A stretch of 64,000 nt of DNA from a virus: positions 22,325-86,324 of IMG/VR virus record IMGVR_UViG_3300031823_000003. The stretch is one strand, 5' to 3'. Both the position numbers and the translations under genes were made by a program. Positions within the stretch are counted from its first letter, which is position 1; the number at the start of each line of letters is the position of its first letter. Of this stretch, positions 1 to 64,000 are shown one piece after another. The notes under the pieces are model-generated. The model worked only from the letters and a program-made list of their open reading frames with translations, searched no databases and was not told where the DNA came from.

Positions 1-1824
1 GAGCAACTGTTTTTGCTCCGGAGTTTCGGCGGCACCCGGATCGCTGGACGCAGGCGTACCCGTGCTTGTCTTGGCAAACCGTTTCAGGTCGTTCGGCAGC
101 GGCTGACCGCTCATGTTCTGCTGCCAGTCGGCGGCGATACTCTCTCCGGCTTTGGTGGTCTCGCGCTGCACAATACCGAATAAATCTTTACGCTGATCTT
201 CCGGCAGCAGACCTTCGCTGGCAAGCGAATAATAACGCCGTAACTTATCCCATAGGCTACCCGTATGCTGTTCCAGTTGCAGTTCCTGTTGTGGCAAACG
301 CACGCTTCCGGGATTCATGGCGCGCACAGCGGCCACTACCATAGCCAAGTCTTGTCGGGGAGTGGCTTTGGCTGGATCGCTATCGACCTCTTTCATGTAA
401 TCTTCCTGCGCGTTGAGCAGGCCGAACAGTGGCTTCATTTTCTGATACGTAGTAGTCGTGGTCTGCTGTGTCTTGGCTTTGGGCTGAGATAGAGTGTGAC
501 CGATTACCCGGTCACCTGATACGCCTGCACCTGCTGCTGTCGGAGTTGATGCGGCTGTGTGTGAAGGCGCGGCAGCAGCAGTAGTAGTCGATGGCTTTGT
601 CGATCCGGCACTGGGTGTGTTACTAGGTGTACTGATCGTGCCACTCGGATGAACCGCTGGAGTCCCGGTCTTTTGCGGCGTCGTGGTCCGTTGCAGTTTG
701 ACCACGTGAATCTCGCCTGTCTCTTTATCCGTGTAGATGTAGTTTTGCTCACTGACTTTGCCCATTTGTCCGGACGCTACCCACGACTGGCGTAATTGCT
801 GTAACGACTCCGCGCTCAGTTCCTTTTCGGGGATACCCGCTTCCTTGGCGACCCGCTCAATGTACTCCTGTTCACTCCCCGGCTTGGCGATCTGCGATGC
901 AGGCGCACGGACCTCTCCGGCGTCAACCCAGTCCGACACTTTGCCGTCGGCGCTTTGATAGCGTTCGTATTTATGGTTATCAGGGCCGATACGGGTATCG
1001 AAAATTTTCTGCTTCTGGCTGTATCCGGACGCTGCTTCGCCGATACGATCGCGCAGTGATTGTACTTTTTGATCGTGCGCTGTCTTTTGTTCGGGTGTCA
1101 TCTGGGACGTATCCGCCATTTCCAGATTACGGAGATCGAGTTTGTCCTGAGTCAGTCCCTCAGCGAGTGCCTGGTCGCCGCGCATCAGTTTGAGTTGTTG
1201 CTGGTACGCGGGACTGGTATACATTGCAGCTTCGCCTGTGTAATCGGGACCAATCTTCTGCCGGATCATCACGGCGGCCTGCAACTTTTGTAATGGGTCG
1301 TTCGATGCCCACATGGCCAGCGGATTTTGCTGGTCACCGGATGCAGATGGACCCGCACCTGAGCCACTTGATTTGCTCTTGGACTTTTTGCCCTTGCCGT
1401 CCTGTTGCCCGAATAGATTCTGGTAGAACTGCTGTTGCACTTGCCATGCGGCGTCGGCTGCGGACTTGGCTTCCTGCACCTCTTTGGAATTGGGATCGGC
1501 ACCGGATTTCAGCATCCCCAGATAGTTGTTCCGCGCTGTCTGATAGTTGTAGTTGAGACCCTGTGCGAGACGTTGTTGCTTGTAGGCGCGGACCTGATTC
1601 GCGTAGTCTCTGCCCCGGAGAGCACCCTTGAGCAGGGAATCAACGACAGTGGCAACTTTGGTTATACCCGCGCCTCGCCCACCGATCAGCGATGGAGACT
1701 GAGGCTGGGCAGTATCCTGCTGCGGTACAGGCGGAGGAGCGGTGATCTCCGGAATCTGCGGCGGAGGGGGAGCCGTATAGGGTGTAGCGCTCGTAGGATC
1801 GTAAGCGGCTGGGTTTTGAGCCAT
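1..1824 (-). CDS. Large Gln/Ala/Pro-rich protein, probable internal virion (DNA ejection) protein; partial, runs off window start
   Basis: Absent from the ORF track because it has no stop in the window. Read by hand from ATG 1824 (MAQNPAAYDPTSATP...), open to base 1. Follows the tail module. Confidence 0.65.
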   Translation of the reverse strand, partial: MAQNPAAYDPTSATPYTAPPPPQIPEITAPPPVPQQDTAQPQSPSLIGGRGAGITKVATVVDSLLKGALRGRDYANQVRAYKQQRLAQGLNYNYQTARNNYLGMLKSGADPNSKEVQEAKSAADAAWQVQQQFYQNLFGQQDGKGKKSKSKSSGSGAGPSASGDQQNPLAMWASNDPLQKLQAAVMIRQKIGPDYTGEAAMYTSPAYQQQLKLMRGDQALAEGLTQDKLDLRNLEMADTSQMTPEQKTAHDQKVQSLRDRIGEAASGYSQKQKIFDTRIGPDNHKYERYQSADGKVSDWVDAGEVRAPASQIAKPGSEQEYIERVAKEAGIPEKELSAESLQQLRQSWVASGQMGKVSEQNYIYTDKETGEIHVVKLQRTTTPQKTGTPAVHPSGTISTPSNTPSAGSTKPSTTTAAAAPSHTAASTPTAAGAGVSGDRVIGHTLSQPKAKTQQTTTTTYQKMKPLFGLLNAQEDYMKEVDSDPAKATPRQDLAMVVAAVRAMNPGSVRLPQQELQLEQHTGSLWDKLRRYYSLASEGLLPEDQRKDLFGIVQRETTKAGESIAADWQQNMSGQPLPNDLKRFAKTSTGTPASSDPGAAETPEQKQLL

Positions 1825-1838
1825 ATTCTAATCCTGAT

Positions 1839-2462
1839 TTAGAACGCAGCTAGCGCATCCAGCAGGCTTGCCCCGCCCTGCTGGCTGCTTGCGATGGAAC
1901 CGATGGTGCCGCCTAGACTACCCAGCATACCGAACTGTTGGCCTTTCTCCTGTGCTTGCAGTTGCTGGCTCTGTATCTGTAACTGTCCCAAACTAGCTAA
2001 TCCAGAATTGGCGGTGCCTAGGCCGCTGATTCCTGTCCCCGCTGCACTGATGGACTCGCCGACGCCTTGACCAGCGAGTTGCCCCAGAGCGTTTGGAGCG
2101 GCCAGAGTGGCCCCGGATGCAGCAGAGGCTATCTGCGCGCCACGGTTAATATCGGTGGCCTCAAGTGCAAGATTTTTCTCGCCGCCTGCCGGACTGTTAG
2201 CGAGGATATTAGATTTAGCACCAGCGGTTGCCTGAGCGGTCTGTTGTGCGGCAGGCGCGATTGCCTGCATGATGGCAGCGGGATCGCCGCTAGCCAGAGC
2301 TTGGTATTTATCTTCGGCTATTTGTAGTCCAGGTTCGGTAAGCTGGTACAGTTGTTCGGCGTTCTTGGCCTGCCCCTGAGCAATGTTAACCAGAGCGGAT
2401 TGATTGCTCTCCATTTCCTGCTGGACCTGCGGCGTGAGTCCGGCTGGCTGTCCCTTGCCCAT
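1839..2462 (-). CDS. Probable small DNA ejection/pilot protein (P22 gp7-like position and composition)
   Basis: 207 aa, Gly/Ala/Gln-rich, starts MGKG, hydrophobic Gly-rich C-terminus, follows a GNAT-like gene. Confidence 0.6.
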   Translation of the reverse strand: MGKGQPAGLTPQVQQEMESNQSALVNIAQGQAKNAEQLYQLTEPGLQIAEDKYQALASGDPAAIMQAIAPAAQQTAQATAGAKSNILANSPAGGEKNLALEATDINRGAQIASAASGATLAAPNALGQLAGQGVGESISAAGTGISGLGTANSGLASLGQLQIQSQQLQAQEKGQQFGMLGSLGGTIGSIASSQQGGASLLDALAAF

Positions 2463-3111
2463 TTGTGATCGAATCTCCAGCTAGTGCCAGCAGTTTACGC
2501 CGGCAGCATAGCTCAAAGTCTGCTCTGGTCAGCGCAGATACCGTACACTCTACCAGACCGCCATCGTGGGTGCGAAGCAGATCGGGGATATTGCCAACGT
2601 CCCTCGCGCCGTACTGCTGCATCCATTTCCCGGCTAAGATATTTGAGGTATAACGCTGGCCTAGGATCGTCCGCAATGAGTGTTGGGAGAACAGGTAGGC
2701 GAGACCGAGCATACCGAGGATAACGGATTCAGAGGTCCCCCACCAAGGCTTAAAGTAGCAAAAAGCTGCAAAGGCCGAGTTGGCAGATGGGGATAGGATA
2801 ATCTCCGTCGGCCAAGCGAATCCGGCGGGAGTAAACTCAGTGAGTGATGTGTGCTTGCATAATAGAATGACCTGACGGTTAGCCAGATAAGAGCAGATCG
2901 CATCCGCCGACAGATCAGCCATTCCGCAAAAAGTCTCCGGCAGAACTCCGTATGGAGATGATGGACGGGACAACAGGCATTGTGAATAGAGATAATGAAT
3001 ATAATTTGTGCCGAAAACTGGAACCCGCGTGCGGTCATAGGGAATGACTTGCAGATCGCCGAGTCGGTAGTTGTCCAGTTTGAGCGCGTCGATGATGGGA
3101 GAGTCACTCAC
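2386..3111 (-). CDS. GNAT-fold acyl/acetyltransferase-like protein
   Basis: Likely GTG start at 3111. Segment LAYLFSQHSLRTILGQRYTSNILAGKWMQQYGARDVGNIP resembles RimJ/RimL-type GNAT motif B. Same position as GNAT-like genes of other podoviruses. Confidence 0.55.
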   Translation of the reverse strand: MSDSPIIDALKLDNYRLGDLQVIPYDRTRVPVFGTNYIHYLYSQCLLSRPSSPYGVLPETFCGMADLSADAICSYLANRQVILLCKHTSLTEFTPAGFAWPTEIILSPSANSAFAAFCYFKPWWGTSESVILGMLGLAYLFSQHSLRTILGQRYTSNILAGKWMQQYGARDVGNIPDLLRTHDGGLVECTVSALTRADFELCCRRKLLALAGDSITNGQGTASRTHAAGPAGNGEQSIRSG

Positions 3112-3223
3112 TCGGCGCATCCTCATCGTGGCCGTCGGGAAGTTTATCCCAACCGTTTTCCATGCGGACAGCGTGGTAGTCAATGCTGCGGGTGTCCTTG
3201 CGTCTGATTCTGTGCTGGCTCAT
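3104..3223 (-). CDS. 39-aa micro-ORF (MSQHRIRRKDTRSIDYHAVRMENGWDKLPDGHDEDAPSE)
   Basis: ATGA overlap with the ACP stop and GTGAGTGA overlap with the GNAT start, i.e. coupled on both sides. Confidence 0.5.
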   Translation of the reverse strand: MSQHRIRRKDTRSIDYHAVRMENGWDKLPDGHDEDAPSE

Positions 3224-3498
3224 TGTGCGGCCGTCTCTGCTTCTGCTGCTATCGCTGACTTTTTATCAATCCACGCCTCGGCGTATCTCACGATCTGGTC
3301 CACGGTGACGAGCTTGAACAGGTCATCATCGGGAATTGGACCGATGGATAGTTTTTCATCCAGCGCAAGTGCCAGATGTACGAAATCAAGACTGTCCAGT
3401 CCGAGATCACCGATCAAAGTGGAATCGAGACTCGGCGATTTCCCTGATTCTTCGGCGACACAGTGCAGGACGATATTGACGACCTCATCGTGAGTCAC
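3220..3498 (-). CDS. acpP: Acyl carrier protein
   Basis: 92 aa, acidic, DLGLDSLDFV phosphopantetheine motif (Ser36), PDDD..LVTVDQIVRY C-terminal helix pattern. Confidence 0.9.
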   Translation of the reverse strand: MTHDEVVNIVLHCVAEESGKSPSLDSTLIGDLGLDSLDFVHLALALDEKLSIGPIPDDDLFKLVTVDQIVRYAEAWIDKKSAIAAEAETAAQ

Positions 3499-3503
3499 AG
3501 AGA

Positions 3504-3995
3504 TTACCTCTCCAGTAGAGTTTTGATCGTGTCGGCCAGTCCGAGTATGAATAGTGCTATCGACGAATACGCCAGCGCCAGTGTGGTCGCATATTTCGGA
3601 GCGGTGTAATTGGATGAACCAGTGTATTTGGCGTTCGGTGGCGGTGGGGCGTAGTCGAACGGCGGCGGCAAATTCTTTGGGTACTTGGCATGCAGGTACG
3701 CCTCATAGCAGACCGCCGTCCAGACATTGAACAGTAGAGCTTGAATCGCAGCCGCAATCAGCAGGGTAGCGGGTACAGGCTGACGATGATAAGCGCAGAG
3801 CAGAGCGAGTGCCAGAGCGACGCCGAATATGACGTAATAGAACCTGCGGAATAATGCGTAGGGCGCGAAGAACGATCCCCGGTCAGCGCCCCAGTCCATT
3901 TCGTAGACGCGGCCACGGAGACCGGCCCAGAATGAACTGCACAGACCGAGAGGGAGCAATATGACCAGAAGTATTATGAATAACGTGTCACTCAT
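3504..3995 (-). CDS. Multi-pass membrane protein (about 4 TM segments)
   Basis: Four long hydrophobic stretches in 163 aa. Confidence 0.7.
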   Translation of the reverse strand: MSDTLFIILLVILLPLGLCSSFWAGLRGRVYEMDWGADRGSFFAPYALFRRFYYVIFGVALALALLCAYHRQPVPATLLIAAAIQALLFNVWTAVCYEAYLHAKYPKNLPPPFDYAPPPPNAKYTGSSNYTAPKYATTLALAYSSIALFILGLADTIKTLLER

Positions 3996-4005
3996 GCCTA
4001 TGCTC

Positions 4006-4284
4006 CTACGCTCTCCCTGCGCCCGGAATAAATTGTCCCGCTCCGGGTACTTGTATCTTCGGCGGGTCCAGTGCCTGGATCACACCTTCGATATTGATGC
4101 ATGCCGCCGCCAGTCCCTGCATAGCCGGATGATATACAGGCATATCGAATGACAGGAGCGCATTGCGGTAGGCGAGGCCGATGGCATCGCGGACCTTGCG
4201 CAGTTCGACAGCGAGAGCTTCGGCGCGGGGGCTGGGATCGATAGTGACGGTGACGGTGAGAGATTGTTGCTCGGTGACAGGCAT
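4006..4284 (-). CDS. Hypothetical protein
   Basis: 92 aa ORF tiling the operon. Confidence 0.6.
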   Translation of the reverse strand: MPVTEQQSLTVTVTIDPSPRAEALAVELRKVRDAIGLAYRNALLSFDMPVYHPAMQGLAAACINIEGVIQALDPPKIQVPGAGQFIPGAGRA

Positions 4285-4292
4285 GCTCGGAA

Positions 4293-4706
4293 TTAACCTT
4301 TCTTATAGGCGCGGTTAGCTAAAAATTCTTTCACTGCTGTCTCCAGTGCATCCCCGATCCCGGTGAATTTTTCCCGGCGCACTACTTTGTACAGTTGTTC
4401 CCTGAGACTGGATTCCAGCCGGAATGACACCGTGACTCTGGGAACCGATTCGGGCGTGTATTGGCGGTATTTGCGGGATGATTTACGAAGAGATCGAGAC
4501 GGCTTACGAAGAGACTGAGACGACTTCTGCTTACTCCGGGTACGGCGGGGAGAACTGGAAGACTCAGCATGAACAGTATCAGCGGAGCCAGCCACTCCAT
4601 CTGCGTCGCCGTCATGCCCCCTCGTATTGTCGTTCTCAGTCTTCCCGCTTGCGCTTTCAGCGCTATCATCACACACGCTCACTGAGGCCGCACCCGGTTC
4701 CGTCAT
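4293..4706 (-). CDS. Ribbon-helix-helix DNA-binding protein with disordered N-terminus
   Basis: C-terminal RVTVSFRLESSLREQLYKVVRRE..GIGDALETAVKEFL is an RHH pattern. Confidence 0.7.
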   Translation of the reverse strand: MTEPGAASVSVCDDSAESASGKTENDNTRGHDGDADGVAGSADTVHAESSSSPRRTRSKQKSSQSLRKPSRSLRKSSRKYRQYTPESVPRVTVSFRLESSLREQLYKVVRREKFTGIGDALETAVKEFLANRAYKKG

Positions 4707-4714
4707 TGCTGGTT

Positions 4715-4743
4715 AACGTATACGAACAGGTATACGATGTCAA
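4715..4743 (-). promoter_or_regulatory. Sigma70-like promoter of the RHH gene overlapped by two GTATACGA boxes
   Basis: TTGACA (4743-4738)-17 nt-TACGTT (4720-4715); CGTATACGA at 4717-4725 and GGTATACGA at 4729-4737. Confidence 0.6.
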
Positions 4744-4761
4744 GGCAAATTTGCGAATGGG

Positions 4762-5055
4762 TTACTCAATGGGTATGTCGATCTTCGTCCCCTGCCATGC
4801 CAGCAGCCGGGCATTGATGGATTTGCGGGTAGAGTGGCGGTTACGCAGAGCGGGGATGATTACGTTCTCCCGCCATTTGCCGATGTCGCCACCGAATCGC
4901 TGCTGGAGTTCGTCGAGGCTGATGCCGAATGTTTCGGCGACACCTTGGATTACGTGACCGTCATCGTCGGTCTCTTCGATCGACGCGGTGATGGTGTGAT
5001 GGCCATTGACGGCGTTGATGTCAGCGGAGTGCGTTACCAGTTGGAGCTTAGGCAT
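4762..5055 (-). CDS. Hypothetical protein
   Basis: 97 aa ORF in operon. Confidence 0.6.
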   Translation of the reverse strand: MPKLQLVTHSADINAVNGHHTITASIEETDDDGHVIQGVAETFGISLDELQQRFGGDIGKWRENVIIPALRNRHSTRKSINARLLAWQGTKIDIPIE

Positions 5056-5061
5056 GAACAG

Positions 5062-6090
5062 TCACAGTCTCCCGAATAGACGAACACCGGCACCAATGTT
5101 AACGACAGGTGGAGTACTGCCCGCACCTGAATTTACGGTATCAACCCCATTATTATTTACCACAACTACAGCAATCAGCGTGCTTCCGTCGAGACTGGGA
5201 TTGGTTCCGCCAGCAAACGACAGCCGGCTGGTCCATAAATCAGAAGCAAAAGGTCCGGTGCGGAACAGCACACTTTGTCCTACTCGTCTGCTGTAGTAAT
5301 ACACTCCATTCAAGGATACAACTCCACCTGTAGCCGTGGCATTCGGCCCACTTTGATTAAACGTGAACGTCGGCGTCGATGTCGGCGCAACTAGTAATTG
5401 CTGCCCGTTGAACGATGGATCGGTAGCTCCGGAGATCACCACAGTCTCGCCGGGACCGAGAACATTGATACCGGTAGTTGATCCCGTGACCACGCCGCCC
5501 GCTCTGGTCATGGTGGCAATCCCGTAATTTGTCGGCAGGGTAAGCGAGTCATTGAACGTTGCGTAGGGTTCCTGGTGGCCGTCCACAAACTGATGAAATC
5601 CTGCGGTGATGGTGACAGGCACGAATCCACCGGACGGCGTGCCGGGGATCACAGCGGACGTATTGGACGTAGGAGCCACACCAATTACGGAATTGAGGAA
5701 TGTTGAGTATCGTTCCTGCTGTACCCGGTCATTGATACGGCGATAGGACTGGAGCACCTGTTTGCCAAGCGCTTGGAATTGCGGCGCGAGCGCAGCGGCT
5801 CCAAAATTGGAGTTGGCAAATGCCAATGGGACTACATCGCCGTCGGTCTCCGGCATACCTACGTTACGGACCGGCTTACCTCCGAAGTTTGCGCCGGCTT
5901 TGAAATAGGGAGGTTCGCCGCCGTGGCCGAGGATGTAGTTCAGGAGTTGAGCGTGGTTCTGGATGATGTTGTTGAGCAGAGCCGGGTCTTTAAGATCGTC
6001 GGCGGTGAGAGTGATCTGTTGCAGAGGCGCAGGAGGAGACGATGATGGAGCCGATGGGGCAGCAGGAGGAGTGGTGGGGATGGTTGCCAT
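5062..6090 (-). CDS. Probable tail/virion structural protein with FCCH-like beta module
   Basis: 342 aa; TRAGGVVTG..GETVVISGATDPSFNG module shared with other tail proteins here. Confidence 0.55.
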   Translation of the reverse strand: MATIPTTPPAAPSAPSSSPPAPLQQITLTADDLKDPALLNNIIQNHAQLLNYILGHGGEPPYFKAGANFGGKPVRNVGMPETDGDVVPLAFANSNFGAAALAPQFQALGKQVLQSYRRINDRVQQERYSTFLNSVIGVAPTSNTSAVIPGTPSGGFVPVTITAGFHQFVDGHQEPYATFNDSLTLPTNYGIATMTRAGGVVTGSTTGINVLGPGETVVISGATDPSFNGQQLLVAPTSTPTFTFNQSGPNATATGGVVSLNGVYYYSRRVGQSVLFRTGPFASDLWTSRLSFAGGTNPSLDGSTLIAVVVVNNNGVDTVNSGAGSTPPVVNIGAGVRLFGRL

Positions 6091-6501
6091 CTATTTCCTC
6101 GATTTCGGGCGCGGACGCGGCACCTGACAGATTGGTTCCGGTGCACAGTCCCGCACTCGCTTGTCATGCCCAGCCTGAATAAAATCATCTTCATCGTCAC
6201 TCAGCCGCATGACCATCTCCGGCCCGATCTCATGGGACTCGAAGTACTCGTTAAAGTGGACGTTGCAGGCATCCATAACCACGCCTTCTGGTGTAAATAT
6301 CCGGTAGACTACTTTCCACTTGCAGTACTTTTTGACAATGAAGTCCTGCGCGGCGGAATGAGTGCGGGTAGAGATTTTGTAGCATTGCAATGCGGGAATG
6401 GAGATGGGCACAGGTGCAGTCACGGGTTCAGCGCGGGGCAGAGATTTACCGTTCGATCGTTCGGCTACCGTAGCTGTGGCTGCACTCGCTCCCGCGCTCA
6501 T
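6091..6501 (-). CDS. Hypothetical protein
   Basis: 136 aa, abuts both neighbours. Confidence 0.55.
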   Translation of the reverse strand: MSAGASAATATVAERSNGKSLPRAEPVTAPVPISIPALQCYKISTRTHSAAQDFIVKKYCKWKVVYRIFTPEGVVMDACNVHFNEYFESHEIGPEMVMRLSDDEDDFIQAGHDKRVRDCAPEPICQVPRPRPKSRK

Positions 6502-6503
6502 AG

Positions 6504-9500
6504 TTAACCCGACACCAGTTCGCTTCTCTGATAACCCTTCGATCCCGGCCCGATAACAGGTTTTTGTTCGACCACAATTGGTGCCCAGATTTGCAGGTCG
6601 TTGTCCGCCGGATTAGGACTGGTACTTGCCATAATAACCCTGAACAGTCTTAGCTTCATAGCTGGCAAACGTTCCCGTACCGGGACTTCGATGCGATTGG
6701 GATTGGCCGGGAGAGTCAATGTGTAGTATGGCACACTCGATCCATCGGCGAAAAAGCTGACTACTACCGGGAGAGATGCCGTGTAGTCGATGTAAATTTG
6801 TTTCACCAGCTTGGATTCATCGCTGCCCCACTTGACGAAGTATGAGTCATAAGTGGCGCGCTGTTCGGGTAGGACGGCAATTTCGATGTCAGCTTGGTAA
6901 ATGATCGGCGCGGCGGTTACCGATCCTGTGATTACAAGGCTGGTGCGATAGGCTTCCACTCCATCGCCTGAGTTGATATCGAACTGGTATTTGGTGCGGA
7001 TAGTGCCGGTGAGCGTGCCCAGAGTGATCGGGGGTACTGAGCCGTTGTTGTCGTCGAACTGTAATTGGACGGTCAGGGTTTGATTGTTTGGATTTGCGTC
7101 TATCGCTAGGTTCTGGATTTGTTTCTGATTGTTCGGAGCGCCGAAGTCCAGAAATGGAGTCTGGAGATTAAGTGCAATTGGTATCTTGACCAGTGCCCCG
7201 CCGACCCAGCCGCCGTCATCGTAATCCTTGGTAATATCCTCATAGACGATCGCCCAGCCGGATTGCGATCCCGCTGTGATTGGGATTGAATAGACGAGTT
7301 GATTGGTGTCTTCCTCAGCCAATATAGCGGTTGCCGCAACGTCGTCATTGCGCCAGCGTTTATAGGACTGGCTCCAGCGTAGCCTGTGCTGGTTGCCATC
7401 TATGCCCGTATACACAAATGTAACCGTATTGTTCTTGAACGCCGACACCACATTGCCCAGCAGCGACAGGTTGACCAGTGGCACCGGAGTCAGCGGATTG
7501 TTGCGGTACAGCCACTCGATAATCAGCGACCGATAATCCGCCAGACTTCCCGAAAACGCCCTTATACCGTCGAAACTCTGTTCGTACACTTCGTTCTCTG
7601 TAATCGACCAGTCGAAACTCGCGGGCGATCCATGCTTCGATCCAGTGCTCTGCATGTATGGCGGCGATCCGGGGAATACCTGATAGTGGGACGAAAATGT
7701 ACGTACAAATATTGTGCCCCGGAAATTGTACACCGCGCTGATGGGGTCACTGGGTCCACCGGGACTGGGAATATAGTTCTGTGGCGGGCAGTTCTCCGGG
7801 TATCCGCGCGGAGTGTAGTAAAGCAGATGGGGATTGTTCGGGTCGCCCGCCAGCCAAGTTTGACCATAACCGGACGCTGCTAGATTGCATGCCACAGCAG
7901 GCTTCGAGAATACCTGTACCTGTTCGCCGATCGCATGCGGCAGGAATATGTAACAGGTGAACGTCCCGGTCCCGCCTGCCACGACAAATGCCTGCTCCAA
8001 GTTTTGTGGGGTGCCGATGACGACGATCTGGCCGACGAGGAATGTAGCGGTTGCGTTAGTGACATTGACAGTGACCAGCGTAGGAAAGTTTGTGCCAGCG
8101 GGAGCAGGAGCAAGCGCGCCTGTCAGTGTAGTCGCAATTGGATTCTGTAACGTGGATGTGACAGGCACGTCATTTTGTAGATTGAGAATGTTGCCTTGGC
8201 TCAGCGCGCTGTCAGGAAGAATGTACTGATAGCTGAATGTTCCTGTGCCCGTGACATTGGGGAATTGATCCGCATAATACCAGTTATTGCCATAGAGTCC
8301 GCCGCGAGCGTAGACACGGACATGGGTGACACGCGGATTGGGCGAGTACTGGCCGCTTAGATTGATTGCCTGGCGCAGCGGGACCAGAGTGGACTCGCCC
8401 CCCGGATTCGACGGCGTAATCGAAAACATTGCCTCCCAGCACCCATTCGACTCCGTCATCGTAGTGGCGTCGTAATACGTGTACCGGAAATCGTATCCGA
8501 CCCCGCCGTAGCTTGATGCACCCGCGTTTGTTCCTACACCTGATGCAGTCGGATTACCCTGAATATACAGCCCGTTAAACGCGATCGTCGTGGACCCCTG
8601 CGTGTTGGTGACTACCTGCACCTGCCATCCTGTGATCGCCGACCAGTCATTACCCGGCGTGCCCGCGTTGCCGACCGGCAGAAAGTCCCCCAGTTGCATG
8701 TAGATCACCGACCACGAACCTTGACCAGATGACATCTGCGACGGCTGGATTTGCGGCAGAGTGGGATCGTTGCCGGGGAGATTAGTAGGCTGACCCAACT
8801 GTTGCACGTTGGTGATCCCGGTGGCGAGAGAGAATACCTCATTGACCATCGCGGTGGTCGGATCGTTGGTTTGCGGGAGAGAGATATTCCCTTGGTAACT
8901 GACCGGGACGATTGTTTTCGAGTAGTAGTTTGCCGTATACCCGCTGCCATTGACATCGAATTGCACGCTGATCTGCTGCACGGCGGCGGGATTGGATACT
9001 TTCATCACCAGCACGATAAGGTCAGCGGGATTGTATTTGCCGAAATTGAGCGCGACGGTTTTGCCGACGTTGGTCGTGGAGTTAGAGGCGAAGGTGAACT
9101 GGACCTGCTTGAACACGAATGAGTCTGTCGGCGAATAAGCGTTGTTGAGCGCGACGATATCATAAGTGTTGTTGGCGCGATTAGTATTGAATTTGAGACG
9201 GAGAGCGGCGTCGGCCAGAGTGCCGGAGAGAGCGAGCATACCGTCGGGAGCGGCGGAATAAGAGAGAGTGGCATCGGTGTACTGGTCGTAGTTGCCCGAT
9301 AATATGGGCGTGGCAGATGTACCCGCGACAGTGGCAGCGGTAGAGAGCACGCCGGATACGCCGTAGCCGGATGCGGACTGGAACGAGTCAATCAGGGATA
9401 TTTGCGGCGCGTACTGAATAGCGGTAATCGGGACTACCGGAGGAGCGATGCCGATAGAGGTAGGGGAGCCGGTACCATTATCTTTGAGCGGATTGAGCGA

Positions 9501-9923
9501 GTCATAATGGAAAGTGAAGGGGGTAGCCGACCCAAAACACGTATTCACTAGAACCGAATATCGATTGCCACTAAGCCCAGAGGCAATTGCAGTATAGGGG
9601 CCTTGCGTGTCATTTGCTCTACGCCAAAGCGTACCATTAGAGAGCGCAGCGTACCTATAAGTGCTGCCGTTTAATCCCCGCATACGAGCCAACACCATAG
9701 GAGCCGAAGGTAAAAAATAATTTGTTCCAGATGGAGTACCGTCTGGCGATCTGTTGATAATAGTGCTGCCAAATCTGCTGCTTAGACCATTTTCCTCTCT
9801 CTCTAGAACACTATTCATATTCAAATAACAATGAGGTGGTGTTTGATCTGTGACGTTACGAGCAATAAGGCCAGTGCTCTTAAAAATCCACGATTTTGAT
9901 TCGTATTTTGTATCGCTGGCCAT
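6504..9923 (-). CDS. Large tail protein, probable nozzle/stabilisation protein (tail tubular B / P22 gp10-like role)
   Basis: ~1139 aa, beta-rich, start MASDTK at 9923; C-terminal LQTPFLDFGAPNNQKQIQNL motif typical of podovirus nozzle proteins; follows the adaptors. Confidence 0.65.
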   Translation of the reverse strand: MASDTKYESKSWIFKSTGLIARNVTDQTPPHCYLNMNSVLEREENGLSSRFGSTIINRSPDGTPSGTNYFLPSAPMVLARMRGLNGSTYRYAALSNGTLWRRANDTQGPYTAIASGLSGNRYSVLVNTCFGSATPFTFHYDSLNPLKDNGTGSPTSIGIAPPVVPITAIQYAPQISLIDSFQSASGYGVSGVLSTAATVAGTSATPILSGNYDQYTDATLSYSAAPDGMLALSGTLADAALRLKFNTNRANNTYDIVALNNAYSPTDSFVFKQVQFTFASNSTTNVGKTVALNFGKYNPADLIVLVMKVSNPAAVQQISVQFDVNGSGYTANYYSKTIVPVSYQGNISLPQTNDPTTAMVNEVFSLATGITNVQQLGQPTNLPGNDPTLPQIQPSQMSSGQGSWSVIYMQLGDFLPVGNAGTPGNDWSAITGWQVQVVTNTQGSTTIAFNGLYIQGNPTASGVGTNAGASSYGGVGYDFRYTYYDATTMTESNGCWEAMFSITPSNPGGESTLVPLRQAINLSGQYSPNPRVTHVRVYARGGLYGNNWYYADQFPNVTGTGTFSYQYILPDSALSQGNILNLQNDVPVTSTLQNPIATTLTGALAPAPAGTNFPTLVTVNVTNATATFLVGQIVVIGTPQNLEQAFVVAGGTGTFTCYIFLPHAIGEQVQVFSKPAVACNLAASGYGQTWLAGDPNNPHLLYYTPRGYPENCPPQNYIPSPGGPSDPISAVYNFRGTIFVRTFSSHYQVFPGSPPYMQSTGSKHGSPASFDWSITENEVYEQSFDGIRAFSGSLADYRSLIIEWLYRNNPLTPVPLVNLSLLGNVVSAFKNNTVTFVYTGIDGNQHRLRWSQSYKRWRNDDVAATAILAEEDTNQLVYSIPITAGSQSGWAIVYEDITKDYDDGGWVGGALVKIPIALNLQTPFLDFGAPNNQKQIQNLAIDANPNNQTLTVQLQFDDNNGSVPPITLGTLTGTIRTKYQFDINSGDGVEAYRTSLVITGSVTAAPIIYQADIEIAVLPEQRATYDSYFVKWGSDESKLVKQIYIDYTASLPVVVSFFADGSSVPYYTLTLPANPNRIEVPVRERLPAMKLRLFRVIMASTSPNPADNDLQIWAPIVVEQKPVIGPGSKGYQRSELVSG

Positions 9924-9975
9924 GTTAAAATGATTCCAGTGCGGCCTGACCCGCACGTCCTATGGGAGTAGGAAC

Positions 9976-10719
9976 ATGCGCCTGAGTAAACAGGTTGTCA
10001 AGCCGCGATTCGATTCTAGCAACTATCGCACACACAAGGACAAGGATAATAATCGTTACAACGAATGCCCATCCTGTAAAGGCACAAAGCGAAAGGATGC
10101 CGAACTCTGCTGGAACTGCAAAATGTGGAGTCGGCGACCCCCAATAATCTATCGTACATTCGTAGTGAGTGGCGCGGCTTGTCGCCTTATTCCCCTTACT
10201 AGAGGTCAATACGCATTGGTATATAAAATTGACTATGAATGGCTGATGAAAAAGCCGTGGGTGGCCGCTTGGAATCCATCCACAGAAACATATTACGCAG
10301 TAACAGCTAACGATAATCCCGGCAAACCCGGCATAAGAATGAACGTACTCATTGCCGGAAAGGTTGGATATAGAGTCGTTCATCACCACAACCACGATAC
10401 GCTGGATAATCGTCGGAGCAACCTTAAACCGTGTACACACTCGCAGAATTCTATGAGTCGTAAAATTCACTCCAACAATACCAGTGGGTATAGAGGAGTG
10501 TCTTTTGATAAGTCTTCTGGCAAGTGGATGGTTCAAATTGGAACTGCCGGAAAAAGGAACCAAGGACGGTATAAGTCTGCCATAGAGGCTGCAAGACTGT
10601 ATGACAAACTTGCGATAAAACTTTATGGGGAATTCGCCATGCTTAATTTTCCTGTTAAGCACACAACCCTCGTAAGGATAAAAATACTAGCGCGTATGGA
10701 ACAACGAGTCCAAAACTGA
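9976..10719 (+). CDS. Free-standing HNH endonuclease with C-terminal AP2 domain (homing-type)
   Basis: HHNHDTLDNRRSNLKPCTHSQN HNH motif; NTSGYRGVSFDK..KWMVQI..AIEAARLYDKLAIKLYGEFAMLNF AP2 motif; opposite strand and more AT-rich. Confidence 0.9.
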   Translation: MRLSKQVVKPRFDSSNYRTHKDKDNNRYNECPSCKGTKRKDAELCWNCKMWSRRPPIIYRTFVVSGAACRLIPLTRGQYALVYKIDYEWLMKKPWVAAWNPSTETYYAVTANDNPGKPGIRMNVLIAGKVGYRVVHHHNHDTLDNRRSNLKPCTHSQNSMSRKIHSNNTSGYRGVSFDKSSGKWMVQIGTAGKRNQGRYKSAIEAARLYDKLAIKLYGEFAMLNFPVKHTTLVRIKILARMEQRVQN

Positions 10720-10760
10720 GGTAGTCGTCCACTGTTATATCACGGTATTATTTTCGTCCT

Positions 10761-11915
10761 CTATTTGCGCCCTGCACCCGCTATCTGTTGCTGGGATTGT
10801 CCGCCCATGCTGCCTGCCCATCCAGTCCAGCGCCGGGAGATAGCGACACCTCTGTCGTAGCGGGCCTTTGCATACGCCTGTAACTGTGGACTGCGTTGCT
10901 CGCCATCTTTGCTCCATGCGAATTCCAGCGCTTTGTATTTCACGTAGTGCAGCATTGGATCGGGTACCAAGAAACCATCTGTCATAGCCAGCACATCGGT
11001 ATCTCGAATAGAGCACAATATTTCTACAGGGAAATTAGACGACGGCTGGCCATTCAATCCAAAAGTATAAAGTCCAACACGGTCCTCGTAAAAGGACGAT
11101 AAGCGCGTGATGAACCGATCTCGCCAGAAAGGGTCCTGCATCGACAGTTCTTCCTGTGACACTTCGAGCAGCCTCAGCCACAGTCCCGCATATCCGCCGC
11201 CGCTGACACTTTCATTTGCTCCTGATTGCGAATATGTCCAGTGCGTAGAATCGACGATTGCGCCGACTGTGAATGCGCCATTGAACCCCGGATCAGGAGC
11301 TTGCAGTATGGCGAACTTTTCGCCGACAGTCATACCATGAGGGGATATGGACGCAGCGGTCACGGTGCCACCAGAGCGGGTGAGAGACGCGAGAGCGATA
11401 TTCTGATAGGACGATGCGATGCGAGCTATGCTGACACTATCGCAGACGAGAGGTTGCAACACCTGCCCAACCTGCACTGTCTGAGTGTTGAGCGCGTAGA
11501 TCATCGGAACGTCCGTCAAAAAGGTATTCTGGGCGCGGGCAATGTACGACAGTATCTCGGACTGTGTGTAAAACTGATCCCCTAATGCCGCTTGCGTAGG
11601 GAACGTGGCACCGATTAGTTGTACGCCGGATGCATGCGGTACCGAGAACGTGGCGGTGATCGTCGGCGGGACACTGGCGGCATTGAACGCTGTGACTGTG
11701 ACGATCTCTTGGGAGAGGCCGATGTCAATGACAAGCTGAGCGCCGACATAAACGGCAGGCACGGGATAGCCCAGAGTCGGGACTTGAATCGTTGCCGGGC
11801 CGGGAGCGGCAACAGCAGAAGAGGTAGTAGTGTAGAGCCACGGTTCCACCAGCGCGAACCCAATCTCCAGCATCATCGACCAGACGGTCCGGTAGCCCAA
11901 GCCGGGAAAGGCCAT
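10761..11915 (-). CDS. Head-tail adaptor/tail ring-like protein with inserted beta modules
   Basis: YTQSEILSYIARAQ and VPDPMLHYVKYKALEFAWSKDG adaptor-like helices; FCCH-like insert. Confidence 0.6.
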   Translation of the reverse strand: MAFPGLGYRTVWSMMLEIGFALVEPWLYTTTSSAVAAPGPATIQVPTLGYPVPAVYVGAQLVIDIGLSQEIVTVTAFNAASVPPTITATFSVPHASGVQLIGATFPTQAALGDQFYTQSEILSYIARAQNTFLTDVPMIYALNTQTVQVGQVLQPLVCDSVSIARIASSYQNIALASLTRSGGTVTAASISPHGMTVGEKFAILQAPDPGFNGAFTVGAIVDSTHWTYSQSGANESVSGGGYAGLWLRLLEVSQEELSMQDPFWRDRFITRLSSFYEDRVGLYTFGLNGQPSSNFPVEILCSIRDTDVLAMTDGFLVPDPMLHYVKYKALEFAWSKDGEQRSPQLQAYAKARYDRGVAISRRWTGWAGSMGGQSQQQIAGAGRK

Positions 11916-11927
11916 ACGCTGAGAGTA

Positions 11928-12317
11928 TTACACAGCGGCAGGCACAGGTGCTACAGTTTGCTTCGCCTGCTCCGTGTCGGCTTCATCATCGTCTTTCCAA
12001 TCAGCGGGCTGGTTGACTGCAAAGTATCCCGTCGAGCCACACGGGTTGCAGGCGGAATGATGCGGGACATCCCCGCCACCGAATGCCGCTGCCGATCCCT
12101 TATAGATGCCGTCGCCGCCACAGTTCGTGCAGATGGCAACGAATCCCCGGCCAAGGCAGACTGTGCATGCCCGCCCCAGTGTCATACGCTCGGCGCGCAC
12201 GGCATCGGCGACAGCGGATGGACGGTTGCCGAGAGCACATTGCGGGCAACGGGAAATTTTGCCGCGATATTTTCGGAGGTCCAAAGTATTGTCATTGATT
12301 TGAAGCACGGTGGTCAC
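11928..12317 (-). CDS. DnaJ-type zinc-finger protein
   Basis: CPQC, CTVCLGRG, CTNCGGDG, CNPCGSTG. Confidence 0.75.
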   Translation of the reverse strand: MTTVLQINDNTLDLRKYRGKISRCPQCALGNRPSAVADAVRAERMTLGRACTVCLGRGFVAICTNCGGDGIYKGSAAAFGGGDVPHHSACNPCGSTGYFAVNQPADWKDDDEADTEQAKQTVAPVPAAV

Positions 12318-12466
12318 CTCATTTTATCGGACGGATATGCCCGGCTCCATCTCCCGGTCGGGCACTTCACCCACCATCCGTCAGCGCGTTCAACATAAAC
12401 ATGCTTATGCTGAAAACATTGACGGCACAGCGGGCATTGATACTCTTCGGTGTGTTCACAAGCCAT
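12314..12466 (-). CDS. Small Cys/His-rich protein
   Basis: MACEH..CPLCRQC..C; ATGA overlap with the next gene. An alternative ORF 12367-12558 exists. Confidence 0.45.
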   Translation of the reverse strand: MACEHTEEYQCPLCRQCFQHKHVYVERADGWWVKCPTGRWSRAYPSDKMR

Positions 12467-12559
12467 AAGTACCAATCGAATTGAAATCGAACCTGCGGGC
12501 CGTTCCAAGCTGGATGCCATTGCAAGTGGTTCCGTTTCCAGCGGATAGCACCAAGCATA

Positions 12560-12846
12560 CCGAGCGAAGGCGAAGCTAAGGAATACCGGGGCCGAGACAG
12601 TGTGCGTGTCTTAACACGTAGTAACCCCCTCCGCTTCTTTCTCCCGATGATTCGACCCGACCGTCCCTGCTCCAGACGGCCAGCACCCTACGGCCCGCAT
12701 ATTCAGCAGAGTCACGATTATGCCACGCTCTTGTCGGCGGCTTTGTACCCGGTTTTCGCTAGGCTACGAGGTTCCTTGTCCCTCATGGGGATTTGACCCC
12801 AATTCGACAGTGTTTCTCGCCGGTTGTTGGTGAGACCGTCGCTCCT
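12560..12846 (-). ncRNA. Candidate structured non-coding RNA (strand inferred from operon)
   Basis: Gap with no convincing ORF and at least six tandem hairpins; no known family recognised. Confidence 0.35.
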
Positions 12847-13896
12847 CTACCGTTTGACGATTTGATTCGTCCCGGCCATTATACCGAAGTCACGACTAAA
12901 GACGAGATTATCTCGTCTATCCTGTATTTCGCTCATTCTTGCCGCGATCTGATAGAACTCCGCGAGCATCGGCAGAGCGTTATGTAGCTCGGAAGTCCCC
13001 TCTTTTAGCCTGAGTAGAACGCTGGCATACATCTCCAAAGCCTGAAAATAGTTATGCTCGAACGGGACAGTTTCCGCACCTGTATACGGAAATGGCGCAG
13101 CAACCGGATAGGCGACGGCGTTGACCGCTACTTGTTGCGTGGCATTGGCTGCCGGATGCACCACGAATATATTCAGTCCGATCGGTGCCCAGCGAACAGG
13201 GGTGCTCGCTGAGTCGCATTCCCAGTCAGACCCGGACGCAAACTGCTCATAGTCTAAACTGAATAGGCTGACCTTTCTCAGCGGCGACTGCGGCCCATAC
13301 ACATCGGTCAATGCGAGCATTCCTTTCGGCAGGTATTGCCAGACGCTATTCGGATTGAGATTGAATATCGACTGCACGATCATCGTGGGACGACCCACTA
13401 ACAACATAAGTTCATTGAGCGCTTCAACGATTGCTGTGAAAATTTCCAGTTGCAGATTCCAGAACACGGGCGGGTTGCTCTCTTCCAGCCGCTGAATAAC
13501 GTTCTGCGCGAGCACGCTGATCGGCACATTACAACTGGCATTCGCTGGAGTTGCCAGTCCCGACTGCATGATGCCGTTGGCAAACTGGATGAAATACACA
13601 ACTGCATTAGGCGCACTCACTAACAGTTGCGTCGGCAGTCCCGATACCGTTGGCGATACCGGGTCAACATGCAACACTCCCTGCATACCGCCAGATTGAG
13701 ATGGACTTGGCAGCACGACCAGATGCCAAGTGGTGCCTGTCACCGCATCGTTAATCAGCATCCCCGGCAGGGCGCTAAATCCCGCTGCCGGAGATAATCC
13801 TGTGGTCGTGACGATGCCATTGTTTGACACCCCGATCAGCCATGTAGTGCCATCAAGAGCTTGCAGATACGTCGGATTAGGGATAGGGATGCTCAT
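12847..13896 (-). CDS. Head-tail adaptor-like protein
   Basis: VIQRLEE..FWNLQLEIFTAIVEALNEL and VPFEHNYFQALEMYA adaptor-like segments. Confidence 0.55.
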   Translation of the reverse strand: MSIPIPNPTYLQALDGTTWLIGVSNNGIVTTTGLSPAAGFSALPGMLINDAVTGTTWHLVVLPSPSQSGGMQGVLHVDPVSPTVSGLPTQLLVSAPNAVVYFIQFANGIMQSGLATPANASCNVPISVLAQNVIQRLEESNPPVFWNLQLEIFTAIVEALNELMLLVGRPTMIVQSIFNLNPNSVWQYLPKGMLALTDVYGPQSPLRKVSLFSLDYEQFASGSDWECDSASTPVRWAPIGLNIFVVHPAANATQQVAVNAVAYPVAAPFPYTGAETVPFEHNYFQALEMYASVLLRLKEGTSELHNALPMLAEFYQIAARMSEIQDRRDNLVFSRDFGIMAGTNQIVKR

Positions 13897-13908
13897 GCCA
13901 GCGTGATT

Positions 13909-16900
13909 CTAGTGATCCGTCCAAGTCTCAATCCATCCGAAATCCGCCTGCGCCGCCACGCTGGCGCTGCCGTTGTTGGTGATGAACTCTCCGGCGCGCA
14001 GAGTCGCTGTAGGCAGAGTCGTAGTGATCGGCGAGCTACATTTCGATACGCCGTCGATGTAGAAGTACCACTTGGAGTTCGCCGTGTCTTCGCGGATATC
14101 AAACACATGCGGCGTGCCCGCTACCACGGCAACGCCGCTATCAACTTGAGTCTGGGTTCCAGTCCCGCCAGCATTGGTGGTACATAGAAAATCAGTCGAA
14201 CTAACTGCGCTGGTAGACGAGTAGGTGAAAGCCGCGCAGTGAAACGTCGAGCAGGTATCCGTACCGCCTATATTCGCGGTAGTTGTGTTCGTGAATCCCA
14301 GCCACCAGCGTGTGGTTGCTAGAGTGCCTACCGCCGCATAGGCATTGAACCAGATGTTCACGGCTCCCGGTATGTAGACGGCTGACCCGTTGACGTTGGA
14401 TACGTTTCCGTTTGTAACAGTAGTCAGGCAGGCCAGCATCTGACTGGCTGTGGATGTCGGCACAATAGCGCTGGAAGTCGAGCAAGTGATAGCCAGCGCA
14501 TCATTGTTCAAGAGAACCGAAGAGGTTGCCGCGCCGCCCGCATATGTCGTCCAGCGATGGTAGCGCAGCGCCTGCGATCCCGGCATGTAATACATGCCGT
14601 TCAGCGTGCCGTTCTGGGAAATCACGCGGTTATTGGAGACTGTGGCTTCCACTGAGTTGCCAGCGACGCTGGCTGCCGGGAGCGCGTTCAATGGGCTGTT
14701 GGTCAGTGTGTCTGTGAAAGTGTTGACCCCGGAGCCGCCGACCAAGGCAGTGCCCCACTGGCCGGTGACTGAGGGCGCACCCGTCGCCGTGCTCCATGTC
14801 CATTTGAGATCGAACGTATGAGCGATTGTGGTGTTGATCGCTGTAGTACCAGAAACCGCTAGCGACCCGCCATTTAACGTAATGGTGGTTGTGTTCGTGG
14901 GCAGCAGTTGCACCGGGCAGCCAAACGCATATGTCCCGCTGACGCCCGCCGTGTAAGTGGTCAACTGGCACTGCACCGACCAGCTGCCATTGGTGACCGC
15001 AGTGCTGGGAACAGAGAACGCTCCCGTGGTGGCGATCTGTGCGCCATCGACGAACGCAGCAATGGTTACTGTGCCCGTATAAGAGGCTGGCAAAGTATAA
15101 ATGCCTCCGATGTCTATGTTGAGCGGGGAAGTGGCGACCAAGTTACCGGCGGGGATTGTCTGTGCGCCGCCCAGCATGGAAGTTGCAGTCGTACCTGTAT
15201 TGGTAGTCGCGATAGTGACATTGAACGCGGAAGAACCGATGCCGATTATCGCGCATCCCGAACAGGACGTGACCGTAAGAGCGCCCATCTTGACGTTGCC
15301 GCTGGTGTTACCCTGCGCACCGTTGCCGATGTCGAGAGTCCCGGCGGATTCGCGTGAGATGCCCACGTCATTGACTCCGCTGCCGTTCGTCCAACCCAGC
15401 ACTCCGCTGGTCGTGATATTGCTGTCAAACACTGTCCCCGGCCCCGACTGGTCGCCGGCGTAGGTGACATCGAAGTCCCATTGGGAAGCGGAGTCCAGGA
15501 AATAGATATTCCCGGTGATGTTGTTGTTGAATACTTCCGTGCAGTGATGGCCCCCGTTGATCCGGCCTGCGACATGCATGCGGCCCTGGTTATTGGCGAC
15601 TGTGTGGTAGAGGCCGATACAGTCCGCGACGGCTGGCCCGACGTTCCATGCCAGGTTGGGCGCTTCCAGATTGCGCACGTTCTGCACCGCCATGTACTCG
15701 GAACCGGGCTGCTGCGCGGCGTTGCCTTCGATATAGCTGTTGTCGATGTGGATGTTGTTAAGCGTGCTGCCGCGTCCGGCTGCGCCATTGAGATCAATAA
15801 AGCAGCCGTTGCCGCCGACGCATCCCCAGTGGGCGCTACCCGTGGTGGTAATCGGCCATCCGGCGACTGTGGTGACATAGAGCACGGTGGATGTGGGATC
15901 GACAGCCAAAGAACTGCAACCCAGATAGGATGGCCCACATATCGTGGCCGCGACGCCATTTACCCAGAATAATTCCCCGGTGTGAGCGGTATTGAAATTA
16001 AAAGTCGAACCGCCGTTGAGCGTAACCTGATTGCAGTTCGTGCCACAGTTGACGGTAGTGACCTTTTCCGTCATCGTTACGCCGCACATGGTCACACCGT
16101 CGAACACGCCCATACAGCCGTCGCCGCCATTCAGGTTGGTAAATACATATCCATCCCCGGAACCGCCCGCTCCTCCGAACACCGCGTAGTCGATGGAGTT
16201 GACCTTGCCGCCGGAATAGGACTTTGAGTTGTCAAGGCGCACGTTGTTGTTGTCTGCGACTGACCCGCTGGTGGCGTCTTCAAAGGTCCAATTGATTGTA
16301 TTGGCGATGCCTTGGATATTGACGTTACGGATGTCTGTATTGCCCTCGACGGCGTTGATGCACACGATTCCGCAGGTGATGACTGACGTGTTGGTGGGCG
16401 CGATCTGCAAGCCGCTCATGTTGAATGAGGTTTGCAGGCCGGTGGTGACGGAATTGGTGATGACGGCGGTGCCGGTGAAGCCGATGGTGGTGGTGATAAG
16501 AGTGCCCGAGCTTAGATTTCCTGGCGAGTAACCGACTAGATTTCCGTTTTGCCCGATGGAGAAACAGGCGCCAGCCGTAGTGTTACATTGAATATTAGCA
16601 CCATGCAGATACATCGTGACCGACTGCGTTGTAGAACCGATGACCACATTCGTGGCCGTAACAGGCGTAGAAGAGAGCGGAGCATCAATATGAACGTTGC
16701 AGGGCAGCGTGGGAGTAATATTGCATAGTGCCTGCATGGAATCAACCGTGAAGCCGGGGAAGAGAACAGAGTGAAACTCCGGAATCTGCGTTTTAAGCCC
16801 GCCCACCCCACCGCCGATCGGCTTCCCCTGCGTGAGGGTAGTATTCGTTTCAGGCACAGTGAGCGTCTCACCCGAGGCATTGAGTTGCCGCGTCCAGTTG

Positions 16901-19626
16901 GTGCCGTTCGGAATCGCGTTGAGATAGTCGCTGATCGAGGTGGCGGCGCGAGTATAGTAACCGCCTGCGGCATCTGCACCGATCGCCGTATCACTTGCAT
17001 CTCCTGACGCAACTGCCGCCGTAGCCGCTGACTTCGCGGGGTTGGAATCCACCAGCGTAATAATGTCGTTCGGCGGTGAGGCAAAGGGGCCAAAGTTAAT
17101 ATCACCCTTGGAGTTTAGTGTTTTCCCGGCAGGCTGAAACAGATCAGTCCACTGATTGGCATTGGTTTTACCGAGACATGTCATTCTTGCGGGAGAGCGA
17201 AAAGGCGCAGTTCCGCCTTGGCTGCAAGTCGGAGCCACGAAAGATATACCCGTAGGCCCCAGCGTAGAAACTGTGCCTAGGGCAGTTGATCCGAAATCCG
17301 CCTGGATCGGAGTGTTTGCGTCGTTAACCAGATTAGCTGGCCAGAACCAAAAAGCGGTCTGAAAGGTAGTCGTGGATGGCACCGTATAAGAACTGGCGGA
17401 AGCCTGCGTATCGGTAAAACTGCAAATCCCCGCCGTATTACATGACCCGCTGATGCCGGTAGCGATGGCAAAGTTTCCCGTTCCAAACGGCGGCACAGCA
17501 GACGACCCGACTGTCACTAACACATCCCAGGTCAATGTTCCGATGGAGGTATGGGCCAACCCTTCTTGTAGATCAATCGAAGGCCACTGGAGAGGAATAC
17601 TCACAGCGCCACTGGTAGGCTGTGCAAAGCCAATGAACAGCGGTGGATTAGCGCCGTATACCGAACCATGCGGTACCACAAAATAATTGCGTTGGGTTGT
17701 GGGACTACCGCCACTCGCAAATGTTGGAACCGCGCCGGCAATGGGGAACGTTCCTACTATCTTGGAGCCGAACTGACCACCAGCTAGCAGCATACCCATC
17801 TGCGCGTTGGTGATGCCATACAGAGGGTTCGTTATACCGCCCTGAGCCTCATAGATATTGCTCATCGTGCCCGATACGAACGAGCCGAAATAGCGGATCC
17901 CGAATACCGGGTTAGCCTGGCAAACTGTGTTATCGATTGATACACCGTTACCGGCATTGCCGGAGTCATAGCAGTTGATATTGGTCAACTCGGTGTTGTG
18001 AATGTACATGATCCCGGCGTTTCCGGAATCGGTCCGGGAATAAAAGAAAGCTCCTATAGGCCAGTTCGCTGTGGTTTTAATGACCGCTGTAGAGCGGTTA
18101 GTAGCTCCTGTAATCTGAAGCTGCTGATCGTTGTCGTCCACAACGCCATAGCTGAATGCGCCTGTCGCTGCCGAGGGAAACAACTGGATCAAGTGGAGAT
18201 TGTCGATGATGACGTGGTCGGAAGCGTCTTCGATCGCGGCGTTTTCTATCCCGGTGAAGCCGAATGTGGTATCGCCCGCTGAGAATGTACTGCTGCCCAG
18301 CGAAACTGTATAACTGGTCGAGCTCGGCGTGGTGAGCACCGTGGCAATGAATTTAGAATCTGTCGTCTGGGAGTGGACTTCCACCGCAGCCTGATCGCCG
18401 ACTACAAAGGGGTGAGTGGTTGCCGTAGTGATTGTGATTGTGCCGCTGCTTGCCGATGCACTGGAAATCTGAGCGCCGTCTATGTTCAGTGTCGATCCCA
18501 TCGAGAGATTAAAGAGCTTGTGGTAGCCGATCCCAGTAGGAGGGCTGCCGACGTAGATGCACCGGTCACGGGTGGAGCAGGCAATGAATGCGCCTGCGCC
18601 GTCCAGCACGCCGCCGCGTCCACGCATGTATACAGTGGCATACACGCTGTAGGTTGTGCTGCTCATTAATTTGACGTAAGGCGAGGCTGAATTGCTGGCA
18701 TCGTGCGGAGTGTCCGAGGTCCATGCGTCGTTCCACGCTTCCTGGATACCGGAAGATGCGGAGCCGACCGTGTACCCGGCAGAGTGCGCGTTGACAGTGA
18801 CGCCTGTGATGGTTCCGCTGCCTACCCCAGCGGTACAAGTGCCGCCTGTGACTACAATCTGTTCCGGGGTGCCGGTGCCCGCGATCCGCACCGGGTAGAC
18901 GTAGTTATTGGCGGCGGAATTGGTATCGATGCCAAGCGGACAGGGGGCTAAATGGATCGTAACCGCTCCCGGAACAGTGAGATTGTCCGAAGGCGATTGC
19001 GACCAGTTCCATGACGGCGTGACGTTACGGACGAAATTCTGGTTGTTCATGGTGAACGGGGTGCTCTGACAGGGCGACCCCGAACAGGGCTGTATGATGT
19101 TTTGCGCGGCAACGGGGATTTTATTGACATCGCCGGTGCCGGCGGTCGCGCACACCCATGCGGAGCCATTCCATTGAAGGACTTGGGAGGCAGAGCAGGT
19201 GGTAATGAGACTGATGGGGACCGTGCCGCTGGTTCCGCCGCCAGTCAGACCTGTGCCGGCGGTGACGCCTGTGATAGTGCCGCCGCCGCTGGACCCGCCG
19301 CCTGTATTGCACACCCATGCGCCGTTGAGATATACGGCGATGACTTGAGAGGAGCCGACGGTGCAGGGATTGGAACTAAGAGAGCAATTGGAGCACAGGA
19401 CGGTGGTGCCGGGCTGGGGAAATGGAGTGGAAGTGATCTGGTCGAAGGTGAGCGGTCCGGTGTAAAGGCCGAGGGTGAAATCGTTGGGAGCGGTCCACAC
19501 ATTGGGCAGGTCTGTTGCACCGTAAGAATGCTGAACCTGAGTTTGCGCCGCAATCCCGATGAATAAAAATATTGTTGCCAGCCCCAAACGGACGAACCTG
19601 CCCATGCCCGTACTCATGCGTTTCAC
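13909..19626 (-). CDS. Very large fibre/spike-like protein with signal peptide (1905 aa)
   Basis: MGRFVRLGLATIFLFIGIAAQ signal-like N-terminus; ITGVTAGTGLTGGGTSG and CSASQVLQWNGSAWVC fibre motifs; beta-helix-like regions; many Cys. Confidence 0.75.
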   Translation of the reverse strand: MKRMSTGMGRFVRLGLATIFLFIGIAAQTQVQHSYGATDLPNVWTAPNDFTLGLYTGPLTFDQITSTPFPQPGTTVLCSNCSLSSNPCTVGSSQVIAVYLNGAWVCNTGGGSSGGGTITGVTAGTGLTGGGTSGTVPISLITTCSASQVLQWNGSAWVCATAGTGDVNKIPVAAQNIIQPCSGSPCQSTPFTMNNQNFVRNVTPSWNWSQSPSDNLTVPGAVTIHLAPCPLGIDTNSAANNYVYPVRIAGTGTPEQIVVTGGTCTAGVGSGTITGVTVNAHSAGYTVGSASSGIQEAWNDAWTSDTPHDASNSASPYVKLMSSTTYSVYATVYMRGRGGVLDGAGAFIACSTRDRCIYVGSPPTGIGYHKLFNLSMGSTLNIDGAQISSASASSGTITITTATTHPFVVGDQAAVEVHSQTTDSKFIATVLTTPSSTSYTVSLGSSTFSAGDTTFGFTGIENAAIEDASDHVIIDNLHLIQLFPSAATGAFSYGVVDDNDQQLQITGATNRSTAVIKTTANWPIGAFFYSRTDSGNAGIMYIHNTELTNINCYDSGNAGNGVSIDNTVCQANPVFGIRYFGSFVSGTMSNIYEAQGGITNPLYGITNAQMGMLLAGGQFGSKIVGTFPIAGAVPTFASGGSPTTQRNYFVVPHGSVYGANPPLFIGFAQPTSGAVSIPLQWPSIDLQEGLAHTSIGTLTWDVLVTVGSSAVPPFGTGNFAIATGISGSCNTAGICSFTDTQASASSYTVPSTTTFQTAFWFWPANLVNDANTPIQADFGSTALGTVSTLGPTGISFVAPTCSQGGTAPFRSPARMTCLGKTNANQWTDLFQPAGKTLNSKGDINFGPFASPPNDIITLVDSNPAKSAATAAVASGDASDTAIGADAAGGYYTRAATSISDYLNAIPNGTNWTRQLNASGETLTVPETNTTLTQGKPIGGGVGGLKTQIPEFHSVLFPGFTVDSMQALCNITPTLPCNVHIDAPLSSTPVTATNVVIGSTTQSVTMYLHGANIQCNTTAGACFSIGQNGNLVGYSPGNLSSGTLITTTIGFTGTAVITNSVTTGLQTSFNMSGLQIAPTNTSVITCGIVCINAVEGNTDIRNVNIQGIANTINWTFEDATSGSVADNNNVRLDNSKSYSGGKVNSIDYAVFGGAGGSGDGYVFTNLNGGDGCMGVFDGVTMCGVTMTEKVTTVNCGTNCNQVTLNGGSTFNFNTAHTGELFWVNGVAATICGPSYLGCSSLAVDPTSTVLYVTTVAGWPITTTGSAHWGCVGGNGCFIDLNGAAGRGSTLNNIHIDNSYIEGNAAQQPGSEYMAVQNVRNLEAPNLAWNVGPAVADCIGLYHTVANNQGRMHVAGRINGGHHCTEVFNNNITGNIYFLDSASQWDFDVTYAGDQSGPGTVFDSNITTSGVLGWTNGSGVNDVGISRESAGTLDIGNGAQGNTSGNVKMGALTVTSCSGCAIIGIGSSAFNVTIATTNTGTTATSMLGGAQTIPAGNLVATSPLNIDIGGIYTLPASYTGTVTIAAFVDGAQIATTGAFSVPSTAVTNGSWSVQCQLTTYTAGVSGTYAFGCPVQLLPTNTTTITLNGGSLAVSGTTAINTTIAHTFDLKWTWSTATGAPSVTGQWGTALVGGSGVNTFTDTLTNSPLNALPAASVAGNSVEATVSNNRVISQNGTLNGMYYMPGSQALRYHRWTTYAGGAATSSVLLNNDALAITCSTSSAIVPTSTASQMLACLTTVTNGNVSNVNGSAVYIPGAVNIWFNAYAAVGTLATTRWWLGFTNTTTANIGGTDTCSTFHCAAFTYSSTSAVSSTDFLCTTNAGGTGTQTQVDSGVAVVAGTPHVFDIREDTANSKWYFYIDGVSKCSSPITTTLPTATLRAGEFITNNGSASVAAQADFGWIETWTDH

Positions 19627-19687
19627 CTCGAACGGTGTCTATTACGAAATTGTACCCGACGAGTCCAGAACTATCAGTGCCGGGAGT

Positions 19688-22495
19688 TCAGTGCTGTGTC
19701 TGTGTGGTTTGCAGGAACGCGGCGTTCAGTGTGGACAGATTGACGCCATAGTCGGTGCCATCGGACGCCGAGTTGTGATAGACACTGGTGGGAACCAGAC
19801 CATAATTACCGATGCTGGCGTCATTTGGGTCAAATGCCGCGCCGTTCATCATCCCTATCATGCCGATACACGCTGAGGTTGCGGTCGATCCGGGGCATAC
19901 CGTGGCAGCGGGAAATGTCAGGGTGCACGTTGCGGAGCCGCAATTGTTCCCGGCGTTGACGCCGCCGACCTCCATATATTTTGCCGAACATCGACCGGGA
20001 AACGGGTTGTAGGTCACAGTCGAGTTCGTGGTATCGACTTCATTTTCTGAACATCCTATTGCTGATGCTCCGGATGCACAGCCCTCGACGTTGCCATCGC
20101 CTTGTGCAACCCAGCCAGTCCAGCCTGTGCCGGGAGTAGCTGGGCACGACGGCGCGGAACTGAGGTCGAACGCAAATAGGTTGTTCTGCCAAGTTGCGTT
20201 TTGCAGGAATTGATTCGCCGGACATGTGCCCATCTGCTCGACAGTGCCGAATCCGGATGCAGACTCGGTTGCACCAGTTTGCAGCCAAGTGATGTTGCCG
20301 CCGGATTGACCCGCGTAATAGAACGTCCCGTTGAGATCAGATGGCGTCATGCCACTGACTTCGACAATGATCTCGGTAGTGCCAGCGGCGACAGGCCACC
20401 CGGTAAGACTGGGAATAGTTGCGGTGACGATGCCACCAGAGCGCGATAATACTGTCGGTGTTTGAGCGTGCGTCGGGCCGGGGCAGTTAGTACCCGTGTC
20501 GCTCCAGATCGTGGTCGCGGTGCCAAAGAACATGCGGCCATTATTCTTGGCTGCGTCCGTAGTCTGCATGACGAGTGTATTGTGGGTGAATTGTAGGTAA
20601 GCGGGGACGCCTTCCATATTTTGCACAACGCAGCCTGTCGCACTGGATGAGCTGGCGGACGGTTGAGAATAGACGACGGTCAGTCCATACGGGTTAGTGC
20701 CGGAGAGAGCGATAGCGCCACGGGACGTAGAGAGAGTGAAATTGTTACCTGTTCCTGTTGGCGAATTCCAAGTTGAGTCCGAGCATCCGGTCACGAGCAC
20801 CGGATCACCGGGGAATATCTGGGTTTCTTGTAGACCCGCACCGCCGTTACCGCATACAAGTGAGACTGTCCCACTGGTCTGTGTACCGTTGCAAATGAAT
20901 GCCTGCCCGAACCCAGTGACCTGCATCCCGGACGGAAATGCCACTATGCCGGATGCGTCGTACACGCTGGAGTTGCCGAGATCGTAAAGGAGATTGTTCG
21001 TGATATTGATGCGGCGTGATGCCCCGGCAGTGCCGCCGCCGTTGCCGATGGTGTAGTTGGAGCGGCCAATCATGGATAGTCCCGTGAGCGCGTGGCGGCA
21101 GAGATTGTTGCGGTAGGTAATGTCGGTGATGGTGGCGGTGTAGTTATCGCATGGACTGGTGTTCGAGCAATTCCGGGGATTGGCGGTAAAGCACTGCCCT
21201 TGCTGCGCGCCGGAAGTGTCCGAGTATTCGACGATATTAGTGTCGTACAGCACACGCTGTGCGGTCTTGAGTTCAGTGCGGTTCTTGAGATCGAGAGAGG
21301 TAGCGCCTGTGTATGCCGTGCCGACCCATGACGGAGGCTGCGTGAAGCGATTGTGCCAGAGATCGAGATCGTAAGCGTAATAGTTGGAGTCCTGGCTGGA
21401 TACGCCGCCGACAAAGAACCCGCTGGATGCCCCGGAGATCCATGAATTACCAAGGAAAAATGGTCCGGGAGTCTCGGCGATGGCGACGGCATGGCCTTCG
21501 TTGGCCGCGCGAATGTCGTAGTCGATATAGGTGTCGGTGATCCCGCAGCGGCGGCAGTTGGCCATATGCATGAAGGTTGAGATTTGGTTAGTGCCGGGGC
21601 CGCCACTGTTCGATGAGGTGACGCATGAGCCTGTGCCTGTAGCTGTGGTACACCAGTCCTTGGCATCGCCGTGGCCGTAGATGCCGACGAACCAGATGTC
21701 CGAGGCGGTCTGGGATACGAGAGTGTGCGGCGTGCCGTAGGCGTCTACATCGGTGTTGATGACATTGCCCGCGAGGGTGACGGTGGTCTTGGGCCGGAAC
21801 TCAAAGTACATAAAGGCGTAATGTGACGGTCCGATATTGGTGGTTGCGTCCCATGTGCCGGATTGGATCAGTAGTCCCTGATTACCGGGAGTCCAGTTGC
21901 CCTCGAATGTAGGCATGGAGCCAATGTCGTTGGAGCAGCCATTATTACCGGATGACCACCATGTAGAGATGTCGCCTGATGGCGGCTGACGAGTGGCAGT
22001 GGCGTCGGTGATCCCGTGCGAGCAGACGGTCTGGCCGAGAGTGAGCGGAGTGTCGGACTCGAATACGATAAATTTAGCGGGGGCTGATCCACTGACTATC
22101 TTAGTTACCAGTGTCAGATTGACAAACGGTCCTTCTCCCTGAGAGCACGTGTATCCCGGCGTCTGCATGGAGATTAGCGTTCCGTGCGTCACTTGGATCA
22201 GCCACCACTGGTCGGCGGCGGCCACCCAGTCACAGATATCTTGTTGCAGGTTGGCAAATGTTGTGGCCGTGCGCGTGACATCGAATACGCCGCCGGGAGG
22301 AAATATTTCGGCAGGTTCGCCGAGCGATGTGAGCGGGATGAATTGTGGGAGGGCGGCAGTGGTCAAGTTGGCATTGCTGAGCCGGATGTTATTGCTGATC
22401 CGGGTGCCGGGAGTAACGCGCTCTTGAGCGCTCAGCGATACGTGCAGCAAGACGACAACCAGAGCCATCGCTACCGACTTGGCCACCATCTTCAT
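19688..22495 (-). CDS. Secreted right-handed beta-helix (pectin-lyase-like) protein, possible depolymerase or adhesin
   Basis: Signal MKMVAKSVAMALVVVLLHVSLSA; KNRTELKTAQRVLYDTNIVE, DITYRNN, RINITNNL beta-helix rungs. Confidence 0.7.
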   Translation of the reverse strand: MKMVAKSVAMALVVVLLHVSLSAQERVTPGTRISNNIRLSNANLTTAALPQFIPLTSLGEPAEIFPPGGVFDVTRTATTFANLQQDICDWVAAADQWWLIQVTHGTLISMQTPGYTCSQGEGPFVNLTLVTKIVSGSAPAKFIVFESDTPLTLGQTVCSHGITDATATRQPPSGDISTWWSSGNNGCSNDIGSMPTFEGNWTPGNQGLLIQSGTWDATTNIGPSHYAFMYFEFRPKTTVTLAGNVINTDVDAYGTPHTLVSQTASDIWFVGIYGHGDAKDWCTTATGTGSCVTSSNSGGPGTNQISTFMHMANCRRCGITDTYIDYDIRAANEGHAVAIAETPGPFFLGNSWISGASSGFFVGGVSSQDSNYYAYDLDLWHNRFTQPPSWVGTAYTGATSLDLKNRTELKTAQRVLYDTNIVEYSDTSGAQQGQCFTANPRNCSNTSPCDNYTATITDITYRNNLCRHALTGLSMIGRSNYTIGNGGGTAGASRRINITNNLLYDLGNSSVYDASGIVAFPSGMQVTGFGQAFICNGTQTSGTVSLVCGNGGAGLQETQIFPGDPVLVTGCSDSTWNSPTGTGNNFTLSTSRGAIALSGTNPYGLTVVYSQPSASSSSATGCVVQNMEGVPAYLQFTHNTLVMQTTDAAKNNGRMFFGTATTIWSDTGTNCPGPTHAQTPTVLSRSGGIVTATIPSLTGWPVAAGTTEIIVEVSGMTPSDLNGTFYYAGQSGGNITWLQTGATESASGFGTVEQMGTCPANQFLQNATWQNNLFAFDLSSAPSCPATPGTGWTGWVAQGDGNVEGCASGASAIGCSENEVDTTNSTVTYNPFPGRCSAKYMEVGGVNAGNNCGSATCTLTFPAATVCPGSTATSACIGMIGMMNGAAFDPNDASIGNYGLVPTSVYHNSASDGTDYGVNLSTLNAAFLQTTQTQH

Positions 22496-24399
22496 CGCAT
22501 ACTCGTTCCCGGCGTGACCCGTGTCCCCGGTGTAAATCTAGTTGCCCCGACTACCGTTCCCGGCGGTGGAATCGGAGCCTGACTCGTATTCAGCATCCCG
22601 TCTGTGTTTGACGCCAGCGTTCCTGTACCCGCGCATAAATCCGAGGCGTTCAGGTCACGGTTGTTGAGACGGCCCAGATTGAATACCTTCTCAATGCACT
22701 TCATGATTGAAGTGAATTCGTAGGGATTGCCGGATGTGGGACCGTGAACGACAGTGTTCTTGGCGAACGGGCCGATCGAGAGGATCGGGGAACGCATGCC
22801 AAGACTGAGTGCATCCTGAGAGACAGGTGCAACGTGATCCGGCTGCCCGCCGAAATCGTCCCATACGATGAATATTTGGCTGTGGTAATAGAGATATTTG
22901 TTGGCGAACACTGCGGCGAGCTTGGACTGCACCCACCCCTGTCCCGCTTGTAGATCGGCGAGCGGAGTAGCAAATCCGGTGCTCGCGTGCTCCGTGTTAG
23001 CTTCGACATTCGCGGTCAGGAATGCAATCTGTGGGAATGTGCTGCTGGCAGTGTTATCGACACATTGATTGCCTTGGCTCAGAGTGACACAATCCGAATC
23101 CAGACTACATGCCGCATGCGGAGTGTTTACACATTGCCCCGTGAGCGCGGCGGCATCGGTATTGAACACAGCGTCGGAAACGTTATAGACAGTCGAATAA
23201 TTGGACCGGAAGAATAATTGTGGCACAAACGTGGACGCCGCGAGCGAGGCATAGTTGCCGTACCATTTCCACGGATGCGGTAGTCCGGCGGTCTCGGCGA
23301 GTTCCGCGATGGTGGTCACGTTAGGACACGCTGCGCCGGGAGTGTTGCCGATAGAGGCTGAAAGTTTACATGTGCCCGAACTGCATGCGGTTGCTGAGAT
23401 ACCGTCATTCGTGCATGACCCGCTGACTACCGTGCTTCCGTCGGTGTAGGACGTGCAATTCGCTGATCCCGCACCGTTGATGTATTTACCAGATTGGCAG
23501 AAACATTTGCAGGCGGTTGTGGCACTGGCTGAACATGATCCCGCTGAGTACCCGGTGCCCGCCGCGAGGCCGTCTCCGGATGGGCCGCAATTTGGGTCGC
23601 CGGACGCGCACACGTTATAGAACTTTGTGCCGTTGTAGATTTCGCCTGGCCCTGTGTATGGAGAACTGGGAGGGGTGCCGGTGCCGCCATTGCCGCATCC
23701 CCATCCGATACTGGGATTGTCGCTGGCCTCGTTGCTGGTCGCGGCGATAATCATCAGGTGATTCGGGTAGGTTGGTCCGGTGAGAGACGAGAAAAACTGA
23801 TCGTTGATACCGTAAGTATTGGCCAGTGACCAGTAGTAGTTGAGGGCGCTGGAGTCGGCGTAATAGTACGAACTGCTGAGACAAGGACCATTCGCGCCCG
23901 AGCTACAATTTGTACCGCCACTTTGAGTGCAGGCTGCGCCGCCAACTGCACAGGTGCCGCCGGCGTTCCAGCCGTTCATCGCCCCGGCGTGGATTGCAGT
24001 CAGAGAGTTAGCGCGGGAGTGGAGCCATGCCGAGTCCGGGAGATTGCCCTGCTGTCCTTGAGGGTTGGTGACAGTCACGAGTTGCTTGTCAATATAGTTC
24101 GTGGTGGACTGAACGCCGATCGTGACATTGCTGCATGTGCCGCCGCCTGTGCATGGAGTGTTGTTGCCGACCGTGCACGAGATTCCTTGCAGAGCATGGT
24201 TGAGGACGCACTGACCGCTGACTCCGGGGAAGGAGCCGAAGTAGTTATCGAAGGTGCGGTTCTCTTGGATGATATACACTACATGATTGACGCAGGGAGG
24301 GCTGAGAGAGGCATTGTAAGGACAGGACTGCCCAGCGCATACTTCTGCTGAAATCATCAATATAGGAATCAGGGAGCGCCAAACAGTCCCGCATCTCAT
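22492..24399 (-). CDS. Phosphoesterase family protein (phospholipase C / acid phosphatase AcpA-type) with signal peptide and Cys-rich inserts
   Basis: HVVYIIQENRTFDNYFG, GPTYPNH, TEHA, WDDFGGQPDHVAP, GMRSP motifs. Confidence 0.9.
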   Translation of the reverse strand: MRCGTVWRSLIPILMISAEVCAGQSCPYNASLSPPCVNHVVYIIQENRTFDNYFGSFPGVSGQCVLNHALQGISCTVGNNTPCTGGGTCSNVTIGVQSTTNYIDKQLVTVTNPQGQQGNLPDSAWLHSRANSLTAIHAGAMNGWNAGGTCAVGGAACTQSGGTNCSSGANGPCLSSSYYYADSSALNYYWSLANTYGINDQFFSSLTGPTYPNHLMIIAATSNEASDNPSIGWGCGNGGTGTPPSSPYTGPGEIYNGTKFYNVCASGDPNCGPSGDGLAAGTGYSAGSCSASATTACKCFCQSGKYINGAGSANCTSYTDGSTVVSGSCTNDGISATACSSGTCKLSASIGNTPGAACPNVTTIAELAETAGLPHPWKWYGNYASLAASTFVPQLFFRSNYSTVYNVSDAVFNTDAAALTGQCVNTPHAACSLDSDCVTLSQGNQCVDNTASSTFPQIAFLTANVEANTEHASTGFATPLADLQAGQGWVQSKLAAVFANKYLYYHSQIFIVWDDFGGQPDHVAPVSQDALSLGMRSPILSIGPFAKNTVVHGPTSGNPYEFTSIMKCIEKVFNLGRLNNRDLNASDLCAGTGTLASNTDGMLNTSQAPIPPPGTVVGATRFTPGTRVTPGTSMR

Positions 24400-24402
24400 T
24401 TG

Positions 24403-24669
24403 CTAGATACTGTCCTTGTCACACGGGATTAGATCGACATATACGAACTCCCCCGGTTTCAGCTTATTAAATGCGGCTGGATTACTAACCGTCATCGTCA
24501 AGCTGGCAGATGGCGTCCATTTGGACCATTGTGCGTTGGCCGAACCCTCTTTGTTGCTGTAAACGGCGCTCAACGCAAGCTCCTGCTGATATGGCTCTCC
24601 TTCGTTGCCGTGAACGGTATTGACACTGTTGACCAAGCACTTCAACCGGAGCACAGCTCCCTCACTCAT
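24403..24669 (-). CDS. Small phage hypothetical protein
   Basis: 88 aa; WSKWTPSASLTMTVSNPAA..GEFVYVDL resembles a recurrent phage small-protein type. Confidence 0.7.
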   Translation of the reverse strand: MSEGAVLRLKCLVNSVNTVHGNEGEPYQQELALSAVYSNKEGSANAQWSKWTPSASLTMTVSNPAAFNKLKPGEFVYVDLIPCDKDSI

Positions 24670-25045
24670 CTACTTTCTCCTTTCGTACACTCTTCCAAAA
24701 TTTCCACCACGGACGCCTCTGCACCCTGCTATCATCGCCCGCTTCTTTGTCCGAATCCGGGTAATCATACGTATTCGGCTGCCCCACGAAGAACACATCC
24801 AATATTCGCCCTGTCTGCTCATCTAATCGAGCACATGCCTCAATCGGATCGCACTGCATCTTGCCCGGAATGACTTTGCCATCTGTATCATGGATCGCGT
24901 GACAGAAATTCGCTCGTCCCGGCACGGTTCCGGTAGCACAGTGACGCGCCGCGAGCACAGGCCGATGCGGGCGCACACATCCGCCGGATGTGAGCACGAT
25001 CGCCATCAACGGGAACAGTAATTTTACTAGTCTCACCGATTTCAT
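24662..25045 (-). CDS. Putative lipoprotein
   Basis: Start MKSVRLVKLLFPLMAIVLTSGG-C (lipobox-like) at 25045, ATGA-coupled to the upstream gene. Confidence 0.55.
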   Translation of the reverse strand: MKSVRLVKLLFPLMAIVLTSGGCVRPHRPVLAARHCATGTVPGRANFCHAIHDTDGKVIPGKMQCDPIEACARLDEQTGRILDVFFVGQPNTYDYPDSDKEAGDDSRVQRRPWWKFWKSVRKEKVDE

Positions 25046-25761
25046 TGCACCGTAGGTATCGCCGTGCCTGCCGTTGCCGCAGAGGTCTCTTTGATCGCAA
25101 TCGCACCCAGTGCAGCATGCCCCGAACTGGCCATCGTCCACGTAGGAGCCGTTCCCGATGTGGTATTCAGGCTCCACGCAAAACACATACGGTTCGCACC
25201 GCAGGTCTCGATAGTATATGGAGCATTGATCGAGATACTGGTCTGCCCGGTGCTGGACTGGGCGGTCTGAAGGATTACGTCGTTTGATCCGGACAGGGTT
25301 AATGTCACCCCGGCAGGAGTAGTTGTGTTCGTGGACTGATCGCGGTTGCCGACTACATCCAATACAAACGGCGTGGCAGTGGATGATAGTTCCAGTACTT
25401 CGCAGCGCCATGTGCCTGTCGTAGTGGATGTACGAGTCACCGTGATTGTAGTAACGCCGGAAGTGGAACTGAGATTGTACGCGCAGCTTGTACTGGACGT
25501 AGTACTGTCTGCACCTTCGCAGCCTCCCGGGACCGTGTATGTTCCAGCGCCAGACACGCTGGTGATAAAGTCCGCGTTGCTGATCGACATGCCGATCAGG
25601 ATCAGGTGCCCGGTTCCGGTCGAGGCGACTGTGACGTTACAGGTAGCGGACGATACATTGCAGGCGCTGGAGAACACGTGCTGCACGAGGGTGAATGTCG
25701 CCCATGCAGGAGATGACAATGACAGCAGAATGGAAGCGATTCCGGGTAATAGGCGTTTCAT
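25042..25761 (-). CDS. Secreted Ser/Thr-rich beta-sandwich protein
   Basis: Signal MKRLLPGIASILLSLSSPAWA, then TFTLVQH; paired Cys. Confidence 0.75.
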   Translation of the reverse strand: MKRLLPGIASILLSLSSPAWATFTLVQHVFSSACNVSSATCNVTVASTGTGHLILIGMSISNADFITSVSGAGTYTVPGGCEGADSTTSSTSCAYNLSSTSGVTTITVTRTSTTTGTWRCEVLELSSTATPFVLDVVGNRDQSTNTTTPAGVTLTLSGSNDVILQTAQSSTGQTSISINAPYTIETCGANRMCFAWSLNTTSGTAPTWTMASSGHAALGAIAIKETSAATAGTAIPTVQ

Positions 25762-25764
25762 CGG

Positions 25765-28700
25765 TTAATTGGCCTGCACCACGATTAGTCTGGGGAACGT
25801 CACCGTGGCTGACACAAATGCCGCTTGCGTAGCGGTATCCGTGGCGCGGCCTACCTGCACGATCATCAGCGCTCCGGCTACGCATCCCGTCATATCGGTG
25901 GAGTTCATCTGCACGTTCGAGTTGGACCAGAACTGGTTGGCTGTGGTATTCAGTGTAATCGTTGACAGGGAGTGCGAGGCATTGAACGTCACATCGTCGG
26001 TTGTGGTGCCGTCACCCTTGGCGCACGATACCTGGATCGCGGGGATAATCGTATGCCCGCTGGTTGTATCTGTGGACGCGACCTGAAACCGGATAAACGG
26101 GTTGGACGCGGAGTCCCAGTCCTCGGGGATAACCACGGAGAACTGAGCGAAAGTAGAGGACGTGTCCGTGATCGCAACGAATCCACTCTTGTTGTTGGTG
26201 CCCACCCGGCAGGTGACGGTCCCGCCTGATCCGATCGACCATCCCGCGCCTGCCGTAGTGTTATTGCAGTTGGCAGCGGGGATTGTTTTGACATCGGGAA
26301 AATCTATGTAAGCGTTCGCGCCAGCGGTCGCCGTAGACACGACTACCTTGTTCGCAGTGGTGGTGGTCGAGGCGAATACATCCAGAGTGCCAGTAGACGC
26401 AGGCAGAGACGCCGTGACGGAGCCGAGCGCGCCAGTGACGGGTTGTAGTGTGACTGTCCCGCTGGTGGCGTTTCCGAATGCAATTGATCCGGCGGTGCCG
26501 CTTGCGCCGAGAGTAGGAGTGGAAGTCCATGATGTGGCTGTCGTGCTGGTAGTATTGGGGATTTGCCCGGTCGCCGCGCTGGTCGCGTTAGTGCCGCCGC
26601 CAGCGATAGGTATTGTAGGCAGATCGGCGGTCCCGATAGTCTGGTATCCGGGTGCCGCCGTGGAGCCTGTATTATTCCCCCACCACTTGTGCGCTCCGGC
26701 GTTCCCCAGAGCGAGGGTTACCGCACTGGTAGAGGCGCTATTTGTAATCAGCGTACCATCCCCGGAGACTGAAACAACCGGGCCACCGCCTTGCGGCATA
26801 ATGGCACCCAAGAGTTGCTTGTAGGAATTCGACGCACCTGTCGCAGACTGCTGCACGAAGAAATCAATAAACAGAGCATTGGTACAAGTTTGATTGGGGG
26901 AACTCACTGCTGTATTGGAATCGGTATATACGCTATCGGCTGCGGCCAGCGATGCGCCGTTCTCAATCGTCAGACCCGGTGCACCTTTGACGATCAGATT
27001 GCAACTTGCTCCGGTTCCAACCGTCGTCGCAATGATTTCATAGTTCCAAGATGCGTTCGTGATCGCTACCGTGTTCAGTGCGCTGGATTGAATTGCGGCG
27101 AGCGGGGTCACCGTACCAGAGCCGCATCCCGATACAGAACATAATTTCGCGGTAATGGTCACCTGCGGCGTACTCGCCGTGGTTGTGCTAAGAACTCCGG
27201 AACCGTGAATAGCAAAGGGCTGCCCCGCACTGTTCAGGTAACTGGCCGCAAGAGACAATTCCATCAGTTGCACATCGGTAGCCGCAGTAGGATTCGATTG
27301 AGTGACAGAGGTTGTATTTGTAACAGCGGCTAAGGCGGAAGTGCCTGCTCCGCCTGATCCACAGGCTGCTCCCGCGTCTATCGTGTTGCCGTTAGCGTCG
27401 AATTTTACGCAATCGTTGGTGGTGGTGGTACCTGTAGATAATTGCAGTTTAGAGCCATTGCCTTGTTCGGATGTGACCCCTGAGATAGCGATAAGTCCGG
27501 CACCACTCACGGTTACTGGGGATGTTGCGGTCATTGCCCCGCCGCCGGAGCTGGTTACGCAGGTCGCGCAGGCAATAACTCCCGCCGCTGAAATCGTCGC
27601 AGGAGATGTTGCGGTGAGCGCTCCTCCGTTGGTGGTAGTCGCGCAGGTAGAGCACGCGATAGTCCCGGTGCCAGTGATTGTGCCGCCTGTGATCGGGGGG
27701 GTGGTGGCAATGCTGGTAACCGATCCAATACTAAAAAATGACCCGCCATTCTGCGAGGCTTGGATCGTGTTTGTACCGGAGTTAGGCCAGAGGATGTCAA
27801 TGCCAGCAGTCGGAGTAGGCGAGGTCGATCCCGCTGTCCAGCAGAGAGCGGTTACAGTGGAAGGGCAGGCAGCACCCAGTGATCCAGCGGAGCCGATTTG
27901 CACTGTGCTGCCAAAAGTTCCGGTGGTACCTACACTCAGGCTGGTACCGACGCTATCGCTACCGCCGTTTATGATATTGCCCGTCTGATCCACGGTAAAC
28001 ACATCAACGTTGGTGTTGGCAGAGTTTGATTTCCCCTCAAACAGAAACCCGGTATTGCTCACGGTCGGAATGTACGCGAATACGACGCTGTCCGTGTTGG
28101 TGACTTGGGTGGCATTCAGTTCCCCAAATGGAGTCGCGGCAGTGCCCAATCCGGATGCGCCGGCGGAGGCGACGAGTAATGGAGTATTGACGGCGACAGA
28201 CGCTAAATTGGAGAGCGCGGTGTTCGCCCCGCTGCTGGCTGGAGTGGCACAGGCCCACGCTGATCCGTTCCATGCGAGCACCTGATTGGTAGAGCAACTG
28301 GTCAACAGTCCAAGAGTGGTTGTACCTGTCAGACCGCCACCGGAGGTTGCGCCTATCACTGCCGCTGCACATGCGCCATCGCCGCGCAGGTACGTGCTTA
28401 CTGAGCAGGTGCCGCTGAATAACGCGATTACGTCAGCACTGGCCGCAATGGATGGCACGCCCGAAGTGGTGGTGTTTTTGAGTATGCCCGTGCTCAGCCC
28501 GGAGAGCAGAGTGCCATTTATCCCTTTGACTGTAAGCACAGCGGAACTGCTCAATGTACCGTCACCGCTCACGGCCAGGCTTTTAATTGAAGTAGTGGAT
28601 GCCCAGATCGCAATCTGTCCCGGTGTAATCGTTCCCGATGTTGATACGTTCGCGGTGCTGGTGCCACACGTGGGACAGGAGATCACGCTGCCCGTCACTA

Positions 28701-28839
28701 CAATCGGAGAGGTACCCGTGTAGGTTGTGCCACCGCCTGCACCGCCTCCGCCTCCGGATTGCTGTGCGGATACGTACGCACTGCCGAACAGACCCAAGGA
28801 AAGCACGGCGACGGCGACAGCGGAGATGATTTTTTTCAT
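25765..28839 (-). CDS. Fibre-like protein with signal peptide and shaft repeats (1024 aa)
   Basis: Signal MKKIISAVAVAVLSLGLFGSAYVSA; repeats TSPIVVTGSVISCPTC, TSPATISAAGVIACATC, TSPVTVSGAGLIAI. Confidence 0.75.
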   Translation of the reverse strand: MKKIISAVAVAVLSLGLFGSAYVSAQQSGGGGGAGGGTTYTGTSPIVVTGSVISCPTCGTSTANVSTSGTITPGQIAIWASTTSIKSLAVSGDGTLSSSAVLTVKGINGTLLSGLSTGILKNTTTSGVPSIAASADVIALFSGTCSVSTYLRGDGACAAAVIGATSGGGLTGTTTLGLLTSCSTNQVLAWNGSAWACATPASSGANTALSNLASVAVNTPLLVASAGASGLGTAATPFGELNATQVTNTDSVVFAYIPTVSNTGFLFEGKSNSANTNVDVFTVDQTGNIINGGSDSVGTSLSVGTTGTFGSTVQIGSAGSLGAACPSTVTALCWTAGSTSPTPTAGIDILWPNSGTNTIQASQNGGSFFSIGSVTSIATTPPITGGTITGTGTIACSTCATTTNGGALTATSPATISAAGVIACATCVTSSGGGAMTATSPVTVSGAGLIAISGVTSEQGNGSKLQLSTGTTTTNDCVKFDANGNTIDAGAACGSGGAGTSALAAVTNTTSVTQSNPTAATDVQLMELSLAASYLNSAGQPFAIHGSGVLSTTTASTPQVTITAKLCSVSGCGSGTVTPLAAIQSSALNTVAITNASWNYEIIATTVGTGASCNLIVKGAPGLTIENGASLAAADSVYTDSNTAVSSPNQTCTNALFIDFFVQQSATGASNSYKQLLGAIMPQGGGPVVSVSGDGTLITNSASTSAVTLALGNAGAHKWWGNNTGSTAAPGYQTIGTADLPTIPIAGGGTNATSAATGQIPNTTSTTATSWTSTPTLGASGTAGSIAFGNATSGTVTLQPVTGALGSVTASLPASTGTLDVFASTTTTANKVVVSTATAGANAYIDFPDVKTIPAANCNNTTAGAGWSIGSGGTVTCRVGTNNKSGFVAITDTSSTFAQFSVVIPEDWDSASNPFIRFQVASTDTTSGHTIIPAIQVSCAKGDGTTTDDVTFNASHSLSTITLNTTANQFWSNSNVQMNSTDMTGCVAGALMIVQVGRATDTATQAAFVSATVTFPRLIVVQAN

Positions 28840-28850
28840 AAACTGATCGA

Positions 28851-29501
28851 CTAATCGACTACAACACTCACATTCCAGATATCCGTGCCAGTGCCAAATA
28901 TAAATATCTCGCTGATATCGAACGGATTTCCCGGCGAGAACATCGCCGACGAATAATATGCTGGTTGCACTCCCGTTGCGGTATTAGCCAGCTTGAATAT
29001 CCGGTAGGCAGTGGCGGTCATGCGATAGTCGCAGCCGATGTACAGGAATGTTCCGGTACCGCCGTCCTCGAAGGTAACGAGGAAGTTATTGGCTAACTGC
29101 TTGGGGAACAGATATGCCCCGGTTCCGAGCGCGCCGACCGGATAGCCGCCGGCAGCACGAGTAACAGGATTAGGACCACCTTGTGCCGACATATCAGTCT
29201 GTTTGCCAAGCGTGACCGTGTTGCCGCTGACTGACTTGATGAGCACGGTTTCGCCGCTGCCGGATACGTAGGGAGCAGCGGCCCCGGATGGCACTTGCAG
29301 CCATGCGGGTTCGCCGGGGATGAAAATGTTAGCGGCGTCATTTCCCGCTGTTGATGCCGTGCCGAGTGTAAGCACTACCGGCGAACCAGCGGGAGCGGAG
29401 GCAAACGATCCTGTGGCGGCGGTTACCCACGATCCCAGCATGGGCTGCGGAGTGTTGGTAGTGGCCAGTTTGAATGTGCTGCCGATCTTGCGGTATGCCA
29501 T
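28851..29501 (-). CDS. Probable structural protein
   Basis: 216 aa Gly/Thr/Ala-rich, in the virion module, no signal peptide. Confidence 0.55.
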   Translation of the reverse strand: MAYRKIGSTFKLATTNTPQPMLGSWVTAATGSFASAPAGSPVVLTLGTASTAGNDAANIFIPGEPAWLQVPSGAAAPYVSGSGETVLIKSVSGNTVTLGKQTDMSAQGGPNPVTRAAGGYPVGALGTGAYLFPKQLANNFLVTFEDGGTGTFLYIGCDYRMTATAYRIFKLANTATGVQPAYYSSAMFSPGNPFDISEIFIFGTGTDIWNVSVVVD

Positions 29502-29509
29502 AGAAGTGG

Positions 29510-29872
29510 TTACCGGGCCTTTCGACGTTTGCGGGTGGACTTGGGCACGGATGGAGACGCGACTGCCATTCCGTAGTTCAGGTAGTCGGGCTTGGGATCA
29601 GGATGGGTGCGCTCCGATGTGACAGTACAGGTTTTCAGGCGGGTAATGTGCTTCTGCGCATTCTCTAATATCCCGCAGGACACTTCCCGATATTGGCCTG
29701 TGCGCCAGTCCCATTCCCGGTGTGATCGCAGGCTGGCTGGATCGGTGAATGTGTCCAGTGGGATCGCGTTGGTGCGGACAGGAGGGTAGTGCGCTCCGGC
29801 TGATGCTGGTTGATTGCGCTGCGGTACCATGTGAGCGTCGAAGTCGTCGAACCGGGATGGGACTTTAGCCAT
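29510..29872 (-). CDS. Hypothetical protein
   Basis: 120 aa with GGAGAG RBS. Confidence 0.6.
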   Translation of the reverse strand: MAKVPSRFDDFDAHMVPQRNQPASAGAHYPPVRTNAIPLDTFTDPASLRSHREWDWRTGQYREVSCGILENAQKHITRLKTCTVTSERTHPDPKPDYLNYGMAVASPSVPKSTRKRRKAR

Positions 29873-29886
29873 AGCGCAATCTCTCC

Positions 29887-30333
29887 TTATGTCGCGTTCG
29901 GTCTGTCGATCAGCGTGTCACGCTTCGGGTCGGCGGCGATCCCGGTACTGACTCCCGATGGATTGACGTAGGCAGCGGGGTCGCGGTTCCACACACGGGC
30001 CTTGCCGTGAGTAATGTCACCCGCAAACTTTTCGTGCTGCGGCGGCTTGTTAGCTGTGCCGCCATCGTCATCGAATACCGCCAATGCGTACCCGTAACGC
30101 TTCTCAGAGGCGCGCAATTCAGCCAGCGAATGCACCACTGGTTTATGCCCGCGCTCATCCCGGATATGCTCTATTACCATGCCGCCCTCGAATACATTGC
30201 GCGCGGCGACCAGCGCACGCCGGGATGCGGGATCGTGAGGCTTACAATATTCCGTAAAAGTACCGTCGCGTAGATAACTCACTCCCCGTGGATGCACGTT
30301 GCGACCGGGCGGACACTTGCAGCACGTAATCAT
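29887..30333 (-). CDS. Hypothetical protein with N-terminal Cys cluster
   Basis: 148 aa; CCKC..YCKPH. Confidence 0.55.
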   Translation of the reverse strand: MITCCKCPPGRNVHPRGVSYLRDGTFTEYCKPHDPASRRALVAARNVFEGGMVIEHIRDERGHKPVVHSLAELRASEKRYGYALAVFDDDGGTANKPPQHEKFAGDITHGKARVWNRDPAAYVNPSGVSTGIAADPKRDTLIDRPNAT

Positions 30334-30355
30334 GTTAAGATTTTACTATGCGTGT

Positions 30356-31381
30356 CTACCAGTCGGCGGATTGAGCCGTCATGGCACGCAACGTGTCTCC
30401 TCCACCGTAGCTGCCGTCCGGACCGATCAGCGGCATCTGCATCTCCTGAGCCATAACTATATCGCTGCGCCATAAATTTTCATCTTCCTGTGCGGCAGTA
30501 CTGATGCGCGACTCGAACTCTTTCATCTTCTGCTGAGCCAAGGTGACCGCAGTTGCTTCCGAATAATTAGGATTATCCTTCGGGCGATACATTAGCGCCT
30601 GCGATATTGCATATGAGATCAGCGCGTCTACCCGCGTGAATGGTGGAAAGTTATCAGTGTCATTGACCAGCACCGGGGGAGTTATGTACCCAGTCCACGG
30701 ATATGCTGTCTGGACATTCGACGCTGGCCACATCTCAAATTGATAATTCCCACTTGGGTCCGGTGGCATCGTGGCAACCAGTCGCGGGAACATGACGATC
30801 AGCCGCGATGGGTCATAGTTGTCGATGAACGCCTGCGAATAATTGGTGGCGAGGCGATAATAGAGTTGCAGATTGCGTACCGAGAAGAAAAATTTCAGGT
30901 TGGGGATACTGAAATACATCGAGGTCAGATAGTATCCCGTCGATGTAACCGTCGGGTTCCCCCACGGTAAATCCAGAGTGAGCACCTGATGCGCCTGGTC
31001 GAGCGCAATCACATTGTAGATCGGGGCATAGTATCCGACGCGGAGAGACTGTTGTGTGATCGGTAGTCCGCTCAGACTCGGAGTCCAGCCTGTGCCCGTG
31101 CCTTGGACGCTGGTACTGCCGTATGTGAGGGTGATCGATCCGGTTGAGTAGAACCCGGAAGTGAGGATTTGCCCGCGTGTGAGCTGTGAATACCAGAGGC
31201 GGCGACCAACGACTTCGCGGAGAGCGTCGTTCAGCCACGACTGCACCATTGCCACGCTGGCGGATGGATTCCACGAGAGAACTTGGCCGATTGCCTGACC
31301 GTAGTTGTACTGCTGAACATAGGGCGCAACGCCGTTAGGAGTGATCTGGCCGGGAATCTGCGGGGGCGGTGTTATCGGCAT
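30356..31381 (-). CDS. Head-tail adaptor (tail tubular A-like) protein
   Basis: VQSWLNDALREVVGRRLW N-terminal helix and PPFTRVDALISYAISQAL C-terminal helix; follows the capsid module. Confidence 0.65.
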   Translation of the reverse strand: MPITPPPQIPGQITPNGVAPYVQQYNYGQAIGQVLSWNPSASVAMVQSWLNDALREVVGRRLWYSQLTRGQILTSGFYSTGSITLTYGSTSVQGTGTGWTPSLSGLPITQQSLRVGYYAPIYNVIALDQAHQVLTLDLPWGNPTVTSTGYYLTSMYFSIPNLKFFFSVRNLQLYYRLATNYSQAFIDNYDPSRLIVMFPRLVATMPPDPSGNYQFEMWPASNVQTAYPWTGYITPPVLVNDTDNFPPFTRVDALISYAISQALMYRPKDNPNYSEATAVTLAQQKMKEFESRISTAAQEDENLWRSDIVMAQEMQMPLIGPDGSYGGGDTLRAMTAQSADW

Positions 31382-31416
31382 ATCGGCAACTCGGTGTCAC
31401 CCAATTGTATCCCCAG

Positions 31417-31450
31417 AGCACAAAGGCCAAACCGATTAAAGTTTGGCCTT
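31417..31450 (-). terminator. Probable intrinsic terminator after the capsid module
   Basis: 10-bp stem AAGGCCAAAC/GTTTGGCCTT (31423-31450) with a weak U tail on the minus strand. Confidence 0.5.
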
Positions 31451-31500
31451 CATAGCGGCAGCCAGCGGAGGAAAATCCACTGTGCACCGATCGCCGGGGA

Positions 31501-31902
31501 TTATTGTCCGCGCACAGTCAGCAACCAGATCGCGCCCGCAAAGTTAAATCCAGCGGCGGCTTCGGTGAGTGGTGCAATACCCGCAGCAGCCGGGGAATTG
31601 AATACCTGAAATTTCAACTGTGAGTACCCCTCGAATCCTGCTCCGGTTGATACCGCGCCCATCTGGGCGAGTGCCAGTGTCACTTGGGGAACGTAGCCAG
31701 CGGCAGTAGAATTCTGTCCGCTTATCCACGCGCACATGATGCCGTTGGTGGAGAGGGAGCGCAGCGCGAGGGCACTGATGACGTATCCGCCTGTGACGTA
31801 GTCGCTGGTGCCGGGGACGATGAGAAAGGTATCTTCCCAGAGGCCGGGACCGAGAACAAGACGGGAACCTTGGACCGCTGGAATCGGATTAGGCAATGCC
31901 AT
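31501..31902 (-). CDS. Probable head decoration/minor structural protein
   Basis: 133 aa; SDYVTGGY motif; downstream of capsid. Confidence 0.55.
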   Translation of the reverse strand: MALPNPIPAVQGSRLVLGPGLWEDTFLIVPGTSDYVTGGYVISALALRSLSTNGIMCAWISGQNSTAAGYVPQVTLALAQMGAVSTGAGFEGYSQLKFQVFNSPAAAGIAPLTEAAAGFNFAGAIWLLTVRGQ

Positions 31903-31915
31903 TTAAGTGTCCTCG

Positions 31916-32344
31916 CTAATTTCCGATGATCGTCAGAAACATACTGTACGGGTTATTATGAGTTCCGCCGAAGTATGTCGTATCCAAAGTCACCGCATTA
32001 CTAGCCGTAACGTGAATCGTAGCAGGAGCCAGGCCGTTACCCGAACCACAACTAGCGGCACCCCCAGACTTGGAATTAGCCCCGGTATCGTCTGTCCAGT
32101 TAAGTTGATAGCTTACCGTCGTTCCGCCAGAACACGGGGTGTTTAATATTTCGGTGTAGATGAAAATTGTGTAATCTCCATCCACAGAAGGAGTAAACAG
32201 CGTATCCCCAGTGACAGATGACGTTGAACTGACTAGGGAAAATTTGGAGTAGCTGAACTGAGTGGTAGCAGCGGCATGTAATCCCAGATAACTTAATCCG
32301 AGAAGCGCAATCACCAACAGACCAGCAAAGTACCTATTATTCAT
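31916..32344 (-). CDS. Small secreted protein inserted in the head module
   Basis: Signal MNNRYFAGLLVIALLGLSYLGLHA; one Cys pair. Confidence 0.7.
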   Translation of the reverse strand: MNNRYFAGLLVIALLGLSYLGLHAAATTQFSYSKFSLVSSTSSVTGDTLFTPSVDGDYTIFIYTEILNTPCSGGTTVSYQLNWTDDTGANSKSGGAASCGSGNGLAPATIHVTASNAVTLDTTYFGGTHNNPYSMFLTIIGN

Positions 32345-32380
32345 AAAAATATTCTATCTCTCACCGCCCAAAGTGGATCA

Positions 32381-33019
32381 TCAGAACGGCGACACATACG
32401 CCATCACATCGCATAGACCGCCCGACACTGCCGACATTGCCCAACCCAAAACCTTGTTGGTCGGGGCTGTACCGGAAGCGATATGGTTGACAGCAAAGTT
32501 CGTTGCAAGCCCAATGATGGCATCGCCAGCCGCAGTACCAGCCGCCGCCACGCATCCGGGGATGAATCCGAGTAGTCCGATGAACACATAGCTGCCGTTG
32601 CCGCCGCCGTTAAGTACGGTGTTGGTAAACCCGGCTCCAGCACCAGTCGCACCCGTTGATGTATTCGGCAGCAGCCAGCCAGCGACCATATTGACACCAC
32701 CGACAGACTCAGTGGATACACCGGAGACCACGGTCAGTGTTTCATCCGTGTAATAGACTGGAGCGGGTCCGCCGACGGTCGCGGGGTTTCCGGTGGACAA
32801 GTATTTTACGTATTTCACCCACAGGAATGAGCCGTATCCAGCCGCCGACGGCAACCCAATTGATCCCTGCGACGGAGAAGGCATGCAGTACAGTGATCCC
32901 AGAGGGTTCTGCGCGCCGTTGTTCAGCAGACCGGAGTTGAACGGATCACAGGTTGCATACAGACCGTTGCCGATCTTCAAATTGGAACTGATTACCGGAT
33001 ATTCGTTTGTCAGAGCCAT
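32381..33019 (-). CDS. Probable capsid cement/decoration protein
   Basis: 212 aa Gly/Ala-rich, first structural gene after the capsid gene and endonuclease insert. Confidence 0.6.
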   Translation of the reverse strand: MALTNEYPVISSNLKIGNGLYATCDPFNSGLLNNGAQNPLGSLYCMPSPSQGSIGLPSAAGYGSFLWVKYVKYLSTGNPATVGGPAPVYYTDETLTVVSGVSTESVGGVNMVAGWLLPNTSTGATGAGAGFTNTVLNGGGNGSYVFIGLLGFIPGCVAAAGTAAGDAIIGLATNFAVNHIASGTAPTNKVLGWAMSAVSGGLCDVMAYVSPF

Positions 33020-33060
33020 TGTCTGTTCTCCGTTGCTACGAAATCGAAATCGCTAAAATC

Positions 33061-33765
33061 CTACGCGGCGATTGGTCCCGCCAATGTTGCTACAAAATCT
33101 TCGTTGCGCTCGTAAATCTTAGGAAGGCTGGGCTGTGCTGCCTCTTTGTCCGCCTCGGGGTTTACAACTAAGTCCCACCTGTCTTCATAGGACCTAATCA
33201 AGCTGAGTTTGCAATTGCGCTCACGAAAGCCCTTACCGCGCTTCCATATCGTCGTCTCGCAGCAACCCAACTCTTTTGCTATTTCCGTCTTAAGCATGCC
33301 CTTGCCCAACATTTCGTTTATCTTTAGCAAGGTCGGAGCGCTGTCACACTCGCGCATGACAATGGACATATCCCCATATGCATCGATCAGTGTAGCTGGC
33401 AGTATCCAGAAGCGTCTCTGATCCAGCCCCACAAAGATTACAAAGTCGCACTCGTTGGCGAATGTCCTACGCTTCTGTATACGCCTGTAACCGATGCCGT
33501 ATACATTTTGAGCACACGAGAACACATATGATCTGCTTCTCCCCTTATTCGGTGCTGATAAGTGGGCAGACTTAACTTGAAGGCGTAGCCCATTCAACAG
33601 CATTAAATCCACACCATGATCATCAACGACTGGTCTGTACGGATTGATCCCTTGGCGAAGCAACTCCTCCATGACTAAGAGAACTCCTCGCTCTCCCGTC
33701 TTAATTACTGATCTAACGGTTTGTACTTTCCCTCTATATCTCATAAATGGTTGAAAATTAACCAC
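33061..33765 (-). CDS. Free-standing PD-(D/E)XK endonuclease with C-terminal HTH (homing-type)
   Basis: GE..VMEELLRQG..DHGVDL..LQVKS, CDFVIFV; KTEIAKELGCCETTIWK HTH. Confidence 0.8.
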   Translation of the reverse strand: MVNFQPFMRYRGKVQTVRSVIKTGERGVLLVMEELLRQGINPYRPVVDDHGVDLMLLNGLRLQVKSAHLSAPNKGRSRSYVFSCAQNVYGIGYRRIQKRRTFANECDFVIFVGLDQRRFWILPATLIDAYGDMSIVMRECDSAPTLLKINEMLGKGMLKTEIAKELGCCETTIWKRGKGFRERNCKLSLIRSYEDRWDLVVNPEADKEAAQPSLPKIYERNEDFVATLAGPIAA

Positions 33766-33770
33766 TTAAG

Positions 33771-34745
33771 TCACTGAACGTTTTGGAGCACGAATCCCAG
33801 CCTGGGAGCGGTTACCACGACGTTCCCGCCGAACACTGTCTGTGCCGCCATATCCAGCGAGTTCGGGAGCTCTTTCCAGCCTGTAAACCCGAAGTTGAAC
33901 GCCGGGTCCTCGGATACATAACTGTCAATGAAGTCGGTGTTCATCCCGAAGATCGTATTCGCCGGGCAGTACTGATCGACTACTACTGACATTCCGTTGA
34001 ATTTGAAACTGCGGAATCCTGCGGACTGGAGATCGGGGTCAACTTCATACGTCCGCTGCATGGGCAGCATTTTCGCCCAGAACGAGTTGTATATCGACTG
34101 GGTAGTGGCGATGAAATTGGGTTGATCAGGGCCGAACGTTGCTTGGCCATATGCCACTTGGAGCTGCTGTAGTGAGAACGGCCAGTTGACGCCGCCATTG
34201 TTGAAAAAGTATCCGTTGATGCCCGCAGATGCGCCTGTCCCGACCGATGACCGTGTGATCGAGCCATACGTCGGATAATTGGTGCCATCGTCGTAGCCCG
34301 CGAGGATGCCGTCGAGCGCGATCAGGGGAGTGACGGTGCCTTGGCCGTCGGCGAAAAATTGTGTGATGAGGGTCTGCGCCAGCGCCTGCTCGGCGTTGAC
34401 CACTTTCGGTTCCAGAAAGTTCATCACCGCTGGCCAGCCGCGATTGATAGCGAGATCGGTGCGGCGCACGGTGACGTTGGCATACGAGAACTTGGGATTG
34501 AACAGCATGGCAGTCTGCGTCTGCACGTAGGAGATGTCGAATACGCCGCCGGGAGCAAAGGGTCCGGCCTTCAGAGGGGCGTACTGGAAGGGGACCTGGA
34601 TTTGCAGGCCGCCCGGATAAGGTTTGGCCATCGTGCCGCCCTTCCATACCTTGACGAATGTAGGCGACACTTTGAAATAACTGTCTAAAAATTCGCTTGA
34701 AATGTAGTTGGTCGTGACCGCCTGAAGGTCATTGAAGTTTGCCAT
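33771..34745 (-). CDS. Major capsid protein
   Basis: 324 aa after a scaffold-like gene; GGLQIQVPFQY, PNFIATTQSIY, GFRSFKFNGMSVVVDQYCP typical of HK97-fold capsid proteins. Confidence 0.85.
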   Translation of the reverse strand: MANFNDLQAVTTNYISSEFLDSYFKVSPTFVKVWKGGTMAKPYPGGLQIQVPFQYAPLKAGPFAPGGVFDISYVQTQTAMLFNPKFSYANVTVRRTDLAINRGWPAVMNFLEPKVVNAEQALAQTLITQFFADGQGTVTPLIALDGILAGYDDGTNYPTYGSITRSSVGTGASAGINGYFFNNGGVNWPFSLQQLQVAYGQATFGPDQPNFIATTQSIYNSFWAKMLPMQRTYEVDPDLQSAGFRSFKFNGMSVVVDQYCPANTIFGMNTDFIDSYVSEDPAFNFGFTGWKELPNSLDMAAQTVFGGNVVVTAPRLGFVLQNVQ

Positions 34746-34799
34746 TGACTATCTCCTGTGCTGCGACAGAAATCTTTTGTCGATCTGCCTGAATCTATG

Positions 34800-35597
34800 T
34801 TATTGAACCGTCTGCCGGCTGCGTTCCAGTGCTTCCATCTCCCTCGCCACGCGCATCGCGTTGGACTCGCCGTTGTCTCCGGCAGCGGTCGCCCGCGCTT
34901 TAGCGATTACCTGCTGCGCCGGACTGAGCGATGTGGTTTGGGTCTGCCCCGGTACTGTTCCCGCTGACCGTGCCTGCTTGAGCGCCTCGGCGACGGCGGC
35001 ATCGATACGCGCCTTCTCGGCGGCGGCCTGAGCAGTGACACGTTTATCTTTGACGAACACATCGTGCGCTGCGGACATCGACGGGAATTTAACTCCCGCT
35101 GTGTTGCTGTCGGCGACGAACTTCTCGAATGCATTACGGTCCAGTGGTTCGTTGAACTCGGCGCGATGGGACTCGCGGACGGATGCGTAGTCGTCGGCAG
35201 ACTTGATCGCAAGGGTGAGGAGTTCGGCGCGGTATTCGGGAAGTTTGTCCGTCGTGACAACGTTCTTCAGCTTGGTTTCGATATCGGTCTTGATACCTTC
35301 GAGCTTGGCGAGCACCGCTGCCATACCGTCAGCATTGGACGGAACAGGAGGAGTAACGATAGGAGCGGCGGCTGCTGCTGCGCTGGGAAGCGCCGGAGTA
35401 TGCGGCACAGACGCAGGAGGCGTTGTAGTTTCCAGTTCGCCGCCAAAATTGGCCCACACGTCGATCAGTTCCGCGCCCTTGAGATCGCGCGCGATCAGCT
35501 CCGGCTTCGATGCGAACGCGGCCTTCACCTTGGCCTGCGTATCGGGATCAAGCAGTGCCAGTAGGTCTTCGCTAAGAGTCTTTGCCATACTCATCAT
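34800..35597 (-). CDS. Probable capsid scaffolding protein
   Basis: Helical Ala/Glu/Lys-rich protein directly upstream of the capsid gene. Confidence 0.65.
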   Translation of the reverse strand: MMSMAKTLSEDLLALLDPDTQAKVKAAFASKPELIARDLKGAELIDVWANFGGELETTTPPASVPHTPALPSAAAAAAPIVTPPVPSNADGMAAVLAKLEGIKTDIETKLKNVVTTDKLPEYRAELLTLAIKSADDYASVRESHRAEFNEPLDRNAFEKFVADSNTAGVKFPSMSAAHDVFVKDKRVTAQAAAEKARIDAAVAEALKQARSAGTVPGQTQTTSLSPAQQVIAKARATAAGDNGESNAMRVAREMEALERSRQTVQ

Positions 35598-35630
35598 CCT
35601 CCGTCAATTCGACCGTCAATCGCTTAATCG

Positions 35631-36038
35631 TTACGCCGGGACTGCCTGTCCCGATGCTGCACCGCCGCCTGCACCCGCTCCACCGCCCGGAGGTGCGCCC
35701 GCACCCGGTCCTGCTTCGGGAGTCGGCCCTCCGCCTGCATCCGCACTGGGCGCTGGCTTGCCGTCGCCACCCGCCTGCCCCGACTGAATCTCTTTGGTAA
35801 TTGTTGCCAGTTGCTGGATTTTTTCCTTGCGCTTGGGGTCTTTAGTCAGCTTCTCCCACTTGTCATAGACTTCGAGGAGAGTAGCGATGATCTTGGTTTC
35901 TTCGCCAGTGGTATCACCACCTGCACCCGCTCCACCCGGAGCGCCTGCTGACGCACCTTTGCCTCCACCCTGCATGGCCATATCCGCCGCCACCGAGTAG
36001 AAGCTGGGAGCCTTCGAGGATTTAGAGTCAGCCGCCAT
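35631..36038 (-). CDS. Low-complexity Gly/Ala/Pro-rich hypothetical protein
   Basis: 135 aa between portal and scaffold. Confidence 0.6.
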   Translation of the reverse strand: MAADSKSSKAPSFYSVAADMAMQGGGKGASAGAPGGAGAGGDTTGEETKIIATLLEVYDKWEKLTKDPKRKEKIQQLATITKEIQSGQAGGDGKPAPSADAGGGPTPEAGPGAGAPPGGGAGAGGGAASGQAVPA

Positions 36039-36044
36039 TGACGA

Positions 36045-36293
36045 TCAGTTTTTCCCCGACCGTGGACCTGCCGTGCGCCCATCCCATCCTTGCGGATACC
36101 CGGACTTCTGATCGACGCTGACAGGACTCGCTGGCCATACGCCGCTATCCTTTTTGCGGTGCCCGAACATGTGCATGGTGCCGCCGCCGATCGCTACCTC
36201 GCCGGGTGCGCCGCCGAAGGACTCTTCGCGCGATCCCATAGGCGGGTGTTTGGCGACTTCCTTGTTTTTGCCGGACGATTTACGCTCTGCCAT
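36045..36293 (-). CDS. Hypothetical protein
   Basis: 82 aa with GGAGG RBS. Confidence 0.6.
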   Translation of the reverse strand: MAERKSSGKNKEVAKHPPMGSREESFGGAPGEVAIGGGTMHMFGHRKKDSGVWPASPVSVDQKSGYPQGWDGRTAGPRSGKN

Positions 36294-36436
36294 GACGACT
36301 GCCTCCGTGATGCCTGCCGATACACTGATATATCGTGTAGCGATGTAACTGTGATTGCGGGACAGAACACAATTTATACTGCAACTGCGCTCCGTCCCGC
36401 GTATGGATTAGGTTTCGGAGTTAATTGTGTCGGTGA

Positions 36437-36496
36437 TTACCGCTTGCCCCGGCGTCCGCCGTGGCGCTTTTTGCCGCGCTTTCCTCTACGAGCCAT
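36437..36496 (-). CDS. 19-aa basic micropeptide MARRGKRGKKRHGGRRGKR
   Basis: AAAGGAG RBS 7 nt upstream of ATG; read by hand, below the ORF-track cut-off. Confidence 0.6.
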   Translation of the reverse strand: MARRGKRGKKRHGGRRGKR

Positions 36497-36649
36497 GAGC
36501 GTTCTCCTTTCGATGGATTCAGAACGGGTCGCATTGCATTGGCCCGTGGAGAGGATCGCAGGCATAACGTACCGACTCTCCTAGAGGAAAATTGACACAC
36601 ACAGGAAAGTTACTGCAACAACCTTGCGGAGAATAGTTTTAGAGCAGAG

Positions 36650-36907
36650 CTAGTCCCAGTCGGGTATTTCTACAGTCTGGACCGCGAGAGAGTGATAGCA
36701 GTCAGACAGGAATTGTATCTTTCCGTCGGTGATGTGCGAGTGGCAATGCGATTTTGGATCGTGCCTGTTACAGTCAAGAGACGGCGTAAACGTTGGCTTT
36801 TCCATTGATCCGTTCCACGACCAGCGCGGGACGGCGACTGCGTGGCCACACTCGCAGCCGGGACAATGGAATACATAGTTGGTGTTGCCGCGACCGTCCG
36901 GTCCCAT
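36650..36907 (-). CDS. DUF6527-like Cys/His protein
   Basis: HCPGC..H..WSWNGSMEKPTFTPSL..CHSHITDGKIQFLSDCYH signature. Confidence 0.75.
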   Translation of the reverse strand: MGPDGRGNTNYVFHCPGCECGHAVAVPRWSWNGSMEKPTFTPSLDCNRHDPKSHCHSHITDGKIQFLSDCYHSLAVQTVEIPDWD

Positions 36908-36945
36908 GTTGTGGAGCTTGACGCCCGTATGCCGTCCCTTATCTA

Positions 36946-37209
36946 TTATCTATGGCGATCAATCAATTGCTGTTCCAGTTCCGGACCCATAAGACTATGA
37001 AGACGATCAATATGATTGTCGTGTAGGGCAATAATCGGAGCGCTATCGGGGTCAACGTCGCGTAATAATTTGCCATCATCGTCCCTAGCCCACACGCTGG
37101 TTATCGTATTGATGAAAACCACCAAGTCGCCGTCTATTTTATTGTGAAGCCACACTTCACCTTCAGGTACGTTTTTACTAAAGCTAAAAATTATACCCAT
37201 ATCATTCAC
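36946..37209 (-). CDS. Hypothetical protein
   Basis: 87 aa with AGGAG RBS. Confidence 0.55.
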   Translation of the reverse strand: MNDMGIIFSFSKNVPEGEVWLHNKIDGDLVVFINTITSVWARDDDGKLLRDVDPDSAPIIALHDNHIDRLHSLMGPELEQQLIDRHR

Positions 37210-37227
37210 TCTCCTATTCGCTACCGC

Positions 37228-39105
37228 CTATTTTTTATGCTGTCCTTTGCCTGTGGCGGCGGCATTCAAAGCCCCTAGAGCCAGTTTTATTTTTGCCTCT
37301 TCGATCAACTCTTCCCGATTACGTTTGAAATCAAAGTTGGGATCTAACCTTCTCATCAACTCTTGACTGCTAATATCTCCCTGTTTCCGCAGAGCCATTG
37401 CAATCGGAATCTTATTCTCGCGCTGAATCGCCAGCGTCGAATCGGGACGGATCACGAATGAGTACCTGCGCACAAATTCCTCTGGCTTCATGCCGGAGTC
37501 TCTGTTCCATGCCTGCCCATACAATGGCCGATAGTCGCTCATGCTGATGCCGCGTGCGCCGAGTATTGCTACTCTGTGAGCAACTGAGTAAAACTGCAAC
37601 ATGTCGGCCACGCCCATAGAGCCGACTTCTTCGACAAAACTAGTAAGCGCGCGCGACTGAATCCTAATCGGAAGAGACCGCGATGACAGGATCATCTCCA
37701 GCGCGTCGCCACCGGGGACCTGTTTCTTGTTCAATGCCTGTCCGATCGCGCTGGCACCGGATGACATGTCCAGTTCCTTACTGATGAGATCGATGGACTG
37801 CATCGCCGGAGCGAATGGAAATTCAGCGCGTTTGGCGAACTCGGGTGCTTTCGGCGCATTGTTGTTGTAGGCGATCTTTCCGCCAGCCGCTCCCGGATCG
37901 AGAGACTCCCAATCTCCTTTGGGAAATGCTCCCTTGGGTCCGATCAGGGTAGGCTCATTGATCGAATACAGACTATCCAGTGAGCCTCCCAATATTTTGT
38001 TGATGACTTGGTTCATCTGCACCCAGCTACGAACACTGCTGTCTCCCGACATCTTCCAAGGCAGGCGATACGGACGGTAGACGGGAAATGGTTTGCGGGC
38101 GTGCCAGTACGGATTGCACTGATCTTCTAACAGTGCTCCACCGGCGGTGCACATGACTCGGCCACGCGGATATAGTCGTTCGCCGGGTTCCACGCGATAA
38201 GCCCAGTTGACCAGCGGTTCCCCGCTGCTGTCGGACGGGCCGACGGTAACTGTATATGACCTGTCGTTGGTACTATCATCATTGAGCCAATATTCTTTTA
38301 GCAGCGCAATAGGATATGGATTATCGCTGCCCGCTGATGAGCGCACGCCTAACTTTTTTCGGAGAGTTTGACTCATCCCCGCCCACGATGCTGCGCTGAT
38401 ACTAGATGGGCGGTTGAAATTACCGCTGAGCGCGGAACCAAAGTCAGCGTCACATTCGACCCGCTCAGCGGTCTTGCCAAATCTACGGATCAAATGGTCT
38501 TTGGTAACCGCGTGATAATAAATTATGCACTCAGCGTCCTGAGGGTCGCCGCCGCATCCGAGTGTCGCCCACTGCCACGGTGCGATAGGAACGAGTTGTA
38601 CATCACCCATGCCGCCGTTCAGGGATGAGTTCCATTGCAACTTGGCAGGCCCGGTATGCAGGAGTCCATACAGTACGCAGTCGTAGGTACGATCCTCGAA
38701 GTAGTTTTTTTCAGCCCAATGCACACACAGAGCATTGAGGATATCCTCGAACTCGGAATGCTGGCCTTCGTGGTCGAAGGATTTGATCTGGAAATCCAGA
38801 GCGAGATCAGTAAGCAAGGAGACGGATTCGTAGAAGTGGCGGCGGGCTTTATTCAGGACGGGCTTGTTCCTGGCAAACCGGGACTTTTCCGCCCACTGGC
38901 GGCCATCGAAGATGAACTCGACGAGACGGAGCGTATCCCTGATTTCCTTTTCGTAATCCGGGTCTTGGGTGGCGGTCTCAAAAAGTTTATCGGTGAACTC
39001 GATGACCTGGCGCTCTAGAAGTAGTGCCTGACCGGGAGAGAGACGCGGCGCGGGAGGAGTCTCGGTGATGACCGGAGTGGTAGGCGCGATAGTCGTGGCA
39101 GCCAC
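37228..39105 (-). CDS. Portal protein (P22-like size and position)
   Basis: 625 aa between terminase and scaffold; FDGRQW, KPVLNK, NPYWH.RKPFPVY motifs. Confidence 0.85.
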   Translation of the reverse strand: MAATTIAPTTPVITETPPAPRLSPGQALLLERQVIEFTDKLFETATQDPDYEKEIRDTLRLVEFIFDGRQWAEKSRFARNKPVLNKARRHFYESVSLLTDLALDFQIKSFDHEGQHSEFEDILNALCVHWAEKNYFEDRTYDCVLYGLLHTGPAKLQWNSSLNGGMGDVQLVPIAPWQWATLGCGGDPQDAECIIYYHAVTKDHLIRRFGKTAERVECDADFGSALSGNFNRPSSISAASWAGMSQTLRKKLGVRSSAGSDNPYPIALLKEYWLNDDSTNDRSYTVTVGPSDSSGEPLVNWAYRVEPGERLYPRGRVMCTAGGALLEDQCNPYWHARKPFPVYRPYRLPWKMSGDSSVRSWVQMNQVINKILGGSLDSLYSINEPTLIGPKGAFPKGDWESLDPGAAGGKIAYNNNAPKAPEFAKRAEFPFAPAMQSIDLISKELDMSSGASAIGQALNKKQVPGGDALEMILSSRSLPIRIQSRALTSFVEEVGSMGVADMLQFYSVAHRVAILGARGISMSDYRPLYGQAWNRDSGMKPEEFVRRYSFVIRPDSTLAIQRENKIPIAMALRKQGDISSQELMRRLDPNFDFKRNREELIEEAKIKLALGALNAAATGKGQHKK

Positions 39106-39146
39106 GATAGAATATTAACAGACAACACAAACAGTTCCGCTATTCG

Positions 39147-39656
39147 CTATTGCTGACCAACTCCAGCGGCGCGGAACACGGATTCATATTTCTCGATCTG
39201 TGCGCGGAGCTGCCTGTTCTCGGCCTCGGTATTATCTATGGCTTCGAGAGCGGCGACAATCTGAGCACCGTTGTTCAGACCGCGTTTCTTTAATTTATCA
39301 ACGTCAGGGCCGCTCATAATGAGCACGCTGCCATCGGCAAGTGAAGACAGCAGTACGTCCGTTGTGGCAATGAGCCTGCCCCGGTACTTGGTTTCTAGTA
39401 TTTGTTTTACGCGCGGGTGCAGCCATACGGTCATTTTTACGGATGTGACCGGAGGCTGCTCGTTCAGCGGCATGGGGATCATTCTTGCGCCCCGCGCCAC
39501 GGCTTCGGCGACTGACGAATACTGATGCGAAAATGGACATTTACAGATATGCATATCGCGGATGAGCGGCACATTGGGAGTACCGTTGGCATCACACATC
39601 GGGCAGTAAAGCTGGGCTTGGGACTGGTCAATAGGTGGGATTAGGTTAGTCGCCAT
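39147..39656 (-). CDS. Hypothetical zinc-binding protein with coiled-coil C-terminus
   Basis: CPMC..CKCPFSH. Confidence 0.6.
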   Translation of the reverse strand: MATNLIPPIDQSQAQLYCPMCDANGTPNVPLIRDMHICKCPFSHQYSSVAEAVARGARMIPMPLNEQPPVTSVKMTVWLHPRVKQILETKYRGRLIATTDVLLSSLADGSVLIMSGPDVDKLKKRGLNNGAQIVAALEAIDNTEAENRQLRAQIEKYESVFRAAGVGQQ

Positions 39657-40044
39657 GATGCGCGGATACCTCCTGTGTCGATCTCAGCATTGCGTATGCG
39701 AACTCGCCGCGATTCAGCTTGAAATTAAGATAACATTTATTGGCTGTGACACTCTCTACGAACGGGATGAATATGTCCACACCATCATCGGTTGTGACTT
39801 CACTCAGGCTGCCCAATATCAAAGCGGCTATTTGTGCCGGTGAACGTTTCAGTAATTTAGCCAGCTTCATTGCAATCGTGGACGACAGGTCAGCGTCAAC
39901 ACCAGCGGACTTACCAATGAATACCAGCGGCACACCCTCGTCGTCCGGCAGATCAGCCAAGTGTTCAGGGAACTTGTGATACATCGCCGCCATCACCGCA
40001 TAACGGATGCCGGATATAGCGATAGTCAGCGGATCGGTAATCAT
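39646..40044 (-). CDS. Stand-alone arginyl-tRNA synthetase N-terminal domain-like protein
   Basis: ADLSSTIAMKLAKLLKRSPAQIAALI..VESVTANKCYLNFKL matches the ArgRS N-domain pattern; no catalytic domain. Confidence 0.75.
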   Translation of the reverse strand: MITDPLTIAISGIRYAVMAAMYHKFPEHLADLPDDEGVPLVFIGKSAGVDADLSSTIAMKLAKLLKRSPAQIAALILGSLSEVTTDDGVDIFIPFVESVTANKCYLNFKLNRGEFAYAMLRSTQEVSAHHGD

Positions 40045-40379
40045 TATTTCCCCTTACCCTTCCGCTTCTGCATCAGATCGTTCCACTCGTTTATCTCATC
40101 GGCGGACCAGTCGGGCGCTAAGTTTGACCACATGAAAACGCAATCACACCAGATGAACGAGGCATAACCCAAAGCAGCAATCTCTGGAATAAATTCCATT
40201 GTTCTATCATGTGTTTGAAGTGATGCCCAGACACGCTCGTAATCAGGACGAGATAAGGTAATCACCTTGTGCGATTGACCATTAACGGTGACTATAGATG
40301 GTACGCCATCGTTTGGAGGATATACCTTGTAGATAGCTTCATGCAGGAAGCTGACCGTGTCTACGGCTCTCACAGTCAT
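40044..40379 (-). CDS. Hypothetical protein
   Basis: 111 aa, coupled to the terminase stop. Confidence 0.55.
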   Translation of the reverse strand: MTVRAVDTVSFLHEAIYKVYPPNDGVPSIVTVNGQSHKVITLSRPDYERVWASLQTHDRTMEFIPEIAALGYASFIWCDCVFMWSNLAPDWSADEINEWNDLMQKRKGKGK

Positions 40380-42610
40380 TCATCCTCCGCGCTATCACCA
40401 CCCGTGCTCACGAACTCTCCCATCTCTCCCGGTGTCCGCCCGCCGTTCTTCCGGTACATCTCTTGGTATGCGTGCACCAGATCAGGGTGCATCTGCTTGG
40501 GTTCGACACCATGATCGGCGTACAATTCGTGCTCAGGACCGGAGCCTTTGTCCCAGATAGGCGACCAGACTGTGTTGGCTCGTGTGACCGGTATCCCGCG
40601 CACCGTCCACGGCAGTTTCATTTTATGCTTGAGTTCAAGATCGGCGATAACCTTTTTTCCCGCGTCCTCGGTGGCGCATTGATCCACTAGCACCCCGTGT
40701 ATGTTATATATGCCCCAAACTGTAGGCGTACTGGGCATGAGAGTGGCGCGGTCGCCACGGGCGGCCAAGTGTTCTTCCGCCCAGTTAGCGCCGCCTTTAC
40801 CAGCCTGATGAGAAGCGGCAATAGCGATACAGGCACTCATTACCATGTCGTCGTTGTTGCTGATACCCTCGGCGCGTCCTTCCCCCTCGTATCGACCGAA
40901 GTCCCGCATTTCTGATATTGTGTGTTTATCCCGAATGACGATCGTGTTGTCGAGTAACGCTTCGGACATCCGGTTAATCATGTCTTCGCGGGTGCGGTAT
41001 GTAGTCATCCAGTGCAGATGTAGAGTTGATTGTCCACTAACCTTATCGAGATGCTTCCATCTATACAAGTTTGGAAAATCCAGCGGCCCCTTGAGTTCAT
41101 CGCCGGTGGTCACTCCCGCCTGCTGGTACTCGACTGCGACTTCCGCTGTGTGATACCAGTACCCAAGCGCGGCTATCACGCGGGCGAAATGGGACGGGTT
41201 GATCTTGCCGTGCCAGTTGGCGACTTGAACCCAAGATTCTTTGCCGAATCCCAAACGGAACACATCACAAGATGAGAAATCCTTAGCGGTACCTGATGCG
41301 GCATCTACGGCTATGTAATATTCGGTAGACGTGTCGAGATCGTCGGGAAATTCCCATATCCATAGGCGGTTGATGTTATCCGGTTTTTCGAGCAGTTCCT
41401 CCGGCAGCGGCGGGTGCAGATGCAATATCGGCATCGCCTCCGGACCTGCGTACTCCAGTTCGCCGATCTGGATAGGGTCTTTACAATTGGATTTTTCCTG
41501 TTCGGCCAGACACATGCGTGGGAACGCGCACAGGCCGGAAGATATAAACGCCTCGCCGGGAGTGGATGGGTATGACTCTTGGTATTTGTACAGCCCTTCC
41601 ATTGAGCGGGCATTGTTGATATAGGCTTTAATCTTACGGCGCTGCCAGTTGAAGAATCCAAGAGGAATGGAAAATTTTTCGGTGGACTTGACCTTTTCCC
41701 GGAATGTTCTCTCCTCAGCAGTGAGCGTAAATCCCGATCCCTTGCGTATCGGCAGGAAATACTTTCGCACTTTATATACCGGGATGAACACTGGCGTCCA
41801 TTCTTCATCATCACCCTTTTCGGCGGCGATCCACTTGGCATAGAAAATTCCCTGTCGCCCATATGCAGTGGACTCCATGATGGCCTGCATGTCGCGGGCA
41901 TTCATGGATGGCTCGATATCGGCGGTCCACATGTCGTCATCGGGCCAACGTGACGCTTCTGAAAAATGTGCTCTGGAAATCGTCTGGCCGATCGCAACGC
42001 CTGCTTGTTCCTGGCTGTTGGCAATGACCAAAGTGCTGTTCAGTCCGGGGTCGGCCATGCGCTTAGCAACATCGCTGCGCTGGAACACGAAGCGGTCCTC
42101 TTGGACCTTTGATTCCATCTCCGGGCGCATCCACCACGGCAGATCGTTGTAGGCGTTCCAGATTCGGCGGTAAAGTTCGGCGGTGGTCTTGCGGGACTGC
42201 GCCATCATCAAGGTGTAGGCGCGTTCACTGAATATAGTTGCTTGAAATATGACCGCGCCGGAGAATGCAGTGCCGCCCATCTGCCGGGGCTTGAGGATAA
42301 TTAGGCGATAGCAGCCATCCTCAGACCATTTGCGTTCGATGACTCCTAAGATTTCCTCCTGATGTTGCCAGAGCGGGTACATAGACTGAGCATTGCCGTG
42401 CTCGTCCCGGATGATGAAGTAGTTTTCGAGAAAATATCTGCGGTCGAAGGTGGCGTGCTCGATCTCGTGGTCAATGAAATCCGAGTAGGATTTGTCGTCG
42501 GAGACCAGTTCCCATGCGCGGTCGAAATCGGATAGGGCGTCAGTAACGAAGAGTTCATCGAGGGCTTCGATAGCGTCATTGAGCGTGTTATCGCGGCGAG
42601 GAATGTACAT
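40376..42610 (-). CDS. terL: Terminase large subunit
   Basis: Walker A LKPRQMGGT, Walker B AHFSE, MESTAYG coupling motif, nuclease IAVDAASG..DFS and NDDMVMS. Confidence 0.92.
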   Translation of the reverse strand: MYIPRRDNTLNDAIEALDELFVTDALSDFDRAWELVSDDKSYSDFIDHEIEHATFDRRYFLENYFIIRDEHGNAQSMYPLWQHQEEILGVIERKWSEDGCYRLIILKPRQMGGTAFSGAVIFQATIFSERAYTLMMAQSRKTTAELYRRIWNAYNDLPWWMRPEMESKVQEDRFVFQRSDVAKRMADPGLNSTLVIANSQEQAGVAIGQTISRAHFSEASRWPDDDMWTADIEPSMNARDMQAIMESTAYGRQGIFYAKWIAAEKGDDEEWTPVFIPVYKVRKYFLPIRKGSGFTLTAEERTFREKVKSTEKFSIPLGFFNWQRRKIKAYINNARSMEGLYKYQESYPSTPGEAFISSGLCAFPRMCLAEQEKSNCKDPIQIGELEYAGPEAMPILHLHPPLPEELLEKPDNINRLWIWEFPDDLDTSTEYYIAVDAASGTAKDFSSCDVFRLGFGKESWVQVANWHGKINPSHFARVIAALGYWYHTAEVAVEYQQAGVTTGDELKGPLDFPNLYRWKHLDKVSGQSTLHLHWMTTYRTREDMINRMSEALLDNTIVIRDKHTISEMRDFGRYEGEGRAEGISNNDDMVMSACIAIAASHQAGKGGANWAEEHLAARGDRATLMPSTPTVWGIYNIHGVLVDQCATEDAGKKVIADLELKHKMKLPWTVRGIPVTRANTVWSPIWDKGSGPEHELYADHGVEPKQMHPDLVHAYQEMYRKNGGRTPGEMGEFVSTGGDSAEDE

Positions 42611-42624
42611 GACAAGTCAACTAG

Positions 42625-43134
42625 TCATAATTGCAACACCTGCGACCCCGTATGCACGTTGCATAGTGGCACCTCTACAAAATCGGGAGAGTGCCGCACG
42701 AACACAAAATGCCTAACAGCATATCGAGCACTCTCAGTCGGCGTGCGATGGGTCACCAGCATTGCGTAGAAAAAATCGGTATTGTGGCTCGGGCTGTTTA
42801 CGCACTTGCGGTAGGTATCACAATCCCCTTGTGATAATGTGCGTAGACCATTGACGTGATGCGTGTGCCAGTTACCAAGGTGCTCAATAGATGGGTATTT
42901 CCTCTCTACCGCTCGAAACACGCTCTCCTGATACTCGCCGTCTTGAAATAAGCTAACGCGAGTCCGCTTGGCATTCGGGCCAGCGGCAATCAGCGCCTTA
43001 ACGTCGATATGCGGATCGGTGCCGTGCCAAGTATAAAACCCGAGCAGCCGACCGCCTATCTCTTCGGCGGAGTAACGGTCGCACTCGTCGAATATACCGT
43101 GCAGGATCGGCTGCGGGATGGAGATAGTCAGCAC
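42625..43134 (-). CDS. Stand-alone JAB/JAMM (Mov34/MPN) metallo-isopeptidase
   Basis: EIGGRLLG ... LGNWHTHH...LSQGD gives a complete E..HxH..SxxD JAMM motif. Confidence 0.88.
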   Translation of the reverse strand: MLTISIPQPILHGIFDECDRYSAEEIGGRLLGFYTWHGTDPHIDVKALIAAGPNAKRTRVSLFQDGEYQESVFRAVERKYPSIEHLGNWHTHHVNGLRTLSQGDCDTYRKCVNSPSHNTDFFYAMLVTHRTPTESARYAVRHFVFVRHSPDFVEVPLCNVHTGSQVLQL

Positions 43135-43140
43135 AGTTGT

Positions 43141-43575
43141 TCAGACGGTCTTTCCGTTGTTAATCCCATTCAGAGCAGCGTACTCGGACGCCCTGCGCAG
43201 AAGCATACTCATCTGATTTCTTAAATCGCTCTGCAATTCCTCGTTAACGTATTCTTCATCGGTATGCAGCCAGAACAGCATAGGCTTTCCACGTTCCTGC
43301 GTGACAGGCTGCACCTCTATCCACACATGGCCGGGATCGAGAGATAAGCATCGGAAATAACCCTCGCTGGATTTACCGACGGCATCGGCGATCTCGTTTA
43401 CTCTCTGCTGCTGTTCTTCCGTCATGGACTTTATAGCCTTAGAGATGACAAACCACGCCACAGGACAGGTGGATTTATCGAGACAGTCGTGGGCTGCGAT
43501 CAGCGGGGAGTCGTGGATAGCGAATAGTAATAAGTCCATGAAATTGACTTTGGTAGTGACGTACTCTTTATGCAT
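43141..43575 (-). CDS. Hypothetical protein
   Basis: AAGGAG RBS before MHKEYV. Confidence 0.6.
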   Translation of the reverse strand: MHKEYVTTKVNFMDLLLFAIHDSPLIAAHDCLDKSTCPVAWFVISKAIKSMTEEQQQRVNEIADAVGKSSEGYFRCLSLDPGHVWIEVQPVTQERGKPMLFWLHTDEEYVNEELQSDLRNQMSMLLRRASEYAALNGINNGKTV

Positions 43576-43577
43576 GG

Positions 43578-44402
43578 TTACTCCTTGGATAGCGCTTCCG
43601 GTGAGTACGCCCATCCGCCATAGCGGACGCGGTTCCGCATCACACTTTCGCTCATAGCCATTGCCGCTTTGAATGCGGTGTCATACGGGCCAGTCAGCGA
43701 AGATGTGGAGTACTCCCCGCAATCCCATGCATTTTCGCCCTTGCCGGGAAACGGAATCGGTGTATCCGGGGTGATCGTCGATCGCGTCATTCGCCGCCAC
43801 ATCCACGGCCAGCGCGGACGCCGCCATGTGCTCTCGAATATTTCTACGGTCGAAGCGTACCCGCCTTCCGGCATGGGAACGATGACGCGCTCGGTAGATA
43901 ATCTAGTTTCCGAGTAAACGGATCGCCCGAATACCGCGTCCACAGGGCAGATCGAAATATGCCACCACTTGGGATCGGCGCTGCGCGATTCCATTGGGTC
44001 GTTCCAGAGATTGACCCACAGGCAGTCATCGTGCCACGTGATGCCGATCTGGCGGCCATTGGTAGACCAGTATGATCCCTTGCTGACATTGCCAACGCCG
44101 TCGCGGATTTCGTACTCACGCGGCGCGGAGTCACGGGAAGTAATGCGCTCCATCAGTCGGCGCAGCGGACGGTATTTCATACCCCAATAAAATGCGGCGA
44201 ACCCGATACCGATGTGACCGCCAATCGCATCTTCGTCATAGTCGGCGAGAGATAGTTCAGCGCCGATAGTGGACCGCTTGAATAGTGTCCACTCGAAGTG
44301 CCATCCGACCTCAGCAAATTCCAGCCAGCAGCGGCCATGCCGGAGCATGGACCCGGTACGGTTGTGGGAGCGTTCGTTCAAGTTCTGGGAATGAAATCGC
44401 AT
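43578..44402 (-). CDS. Trp-rich hypothetical protein
   Basis: 274 aa with GGAGG RBS. Confidence 0.7.
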   Translation of the reverse strand: MRFHSQNLNERSHNRTGSMLRHGRCWLEFAEVGWHFEWTLFKRSTIGAELSLADYDEDAIGGHIGIGFAAFYWGMKYRPLRRLMERITSRDSAPREYEIRDGVGNVSKGSYWSTNGRQIGITWHDDCLWVNLWNDPMESRSADPKWWHISICPVDAVFGRSVYSETRLSTERVIVPMPEGGYASTVEIFESTWRRPRWPWMWRRMTRSTITPDTPIPFPGKGENAWDCGEYSTSSLTGPYDTAFKAAMAMSESVMRNRVRYGGWAYSPEALSKE

Positions 44403-44658
44403 TGCCTATTCCTCCTTTTAACCGCCGAGAGATTATTACTTCAAGCGTATCGCACCAGTCCGTCATATTCAGAGCGCACTGATATACGACGTCACTGTCC
44501 GAATACGATGAGGCCCGTTCACGGATGACATCCAAGTATTGCTTATGGCCTTCCCCCTTAGAGGTGGATGTCAGCCTGTCCATCAGACCGCTTATTCTGG
44601 CAATCAAAGAGATAACTTTTATGCGAATATCATTACGTTCATTCATCGTCTGAGTCAT
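44311..44658 (-). CDS. Hypothetical protein
   Basis: GGAGG RBS before MTQTMNER; 3' end overlaps the next gene. Confidence 0.45.
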   Translation of the reverse strand: MTQTMNERNDIRIKVISLIARISGLMDRLTSTSKGEGHKQYLDVIRERASSYSDSDVVYQCALNMTDWCDTLEVIISRRLKGGIGNAISFPELERTLPQPYRVHAPAWPLLAGIC

Positions 44659-45331
44659 CGGTTTCCTCCGCAATATCGGGATCGTCCAACTCAACATCAT
44701 CAATCTCCCCCTCTAATACTTCCTCACTCTCTTCTCCCACCTCTACCTCTTCTGCATCCGCCACTGCTACTGCGCCCCGGCGCTCCGCCGCTGCCCGCCG
44801 CCGGGCTTCAAAACTCCTGCCCCCGCCGATGACATTATTCTGGGTGTTCGAGTTATTGATCGCCGTGTTGATCTGCACACCGGCGGAAGTAGGCCGGATA
44901 CTCTTAAGCAGCGACGGCAGGGTCTTGATGGCTTCGAGACGCATCCCGTGATCGGGTTCGGTGAGCGGCATGCCTTGGGCATCGGTCACTACTCCGCCGC
45001 TGGTAATCAGAGTGCGTTCCGCGCGCATCGCGTCATGGAGCACAGTCCGCAACTGTCCCCGGCGGACGGACATTAACACTTCTTCGTTGATCGCCAGATC
45101 GACGGCTTCATGGGAGAGCGAGGCATTATGCATCTGCACGCGGACGATGGCGTCGTTCACTTGGTCGATCGACAGGTGGAGTTTGGCGGCGATCTCATCC
45201 GGTGACTTTTGGAGTACCAGTAGCCGCCATGCTACGCGGTCCAGGTTGGACGGCCTGCTATGGCGTCCGGTCCGGGTTATCAAAGAATGCGCCGGAGGCG
45301 GCGATTGAGCCTGTGGCTGTGCTGGTGACAT
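44639..45331 (-). CDS. Probable terminase small subunit
   Basis: HTH (SPDEIAAKLHLSIDQV), DHGMRLEAIK helix, acidic tail; upstream of terL. Start inferred at MSPAQP. Confidence 0.55.
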   Translation of the reverse strand: MSPAQPQAQSPPPAHSLITRTGRHSRPSNLDRVAWRLLVLQKSPDEIAAKLHLSIDQVNDAIVRVQMHNASLSHEAVDLAINEEVLMSVRRGQLRTVLHDAMRAERTLITSGGVVTDAQGMPLTEPDHGMRLEAIKTLPSLLKSIRPTSAGVQINTAINNSNTQNNVIGGGRSFEARRRAAAERRGAVAVADAEEVEVGEESEEVLEGEIDDVELDDPDIAEETDDSDDE

Positions 45332-45827
45332 CTCGGGATTCGTCGGCGATGACGGAGGAGTCGTCAATGGCGGTGCGGGAACGAGATACCCAATGCCCGT
45401 CTCCGGGATCGGATACTGCATATCCGTCGGGGGTGACTTCTGTAACAGAGGTGTATCCCCTGACTCCTTCGGCAAGCCACTGCTGTGTGAAGGTTCCGAC
45501 CGCAGTGGCAGCTCGTTCGATTCTCTGGGCTGCGATCCGTTCTTCCTTGACGAGCTGGACGAGCTGCGCGACCGCTTCCCCGATTTGGCGTCCGTTGATG
45601 CTTTTGATCTGGGCATCGAATTGTGTCCTGTGCAGGTCCAGCATAGTACGGAATTCAGCGAGAGCGTTAGCCCATTGATCGCGGTGCTCGGCGAGAGTGG
45701 TAGAGGTGGACTGGACTATCCGGCGAAAGGAGAGACCGACGTAGACCAGCCACGCTGATGTACCGATGAGCAGGGCGATGAACAGTCCGGCGATCAGGGA
45801 GAGAGCGACGATGCCGACGACGCTCAA
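45258..45827 (-). CDS. Single-pass membrane protein with coiled coil
   Basis: N-terminal hydrophobic helix; 189 aa. Confidence 0.6.
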   Translation of the reverse strand: MSVVGIVALSLIAGLFIALLIGTSAWLVYVGLSFRRIVQSTSTTLAEHRDQWANALAEFRTMLDLHRTQFDAQIKSINGRQIGEAVAQLVQLVKEERIAAQRIERAATAVGTFTQQWLAEGVRGYTSVTEVTPDGYAVSDPGDGHWVSRSRTAIDDSSVIADESRDVTSTATGSIAASGAFFDNPDRTP

Positions 45828-46027
45828 TTATCACACTCGTGAATCAGTATCCTAATCCCGTGCTCGCCGGTCTCCCATCGCGGCCCGCACCAGCAGGACG
45901 AGTTTTCGATATGCTCTCGACCGAAATCAGGTAGTACATGAACCACATCATCAATGTGTTCGTCATCCACTACCAGCCAGCGGCTATACCGGATTACTGG
46001 CGCTAATTCGGGAGATGTTCCGATCAC
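45824..46027 (-). CDS. Small His/Cys protein
   Basis: HVLPD..EH..CWCGP..IH motif. Confidence 0.55.
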   Translation of the reverse strand: MIGTSPELAPVIRYSRWLVVDDEHIDDVVHVLPDFGREHIENSSCWCGPRWETGEHGIRILIHECDN

Positions 46028-46184
46028 TGTCTCAGCCCTCTATTCGATCATCCGTGTCGATGGCTAGTCGGCGAGATGGCACGCTGCGGGTGCGACCCGT
46101 CTGATGCTGCTGTAAATCACCGCGCTGTTGTGTCCACTTGCGGATGACCGGATGCAGGACTGAGTGCAATTGCCCTGCACGGTG

Positions 46185-46529
46185 CTACTTCGCTCCAAAG
46201 AATCCGTGTAGCGAAGGCAACGCCGAACTGTAAAGCTGTTCCAAATCGTTGATGAGCTGGTGGATTTTTCCCTGTGCGGCAGGTTCGAGACTATCGTATT
46301 CCGCCCGCGCCTGCTGCCACAACGGGGCGATCGCGTTCTGCACGGCAGATTCGGTGGCGGCAACGTCGGACTGAACATCGGCGGCCACCGCAGCGGCAGC
46401 CTCACCGATGGTTACAGGTGCAGTGGACGCGACAGGTGACGTTGGCTGAGCCGAAGCCGTACCCACTGCTCCCGCTGCTAATGGCACGGTTGGCACACTC
46501 GGTACATTAGGTGTTACTGGCGTTGACAT
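46185..46529 (-). CDS. Ala-rich hypothetical protein
   Basis: GAGGAGG RBS before MSTPVT. Confidence 0.6.
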   Translation of the reverse strand: MSTPVTPNVPSVPTVPLAAGAVGTASAQPTSPVASTAPVTIGEAAAAVAADVQSDVAATESAVQNAIAPLWQQARAEYDSLEPAAQGKIHQLINDLEQLYSSALPSLHGFFGAK

Positions 46530-46641
46530 ATCTGTGATTCCTCCTCGGTGACGTTTTACATTTGTGCACTTGAGGGCGGCCATCTACCGCACCGCCCTCA
46601 CACTACCGGACTACCGGACTACCATACCGCTAACAGTTGCA

Positions 46642-47262
46642 TTAGCTCGCTGGACTGAACTGCATGGTCAGCGCCGTAGCCGCTCCCGGCACCACGGTGA
46701 TCGTGTCCTGGGCGTTCAGGTTATTCGCGGTATCCTGCGAGGTTGCCTGAAACGACCCGGTGTGGCCGGCGGTGCCGATGGATTTGTACTGGCATCCGCC
46801 GGGTGGGATAGTCACGGGATTGCCCGCGCCATCCGTACCGCTGATCGGCGAGGTTGTATTGTTCGCTGTGATTGTGAACGCCGTGGGATCAGAAGCTCCG
46901 TAAGTCATCTTGGTGGGATCGACTGTAACGGGATTGCCTGCGGCATCGGTTTCGGCGGGGGTGACAATCGTGGACGACCCCGCCCCTGAGTCTGTGAGCT
47001 GAATAGGCATACCTTGTAAATCCTTTCCGTCAAACAGCATGATGAGTCTGACCGGTTTGGGGTTGAGGTCGGTATCGATACGGGATAGTACCGATACAAG
47101 GGAATTCAGGGAGAGGGCGAGAGCAGAGATCGCCTGTGCGCTGGCTGCCAGCGCCTGCGTATTAGCGGTGACCGCTGTGGTCTGGGACTCAATCGCGGCG
47201 GTCTGGCGTTCGATGGCCGCTATGAGCCGATTGAGAGTGTTGGCGTTCACGACGATAAACAT
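46642..47262 (-). CDS. Coiled-coil plus Ig-like domain protein
   Basis: N-terminal heptads; C-terminal DAAGNPV..ITVVPGAATAL Ig-like strands. Confidence 0.6.
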   Translation of the reverse strand: MFIVVNANTLNRLIAAIERQTAAIESQTTAVTANTQALAASAQAISALALSLNSLVSVLSRIDTDLNPKPVRLIMLFDGKDLQGMPIQLTDSGAGSSTIVTPAETDAAGNPVTVDPTKMTYGASDPTAFTITANNTTSPISGTDGAGNPVTIPPGGCQYKSIGTAGHTGSFQATSQDTANNLNAQDTITVVPGAATALTMQFSPAS

Positions 47263-47330
47263 TGGATCAGATGACCTCTGACAGTACTAACACGGTAGTG
47301 GTTGTGATAGCGAGGGAAATATACATACAG

Positions 47331-49214
47331 TCATAGGAATAATGTTTCCCGGTTGGCCGCGATCCCGTCTCTGGACACTAACGCTAACTGTGCCCGCTTG
47401 AGATCGCTGAGATACGCCGAGGCGGTGCCGGACTTCTCCAGCTTGGATTCCTCGAACAGTTGTTCACGGGTAACCAGTTCGCCGCCGTGAGCGATCAGAC
47501 GGTCGAGCATGCGGCGCGCTCCCTCGCGCAGTTTCGGTCCCCAGATCGCTAGCACATCCTCGGTAGACTGGGGAGCATCGGGAATATGGCCGCCGAAGTA
47601 GTCGATCCCGGTCTGGGTAGCGAACAGGTCGCCGCCGCGCTTCTCGATGTATCCGCCACGAAACAAGTCCGATTTGTACGCAGAGTACGTGCCAGACTTC
47701 TTGAGTCCGGCGTGCGACCGTAACCGCCCATCAGGCATACCTCCCGGATGGAACTGACACAGCGCGGATAACATACGCTCGGCACCGTCGCGGAGCTTAG
47801 GATGATCGCCGTTATTGCTAATGGTAGTTCGCTGCGCTGACGCTGACGCTGACGGTCGTTCTGACCGTTGCGGCGACACAATACGCACCGTTACCGGATC
47901 GTTGCGTGTGATGTTGACGTTCAGTTCGACATCTTCGCCAGCCATTAGCTGCTCTAATTTTGCCAGCACTGTTTCAGCATTGCGCTTGAGCTTGTCGAAC
48001 TCCTGGCTACGGCTCGTAATAGCGGACTCAGCGATAGACGCGATCTGCACGGATGCCCTGTCCAGTATGGACTTGACCTCATCGGCGGACACAGATGCAT
48101 TGTCGAACCCGAATGCTTTGACGTTGGTGATGATTTTTATAGCTAGTCCTAGAGCGGCGTGCAGGCGCTTGATGAGCGCGCGGTCGGCGGCAGAGGATTT
48201 CTCGACTACTCTTTCTTTCCCTTTACCGGACGCCACCGCTTTGATCTCTTTTTGCAACCGTGATATCTCTGCTCTCAGTGTCCGGGGATCGTCTTCTTTG
48301 GCTTTCTGGATCGTCTCGGACAGTCTCTCTTTCAACTTATCTAAATCCACTTCGGCCAGCTTATGCGCTATCTTAGGGCGTTCCCCGGCTTTAGGGGTAG
48401 CTGAACTATCGAATGTTTCCCGTTCCCGGATATGGACTCGTTTGAATATATCCAGCCATTCCGGGGACCAGACCCAAGTGTCACCCTTGCCGAGTGATGC
48501 CAAGGCCCCGAAGAACTCGTCGGCTTTGCCCTTGATATCGTGGCCCTCGACCCACGCCTCCTTGACGGATTTCCGGTCCAGTTTATGCAGAAGACGATGG
48601 CAGATCAGAGTCTCGATCTGGCTTAGTGTGTCCTTGTTGATGACCTGCGGACGCTGACTGATGAGAACGACACCGAGTCCGCAATTTCGATCGCGGCGAA
48701 CCAGACGGTCATATGCCCCAAACATCCGCTCGTGCCCCTTGGGGATGCGCTGCGGCACTACTTCGTCGGCTTCGTCCAAGTACAAACAGAGAGGTGTCCT
48801 GTTCTCCGGCTTACCCTTGAGATGATGCAGGCGCTCGCCGAACTCCATGGCGAATCGCCGCTGATCGTTCATGGACAGGTGCCGGAGGGAGAACACGACA
48901 CTCGCGCCCGTCTCTACAACGAAGTCCGCCATGATGGTACCGTGTGTTCCCTCTAGTGGCAGGTCACCGTTGGGTCCACCGAACATATACACCTTGAATC
49001 CTGCGGACTTGCCGTCGCGCGAGGACCGGATGCCGTACCACGCATTCGTTGGATCTATGGCTACGCATTGCTGGCCGTGCTTGAGCATCTCCTCCATCAT
49101 CACGACAGCAGTATTGGTTTTGCCTGAGCCGCGTATACCGAGAATGGCAAAGGTCTGGGTGACGGCATCCAGAGGAAGTGACAGATTGCCAGCGATGCGC
49201 AGTTGTCTACTCAT
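47331..49214 (-). CDS. HerA/FtsK-family (DUF87-like) P-loop ATPase with C-terminal winged-helix-like repeats
   Basis: GIRGSGKT, AIDP, LYLDEAD, LISQRP motifs. Confidence 0.85.
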   Translation of the reverse strand: MSRQLRIAGNLSLPLDAVTQTFAILGIRGSGKTNTAVVMMEEMLKHGQQCVAIDPTNAWYGIRSSRDGKSAGFKVYMFGGPNGDLPLEGTHGTIMADFVVETGASVVFSLRHLSMNDQRRFAMEFGERLHHLKGKPENRTPLCLYLDEADEVVPQRIPKGHERMFGAYDRLVRRDRNCGLGVVLISQRPQVINKDTLSQIETLICHRLLHKLDRKSVKEAWVEGHDIKGKADEFFGALASLGKGDTWVWSPEWLDIFKRVHIRERETFDSSATPKAGERPKIAHKLAEVDLDKLKERLSETIQKAKEDDPRTLRAEISRLQKEIKAVASGKGKERVVEKSSAADRALIKRLHAALGLAIKIITNVKAFGFDNASVSADEVKSILDRASVQIASIAESAITSRSQEFDKLKRNAETVLAKLEQLMAGEDVELNVNITRNDPVTVRIVSPQRSERPSASASAQRTTISNNGDHPKLRDGAERMLSALCQFHPGGMPDGRLRSHAGLKKSGTYSAYKSDLFRGGYIEKRGGDLFATQTGIDYFGGHIPDAPQSTEDVLAIWGPKLREGARRMLDRLIAHGGELVTREQLFEESKLEKSGTASAYLSDLKRAQLALVSRDGIAANRETLFL

Positions 49215-49410
49215 TGAATCATCTTGTTCAGCAATGCCCGCTGTACTCTCACGGCGTCACATCGTCGCAGACATAAGGCAATCACCTGGTCCTTGTCATC
49301 ATCCGGTTCGGGTCCGCGTTGTATGATCACCATATAGAAAGCCTAAAAGTGTGTCCTGAGGATATCCCGGCGAATGAAGATCGCGTGTTTGCGCAGACGT
49401 AGTGACATAT

Positions 49411-52400
49411 TCAACTCCGACGTTCACAGTGTTCGCACCGATCACTGACCGCCGCCACTGTCCGTCGATGCCTGCCGACATGCAGGAGCTTATGCATCTG
49501 GCCGCCGCAATCCGAGCATCGTCCCGCAGAGATTTGGACGTGATGCCGACCGGAGAGCAGGCGGATTCGAGTACGGGGCGTCATAACTAAATTTTTCGTC
49601 TCCGGTGATAAACCGGTATCTGAACTAGCGTATAGTAGACAATCCTTACACGTCTCCAGATAACGGCTAACCAGTACACCGGAACCAATAACCATACACC
49701 GCGCGCATTATACGGGTTAGTCACGTACAGCCTGAATCCGGTAGGAGGATGATCCCATATGGAGTGTGATTTCATACTTCTGTAAACCGTTCCCATTTCC
49801 ACTTGCCCCATTTAACCTGTACTCCGCTCTGCCGCCTGACCGCACAATTGGCGCACGGCGATAACTTCTGCATCGTCCAGCTAAATGGGTAATCGGCGGC
49901 GCACGTGTCGCAGACTATCCGCATCGCGTTGCCTCCGTTGGGATGCACGATAAACCTGAGCGTATATGCCGACTTGTAGACGAACTCAATAGCGAGTGGC
50001 GTATCCACGGGAACGCGGTGCATCAATCTTAGAGACACCCAGCCGCCACCGATACAGAGACTCAGCATTCCAGTGTTTGATTGCCGCGACAGGTAGAGAT
50101 AACGCCAGTGTATAGTCATCGACGCGCTTTACTTGCTTTATACAATCTTACCGCTTCTCTTAATTCATCCACAGTCAGACCGAAACTAGTTACGGTTTTT
50201 GCTCTAGATTCGCAATCACCGCAAATATACACACCAGTGTCATCATCAACCACTTCCGGCATGTGATCGCCTTCATCCGGCTCATCCGGCTCCCAGTGGC
50301 ACAGCAGGCATCGCTCACGTAATTTCAGTTCCTGTCTCAATGCTCAGTCTCTGATACCCAATGCCGCTTTTAGCTTATCCGCCAAGCTCCATACTCCGCC
50401 GCGCGATCGCTTGTCCGGCTCGTACTCTTTACGCCACGCCTCGACTACTTCCGCATCCACCGCCGCCTCGACGAACCGTCTGTCGGGTATGCCTGTTTTC
50501 CGGTGCTCCCTGAACCTGGTCAACGCGATATTCCAGTCCACGCTCGGCCTGAGGTTAAACCCGAATCCGCATAACGAGCACCAGTATTCCTTGCCGCTGA
50601 TCTGCTTGCCGAATGGATCGACAGACCGCGTTGACCGCTCGATACGCTGAGTTCCGCAGCTTGGACAGAACCTGATGCGGCGCTCGAATCCCATTTTGTC
50701 GTGAGAGATGCGGTCGGATAACAGTTCGATAAGATAAGGCATGGACAGAAGTGTATCGCCATCAATTTACTTTCTTGTCGTCCTCATCTATCACTTTCTC
50801 CCACGGCACCAGCTTGGCCTCGCCCGAATCCACCTGCCGCTTGACCTCCAGCAAATCGCCTGCGAACTCATCCCGCTGTTCGGGAGATCCGTGGAAACTG
50901 ATTTCGTAGAACAGTTCTGTGATGATCTCCAGAAAAGTAAAGCACGTTTCACCCTCGGCGACAGTCGTTACCTTGCTTTCCGTAAACGCCGTTCGCCAGT
51001 CAAGTATGGTGACATTCGGTGCCAGTCTGACCGGGAGATGCGCGATCTCGTTGACTGGCGAAAAATCCAGCGCATAGTGAGTATCGGATTCATCGCGTCC
51101 ATGCACATCGATACTGTCATTGATGCCCAATATGGTGCCCATACGGTCGGCATCGATCTCTATAGTCCGGGTCAATTCGACATACTTTAGTTCGCTGGGT
51201 TTGATGCACGGTCGCCGGGACTCTTTTACGAACGCATCCACGTCGCACCACGAGTACTCGCCAACCAGTTCTGACAGCTTACTATTCCTGACTACAAACT
51301 CAATGATGTCACCCAGAGTCACGCCGTCCTCAATGTGGCACACCGATCTTAATTCGTGAAACAGACTCCGTATCGGCTTATCGACATAAGCACGCTCGGT
51401 ACTATCCCATTCAGTCGCACGGAATCCAGATTTGCCAATCCATAGGCCGCCGCTCATTGATCGCTCGGTTCCTTCCCATGCTCATCAATTGCTCTCTGCT
51501 GTGACCGGGAGAACTCACACGCCACGCATCTCACACCTATATAATGCCGCCTACCGTCGAAGGCATCCTGATCGGCGGCATGATACTTCTGGAAATGGTG
51601 ATACTCGGCGTGCAGCCAGTCCCAGGCGTCGATCAGGATATGCATGCTTTAAAGCATCCAGCGATCGTGCTCTCCGCTGGCAAATCCCGGCTCATCCCAA
51701 TGAGATATCAGATCGGAGTAATAGCGCTTGACCGATTCCACCGCCGCTTCGACCTTTGCCTGGTTAGACCGCCGCCATTCGGCAGACATCTCGGATTCGG
51801 ATTTAAGTTTTCCCACTATCGACAGGTCCCTTCGTCACAGCATTTATAGGGATTTCACCGCTTGCAATAACTTTTGCGCCCGCTCGGTCATCACCAGCGC
51901 CCATGTCCACTCGCCCTTATCGCACCATGCCGCCGCATTGACCAGCGACTCTTTGGCCAGCTTTAGCATATGCCGCCGGAACTTGCGCTCAGGATAGCGG
52001 GCGGCGGACCGGCCTGACTTGCGTAATCCGCTAGATGGTCCAGTGCGCGCCCGGTCTTTCATTTCAACCCCCAATAGTTAATCCACCTGTCGAGTAGCCC
52101 AATGAGCATAGGCAGTCCGAATAGCACGCTTAGTCCAATGAGCGAACAGGTGGCGATTACGGTGCTTAGAGGGGGTGTGCGCGACCGATGGCGGCGATGA
52201 TACATGCTCATTTATCCTTCGAGCTATCCAGCTTTAGCAAAAACACATGCGATACGTCTCGCCAGTAAGCCTGCATCATCGCCGTAGCTTTGCGGTCTCG
52301 GCTATCATCCGGAGGAAACCTGACCCAGTTCGTGCACACCAGCCAGCGGCTTCCATCCTGAAATGATCCCACTGCGCCGAGAGACATACCTCCTCCGACT

Positions 52401-52719
52401 CGCGGCTTCCAGTACACGCGATAGACGCCATGTGGGAGACGCTTGGTTTCGGCTCGTGTCACGCTTACTCGACCGCCTCCGTCAATCCCCGATACACCAG
52501 CCCCAGCACCGCCGGATGGTACGCGATCCCATTAGGCCGCACGGTCGGCGCACTCACCTTAATCTCCACTTCCAGATCATCCGCCGTGACATCGCGCATA
52601 ATCGGGACATTGTCCTCGCGCAGCTTGCGGTTTACACCCTTGGCGGCGATAGCCATGAAGTCATGCAACAGTTGCTTGTACTCGATGTCCTCGACCATCC
52701 GCTCACAGTGCCGACACAT
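49411..52719 (-). CDS. Cluster of small hypothetical genes (e.g. 49587-49811, 49772-50119, 50116-50340, 50344-50742, 50762-51457, 51454-51645, 51844-52074, 52208-52462, 52465-52719); several carry CxxC motifs
   Basis: Tightly tiled, often overlapping stop/start, co-oriented with the packaging genes; no family recognised. Confidence 0.55.
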
Positions 52720-53094
52720 CTATTTTCCTCCCGCCTTATCGATCTTCCGATACAGCACGCACCGTTCAAATCCAAGATATTCCAGCGCCGCCCCCTGCGG
52801 ATCGCGCCCATTTTTACCAGCGCTGCGTATCATCCGCGACAAATGCTGGAATGTTACCGACTCGCCGGTCACCTGTTTGATCCGCTTGGCCAGCGCATCC
52901 AGGCCGCCGCATGATTCCCGCGCCCGGTCCAGCACGATTGAGACCTCGGCGACGGTAAAATATTTCGGTGTATCGGCGGGTACAACGGCGGATATGGATA
53001 TAGTTGCCGCCGCCGAATCGTCCGGCCACCGCCCCGGACCTTTTCGGGTCCGCATTCCAGACCGCGACTTTCCAGCCACAGCGGATCGATTCAC
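52720..53094 (-). CDS. Putative HTH (Cro/XRE-like) DNA-binding protein
   Basis: GLDALAKRI..VTFQHLSRMIR..LEYLGFER; first gene of the leftward arm. Confidence 0.55.
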   Translation of the reverse strand: MNRSAVAGKSRSGMRTRKGPGRWPDDSAAATISISAVVPADTPKYFTVAEVSIVLDRARESCGGLDALAKRIKQVTGESVTFQHLSRMIRSAGKNGRDPQGAALEYLGFERCVLYRKIDKAGGK

Positions 53095-53324
53095 GAGCCG
53101 GCAGACTCCTTTTCCCCAGCTAACTCCAACTCTAATTTAAGGACTTTTACCTGCAATTCGATTTTCCTTATCCTAGCTTACTGACGGCGAATCTTATTTT
53201 TCCAGTCAGTTATATTTCTCCGCGTCACCAGCCCATGATCGGTAAATTTAGCCCATACGATATTTCCCATTGGACTTAAACCTAATGACTTCCTCGCCGT
53301 TTTAGGTGAACCTATGCTGGGGTA

Positions 53325-53353
53325 AATTTACGCTCAGGCGGTAAACGTGTCAA
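53325..53353 (-). promoter_or_regulatory. Leftward sigma70-like promoter
   Basis: TTGACA (53353-53348)-17 nt-TAAATT (53330-53325). Confidence 0.6.
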
Positions 53354-53637
53354 GGCCAAAATTGGAGAAAATTTAGGGGACAGTTATGTCAAAATTGGTG
53401 AGGATCATAATTGGCGAAAATCGGGGAGGAGTGTATGTCGATCCAGCACTTGCCCGTCGGTGGACCGGAGCACACCCCGGCTACCCCTTTGCCTGCCCTG
53501 TATGCCGGCATAGACGTTAGTCGATGCACATATCGATGTACATGACGATGCCCGTTAGCGTCTGTCACTTGGCAATCGGCGGACTGTGGACCGTGCGGAC
53601 TGATATACGATTGTGTTCAACTAATTGAACATGGGCG

Positions 53638-53666
53638 TTGACAGACGTATACGACTTTGGTAGAGT
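53638..53666 (+). promoter_or_regulatory. Rightward early sigma70-like promoter with CGTATACGAC box in the spacer
   Basis: TTGACA-17 nt-TAGAGT. Confidence 0.65.
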
Positions 53667-53732
53667 GCGCGATAGATCAGCACTCACATGTATCGGTCGA
53701 ACAATTAAATCTTCCTGCTGGGGGAACAATAG

Positions 53733-53964
53733 ATGGCTATATCCAAAGGTACCGCATGCCTAACTTAAGCGGGATGAGTTAACTACTTGGCACAACGTTA
53801 TCTCCTATCCGCAAGTTACCGTTACAGCCCACACCAGAGTATGGGTCATATCTGTACCTAATCCGTATGTAACAAGACGTGGCACATTCTATTTGGTACA
53901 AACCAGACGAAACGATCAGTCATCCGTGGTAGCTGTGGACTCGTCTAATTTAAGGAAAGGATGA
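53733..53964 (+). pseudogene. Frameshifted small gene
   Basis: MAISKGTACLT* followed in the +1 frame by 66 open codons LKRDELTTWHN...RKG*. Confidence 0.35.
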
Positions 53965-53970
53965 ATAACA

Positions 53971-54336
53971 ATGAAAGATACGATGCCATCCAGCAACAAA
54001 CAATTCCAGCATGACGCGCAGTACTGGGTCGAAGTCCGCCACCAAGACCACTGCGCGTACTGCAAGGACTCTATCCGCATGGACTGCGCGAGTGCACCGA
54101 AGGACGCGCCAACGCGCCGTACCCGCGTAGCACAGTTCATCTACTTCATGGAAGCAATCGACTACGCACAGGCATTGCAGAAGGCCGGCGTACAGTCTTG
54201 GCTACGCATGCCACGATTCACAGCGGATGGAGTCGAGTCCGATTATAGCCATTACAGTTTGGAGCCACGGCTACAGACTCCGATTGTGCTGGATGACAAA
54301 CCTGGCATACCGATATCTGCTCTAGAGCCAAGATAG
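53971..54336 (+). CDS. Early hypothetical protein
   Basis: AAGGA RBS, 121 aa. Confidence 0.6.
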   Translation: MKDTMPSSNKQFQHDAQYWVEVRHQDHCAYCKDSIRMDCASAPKDAPTRRTRVAQFIYFMEAIDYAQALQKAGVQSWLRMPRFTADGVESDYSHYSLEPRLQTPIVLDDKPGIPISALEPR

Positions 54337-54341
54337 TAGCA

Positions 54342-54430
54342 GTAATTGACTCTCGTTATGCGTCCGGTAACAAGCGCACTAATGTACATACATTAGTATA
54401 CTTACTTGGCGCATAGCTAAACTCAATTAC
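54342..54430 (+). other. Long imperfect RNA hairpin between early genes
   Basis: GTAATTGA/TCAATTAC, GTTATGCGTC/GGCGCATAGC, ACTAATGT/ACATTAGT nested stems. Confidence 0.65.
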
Positions 54431-54451
54431 TCTTCCGGGGGATCAACCTAT

Positions 54452-54778
54452 ATGCCAGACATTCAGAACAGAGCACAGTACCTTGACTATCAGTCCCGCG
54501 TAGCGTCCTTTATAGCTACCGAAGGACTAACTCACTTATCGACAGGCTGCATACCTTACGGTCAGCCTGACGGCCAGCAAGAAGACAACCAGGACGGCGA
54601 GCCATGGTTCTCATGTCGTCCCTGCGACATGTGCGGATGCACCTTGGGCGGACACCGCGAGTACCTGTTCGGTAAAGATGTGAGCCAAGAGATATGCCAA
54701 TTCACGATCTGCGAGGACTGTGTCTACTACGTGAATTACGGACGTTTGGACGATCAAACAATGGCTCGGATCGAGTAG
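54452..54778 (+). CDS. Early zinc-binding hypothetical protein
   Basis: PWFS..PCDMCG..LGGHR..ICEDC. Confidence 0.7.
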   Translation: MPDIQNRAQYLDYQSRVASFIATEGLTHLSTGCIPYGQPDGQQEDNQDGEPWFSCRPCDMCGCTLGGHREYLFGKDVSQEICQFTICEDCVYYVNYGRLDDQTMARIE

Positions 54779-54961
54779 TGTGGTCAATTAGCCACAAATG
54801 TGTGTCTATTACGCACTATATAGATAGACCAAAAAGACACAATAGTGTGGTAAGTACGCATCAACATGTGCGTATGTCTATGATTAATTATGTAGTTACT
54901 GGTGTGGTGAAATGGCTGGCTGCGCCAATGGCTGGTTTAGTGAATATTAGTGAAATACCAC

Positions 54962-55002
54962 TTGACAACGGACACAGAGAGTGGCAAAGTCGTATACGAC
55001 TT
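54962..55002 (+). promoter_or_regulatory. Early promoter with perfect 16-bp palindromic operator AAGTCGTATACGACTT
   Basis: TTGACA-17 nt-CAAAGT; palindrome at 54987-55002. Confidence 0.6.
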
Positions 55003-55038
55003 ACGGAGCATAGGGCATCGACAGGAGAATCAATCAAT

Positions 55039-58000
55039 ATGACGCACGGAATGCAGATCGGTGACACGCGGGAAATCTGGGGACCGAACAGAGAACGCGC
55101 CGTAGTCAAGTACCACTCGCGCGGCACATTCAATCTGTTAGCCGATGGGATTACAGAGCGGTCGCGCTGGGGTACAGCGGCAGAGATCGAGCGTGATGCC
55201 GATTACTTTATCGCGTATGGCAGATTGCCTGAGCCGGATATGCCGAGATGGTAAGGTCAGGTGTGACTTATGGGAATCCCCGTTGACATCACGGTCAAGG
55301 AACTACGCAGCATAGGCAGACTGTTGCGCGACGAACGGGAAGTCCTGTGCATGGACGAGGAGAGTTATATCAAGGCGTTATTGGTAGCGGTACACAGGCT
55401 GAGCAAGGGGCAGATAGTGCGGGCGAAAGTGGTACGCGCGGGAATGAAGGATTTGACCAAAATTACGGCAAGCGAAGGGAGCAAATGAGATGGCGAAAGA
55501 AACAGAACGCTACATGACGGTGCTCGGCGGATACAAACTCGACATGCATAATCACGGTCACTTACTGCGCGAGACTCTACCGCCTTTGCCGGATGAAGAA
55601 CGCGCCAAAATAACGGACAACCTGGCGCGGGAAGTTCATAAGCCGCATGTCATTTACGGTCTGGATACAATCGGCGTCAACGGCTCGTATGAAGCAACGG
55701 GCGAAGTGCATTTCTACTGCTCGTTGGATCATGCCGAACGGCACGCTATTGCCGAAGGCTACCGTACATCGGCGAACTACAGTAAGCCGGAACGCTCCGA
55801 TGAGCGAGATAGCGGTACACGGTGCGAATGGTGCGGAGAACCGTTGCCGGATTGAGCAGATGGGCAGTGGGCAGTGTAGCGGAGTAACTCCTGAGCGATG
55901 CGCCGGTACGGCGGTCAGCGTATGGGCGCATCACTGAGCGGTTAGCGGTATCGGAGGGACGCTATGAGCAAAATCGGCGAAGTGCGAGAAGTCATCGACG
56001 GAAGGCACGTCATGGGAACAACCGACGGATTACGCGACTATCACGCGGCGCGGGAAGCCGTCATGTCATCGTGCCGCAAGAAAGATCCATACGCCAAGCT
56101 GGCGGCTATTAAGACGGCACTAAAAAACTACAACGTGAGAGTGACTCTTAGCCCGGTTATGGACGTGATGATTACATCCGGTTTGGATGGGTCGGGACAG
56201 TACACGGTTATCTAGGAATCAAGTCGAGTCAAAATTAAACGGGAGGACAGTTACGCTATGAAATTCACTAGCTATGACGTGAAAGTTACAGGCATCGCTT
56301 GGGCAGGATACAAAGCGAGCACGGAGTATCACTTTGACTATCAGCCGACAAGAGCGGAAGTAATTGCCGGAGCGGGAGACTTTCAGAAAGTGACCCGCAT
56401 ACAGGTGACGGAGCGGACACTGACGCTGAATACGCGCGCGGGACTGGCGAAGGAATCGCCGAAGCCGAAGGAGTCACTGTGCAGTCACTAGCGCACAGGC
56501 AGCACATTGCCGGAAGAGTCAGTCATGCCGATTGTTCGGAGTGCCGCGCGGATTGTGAGCGGCGATTCGTGGACCGTGTACAGGGCGGGCAGTGGCGGTA
56601 TGCACATGTCGGCGAGTACCTAGCGTATATTCGTCCGCGATTGACCGCATTGCAAACAGGCGAGTACGCGGACGATCCGGACGCCAGAGCGTGGCAGAGG
56701 AAATTTGTCAAGGCGCTGCATACACGGATATCTCTCAAAGTGGCGGACACAGGTGGACGATGCAACGGCAGAAAGTTTTCCCACGGATACCTGGAACGAT
56801 TGAAGATGACAAGATTTCCTGGAAGCCGGGCGGACGCAGGGTATCTGAGACGGTTTGCGGATCGTGGGGCGAGCTGTCTGGATTATCGGTAGATCAATCG
56901 GGAGGAGTTATGAAAACGGGAATGACAGGTGCGGTAGTGGCTGTAGTGGTGCTGGCATTGGCGCTGACGGTTATGGCATCACACGGATCGTCGCGTACAC
57001 AGTCTGTGTCTACAGTTGACCGGGTGGATCGGGCGGTAATCGTGCCGTCCGATTGCCCGCTGTGCTCGGCGGCGAAAGAGCCGATAGTGATTGAGCTGAT
57101 AGACGGCTCGGCGGAATTGCCGATAGAGTGTCCGGCGGAAAGGAAATGCATATGAGCCACTGCAAGGGACTTGCGGAAACGAAAGTAACCGTGGACGGCG
57201 TGATATTCGCTTTCAGGCATCGCCGCTACGGAAAACAGATATTCACTTGGCTGTTTTACAAAGACGCCGACGATAAATGGCAGGAGTATCGGTATGATCC
57301 ATGGATGTCCAGTAAAGTGCCTAATGCCGACTTGAAGCGGATTGCAGCCGAGCTAAAAAGCAAAGTTGACCCATACCTAGAATTGCGGGAAGTATGCGAA
57401 ATGTTCGATGTGGGTGTGATGCAGGACTATTGGCCCGGAACAGATGATCATCCCGAAGCGGGTCACCCGATGTTTTCTCTCGGACAAAATACCGAAGTTA
57501 CAGCGGGGATACGCGGGTTCCGTCTGACTCCTTGGTTTGATTCGCCCCTTCAATTGGCCGAGTTCTGCCACAGGAATTACTGCAAGTTCTGTGAACTCAA
57601 GTCCGCTGATACTGAGTCGGTACCCGATGCCACAGGATGGATGTGATTTATGAAACATGAGCAAGAGCAACAGAAAGTCGAGCACTGGCAAGCGCACACA
57701 GGCGACGATTACACGGTGGTTATGGCCGACGGCGAATGCACTGATAACGCAAGCATCAGGGTGTACGGTCCCCACGCTAAAGAGTTGGGAGAGCAGATTG
57801 CCAAAAGATTGAATGTCTCAGGCGATTTACTGGCCAAAGCATGGGGAAGGTACGAGCGCTTGTTTGGTGTAGTGCCTCATGGGACGCGCAAACAGATGGC
57901 GGCGCTGTTGGAGTTGATTCCATAGCAGGAGTGACGGACACGGATGGAGGGACTGGCAATGGGAGATAACGATTATCGCATCGGCATGCAGATGGATGAC

Positions 58001-59042
58001 GACGACTGCGAGCGATTATACGAGCAGCCACAAGCACAGGATGAGGCACAGGCTGAACGACAGATGCATCCATGGACGATCGGGCGGATTGGACGTATCG
58101 GTCAGGTTATCGCCGCCATCGTGCTGCTGGCGGGCGTGATGGGAGTGGCGTGGTTGTACTGGACGATGGTAATAGCGGCGAGCGGCGGCAATGGGACTCG
58201 CTGACAGCCATCCGTGTAGGGAACGGTGCCCGTTTGCAGGCTGTAGCTGTCCCTGTTTTGGGCATAGCGGACACACGTCCGGCGCAATCTGCGGCAGAAA
58301 GACAGTACCGGACCTGCATAGCTGTAAAAACAATCACGTGTGGGGGACACAGGCAGACCAGCGGGAAGTGTTGCGGGCGAACGAGCGGGAAGCGCGCAGA
58401 GAGGTCAGGGAGCATATCAAGGGCTGCGTGAAATGTACGGCGGAGGTAATGAGGCTGGGATAGGGGGGACGGGGAGATAGGGGGCTGAAATCGCCCAGGA
58501 TTGAGCGCAGTAGGCATTCTAAAGGGTCTGGAGATCAAGGGAGGATACCGGGGCCGTGACAATCAAAGAGTTTTACTTTACGGAAATCAGTTTTGAGGGG
58601 AAGCCCATACCAGTCGTGTGCGTGACCTTCGAGCACAAAGATGGCAAGTGTCAAGTGTATTACTGGACCGCTGATGGATTAAGAAAGCGGATCGGCGATG
58701 TAACCCTGATCCGGGCGCTGGCCGGGGACTGACAACATGGGCATCGATATGAATATCAATCTGAGATTCGACCGCCTGATCGGGGTCACGGATATCCCAC
58801 CGATGACTATTGAGCTGAGAGTGGGGCCGCCACAGATAACCGGGACGATTGGCGGCAGGGAAATTGTCACGGCTGGCACCTGGCTGATGCGATGTGAGGA
58901 GACCGGCGGGCAGTGGGTGGACGCGCCGGTGCGCGGGAGCCTGAGCGTGGACGAGGTGCGGAAAGAGTTAGCCGTGGAGTGGCCATTGCATCGAGTGGAG
59001 TGGCCGGAGCAGGGCGGGAAATACTACTGGAGCGATTGCTGA
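55039..59042 (+). CDS. Cluster of small early hypothetical genes (55039-55254, 55270-55488, 55490-55855, 55964-56215, 56258-56491, 56479-56892, 56910-57155, 57152-57646, 57650-57925, 57944-58204, 58191-58463, 58556-58732, 58737-59042)
   Basis: Co-oriented, most with GGAG-type RBS, typical host-takeover region; no family recognised. Confidence 0.55.
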
Positions 59043-59095
59043 CTTCCTCCGTGGATACATTCACCGCCATTTTTATATCTGGATTGGTTGCAATT

Positions 59096-59520
59096 ATGGC
59101 AAAGCAAACACCAAGTGTTAGGAAATCTGCGGCTGATGACTTTTATGTAAAGTGTCCGCCCCGTCAGTCCAGTCTTTCTTCTCTGCTCCTCCCCTCCGCC
59201 TTTCGTCCAGCTGATTGTGAGGAACTTGACTTCGGATTCCGAGCAGCACGAGCATCGGCGACACTACACAGGACGAACAACCGAAAGATGAACTGGACCA
59301 AGGCTGGGATTTCGAGCCGGAAGACGAATTGGACGAACGGGACGGCGAATTGGACGATGAGAGTAGTGAGCCGGATGCAGGGCAATCGGATACAGACCGC
59401 AATCCGAAACCCGAGCCTGAGTCTGTTAAGCGTCCGGCTGAACGTCCTGCTAAGCGATCCAGACAGGCGGCGCGGCGGCCAGCGAATACGAAAGGAGGGA
59501 AAAAGGCCAAAAAGCACTAG
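59096..59520 (+). CDS. Acidic/basic low-complexity protein, apparently frameshifted
   Basis: MAKQTP frame plus an acidic frame open from 59230 to TAG at 59520. Confidence 0.4.
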
Positions 59521-59541
59521 AATCACAGATGTCTAATTGGG

Positions 59542-59577
59542 AGGGGGCAGATTTTCGGGAATCTGTCCCCTATTTTT
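59542..59577 (+). terminator. Intrinsic terminator
   Basis: AGGGGGCAGATT/AATCTGTCCCCT stem followed by ATTTTT. Confidence 0.75.
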
Positions 59578-59619
59578 GTGCCTGCTTGAACTGAGCAGGA
59601 GATTTTTCGCGTGAGAGGG

Positions 59620-59860
59620 GGTACAATGGATGGACATTGGCACCTAAGTTTAATGTACACATATACTTATATTAATGTCCAAGCGTTTCAATGTTTAAGC
59701 AATGTCTTGGACAAGTTAAATCTAGTTTTTGGCTTGGACAGACATTTTAAGTGACTGATTATTATATTAGTTACGCTCAATGTCCATGATGTCTATGCTA
59801 TGATTCTATCTTTAAACCCTTGTTGCGTATTATACCTGCTGGATGATACTATAGATGTCC
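59620..59860. other. Candidate replication origin (AT-rich, AATGTC/GACATT iteron-like repeats)
   Basis: Repeated AATGT(C/T/A) and GACA(TT) units in both orientations in an AT-rich gap near the ATPase gene. Confidence 0.45.
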
Positions 59861-59861
59861 T

Positions 59862-60365
59862 ATGCCTAAACCAGCGTATTACTACCAAAAGAGATGCGTA
59901 CAGAAACAACGCCGCCTAGTCATGGCTTTGCTGGGCAAGCGGTGTAAGCGGTGCGGGTTCGACGATGAACACGCTCTACAGTTAGATCATGTGGCAGGCG
60001 GAGGAGGGAGAGAGCTGCGAACATTAGGAAGTTACGGGCTTTACAAAAAAGTGCTGTCTTGCAGAGGAGAAGGTTATCAGATTTTGTGCGCGAACTGTAA
60101 TTGGATCAAGCGACACGAAAATAGCGAAAAACGAAATGGTTCATTCGTGCGAATGGCCTCCAGCGAAGGCGGGCTGCTAATGCTGACGCCTCAGCAATCC
60201 GAAGAGAAACGGAGAACTCTGCTGGCTCGGATTGAAAGGCTAAAAGTGTGGATAGAGAAGTGTAAGGATAAATGTCTGGTAACACAAACGAGTAAAGCGA
60301 TAGCAGAGATGTCCAAACTGGAGGGAGAGTTTATTAACCTATTTGGCAGACTACCGACTGTGTAG
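59862..60365 (+). CDS. HNH-type endonuclease
   Basis: CKRCG..LQLDHV..YQILCANCN. Confidence 0.8.
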   Translation: MPKPAYYYQKRCVQKQRRLVMALLGKRCKRCGFDDEHALQLDHVAGGGGRELRTLGSYGLYKKVLSCRGEGYQILCANCNWIKRHENSEKRNGSFVRMASSEGGLLMLTPQQSEEKRRTLLARIERLKVWIEKCKDKCLVTQTSKAIAEMSKLEGEFINLFGRLPTV

Positions 60366-60387
60366 CGGTCATTGATTTTGGACCAAT

Positions 60388-61407
60388 CTATTGGACTGTC
60401 GGAGTGACGTACCAGCCGTGGCCGCCATCCAGCAATCTACCCTGTCGCATCAGTACCGTGATGTAGTTCATCATGGAGGATCGGGCGACCACGCCTAGTT
60501 CGCGCCCCATTTCCAGCAGATCAGCGGTAGAGATGCGCTGGCCGGGGCCGCGCACTTCGATCAGGATGGCAATTTCGTCCAGACGTTCGGGCGAGTCCGC
60601 GCTGCCATCTTCGGATATCTCGCAGAGCTTGCCTTCGCCGCTGAATCGGTAAGAGAGCGTGAATGCGGCGGCGCGTTTGGGCATGACGGTGACAGTCCGG
60701 CGGTCGCTGCGGGGATTGTTTGGAGCTTTAGGTTCAATAGCGATAAAGGTGTCGGATAGTTCAGTCCAGGCGGTTGCCCCCAGCAAGCGGTCGATAGAGC
60801 GTATGGCGGATCGGTTGTCTTTGGGCTTGGCGCATCGGCTGGTGGCGATTACGGTAATCTGCTTCTGCTTCATGTCGCGTATCATGCCGGAGAGAAAATC
60901 GCCGATGACCACGTTGTCCATGCCGGAGCTGCCGGCGATGTAGAGAATGCCGTCGAGGAAGATGACTTCCACGTCAGGCTCGACGGAACAGGCCAGATCG
61001 TATACGTTGTCAAAGTTCTTTTTACAGGCGTTGTCGATCAGGGAAACCATCGGGATTCGGATAGAACTGCTGATGCCAGCGCATCGCGCGGCTTCTTGGC
61101 AGGAGTTCATGGAGTGATTGCAGGACACGTAGCAGAACGGCGCGGGATGCGATGGGTACCCGAATACATTGAGGTGCTGGCTCCATTGTTCCATGATATG
61201 GAACAACAGCATGGTCTTGCCAGCGTGAGATGGACCGCCGATGAGATGGAGTTCGTGGCGGGCGAACAGGGTATCGACGATGAAACGGGATCGGCGGACG
61301 AGAGGCCGAGTCTGGGATGGAGAGTTGGGCGATTCGAGCGATCCGGGCAATTCTGGCTGAATGGGTTTGGTCGCAGCCGCAGGGGGCTTGCGCTTGGCTT
61401 TAGGCAC
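60388..61407 (-). CDS. RecA-family AAA ATPase (AAA_25 / RepA-type helicase-like)
   Basis: GPSHAGKT Walker A, VIFLDG Walker B, LLGATAW. Confidence 0.8.
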   Translation of the reverse strand: MPKAKRKPPAAATKPIQPELPGSLESPNSPSQTRPLVRRSRFIVDTLFARHELHLIGGPSHAGKTMLLFHIMEQWSQHLNVFGYPSHPAPFCYVSCNHSMNSCQEAARCAGISSSIRIPMVSLIDNACKKNFDNVYDLACSVEPDVEVIFLDGILYIAGSSGMDNVVIGDFLSGMIRDMKQKQITVIATSRCAKPKDNRSAIRSIDRLLGATAWTELSDTFIAIEPKAPNNPRSDRRTVTVMPKRAAAFTLSYRFSGEGKLCEISEDGSADSPERLDEIAILIEVRGPGQRISTADLLEMGRELGVVARSSMMNYITVLMRQGRLLDGGHGWYVTPTVQ

Positions 61408-61522
61408 GAAAGAGGCTCCGCGTACAACTGACGATGATGGTAATTGGGTGGGACCGAATAAATTCTATACCTGATTGACAGGAATGCAAGAACTATGGGC
61501 GGGATTGGGCAAAATTATTTTC

Positions 61523-61551
61523 TTGACAAGGTGTCATCATGGTGTCAATAT
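61523..61551 (+). promoter_or_regulatory. Promoter with GGTGTCA direct repeat upstream of a second RHH gene
   Basis: TTGACA-17 nt-CAATAT; GGTGTCA at 61530 and 61541; GTG start 7 nt downstream. Confidence 0.55.
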
Positions 61552-61558
61552 GAGGCGC

Positions 61559-61753
61559 GTGACGGACAGTAAAACTCCCGAAGTGAAAAAGAAGCGGCGC
61601 AAGGTGGGCCTGCGCCTGCGCTTCCGGACACGCAGGGACTTGGACGAGGTGCGCAGGGCGGCCAGTATCCGGGGCCAGTCGATGAACGCTTATATCGTGT
61701 CGCATATTGTGGCACAGGCCCGGACGCATCTGTCGTACAGGGACGAACTGTAA
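61559..61753 (+). CDS. Arc/RHH-like (DUF1778-like) DNA-binding protein
   Basis: LRLRF..LDEVRRAASIRGQSMNAYIV. Confidence 0.7.
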   Translation: MTDSKTPEVKKKRRKVGLRLRFRTRRDLDEVRRAASIRGQSMNAYIVSHIVAQARTHLSYRDEL

Positions 61754-62655
61754 TGGACGCTGAAGAGGAAGCCAAGTTCATCCGGTTCCGCGAAGTGGCC
61801 TACCCGGGCAAGACAAAGCGCCGGAGAAAAATACGATATTCGAGCGCCGATGTTTGCGGGATATTGCAACGTTCTGCGAATCGGAGACGCGGAAGTATAG
61901 GTCGCTGCCTAAGATGGCGATTGAAGGGTAGACACAAAATGACATCAGTGCGTGGCGTCAGACAACTGCGGAACAAGCTCAGCATCCGGGCGCGTAACAA
62001 GTACGATGAAATCCTGAGATCGTACAGCAGTGAAATGATCCAGCGGGATTTCCGGCAGTTTGTGATTCAGCATATCGCCGCTATTGCTCCTGAGCTGCTG
62101 ATTGAAGCAGTGGTGCGGGCGGAGGCGGAGATCGAAAGGCAGGACGGATAATGGGCGCAATGGTCACTATTATTGTCGCAGTAACCCAATCCGACATCGA
62201 CAACGGTATCCGCTCGGACTGCTGGAAGTGCCCGATTGCACTGGCACTATGGCGTGTAACAGGATGGAAATGGATCGTCGGCGGATACTCTGCCTCTTAT
62301 CCCGAAAGCAGAGGAGCATACCCTATAGGACATCATGATGCCATGTGTGAATTACCGGAATCGGTGTGGCCTGTCCTGCCGTTCGAGTTCAAGATGCAGG
62401 TGCCGGAATGGGTAATGAGTGGCGGCAAGGTGAAAGTTGAAGTGCTGGCGTAAGCACAGATTACAGATTGGGGTAGCGTCCATGCGTGAACTGTTCAACA
62501 AAGTATCCGATGCGGGAGTGGTCGCGCTGGCCGTCGTGGTGTTCGCCGGGATCGTCGCCAGGTTCGCGGTGTATGCGTATTGCGATGTCCGGGATGTGTG
62601 GCGGAGACGGGCGCACAGCGGCGAGAACGGGGACTTGGATAGGGATAAGGAGTAG
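61753..62655 (+). CDS. Three small hypothetical genes (61753-62151, 62151-62453, 62482-62655)
   Basis: TAATG couplings; the last has a TM helix. Confidence 0.55.
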
Positions 62656-62660
62656 TCGAT

Positions 62661-63461
62661 ATGGCGGTTCAATTCGGCAAAGAGATCAATCGCACATCGG
62701 AATATCGGGCACTCCCCGAGCATATTGTCATTCGGCCCGCGCTCAACGGCCGGCATGACCTCCCGGATATTGAGTGGCTGATACAGGACATCCTCGCCAA
62801 TGGTCAGCATACTCCGGTGGTCGTTCGCAAGGACGGCGATCGGCCTGTATTATGCGCGGGATTCAGCAGGTACAGGGCAGTGTCGGAGATTAACCGGCGC
62901 AAACTGGTCACGACACCGATGCAGCTCAGGTGTACGTACACTCAGGCGAACGAGCAAGAGGGATTTCTGCTGGCGATTTCCGAGAACCATATGCGGAATG
63001 CGCTGACGGACTTGGACTATGCTCACAACATCAAGATGCTGATGAAAAAGTGGGCGATGACCGAGGAGCAGGTAGCGAACGTTTATTTCCCCGGAGCGGC
63101 AGATGGGAAGTTGAAAGAAGCGGTAAAGTTTGTGCGGCAACGTGCGGCGCTGATTAACCTGTCACCGGAAGCAGAGAAAGCGATGGCGGATGGCAGGCTG
63201 AAAGGGAGCGCGGCGCGGGCGATTGCTAAATTATCGCAGGCACAGCAGACGGAGTTGATTAAGAAGCAGCCGGAAGGGGCGGTGAAGATCAAAGCGTCAG
63301 GTGGTGGTCATAACAACGGCGCTGCCAACCGCAATCATCAGAATAGTCTCCGGCGGTCGATCCAGTCGGCGATTAACACGGGCAAGGTGAGCGTGAATGG
63401 CAGGCAGTACGAGTTGGACGAGGATGTAGTGGCGTGGCTGTCGATGCTGATAGACGGGTAG
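62661..63461 (+). CDS. ParB/Spo0J-like N-terminal domain protein
   Basis: LIQDILANGQHTPVVV..AGFSRYRA..ISENHMRNALT. Confidence 0.85.
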   Translation: MAVQFGKEINRTSEYRALPEHIVIRPALNGRHDLPDIEWLIQDILANGQHTPVVVRKDGDRPVLCAGFSRYRAVSEINRRKLVTTPMQLRCTYTQANEQEGFLLAISENHMRNALTDLDYAHNIKMLMKKWAMTEEQVANVYFPGAADGKLKEAVKFVRQRAALINLSPEAEKAMADGRLKGSAARAIAKLSQAQQTELIKKQPEGAVKIKASGGGHNNGAANRNHQNSLRRSIQSAINTGKVSVNGRQYELDEDVVAWLSMLIDG

Positions 63462-63525
63462 TGGGAATGTCTTGCTAGAGCATTCAGACATATCGATGCT
63501 GAATGTTCAGTGGAGGATATTCCAA

Positions 63526-63825
63526 GTGGCGAAAAAACAAAACGGTAAATATGTAATCGTTCGCACTTACTCTGCTGGTGTATTTGCGGGAACTATCGAA
63601 TCACGCAGTGGCCAAGAAGTTGTCCTGACGAATGCACGCCGACTGTGGTATTGGGCTGGTGCGGCATCGCTGTCTCAATTGGCGGTTGATGGTACGAGCA
63701 GGCCCGGTGATTGTAAGTTTCCGGTAGCAGTACCGCGAGTGGAACTCTTGCAGGCAATTGAAATTTTGGATGTAACAGAGAAGGCCAAAACTAGTATCGA
63801 AGGAGTGAAAGTATGGCAACAATAG
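63526..63825 (+). CDS. DUF6948-like phage protein
   Basis: YVIVRTYSAGVFAG..LTNARRLWYWAGAASLSQLA..G; GGAGG RBS. Confidence 0.8.
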   Translation: MAKKQNGKYVIVRTYSAGVFAGTIESRSGQEVVLTNARRLWYWAGAASLSQLAVDGTSRPGDCKFPVAVPRVELLQAIEILDVTEKAKTSIEGVKVWQQ

Positions 63826-64000
63826 GTTACGGTTACGGTTCCGGTTCCGGTTACGGTTACGGTTCCGGTGACGGTTACGGTGACGGTTCCGGTTACGGTT
63901 CCGGTTCCGGTTACGGTTACGGTTCCGGTGACGGTTACGGTGACGGTTCCGGTTACGGTTCCGGTGACGGTTCCGGTTACGGTTACGGTTACGGTGACGG
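63813..64000 (+). CDS. Gly-(Tyr/Ser/Asp) dipeptide-repeat protein, partial
   Basis: MATIGYGYGSGSGYGYGSGDG...; AAGGAG RBS; runs off the window. Confidence 0.75.
   Translation, partial: MATIGYGYGSGSGYGYGSGDGYGDGSGYGSGSGYGYGSGDGYGDGSGYGSGDGSGYGYGYGD
63825..64000 (+). repeat. Hexamer tandem repeat GGTTAC/GGTTCC/GGTGAC with an exact 60-bp duplication
   Basis: 63841-63900 is identical to 63901-63960. Confidence 0.95.

Follow-up and report, generated by a model that had tools for sequence, protein, structure and literature searches.

The IVP-A proteins of podoviruses, such as gp13 in T7 (PF11090) and gp14 in P22 (PF11039), have been recognised for decades as necessary for infectious particles; we know of no enzymatic activity shown for any IVP-A and, to our knowledge, no chemistry has been assigned to these proteins. 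In the available part of one paper (PMC4819975), the T7, P22, epsilon15 and RIO-1 group is described as encoding a non-structural IVP-A of the acetyltransferase family ahead of IVP-B, IVP-C and IVP-D, with the T7 representative matching acetyltransferases and being needed for morphogenesis. The gp14-like proteins in the available part of a second paper (PMC8954989) are 181-240 aa in length, with several predicted transmembrane helices, and are followed by two larger proteins. Neither text, to the extent available, mentions an acyl carrier protein (ACP) gene upstream of these genes, and the term 'acetyl' occurs zero times in that of PMC8954989. Literature searches, with supplements outside their scope, returned nothing linking an acyl carrier protein, bacteriophage, GNAT and virion, and nothing relevant on a phage ACP together with an ejection protein or on virion-protein acylation at an N-terminal glycine.

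The locus described here lies in a 64,000-nucleotide stretch of viral DNA (hereafter the window), where a minus-strand run encodes an ACP, a 39-aa ORF, a GNAT-fold protein and a protein beginning Met-Gly-Lys-Gly (the MGKG protein), all of them overlapping or tightly packed; the four ORFs were all recovered where the initial annotation had placed them. Directly upstream of the ACP gene is a 163-aa protein (3504..3995, minus strand), predicted to be a membrane protein from a reading of its hydrophobic sequence, which had no match in Pfam, PHROG or NCBIfam and is a frequent neighbour of the GNAT gene in relatives (tblastn matches upstream of GNAT in 7 of 12 loci). On the other side of the run, a 623-aa protein (1..1824, minus strand, the last 15 codons falling outside the window) occupies a gp15-like slot by position and size only; it retrieved no family in a Pfam search, its homologues follow the MGKG gene in 11 of 12 loci, and the next protein in the genome is one of 911 aa.

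This arrangement shares with the podovirus internal-virion protein operon an acetyltransferase-fold gene, a protein of approximately 200 aa and two large proteins, located downstream of tail genes, but differs from it in the ACP gene attached upstream in the window's sub-lineage. Its gene order fits the IVP-A slot as given in the available part of PMC4819975, in agreement with the earlier proposal of a podovirus-type GNAT-like gene placed before ejection genes. The run from 3498 to 1 may accordingly open an operon for internal-virion (ejection) proteins of the podovirus type, and to this explanation as a whole, including the N-acylation mechanism considered below, we would assign a probability of about one half. 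Between the tail gene and the GNAT gene, differing small genes were found in differing relatives. A promoter and terminator scan of positions 1-6600 gave counts not above those of shuffled sequences.

The ACP (3220..3498, minus strand; 92 aa) is an acidic protein (pI 4.2) that matched PF00550 (E 3.8e-9; 37.1 bits against a cut-off of 20.8) and phrog_5934, 'acyl carrier protein' (7.5e-7); the 86-kb record contains no other PF00550 match. The serine of its GLDSL motif is intact, and is invariant in all 11 aligned phage ACPs; the ACP with an intact DSL serine that had been reported initially is hence genuine, a real and probably functional orphan carrier. The best NCBIfam rows were FAS-type ACP models, all below their cut-offs (35-43 bits against 66-106), and the protein did not qualify as a housekeeping AcpP equivalog, being divergent. 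Searches for PPTase, acyl-ACP synthetase and ketosynthase families among the 61 non-structural ORFs of the genome found none, nor were lipid enzyme families found in the genome, so that holo conversion and acylation of this ACP would depend on host enzymes. When 50,697 phage records were searched by tblastn, the window ACP had no match, and a distal-type ACP query matched only four records, those of two jumbo phages and two from Listeria phages.

Between the ACP and GNAT genes, the 39-aa ORF (3104..3223, minus strand) overlaps both neighbours, its ATG overlapping the ACP stop codon (ATGA) and its TGA overlapping the GTG start of the GNAT gene by 8 nt, and it may be a doubtful gene or a spacer remnant. 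It matched no Pfam or PHROG family, tblastn over 12 loci retrieved no counterpart in relatives, and blastp against the unrelated ORFs filling the same gap in loci L004, L005 and L007 was equally empty. In relatives this gap holds either no gene or one unrelated gene, in one instance HNH-like.

The GNAT-fold protein (2386..3111, minus strand; 241 aa) occupies the IVP-A slot, and its GTG start at 3111 is backed by the starts of homologues and by a GAGGA element 8 nt upstream. The protein had no match in Pfam at E <= 1, in PHROG or in NCBIfam, and none by tblastn in the 50,697 phage records. Its AF2 model (pLDDT 90.3, pTM 0.83) retrieved at least 365 PDB matches with Foldseek at E <= 0.001, the best being 8gxf_A (E 4.8e-9), and VIA structural alignment gave a best Z of 15.2 (3owc_B, rmsd 2.4, 159 aligned residues) followed by 15.1 and 15.0 (these three over 159-181 residues), with RimL and RimJ at 14.9 and 14.8, respectively. 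The VIA superpositions on CoA-bound enzymes extended over 159-185 residues; aminoglycoside, polyamine, sugar-nucleotide and peptide acetyltransferases were found among the structural neighbours alongside RimJ/RimL, and the closest solved folds are CoA-dependent N-acetyltransferases. In BFVD, the model matched a DUF2824 protein (E 9.3e-6) and 'Internal virion protein A' of Vibrio phage N4 (1.8e-4), a fold-level likeness to podovirus IVP-A from which the protein nonetheless differs in having no PF11090 or PF11039 sequence match at E <= 1. The nearest clusters in the Atlas (embedding) were viral GNATs with PF13302 or PF11039. Three of four scanned remote homologues of approximately 200 aa (profile E 1e-23 to 1e-15) reached the PF13302 cut-off of 25.4 bits (P0200, 30.7; P0204, 32.8; P0215, 26.4), whilst P0209 fell below it (14.2); a single-protein query with P0200 returned no related loci. 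On the strength of the predicted structure we are confident that 2386-3111 encodes a GNAT fold of the RimJ/RimL-like Acetyltransf_3 kind, and the GNAT-like identity originally read from the sequence was thus upheld by the structure search.

Canonically, the motif A loop of GNAT proteins reads Q/R-x-x-G-x-G/A and motif B reads N-x-x-A...G-F. A conserved N-x-x-A...G stretch in the present family, presumably motif B, contacting pantetheine, retains Asn157 in 52 and Gly168 in all of 54 sequences, and Arg153 is found in 47 of the 54, the three residues being kept at approximately 20-40% sequence identity. Conservation of the Asn157/Gly168 stretch argues for a working cofactor site, as predicted from these alignments. 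The motif A position reads (R/K)-P-x-W-G-T/S-x-E and is not canonical. Two cysteines were considered as catalytic candidates and rejected; Cys62 and Cys189 are invariant in 25 close homologues, but more distant relatives have G, P or H in place of Cys62, and neither reaches 85% conservation in the wider GNAT set.

RimJ/RimL-type enzymes acylate the N-terminal amines of specific proteins. The window protein resembles these and other Acetyltransf_3 structures (1s7f, 6c30, 1yre and 3igr) with Z of 14.8-15.0 and rmsd of 2.5-3.6 over 159-183 residues, but differs in its identity of 10-16%, in its atypical P-loop and in two features of its family, an additional helical stretch at the N-terminus and a disordered tail overlapping the next gene. 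Several GNAT-fold enzymes use acyl-ACP, including the HlyC/ApxC type, the LuxI type, FeeM and MbtK with its carrier MbtL; those of the HlyC type transfer an acyl chain from a carrier protein to the Lys epsilon-amine at Gly-Lys sites of RTX toxins. The concept of a GNAT fold acylating from a carrier protein is shared with HlyC/ApxC and MbtK-MbtL, but unlike HlyC/ApxC the window protein has no PF02794 match at E <= 1 and its phage has no dedicated loading enzyme. None of the acyl-ACP-using GNATs (HlyC/ApxC, LuxI-type, FeeM, MbtK) was among the matches listed by Foldseek or among the 50 from VIA alignment, listings that speak neither for nor against kinship with these families. In eukaryote-type N-myristoyltransferases a chain of approximately 400 or more aa contains two GNAT domains in tandem, whereas the window protein is a single GNAT domain in 241 aa.

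A domain of approximately 150 aa, of no known family, is fused to the GNAT protein in some relatives. An ACP-GNAT fusion was sought among the best 150 family members and rejected, none being present; P0156 and P0162 have N-terminal extensions of approximately 155 aa and no Pfam match at all, the extension being this accessory domain and not an ACP. Co-folding of GNAT(1-218) with ACP(1-84), both supplied as alignments and run without controls, scored 0.00, a value that speaks neither for nor against binding.

The MGKG protein (1839..2462, minus strand) is an Ala/Gly/Gln-rich helical protein of 207 aa in the gp14/IVP-B slot. Its Shine-Dalgarno GGAG and ATG (2460..2480, minus strand) are embedded in the GNAT ORF, the ATG lying 77 nt inside it, and the GNAT tail 'AGD/AGE...NGQG', which is kept in alignment A1, is in the other frame GGAG followed by ATG GGC AAG GG. 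Relatives have ATG, GTG, ACG or ATC at the same position with an SD-like element before it, and one gene caller placed the start of the window protein at Met17 (P0026, 191 aa).

A total of 389 homologues of the MGKG protein were retrieved, none of them named. Amongst the N-termini of the 120 best, 80 read X-G(1-5)-K, five read X-[GS]-small-K and six have X-G-K further in, within a longer call; a further 16 begin at an inner Met and are probably short calls, and the last 13 are of other kinds. In 33 loci, a canonical start followed by Gly2 and a Lys by residue 7 was found in 20, Ser2 with an early Lys in six and Gly-Lys behind an ACG or ATC codon in five, leaving two without an early Lys. The Gly-Lys N-terminus initially pointed out in this one ejection-type protein is therefore widely conserved, and Gly/Ser-Lys is kept in the homologues whilst the next 5-15 residues vary freely. 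The GNAT gene directly precedes the MGK protein in all 33 loci found with the MGK profile and in all 12 found with the GNAT profile.

The AF2 model of the MGKG protein is all helix, at low confidence (pLDDT 62.7), with residues 1-10 unstructured, and a simple hydropathy scan found no hydrophobic 19-mer (maximum Kyte-Doolittle 0.88). The protein matched no Pfam or PHROG family, a profile search retrieved zero PDB sequences at E <= 10, Foldseek with the low-confidence model gave no PDB match at E <= 0.001, and tblastn against the 50,697 phage records was without a match. It is like the T7 gp14-like proteins in its 207-aa length, its place as first of the ejection trio and its predicted helicity, but differs in having no predicted transmembrane helices and no detectable similarity to T7 gp14 or P22 gp7. 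By position, size, predicted helix and composition only, it is a candidate first ejection protein and a candidate acyl acceptor. Conservation of the MGK codons could, alternatively, reflect the needs of translation initiation, given that the gene begins within the GNAT ORF.

The ACP was less constant. Among 36 related virus records, it adjoins the GNAT gene in 7, lies 14-55 kb away in 14 and is absent from 15; five of the nine records that are at least 90% complete have no ACP, yet keep the GNAT gene and the G-K protein, and the MG(K) N-terminus is likewise kept in such ACP-less complete genomes. The distal ACP gene was found behind DnaB in five of the six such loci examined, and a DnaB query matched none of the 7 ACP-adjacent records, all of which are incomplete (47-84%). 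These 7 group in a single clade of the GNAT tree (96*) and are therefore scored as one relocation event. GNAT identity within the clade is approximately 36-59%, and the adjacency and translational coupling seen in the window, kept across so diverged a clade, fit a functional link. Record G000 was observed to have almost nothing in common with the distal-ACP regions.

Of the ACP-GNAT-MG(K)G synteny that had been suggested, the GNAT/MG(K) order held without exception in both sets of loci (33 and 12), but the link to the ACP was weak, with the ACP unlinked to this locus in most relatives; the proposal of the initial annotation that an ACP provided by the phage itself serves to acylate the ejection protein was consequently not supported as stated. 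An ACP that is distal or missing in most relatives would not be an obligatory donor, and from these gene contents the GNAT/MGK pair appears able to do without one, the ACP being dispensable for the pair.

The default reading, to which the probability of about one half given above applies, is that the GNAT protein in the IVP-A slot would carry out CoA-dependent N-acylation, with the phage ACP not its obligatory donor. During morphogenesis a pantetheine thioester would serve as its acyl source and an amine on an ejection protein as the acceptor, the best candidate for which is the conserved N-terminus of the neighbouring protein, either the Gly2 alpha-amine after Met removal or the Lys3 epsilon-amine. 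The acceptor is placed at the MGKG N-terminus as a guess, on the grounds of adjacency and conservation. The default donor would be acetyl- or acyl-CoA, or host acyl-ACP.

A minority reading, which we consider unlikely, is that in this lineage the GNAT protein is supplied by the phage ACP. Under it, an ACP converted to the holo form by AcpS of the host and charged by the host's fatty-acid synthesis would hand a long acyl chain to the GNAT protein, which would lipidate Gly2 or Lys3 so that the first-ejected protein enters the outer membrane. Its attraction lies in the ACP being directly upstream and coupled in the window and adjacent in 7 of 21 ACP-bearing related records, with 0 or 1 variable genes between, but these adjacent cases are one clade and one event, whereas in 14 records the ACP is 14-55 kb off (behind DnaB in five of six examined) and, among nine relatives of 90% completeness or more, five lack a PF00550 gene but retain the GNAT gene and G-K protein. 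The invariant ACP serine and conserved Gly-Lys N-termini would also be expected of it, and GNAT-fold users of acyl-ACP do exist (HlyC-type, LuxI-type, FeeM and MbtK/MbtL); set against this, the structures most similar to the GNAT protein are those of CoA-dependent enzymes, the 61 non-structural ORFs gave no match to a PPTase, acyl-ACP synthetase or ketosynthase family, and none of the best 150 family members is an ACP-GNAT fusion. A lipid anchor would make sense for an MGKG protein lacking a hydrophobic segment of its own (maximum KD19 0.88). The full statement, that in this lineage the GNAT protein lipidates Gly2 or Lys3 of a first-ejected protein without transmembrane segments from the phage's own ACP, seems to us distinctly unlikely; ACP-less relatives would, on such a scheme, use host acyl-ACP or acyl-CoA likewise.

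Two further explanations dispense with acylation of the MGKG protein, and both appear improbable, slightly more so than a donor role for the phage ACP. The GNAT-fold protein could be a non-catalytic chaperone or scaffold for the ejection proteins, with the ACP an unrelated auxiliary gene in a variable spot. T7 IVP-A is described only as non-structural and required for morphogenesis in the available part of PMC4819975, and phage ACPs are classed among auxiliary metabolic genes in the part of the literature available. The absence of a Pfam GNAT match, the atypical motif-A-like loop and the varying small genes in the tail gene-GNAT interval of relatives point the same way; an inert scaffold, however, would need neither the cofactor-site-like Asn157, Gly168 and Arg153 (47 of 54), kept at approximately 20-40% identity, nor a fold that superposes on CoA-bound enzymes over 159-185 residues. 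Alternatively, the protein may be an enzyme whose target lies elsewhere, such as another virion protein, a host envelope component or a small molecule, with the MGK codons serving as initiation or packaging signals. The breadth of substrates among its structural neighbours (aminoglycoside, polyamine, sugar-nucleotide and peptide acetyltransferases) would allow this, the fused domain of approximately 150 aa in some relatives hints at another partner, and the weak or non-canonical MGKG start codons of several relatives suggest that translation may constrain the first codons. It accords poorly, however, with the strict GNAT-MGK adjacency (33 of 33), with a start overlapping the GNAT ORF, which favours co-production, and with the retention of Gly/Ser-Lys ahead of 5-15 freely varying residues. 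We thus retain CoA-dependent N-acylation by the protein in the IVP-A slot as the default.

The podovirus layout, with an acetyltransferase-like IVP-A before the ejection proteins, is already known from the available part of PMC4819975. What is new is that the GNAT gene precedes the MGK protein at every one of the 33 loci retrieved with the MGK profile, together with the wide distribution of the Gly/Ser-Lys N-terminus and the weakness of the ACP link. In this family a GNAT protein of confidently predicted fold, carrying a conserved stretch that resembles a cofactor site, is invariably encoded next to a small protein in the ejection slot, at the N-terminus of which nothing but Gly-Lys is conserved. 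This offers the testable hypothesis that IVP-A N-acylates the first ejection protein; as the ACP appears dispensable for this pair, any general model of IVP-A must work without it. If a fatty chain were indeed transferred by way of the phage ACP, protein lipidation by a phage would be seen for the first time, viral ACPs would acquire a new role, and a tailed phage would be provided with a lipid-anchored membrane-penetration protein, an analogue of the myristoylated VP4 of picornaviruses.

The window (bases 22325-86324) is taken from an IMG/VR record of 86,324 bp, with a completeness estimate of 84%, from a podovirus-like phage. Upstream of a run of overlapping genes, the minus strand encodes tail proteins, a major head protein, and a portal and adaptor of the SU10 type. 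This run, also on the minus strand, comprises an acyl carrier protein (ACP) gene (3220-3498), a 39-aa ORF (3104-3223) that shares ATGA with the ACP stop and 8 nt with the start of the next gene, a GNAT-fold gene (2386-3111; 241 aa), whose GTG start at 3111 is backed by the starts of its homologues, and a gene (1839-2462; 207 aa) for a protein beginning Met-Gly-Lys-Gly (the MGKG protein, or MGK protein in relatives), the ATG of which lies 77 nt inside the GNAT ORF. ORFs of 623 aa, starting 14 nt past the MGKG stop, and 911 aa, the next gene in the genome, follow.

The gene order of internal virion proteins (IVP) A to D has been described for T7, P22, epsilon15 and the RIO-1 group, and its layout in that account (PMC4819975), an acetyltransferase-like gene (IVP-A) followed by a ~200-aa gene and two large genes, resembles that of our locus. 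The gp14/gp15/gp16 trio, as presented in an ejection-protein review (PMC8954989), is matched here by the ~200-aa gene and the two large genes. That the locus represents an IVP-A-type GNAT at the head of an ejection operon is solid, and constitutes the known part of the finding. The MGKG protein itself is assigned as an ejection protein on position and size, since none of its 389 homologues is named or carries a Pfam domain of its own, and no relative was found in the PDB by sequence or by fold (low-confidence model). It is rich in Ala, Gly and Gln, contains no hydrophobic 19-mer, and is predicted to be all-helical in that model, with a free N-terminal decapeptide. The same protein, unchanged in sequence, is encoded on a 102,587-bp contig.

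Between a 1150-aa tail protein and the GNAT lies a variable zone (4293-4706 and 3504-3995, both minus strand), where a match to the hydrophobic 163-aa protein encoded at 3504-3995 precedes the GNAT in 7 of 12 loci, and other small genes have been gained or lost among relatives. A 635-aa protein (22492-24399, minus strand) within the virion gene block belongs to the phosphoesterase/phospholipase C family (PF04185, E 2.6e-33). Further downstream in the same record (G000), after the two large proteins of the ejection slot and beyond the window, are genes for a member of the RNA-ligase family (C1:18656-19456, minus strand; PF09414, E 1.4e-19) and for a protein with a right-handed beta-helix (C1:13172-15091, minus strand; PF13229).

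The GNAT returned no match in Pfam, PHROG or NCBIfam, its 25 close homologues are all unnamed, and only 186 proteins at E <= 0.001 were retrieved when 1.84 billion representatives were searched with its profile. The GNAT fold suggested by the initial annotation was nonetheless recovered. An AlphaFold2 model built from the homologue alignment (pLDDT 90.3, pTM 0.83) matched at least 365 PDB chains at E <= 0.001 in Foldseek, with PA3270-type and RimJ/RimL-type GNATs among the top matches listed, and VIA-align gave Z scores of 15.2 (3owc_B, rmsd 2.4 over 159 residues), 14.9 (RimL) and 14.8 (RimJ). In a viral model library the matches included a DUF2824 protein and 'internal virion protein A' of Vibrio phage N4; in the protein Atlas the GNAT adjoins viral clusters with PF13302 or PF11039, and three of four scanned remote members of the family (~200 aa) reached the Acetyltransf_3 cut-off. 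Across a 54-sequence alignment, Asn157 (52/54) and Gly168 (54/54) are conserved within an N-x-x-A...G stretch that we take to be GNAT motif B, and the motif A position is atypical.

In some relatives a ~150-aa domain without a Pfam family accompanies the GNAT (L011:6658-7182, L012:6676-7185, L015:6634-7179, L008:6585-6936; L028-L030:9436-9912; proteins P0156 and P0162), fused to its C-terminus in some, to its N-terminus in two proteins, and placed between the GNAT and MGK genes in others. It was found neither in this genome nor in any ACP-adjacent locus, and is a possible alternative module with which the GNAT is partnered.

On sequence grounds the start at MGKG is judged to be real, because the conserved motif in the otherwise disordered GNAT tail, 'AGE/AGD...NGQG', corresponds to the Shine-Dalgarno GGAG and the ATG GGC AAG GG of the overlapping gene. 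With starts as called by their sources, the best 120 homologues comprised 80 beginning X-G(1-5)-K, 5 beginning X-[GS]-small-K, 6 called longer and containing X-G-K further in, 16 inner-Met calls and 13 others. The window's own product had also been called from an inner methionine (P0026; 191 aa, starting at Met17), whereby the conserved MGKG start was lost, and 16 of these 120 appear short-called in the same way. When 33 loci were read from DNA, 20 started with ATG or GTG and had Gly2 as well as a Lys no later than residue 7, six had Ser2 with an early Lys, in five the G-K followed ACG or ATC, together with a Shine-Dalgarno-like element, and two had no early Lys. Gly-Lys is the sole conserved N-terminal feature, the 5-15 residues past it varying freely. 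The ACG (two lineages) or ATC codons occur at L028-L030:9998, L033:9998 and L054:9893, in place of the ATG or GTG of relatives. Each follows a Shine-Dalgarno-like GGAG/GAGG, with no canonical in-frame start upstream, and they have the appearance of non-canonical start codons set within the GNAT ORF.

The proposed ACP-GNAT-MG(K)G synteny held for its latter two members. The GNAT profile retrieved 12 IMG/VR loci, all with an MGKG homologue downstream and 11 with a homologue of the 623-aa protein next, and the MGKG profile retrieved 33, all with a GNAT upstream, the two sets sharing nine records. The pair is therefore strictly linked, down to GNAT identities of about 20%.

The ACP did not share this linkage. 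Its identity, with intact serine, was borne out by a PF00550 match over the cut-off (E 3.8e-9), the only one in its record, by a PHROG match and by a serine invariant among 11 aligned ACPs of related phages; the protein is acidic (pI 4.2), and FAS-type ACP models of NCBIfam were matched with scores under their equivalog cut-offs. A PF00550 search covered 36 records (its own and 35 others, that of locus L035 being left out), which include near-duplicates of one phage (G014/15/16, G020/21, G026/34, G029/31, G007/8). In seven (G000, G001, G002, G004, G011, G017 and G018; that of G011 with only 19 bits in Pfam, and 2.7e-6 in NCBIfam) an ACP preceded the GNAT by no more than about 0.7 kb, with unrelated small genes inserted between the two in four of them; in 14 it lay 14-55 kb away. 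The remaining 15 had none, ten of these being fragments (5-87% complete) and five 93-100% complete; the nine records at least 90% complete comprised four with a distal ACP and five without. In five of six distal loci examined, the ACP directly followed a DnaB-family helicase (PF03796 and PF00772) of the replication module (L017:4549-6197, L018:4660-6346, L019:7248-8904, L020:3906-5563, L021:4973-6635), a pairing for which we know of no reason.

Complete genomes without an ACP grouped as one clade (100/100) in a tree of the GNAT. The ACP-adjacent rows fell in an unresolved polytomy in the careful tree of all rows; once L045 and L054, two rows on long branches, were removed, all seven formed one clade (96*), within which GNAT identity falls to about 36%, and two changes suffice to explain the adjacent, distal and absent states. 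Because of this single clade, ACP-GNAT adjacency in the family is counted, as far as these sequences indicate, as one event that was then inherited.

This distribution bears on the initial proposal that the phage ACP donates a fatty acyl group, via the GNAT, to Gly2/Lys3 of the MGKG protein. Such a donor is possible but unlikely, its main support being lost because most relatives lack the ACP or have it unlinked, whilst the GNAT and putative acceptor are unchanged; both persist in ACP-less genomes, where the N-termini read VGKGGS, MGGTAKG, VGSSSKG and MGGGSKG. No phosphopantetheinyl transferase (PPTase), ketosynthase, AMP-binding or other lipid-enzyme family was detected among the 61 non-structural ORFs scanned in this genome. 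We favour, with a probability of roughly 0.5, an IVP-A GNAT that would be enzymatically active and N-acylate the ejection protein, its default donor being a CoA thioester or host thioester. A non-catalytic GNAT serving as an assembly factor, to which the ACP is unrelated, has the atypical motif A in its favour and the conserved motif-B-like stretch against it, and is considered quite improbable; a GNAT acting on another target, set beside its invariable pairing with the MGK gene, is viewed with equal doubt.

In the literature searched, neither acylation of an ejection protein in phages nor a virion module combining ACP and GNAT was reported. What is new here is that the hypothesis of IVP-A as an enzyme is made concrete, both by a conserved motif resembling a cofactor site and by the strict coupling of the GNAT to a protein with a conserved N-terminal Gly-Lys.

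Follow-up and report, generated by a model that had tools for sequence, protein, structure and literature searches.

The textbook assembly pathways of tailed phages are all cytoplasmic, and we know of no studied case in which assembly takes place elsewhere. How, then, should a run of genes with secretion signals inside the structural operon of such a phage be understood? The run was found in a window of 64,000 nucleotides from the 86-kb genome of a short-tailed soil phage of Acidobacteria, whose relatives point to Acidobacteriota. Seven tightly coupled minus-strand genes at 13909-28839 form a block of ~15 kb, 17% of the genome (Table 1). Neighboring genes either leave 3-12 nt between them or overlap by 4-8 nt, with the exception of 61 nt before P0001, and the 127-aa gene begins at an ATG that shares bases with the stop codon of the 239-aa gene. 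For P0001, the GTG is a less likely start than an ATG at 19617, which follows a GAGG motif and gives 1902 aa. The block genes are co-directional with the head and tail genes and translationally coupled within the late structural operon, in which the SU10-adaptor-like gene directly downstream also places them; their assignment as late genes is strongly supported. Since the phage encodes an HK97-type capsid protein, portal and terminase, its DNA would be packaged in the cytoplasm.

Table 1. Genes of the block and its neighbors, in order of decreasing position. A slash marks the predicted cleavage site.
Feature	Positions	Strand	Description
142-aa protein	31916-32344	-	leader-like N-terminus; upstream of block, between head genes and 341-aa gene
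341-aa protein	30356-31381	-	signal-less, Cys-free; just upstream of block; weak PHROG tail-fibre N-terminal matches
P0004, 1024 aa	25765-28839	-	Sec leader, VSA/QQSGGGGG; 22 mature Cys
239-aa protein	25042-25761	-	Sec leader, AWA/TFTLVQ; 7 mature Cys
127-aa probable lipoprotein	24662-25045	-	leader MKSVRLVKLLFPLMAIVLTSGG/C...; 5 mature Cys
88-aa protein	24403-24669	-	no leader; sole signal-less gene among the seven
P0003, 635 aa	22492-24399	-	leader, VCA/G or CAG/Q; 28 mature Cys
P0002, 935 aa	19688-22495	-	Sec leader, LSA/QERVTP; 26 mature Cys
P0001, 1905 aa from GTG	13909-19626	-	leader, IAA/QTQVQ; 44 mature Cys
SU10-adaptor-like protein, 349 aa	12847-13896	-	PF24175, E 6.2e-07, 30.5 bits (cut-off 27); directly downstream of block

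Leaders were called with a strict rule (positive n-region, uncharged hydrophobic h-region of 8-16 residues, small residues at -3/-1). The rule is our own heuristic, not SignalP, and is a rough filter because it also flags 420 of 2980 shuffled N-termini. Sec or lipoprotein signals had been proposed for six of the seven consecutive genes in a sequence-only reading of the window, and this was borne out: five meet the strict rule and the 127-aa protein fits a lipoprotein pattern, against 3 of 76 ORFs of at least 100 aa flagged outside the block in the same genome. The lipoprotein leader ends in LTSGG/C, which would fit a permissive PROSITE-type lipobox rule but not the canonical L-[AS]-[GA]-C. The same reading had allowed that the signals might not be conserved, or that true starts might lie downstream of them. 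Of the best 149 P0004-family cluster representatives, 113 carry a leader by the strict rule and 118 by a loose one. So does every P0002 relative with a complete N-terminus. Downstream starts are implausible because the genes are so tightly spaced. Gln directly follows the cleavage motif in 102 of 115 P0004 relatives (overall Gln frequency, 3.3%); when leader-like ORFs were taken from 400 kb of an Acidobacteriaceae genome for a host-type comparison, 35 of 75 had Gln at +1. The leader-bearing block proteins are very likely to cross the inner membrane. SAR-type releasable anchors were dropped as a candidate because most leaders of the family are rich in Leu and have clear cleavage motifs. C-terminal sorting signals (PEP-CTERM, T9SS CTD, autotransporter barrel) were also dropped, the C-termini being unlike these by eye and that of P0004 being modelled as a soluble jelly-roll.

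Mature forms of the six leader-bearing proteins contain, in the order of Table 1, 22, 7, 5, 28, 26 and 44 cysteines (density 2.2-4.8%). The Cys-rich character ascribed earlier to the large proteins was confirmed by comparison of their 22, 28, 26 and 44 residues with the 0 to 7 of signal-less virion proteins (capsid 1, portal 7, and none in the 341-aa, 911-aa and 623-aa proteins). Among signal-bearing P0004 representatives, the mature count is even in 111 of 118 and odd in 7 (binomial p ~3e-25), and the P0002 family has at least 16 invariant Cys columns (alignment A1). An even number of cysteines as a mark of disulfide-bonded exported proteins is a logic reportedly set out by Dutton and colleagues in 2008, and the parity seen here is the signature expected of such proteins. 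Because secretion signals and paired cysteines occur together, it is very probable that these proteins do not fold in the cytoplasm, the compartment in which tailed phages build their particles, but outside it.

The leaders might nevertheless go unused for export during infection, with cytoplasmic folding, classical assembly (given a late Sec block, or with the N-terminus as an inner-membrane tether), and leaders and cysteines inherited from bacterial ancestors. Some P0004 relatives with the same tip do appear leaderless, and leaderless representatives also lean even in cysteines (23 even, 8 odd). A PHROG scan of nine apparently leaderless relatives gave nothing beyond two weak matches. We consider this explanation improbable, since leaders with Gln at +1 are kept in about 100 divergent clusters, which implies selection for cleavage, since the parity of the leader-bearing proteins is so strong, and since the families are mainly viral and not recent host captures. 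Recent capture from the host was itself dropped on the last ground and because the two genomic loci with P0001/P0002 relatives are prophages with terminase and portal. Genuine export and extracytoplasmic oxidative folding, the premise shared by both interpretations offered earlier (appendages that join virions, or remodeling of the host surface by adhesins and enzymes), are thus well supported by leader conservation, Cys parity and Gln at +1; nothing computed here decides between the two.

The predicted functions of the block proteins center on glycans and surface polymers. P0004 has a Gly/Ser/Thr-rich, fibre-like body and a C-terminal CBM6/35/36-like jelly-roll at about aa 847-1018. The C-terminal model has a pLDDT of 68.8 (80-94 over the jelly-roll domain); the tip matches CBM36 with VIA Z 12.7 and rmsd 2.5 A over 121/124 residues, and Foldseek gave CBM6/36/22 matches at E ~5e-5. 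P0004 may accordingly be a glycan-binding fibre with a CBM-like tip, although the fold alone shows no sugar binding. No PHROG or Pfam match to an anchor domain was found in P0004. It has in common with P0001 (near aa 148 of the latter) the motif C-S-x-x-Q-V-L-x-W-N-G-S-A-W-x-C-A-T, a putative phage-fibre shaft motif. P0001 is a large mosaic protein, ~50% identical over ~810 aa to proteins of the prophages L001 and L002; the Atlas clusters nearest to its C-terminal 286 aa are viral, which serves as a lead only. PDB sequence searches with P0001, P0004 and the A1 profile returned no match.

P0002 is probably a right-handed beta-helix polysaccharide-degrading enzyme, as suggested by a poor structural model (pLDDT 49.5) whose best Foldseek matches are the HK620 and Sf6 tailspikes and chondroitinase B, with TM only 0.2-0.4. 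P0002 itself has no Pfam match, and its homologue in L001 has a Beta_helix match below threshold. Elsewhere in the genome, another leader-bearing protein matches Beta_helix (PF13229, E 1.4e-10). P0003 matches PF04185 at profile positions 1-355/356 (E 2.6e-33, 116.1 bits, cut-off 23), a PLC/AcpA-type phosphoesterase domain broken up by Cys-rich inserts; PDB sequence search gave weak matches to phospholipase C and acid phosphatase. Homologues of P0003 carry PF04185 and are at most about 30-35% identical over most of the protein. It resembles the PlcH/AcpA family in its full profile match and leader and differs from it in the Cys-rich inserts and the location in a phage structural operon. The predicted phosphoesterase may cleave phosphodiester-linked surface polymers or lipids.

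The 239-aa protein belongs to a family whose members are mostly viral and about 220-256 aa long, with Atlas feature scores of 0.96-0.97 to clusters that are 91-92% viral and structural rows at TM 0.63-0.76. The same fold was also found in Atlas fused to beta-helix, PhoD and GDPD enzymes, and the one BLAST homologue follows the fibre gene in the viral locus L007. No homologue of the 127-aa protein was found in 29 related loci, and no Pfam or PHROG match when it was scanned inside a longer ORF. The 88-aa protein matches phrog_6978 (unknown function; E 1.6e-10).

The P0004 C-terminal domain occurs in 26 loci from IMG/VR and in 3 genome loci. Across the IMG/VR loci (L007-L032), the matching ORF has a leader in all except L024 and L026, and in most cases more leader-bearing ORFs come after it. 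In L040, a close relative with a capsid protein 91% identical, different leader-bearing proteins occupy the same site; P0004 and its positional counterpart there align only over the leader and a Gly run, with no conserved globular domain after the leader. L009 encodes two paralogous signal-less ~227-aa proteins, each preceding a large protein; one of the two large proteins has a leader and the other has none. A PHROG scan of these cassette proteins gave a hydrolase on the 1757-aa protein as its sole match. P0001/P0002 relatives in the prophages L001 and L002 (with terminase and portal) are located just upstream of the terminase gene, beside host genes, and not after recognized tail genes. Single-protein scans of viral and genome contigs gave no P0002 relatives, which were found via profile A1; the SU10-adaptor-like protein had no relative in viral contigs, and none of 50,697 phage records gave a tblastn match to P0001, P0002, P0003, P0004 or the portal. 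The cultured phage Tunturi_1 (host Tunturiibacter psychrotolerans) has the same design; in the main text of the Tunturi paper, the terms 'mass spectrometry' and 'SDS-PAGE' are absent.

The exchange of block content in L040, like that of host-range determinants, and of the CBM-like tip among the 26 viral loci raises the possibility that the fibre, the depolymerase and the 1902-aa protein are receptor-binding proteins that are exported, disulfide-bonded in the periplasm, and docked last on fibre-less particles when lysis mixes the compartments. Within the structural operon, head genes lie on one side of the block and the adaptor-like gene on the other, the L009 pairs resemble equivalent cassettes, and particles of P22 and T4 can classically be given their tailspikes or fibres late, in vitro. 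Outside the block, no fibre or spike was recognized, so the earlier claim that a signal-less long fibre is lacking held to that extent; it is qualified by the weak tail-fibre matches of the 341-aa protein and by a 1150-aa protein without an assignment. The 341-aa protein is 79% conserved in L040 and is a candidate virion-side partner, or else an unrelated tail or neck protein. We nonetheless regard docking as unlikely, because no docking domain is conserved after the leader, a lipoprotein and a phosphoesterase are unlike virion parts, and the P0001-like and P0002-like genes of the two prophages sit upstream of the terminase gene beside host genes. Literature searches found no published precedent for leader-bearing tail fibres of tailed phages; a rumen-phage paper merely counts signal peptides. 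Somewhat more doubtful still is the strongest form of this proposal, in which tailed phages of Acidobacteria, together with numerous uncultured soil phages carrying these modules, would assemble host-recognition gear in two compartments, with cytoplasmic heads and tails and with fibres and depolymerases that are Sec-exported, disulfide-bonded, N-terminally capped and joined obligatorily at lysis. If true, such an obligatory extracytoplasmic assembly step is one not described for any tailed phage.

The lipoprotein gene adjoining fibre-like genes, and the relatives of P0001/P0002 at a prophage edge, would suit cargo for lysogenic conversion or superinfection exclusion, shown on or secreted by lysogens and without a virion role. 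Lambda Lom and Bor, T5 Llp, and Cor are leader-bearing or lipoprotein products encoded beside tail-fibre genes and active in the envelope rather than the virion; they are small single proteins. They are the best analogy for the 127-aa lipoprotein and are unlike a 15-kb set of fibres and enzymes. There is little chance that the block as a whole is such cargo: it is translationally coupled inside a late structural operon, no integrase or repressor was recognized in the scanned parts of the genome, and known exclusion proteins are much smaller than the 900 to 1900 aa found here.

Other known systems resemble the block in part. Podophage tailspikes and fibres (P22 gp9, HK620, Sf6, T7 gp17) are likewise large beta-helix or fibre proteins in a structural operon that bind or cleave glycans and show distal-domain mosaicism. 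They have no leader, few cysteines and an N-terminal particle-binding domain, and they fold in the cytoplasm, whereas every large block member combines a leader with 22-44 cysteines and lacks a recognizable anchor domain. The pIII protein of filamentous phages is a receptor-binding virion protein with a Sec leader, periplasmic disulfides and Gly-rich linkers; inoviruses assemble at the membrane and are then extruded, unlike a phage with an HK97-type capsid protein, portal, terminase and cytoplasmic DNA packaging. The MAT fibres of Bdellovibrio bacteriovorus are described as phage-tail-fibre-like proteins with a signal peptide that are exported and have varied binding tips; they are encoded by chromosomal genes of a predatory bacterium and have a conserved beta-rich ~130-aa domain directly after the signal peptide (Caulton et al., 2024; PMC10769870). 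The block proteins differ from them in having no conserved post-leader domain and no S74 domain by Pfam. Porphyromonas phage genes have been reported with Sec leaders whose cleavage exposes Gln, the Bacteroidetes Q-rule, on capsid, spanin and five unknown genes, with fibres and tail parts not mentioned in the sections consulted (Matrishin et al., 2023, PMC10367356; Szczesniak et al., 2023, PMC10653852). Cleavage would similarly expose Gln on most of the mature block proteins, copying the host rule; there the hosts are Bacteroidota, and here the relatives indicate Acidobacteriota.

Our leading interpretation, held at about even confidence, is that the block is a fast-evolving host-surface module of an Acidobacteria podophage, with products sent via the host Sec pathway and not folded in the cytoplasm. 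Signal peptidase I would cleave the block proteins and signal peptidase II the lipoprotein; disulfides formed in the periplasm and a probable pyroglutamate N-terminus would yield durable extracellular proteins. The glycan-binding fibre, beta-helix depolymerase, phosphoesterase and lipoprotein could then act jointly on the exopolysaccharide and outer surface of the infected cell and, after release at lysis, on neighboring cells, so that matrix would be cleared for progeny and receptors destroyed or masked. Some block proteins may also bind released particles. No route by which they might cross the outer membrane ahead of lysis is known to us. As to their fate, a mixed or free role as enzymes and adhesins, which we rate at around an even chance, is favored over attachment to virions at or after lysis, which is unlikely. 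Because some relatives with the same tip lack an evident leader, the tip can sit on cytoplasm-made fibres. Some points tell against a free role. Without block proteins on the particle there is no recognized receptor-binding protein, save perhaps the 341-aa protein, which is awkward for a podophage; for merely accessory proteins, 17% of the genome is a lot to invest; and mosaic exchange of C-terminal domains among many phages is typical of true receptor-binding proteins.

Direct testing is feasible, since Tunturi_1 and Tunturiibacter psychrotolerans are a cultured pair with the same design. If fibres and depolymerases of a widespread class of soil phages are exported and disulfide-bonded, the calling of receptor-binding proteins in metagenomes would change, as a leader now counts against a structural call, and biotechnological expression should use the periplasm or oxidizing strains. 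Lysis timing, host Sec capacity and Dsb activity would then limit phage yield differently. Even on the modest reading, 17% of the genome is spent on secreted matrix-degrading and glycan-binding proteins, which would be relevant to carbon turnover in acidic soils, rich in Acidobacteria and their exopolysaccharides.

The window is the final 64 kb of a one-contig virus record (86,324 bases in total) and holds a podophage-type late operon on its minus strand, in which the seven genes at the tail-fibre position, here called the block, either lie 3-12 nt apart or have 4-8 nt in common with their neighbour, with a single exception, a gap of 61 nt before the last gene. Beyond the adaptor-like gene that follows the block, the operon continues with more large, Cys-poor virion-type proteins. 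By capsid protein, the nearest named phages are the Tunturiibacter phages Tunturi_1 and Tunturi_2 (26% identity) and Brucella podophages; given the kinship to the Tunturiibacter phages and the genomic relatives of block proteins in Acidobacteriota assemblies, the host is most likely an acidobacterium. Two packaging-type ATPases are encoded in the genome, since a 627-aa HerA/FtsK-like protein (window 47331-49214, minus strand; DUF87 and TrwB matches; phrog_2666 'terminase large subunit', E 1.2e-15) is present besides the 744-aa terminase-like protein. The left end of the record contains a 36-base tandem repeat, as the first 30 bases return at offsets 36, 72 and 108 (G000:C1:1-140, in coordinates of the whole phage genome).

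Late-operon features of the window and predicted leader cleavage in the block (a slash marks the cleavage site)
Feature	Position	Strand	Matches or predicted cleavage
Terminase large subunit	40376-42610	minus	PHROG terminase matches; 744 aa
Portal	37228-39105	minus	PHROG portal matches; weak SU10_portal match (26.5 bits, below the cut-off of 30)
Major head protein	33771-34745	minus	phrog_9953, E 2.5e-22
341-aa protein, no leader	30356-31381	minus	Weak tail-fibre matches
The block	28839 down to 13909	minus	Seven co-directional genes
1024-aa gene			MKKIISAVAVAVLSLGLFGSAYVSA/QQSGGG
239-aa gene			...SSPAWA/TFTLVQ
127-aa gene			...VLTSGG/C, lipoprotein type
635-aa gene			...ISAEVCA/G or CAG/Q
935-aa gene			...HVSLSA/QERVTP
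1905-aa gene			...FIGIAA/QTQVQ
SU10-adaptor-like protein, directly after the block	12847-13896	minus	PF24175, above threshold

Leaders (predicted Sec-type or lipoprotein signals) were found on six of the seven consecutive block genes, the 88-aa gene being without one; the sequence-only reading had claimed as much, and it was borne out by the N-termini and by a strict leader rule that flags 3 of the 76 ORFs of at least 100 aa elsewhere in the genome. The rule is crude and also passes 420 of 2980 shuffled N-termini, so the case for the leaders rests on conservation and independent signatures. For the 1905-aa gene, a better start was located at an ATG at 19617 preceded by a GAGG motif, giving 1902 aa with the leader unchanged. 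One flagged ORF outside the block encodes a 142-aa protein just upstream (31916-32344), and another, outside the window, a 639-aa right-handed beta-helix protein (PF13229, E 1.4e-10, 14 Cys). The gene for the latter (G000:C1:13172-15091; L037:1173-3092; minus strand) lies downstream of those for Cys-free proteins of 623 and 911 aa and is followed by genes for small membrane proteins, which could be lysis genes.

The block leaders were judged genuine on four lines: conservation, Cys parity, Gln at +1, and the same preference in the likely host phylum. For the 1024-aa protein, a full HMMER scan returned 1511 related cluster representatives, and among the best 149 a leader was present in 118 (loose rule) or 113 (strict rule). 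The 36 strict negatives include several visible leaders missed by the rule and several contig-edge fragments, and perhaps ten to fifteen appear truly leaderless. Two relatives, P0023 and P0065, have no cleavable leader; an N-terminal domain of ~75-95 residues is followed by one strongly hydrophobic helix, which, if the gene calls are right, would place the fibre body outside and the small domain in the cytoplasm (type II membrane topology). A leader is present on every relative of the 935-aa protein whose N-terminus is complete, and at least 16 Cys columns are invariant in that family. The Cys richness noticed in the sequence-only reading also held: the four large block proteins contain 22, 28, 26 and 44 Cys after the leader, against 0 to 7 in signal-less virion proteins. 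Cys number is even in 111 of the 118 leader-bearing relatives of the 1024-aa protein (p about 3e-25). Such a bias is a known mark of disulfide-bonded exported proteins, a logic reportedly set out by Dutton and colleagues (2008).

Among relatives of the 1024-aa protein with an h-region, a small-x-small motif is followed by Gln in 102 of 115 (overall Gln frequency, 3.3%), and Gln also occupies +1 in three or four proteins of the block itself. In the Acidobacteriaceae genome holding locus L001, the motif precedes Gln in 35 of 75 leader-like ORFs, a figure diluted by membrane proteins among the 75 (400-kb sample, 301 ORFs of at least 120 aa). With this preference common to the phage family and the likely host phylum, the phage leaders appear to copy the host's rule for exported proteins. 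The two counts rest on relatives P0018-P0166 of the 1024-aa protein and on the G001 sample loci L043-L062, and Gln just after the predicted signal-peptidase site is very frequent in both sets. Two papers describe this 'Q-rule' for Bacteroidetes and relate it to the capping of signal peptidase I products with pyroglutamate (PMC10653852, PMC5837995); the former calls it exclusive to Bacteroidetes, and the main text of the latter does not contain the word 'Acidobacteria'. Acidobacteriota may follow the rule too.

The block proteins are very probably exported and folded oxidatively. This much is common to the two possibilities raised by the sequence-only reading, that exported appendages join virions at or after lysis or that exported adhesins and enzymes remodel the host surface, and it is what the leaders, Cys parity and Gln preference uphold; beyond export, the evidence splits. 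Unused leaders, or cargo for conversion or exclusion, jointly take what probability the readings weighed below leave over.

The 1024-aa protein has a Gly/Ser/Thr-rich, Cys-paired body and a terminal domain of ~170 residues (model pLDDT 80-94) that aligns structurally with CBM36, CBM35 and CBM6 modules (VIA Z 12.7, rmsd 2.5 Å, 121/124 residues; Foldseek). This CBM-like tip domain ends otherwise different proteins in 25 IMG/VR loci (47-77% identical), with a weak match (30%) in a 26th, L032, and is a mobile module; in a set of 185,579 species, each represented by a single genome, it turned up in just 3 loci, all in Acidobacteria assemblies. The 935-aa protein modelled poorly (pLDDT 49.5); it best matches chondroitinase B and the tailspikes of HK620 and Sf6, all with low TM, which is a lead to, not proof of, a beta-helix depolymerase. 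The PF04185 phosphoesterase profile is matched over its full length by the 635-aa protein, whose relatives are only distant. The 239-aa protein belongs to a 91-100% viral family, and its fold also occurs fused to PhoD, GDPD and DUF1565 beta-helix enzymes, a hint that the phosphoesterase encoded nearby could act on surface polymers containing phosphodiesters. The 1902-aa protein has a Cys-flanked motif in common with the fibre and is about 50% identical over about 810 aa to relatives in two prophages. Attachment of the block proteins to virions at lysis is favoured by the place of the block within the operon, by the mosaic way in which the tip domain has evolved and by the fact that no other receptor-binding protein was recognised in the genome; the lipoprotein and phosphoesterase inside the block speak against it.

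Related loci bear on this too. In the close relative L040, gene order is kept and identity is high (capsid 91%, portal 69%, terminase 71%, 341-aa protein 79%), yet the block site holds different leader-bearing proteins of 1701, 705 and >410 aa, which points to fast turnover of the block, like that of host-range modules. L040 has only two short stretches in common with the 1024-aa protein, and after the leader only a 'QQ-Gly-run' aligns; no conserved post-leader anchor was found between the two, and the want of an anchor domain counts against attachment at lysis. In the 26 IMG/VR loci, the matching ORF bears a leader in all except L024 and L026, and what follows it is mostly more ORFs with leaders, about 230-290 aa and 500-1700 aa long. 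On the IMG/VR contig L009 (1683-8549), a signal-less protein of ~227 aa occurs as two paralogues (49% identical), each followed by a large protein: the first of these has 895 aa, 8 Cys and no leader, the second 914 aa, 22 Cys and a leader. No names for the cassette proteins came from PHROGs. The arrangement looks like two equivalent cassettes, maybe duplicated adaptor-plus-fibre units, and is the best hint found that leader-bearing proteins can occupy the place of ordinary fibres. Attachment at lysis gains from these cassettes, and from the classical in-vitro addition of tailspikes and fibres to finished particles.

In L001 (Acidobacteriaceae assembly) and L002 (Solibacter assembly), the gene for a relative of the 1902-aa protein sits beside that for a relative of the 935-aa protein, and both products have leaders. 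The pair lies immediately upstream of the genes for a terminase and a PF04860 portal, with host TonB-receptor genes on the other side. Both families are thus phage-borne in a second, unrelated phage type, at the prophage edge and not behind recognised tail genes, a position that weakens the case for attachment. Between terminase and portal (L001:15367-18386; L002:16761-19321) are inserted genes for a HipA-like kinase, a DUF3037 protein and a PIN-like toxin (named from N-terminal sequence only) with a small partner gene. No precedent for signal-bearing tail fibres was found in the literature searched, and post-lysis attachment as the whole explanation is considered rather unlikely. The favoured single reading, given about an even chance, is that the block encodes a set of exported tools for the host surface, produced late in infection (glycan-binding fibre, depolymerase, phosphoesterase and lipoprotein). 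Its members would attack the dying cell at its capsule and outer surface and, once lysis has occurred, neighbouring cells, and some might also ride on particles.

Tunturi_1, a cultured podophage of Tunturiibacter psychrotolerans, has the same design. Its kinship to the present genome is confined to distant versions of the capsid, the terminase, one structural protein and an HNH gene. Leaders are present on all five of gp12, gp13, gp14 ('tail spike protein'), gp16 and gp17 ('virion structural protein'), which directly follow gp11 ('tail protein'); leaders were flagged in 7 of its 55 CDS overall, and the four large proteins among the five contain 20, 10, 20 and 32 Cys after the leader. The main text of the Tunturi phage paper makes no mention of signal peptides, mass spectrometry or SDS-PAGE.

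A leader-bearing fibre and enzyme block is a robust and widespread observation, contrary to the textbook route; its surprising part would be virion attachment of the block proteins. Phage receptor-binding and depolymerase modules are of a known kind, and their routing through Sec is new by the literature. Also new here are the Cys-parity and Gln statistics on the family of the 1024-aa protein, the block replacement in L040, and the connection to Tunturi_1 and its host, a phage-host pair in culture.

Follow-up and report, generated by a model that had tools for sequence, protein, structure and literature searches.

A stand-alone phage JAB/JAMM protein related to the deconjugase of an LGGEY-tag E1/E2 cassette, a candidate counter-defence enzyme

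Closest described systems and the phage JAB protein

Bacterial ubiquitin-like conjugation, as found in type II CBASS, Bil, Bub and 6A-MBL, is a young field, in which JAB deconjugases have already been described, as has their negative role in CBASS. Over-expressed wild-type Cap3 is described as counteracting CBASS and the dead mutant as failing to do so (10.1101/2022.03.31.486616), and Cap3 is reportedly highly specific for the tail of its own CD-NTase. Papers on Bil and Bub describe a JAB that is needed to mature the Ubl precursor or tag. The 6A-MBL system corresponds to operon type 6a of Iyer, Burroughs and Aravind 2006, an E2-E1-JAB fusion plus an MBL, and is counted as phage defence by later papers. 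On the virus side, lambda-type phages are described as using a JAB together with a Ubl in tail assembly (PMC1779556), and the preprint of Hör et al. speculates that phage tail-assembly DUB domains counter Bil. Within the literature searched, no phage enzyme was reported to reverse such conjugation, and no phage stand-alone JAB was described as counter-defence.

We analysed a stretch of 64,000 nucleotides, hereafter the window, which spans bases 22325-86324 of the IMG/VR record IMGVR_UViG_3300031823_000003. The record has a length of 86,324 bp, is classed as linear and 84% complete, and is present in two soil metagenome runs, the phage itself being uncultivated. The gene under study and its catalytic codons lie at the following window positions.

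42625..43134, minus strand: predicted stand-alone JAB/MPN zinc isopeptidase, 169 aa, GTG start (ORF, PADLOC JAB models, family HMM, AF2 model, fold matches)
43060..43062, minus strand: codon of E25, the catalytic glutamate (AEEIGG), invariant in the family and contacting the tag C-terminus in the co-fold
42823..42867, minus strand: JAMM zinc-binding codons H90-T-H92-H93 ... S101-Q-G-D104 (LSQGD) with x8 spacing; H90, H92, S101 and D104 are invariant, and the predicted interface with the tag includes H90, S101 and D104

Homologues align with the phage protein from residue 1-2. Direct reading of the translation finds the JAMM residues E25, H90, H92, S101 and D104 intact, and none of the five varies across the 103 aligned family members, 20 short forms included. 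The zinc motif has the form HxH-x8-S-xx-D, which exceeds the canonical x7 of lambda K by one residue, and the x8 spacing is common to all members of the family. The AF2 model, computed from an alignment of 103 homologues, reaches a mean pLDDT of 96.7, and its Foldseek search returns the JAB/MPN fold, with 240 PDB matches at E <= 0.001, Rpn11-type DUBs on top and the best matches, 6fnn/6fno, at a TMq of 0.68-0.70. By both Pfam and the AF2 model the protein is a single domain in which the NlpC/P60 part is absent. We conclude that the phage protein is a member of the JAB/JAMM (MPN+) group, as it combines the catalytic and zinc site with the MPN fold, and that the gene most likely encodes an active JAB/JAMM zinc isopeptidase, a candidate activity read from its sequence. 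A stand-alone JAB with a full JAMM motif and no NlpC/P60 fusion is what the original prediction had described, and both parts of that description hold.

The strength of the profile matches differs widely between model collections. The Pfam models JAB (E 0.01, 16.1 against a gathering cut-off of 22.5) and Prok-JAB (E 0.02, 15.2 against 25) match the phage protein weakly and below their cut-offs, whereas a viral relative in locus L002 does reach the PF01398 cut-off, with 24.8. The PADLOC JAB models, which we take to be CBASS models, match at E 1e-11, and an HMM built from 61 JABs of the cellular cassette described below scores the phage protein at 252 bits (E 7.8e-76). A search of its sequence against solved structures gave no match below E 0.17, and no PHROGs family matched it.

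Upon comparison with the described systems, the phage protein resembles Cap3, a free-standing small JAB (about 150-170 aa), in size, in fold and in its HTH-type zinc motif, and the Cap3:CD-NTase structure 9ild_A is among its fold matches, at a TMq of 0.57 and 21% identity. The curated cut-offs for Cap3 are nevertheless widely missed, with 20.2 against 200 bits for NF050170 (E 5.6e-4) and 32.4 against 127.6 bits for TIGR02256, the VC0181 family (E 7e-8). Furthermore, Cap3 is partnered by Cap2 and a CD-NTase, while the neighbours of the phage JAB are TerL and unassigned ORFs, with no E1 or E2 among them by the cassette HMMs, and where Cap3 acts on the CD-NTase tail, the likely substrate of the phage enzyme, according to the co-fold model presented below, would be a 57-aa tag.

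Additionally, the JAB part of the 6A-MBL model NF058523 matches the phage protein at E 4e-7 (28.8 against 320 bits), with the JAB part alone being aligned. With lambda K, a JAB plus NlpC/P60 protein that goes with the Ubl-like protein I, the common feature is a phage-encoded JAMM motif; BLASTP gives E 14 and hhalign a probability of 1.1% over 17 columns, and lambda K has the NlpC/P60 domain, the tail-module context and the x7 spacing, whereas the phage JAB has neither this domain nor this context and carries x8. These values, like the lack of a PHROGs match, agree with the original view that the lambda K tail JAB does not fit here. The deubiquitinases Rpn11, AMSH and CSN5 of archaea and eukaryotes have the same catalytic residues as the phage JAB, and the fold matches to Rpn11, AMSH and BRCC36 rank after 6fnn/6fno, with 10-20% identity among the listed matches. 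For RadC, a comparison that had also been proposed, no match was found: Pfam gives just JAB and Prok-JAB, and RadC entries of BFVD appear at E > 0.05 only.

The cellular cassette and the short JAB forms

At E <= 0.001, a HMMER search of the full library returned 639 cluster representatives, which are mostly 300-350 aa long, with the JAB at the N-terminus followed by an unannotated C-terminal extension. When scanning one genome per species, we found 133 JAB relatives in many bacterial phyla and in one archaeal MAG; of the 133, 80 were retained as loci. A simple ORF caller delivered a JAB ORF in 70 of these 80, and the other 10 were dropped. The phage JAB is 45-55% identical to the cellular JABs over the whole JAB domain, and the signatures ETGG, DGEYQE..FR..E, HLGNWHTHH and LS.GD are common to both.

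The gene order around these JABs is recurrent. By position and spot checks, on which the neighbour counts rest because single linkage fused the JAB/MBL and the E1/patatin clusters via fused genes, a ThiF-type E1 lies immediately upstream of the JAB in 66 of the 70 loci, an MBL-like gene immediately downstream in 59, and E2-type genes at position -2 in 55 and at position -3 in 36. The gene families of this cassette are a UQ_con/E2, a second E2-like protein with a Phd/YefM-like N-terminus, the ThiF protein, the JAB and a ComEC-like MBL, and the full order reads 57-aa tag, E2, E2-like, ThiF E1, JAB with its C-terminal domain, MBL and often patatin. A tag ending in LGGE[YF] is present in 42 of the 56 loci examined; it is about 57 aa long and has the C-terminal end ...KPLTM(R/K)E(D/N)LGGEY. 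Among the sampled loci, four (L013, L018, L029 and L020) together encode five patatin-like phospholipases, and the whole cassette, patatin included, is carried by the RefSeq plasmid NZ_CP080523.1 of the cultured Mesorhizobium sp. AR10. The distribution of the cassette is patchy over many phyla, and at least one locus adjoins an AbiO/Nhi-like helicase.

Judged by its gene families, the cassette is a relative of 6A-MBL (operon type 6a) in split form. The E1/E2/JAB plus MBL logic is common to both, and the cassette MBL matches the 6A-MBL model NF058524 weakly, below its cut-off; in 6A-MBL, however, an E2-E1-JAB fusion accompanies the MBL, whereas the cassette has separate enzymes, a small tag and a second E2. 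In the main texts of the literature searched, we found no description of a split cassette with an LGGEY tag. From its likeness to parts of 6A-MBL and CBASS, all below curated cut-offs, and from its effector-like neighbours, the cassette is presumed to be an anti-phage defence.

This family assignment bears on the targets named in the original prediction, according to which the phage protein would be a deconjugase aimed at type II CBASS, removing CD-NTase conjugates, or at Bil, removing Ubl from tail proteins. The PADLOC, TIGR02256 and NF050170 matches, the 9ild_A fold match and the speculation of Hör et al. speak for such a target. However, the Cap3 cut-offs are missed by a wide distance, the relatives at 45-55% identity all sit in a tag-E2-E2-E1-JAB-MBL cassette with its own 57-aa LGGEY tag, the reported specificity of Cap3 for its own CD-NTase tail argues against CBASS in particular, and the co-fold places the cassette tag into the active site of the phage JAB. 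We therefore regard CBASS or Bil as a decidedly improbable target. What stands of that prediction is its general idea, a phage deconjugase acting against a ubiquitin-like defence, which comparison with the JABs of E1/E2 systems suggests; its named targets lack this support.

Contrary to the cellular JABs, which come with a C-terminal domain, tag, E1, E2s and MBL, the phage JAB is virus-encoded and has none of these in its record. The cassette HMMs for E1, the two E2 types, MBL and the C-terminal domain had no match at E <= 10 in the whole 86,324-bp record, and the tag HMM, searched to E <= 100, had no match there either (best E 1.3), nor was a tag-like motif found; for the cassette-type genes that these HMMs cover, the earlier statement that no Ubl, E1 or E2 gene was recognised in the window extends to the full record. 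The phage protein ends at residue 169, whereas cassette JABs continue with a linker and a C-terminal domain of about 120 aa, and in the model of a long form a disordered linker (residues 194-200) joins the JAB to a separate alpha/beta C-terminal domain. Sequence comparison identifies the phage JAB as the catalytic domain of the cassette deconjugase without linker and C-terminal domain.

In a tree rooted on divergent long forms, from which L086, an HGHH variant, was left out, the phage JAB belongs to a clade of 18 short forms (SH-aLRT 90) that lies among the cassette JABs. Clustering with tail-assembly JABs, which the original prediction had named as speaking against itself, is not borne out by the BLASTP and hhalign comparisons above, in which lambda K is unrelated. 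The quick tree shows two viral clades, but holding all 23 short or viral rows as one clade gives a higher likelihood (p-AU 0.90), and we therefore do not claim several captures. The members of the 18-member clade are 56-80% identical and keep every catalytic residue. A recent capture without function, or a catalytically silent binder acting as a decoy for the tag or for E1/E2, would be in keeping with the missing C-terminal domain, which all cellular relatives have. The retention of the catalytic residues throughout the short-form clade and the spread of the gene among unrelated phages argue instead for selection on an active enzyme, and we give a silent or functionless protein only the slightest chance.

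Genomic surroundings and mobility of the phage gene

The phage JAB belongs to a long run of genes with the same orientation, next to packaging genes. The neighbouring features are listed below, with L088 denoting a related phage.

37228..39105, minus strand: portal protein, 625 aa (phrog_1216 and phrog_156; Pfam SU10_portal below cut-off; 55% identical to the L088 portal)
40376..42610, minus strand: terminase large subunit (TerL), 744 aa, ATG start (phrog_24361 and phrog_6681 at E 3e-12; 57% identical to the L088 TerL)
43141..43614, minus strand: 157-aa ORF, function unassigned (no Pfam, PHROG, PADLOC or NCBIfam match; absent from L088)
43578..44402, minus strand: 274-aa ORF, phrog_20814, function unknown (PHROG E 1.4e-27; absent from L088)
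44639..45616, minus strand: 325-aa protein (26% identity over 190 aa to L088:3-620, pairwise E 0.002; no Pfam or PHROG match)

A gap of 6 nt separates the end of the 157-aa ORF from the JAB start, and TerL starts 14 nt after the JAB stop, which places the JAB directly upstream of the terminase, as had been noted. The 325-aa protein is possibly a small terminase or a DNA-binding protein, its L088 counterpart lying directly before TerL. On the original prediction the gene would be expressed late, for which the variable neighbourhoods described below give no support; many anti-defence genes are early, and a place beside packaging genes speaks against counter-defence. A scan for promoters and terminators gave fewer sites than in its shuffles.

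Next, we examined the relatives of the phage JAB in other viruses. The DNA stretch from JAB to TerL had no match among GenBank phages, and the JAB protein had none at E <= 1e-3 among 50,697 phage records. IMG/VR holds six homologues, of which the five with a delimitable JAB ORF are all stand-alone (163-179 aa, with one of 242 aa that has a repeat N-terminus); in the sixth, L004, the JAB is interrupted by the contig end. In none of the six viral loci is there a match to any cassette HMM except that of the JAB. Among 80 metagenome loci, five have a short JAB and lack the C-terminal domain, E1, E2, MBL and tag, and 75 are of the cassette type, a count that includes L115, L141 and L157, in which the JAB frame is cut by the contig end with E1 and E2 alongside, as well as some short contigs on which part of the cassette is visible.

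The neighbourhoods of these genes differ markedly. The JABs of L001, L089, L090 and L091 are 64-79% identical to the phage JAB, and these loci share no other detectable gene with the phage, the JAB being surrounded by small ORFs, a primase, and FtsK-like or PAPS-reductase-like genes. Additionally, L002 has its JAB between TerL and portal, and in L003 the JAB adjoins an SbcCD-like nuclease. A terminase neighbourhood therefore recurs, yet it is not conserved among the closest homologues. Conversely, L088 is a true relative of the JAB phage by its TerL and portal and has no JAB before TerL, and the 157-aa and 274-aa ORFs that precede the JAB are missing from it as well.

The adjacency to packaging genes could point to a morphogenetic or self-processing protease that works with the adjoining packaging or head genes. 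The 14-nt distance to TerL, the position between TerL and portal in L002 and the precedent of lambda-type tail assembly with its JAB and Ubl are in line with such a role. It is contradicted by the closest homologues, which lie amid small non-structural genes with primase, SbcCD-like nuclease and PAPS-reductase-like neighbours, by the JAB-less terminase region of L088, by the 86-kb record, which contains neither a tag-like motif nor a tag homologue, and by the protein itself, which has no likeness to lambda K beyond the JAMM motif and no PHROG family. We consider a role in morphogenesis highly improbable. Since close homologues lie amid unrelated genes and the true relative L088 is without a JAB, comparison of these loci identifies the phage JAB as a mobile accessory gene and not a packaging component. 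The gene also has a feature in common with phage anti-defence genes, being a phage-encoded homologue of a host system component that is variably present.

Fit to the cassette tag and possible action in infection

We modelled the phage JAB together with the cassette tag of another organism and zinc, each protein with its own, unpaired alignment. The score of this co-fold was 0.86, compared to 0.01 for the best control, on a scale whose calibration is rough here, as own alignments were used, zinc was included and cross-organism pairs are seldom calibrated; 58 of 80 solved complexes attain this mark, as do 2 of 110 mismatched pairs. At least 90% of contacts are common to the runs, and the partner has a pLDDT of at least 69. 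The modelled tag contacts E25, H90, S101 and D104 through its residues 53-57 (LGGEY), and the invariant tag segment LPNGEIR pairs with JAB strand 46-50. The co-fold supports binding of the cassette tag by the phage JAB, with the LGGEY end in the predicted active site. When we examined conservation at this interface, the predicted tag-interface residues were no more cassette-like than the rest of the protein (0.58 versus 0.56, p 0.27), and an earlier version of the test with a broader set gave 0.45 versus 0.51 (p 0.84), results that are neutral to slightly negative for the tag fit.

Our preferred reading, to which we assign a probability of roughly 60% on the combined weight of homology, co-fold and analogy, is that the phage JAB strips the tag of the cassette and thereby blunts a presumed anti-phage defence. 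The phage would make a cassette-type deconjugase alone, without the other parts of the cassette. In a host presumed to carry such a cassette, the enzyme would bind the host tag via LPNGEIR and LGGEY and would then cut it from whatever the host E1 and E2 had attached it to, or would cut tag intermediates, that is, tag-enzyme linkages. The conjugation step that the cassette presumably requires would in this way be undone and the system disarmed, in the same mode in which over-produced Cap3 switches off type II CBASS. The loss of the C-terminal domain may in addition free the phage enzyme from the host's own control. For the more specific proposal that phages captured the bare catalytic domain of the host deconjugase as a 'de-tagging' counter-defence against the LGGEY-tag E1/E2 cassette, we see the odds as even.

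The enzyme could also act on the tag with a benefit other than counter-defence, either because the cassette is not anti-phage and serves in stress or in conflict between elements, or because the enzyme matures the tag. The tag termini are relevant to the latter: 15 of the 42 tags end exactly at Y, and 27 have 2-12 residues beyond LGGEY, so that processing belongs to the cassette system. As the JABs of Bil and Bub mature the Ubl precursor, the phage copy could in principle help conjugation rather than hinder it, and no paper on this cassette was found in the literature searched. Against a role outside defence stand the MBL and patatin genes, which are of effector type as in 6A-MBL and CBASS, the patchy distribution of the cassette over many phyla, its occurrence on a plasmid and, in at least one locus, beside an AbiO/Nhi-like helicase, and the listing of 6A-MBL as phage defence in the later papers. 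We therefore regard a benefit outside counter-defence as unlikely.

If the phage JAB does strip the cassette tag, the phage gene would mark the LGGEY-tag cassette as an anti-phage system and would attest independently, from the side of the virus, to a role of the cassette in infection, and its product would be the first anti-defence protein acting by reversal of ubiquitin-like conjugation. A lone phage JAB that is about 50% identical to the JABs of one cassette also offers a concrete enzyme-substrate pair, the phage JAB and the LGGEY tag. Finally, that the phage copy has shed the C-terminal domain hints that in the host enzyme this domain serves regulation or docking.

The terminase neighbourhood in the window phage

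In a related phage whose terminase large subunit (TerL) is 57% identical to that of the window phage, a TerS-like gene immediately precedes TerL (L088:1-2936). Because this gene lies directly before TerL there, the three genes at 42625-44402 of the window resemble an insertion. Two ORFs between TerL and the portal gene and one large gene upstream of the JAB gave domain matches, as follows.

Window 39646-40044, minus strand: 132-aa ORF between TerL and portal, with a PF03485 match (ArgRS N-terminal domain) at 31.6 bits, passing the cut-off of 21.5
Window 40044-40379, minus strand: 111-aa ORF with a weak match to the ATG5 helical-bundle region over 28 residues (20.7 bits, below the cut-off of 21.3)
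Window 47331-49214, minus strand: HerA/FtsK-like ATPase, 627 aa, 4 kb upstream of the JAB (PADLOC HerA, E = 2e-18; phrog_2666)

The ATG5-like match is curious given the nearby JAB, and it is probably due to chance.

Neighbours and start sites of other short and viral JABs

An FtsK/SpoIIIE-like gene is also found 0.8 kb from the short JAB of locus L091 (phrog_1358, E = 2e-69). Additionally, two unrelated short-JAB loci carry a PAPS-reductase-like gene of phrog_424 about 1.2 kb or less downstream of the JAB (L089:1930-2730 and L105:1292-2146). In one IMG/VR viral homologue, the annotatable ORF (L003:6346-7074) has approximately 70 residues of KV/RV/MV repeats N-terminal to the JAB domain, a repeat N-terminus that probably reflects a false upstream start across a DNA repeat.

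Tag and E2 components of the cellular cassette

We observe that the 57-aa tag of the cellular cassette is near-invariant across phyla, with the pattern LPNGE.R ... KP.TM.E.LGGEY (L007:8031-8204 and 41 other cassette loci). Across these 42 loci, 0-12 variable residues follow the Tyr of LGGEY; the tag is conserved through this Tyr and variable after it, and therefore the conserved block extends two residues beyond Gly-Gly. In both E2-type paralogues, at positions -3 and -2 relative to the cassette JAB, a Cys is conserved where the catalytic residue is expected, in 100% of rows for one paralogue and 98% for the other. One cassette locus contains a further fused gene.

L029:6452-8671: E2-E1-JAB triple fusion of 739 aa (Prok-E2_A, ThiF and Prok-JAB), accompanied by a patatin gene, directly downstream of a split cassette

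Given this placement of the triple fusion and patatin gene, two conjugation systems adjoin in this locus.
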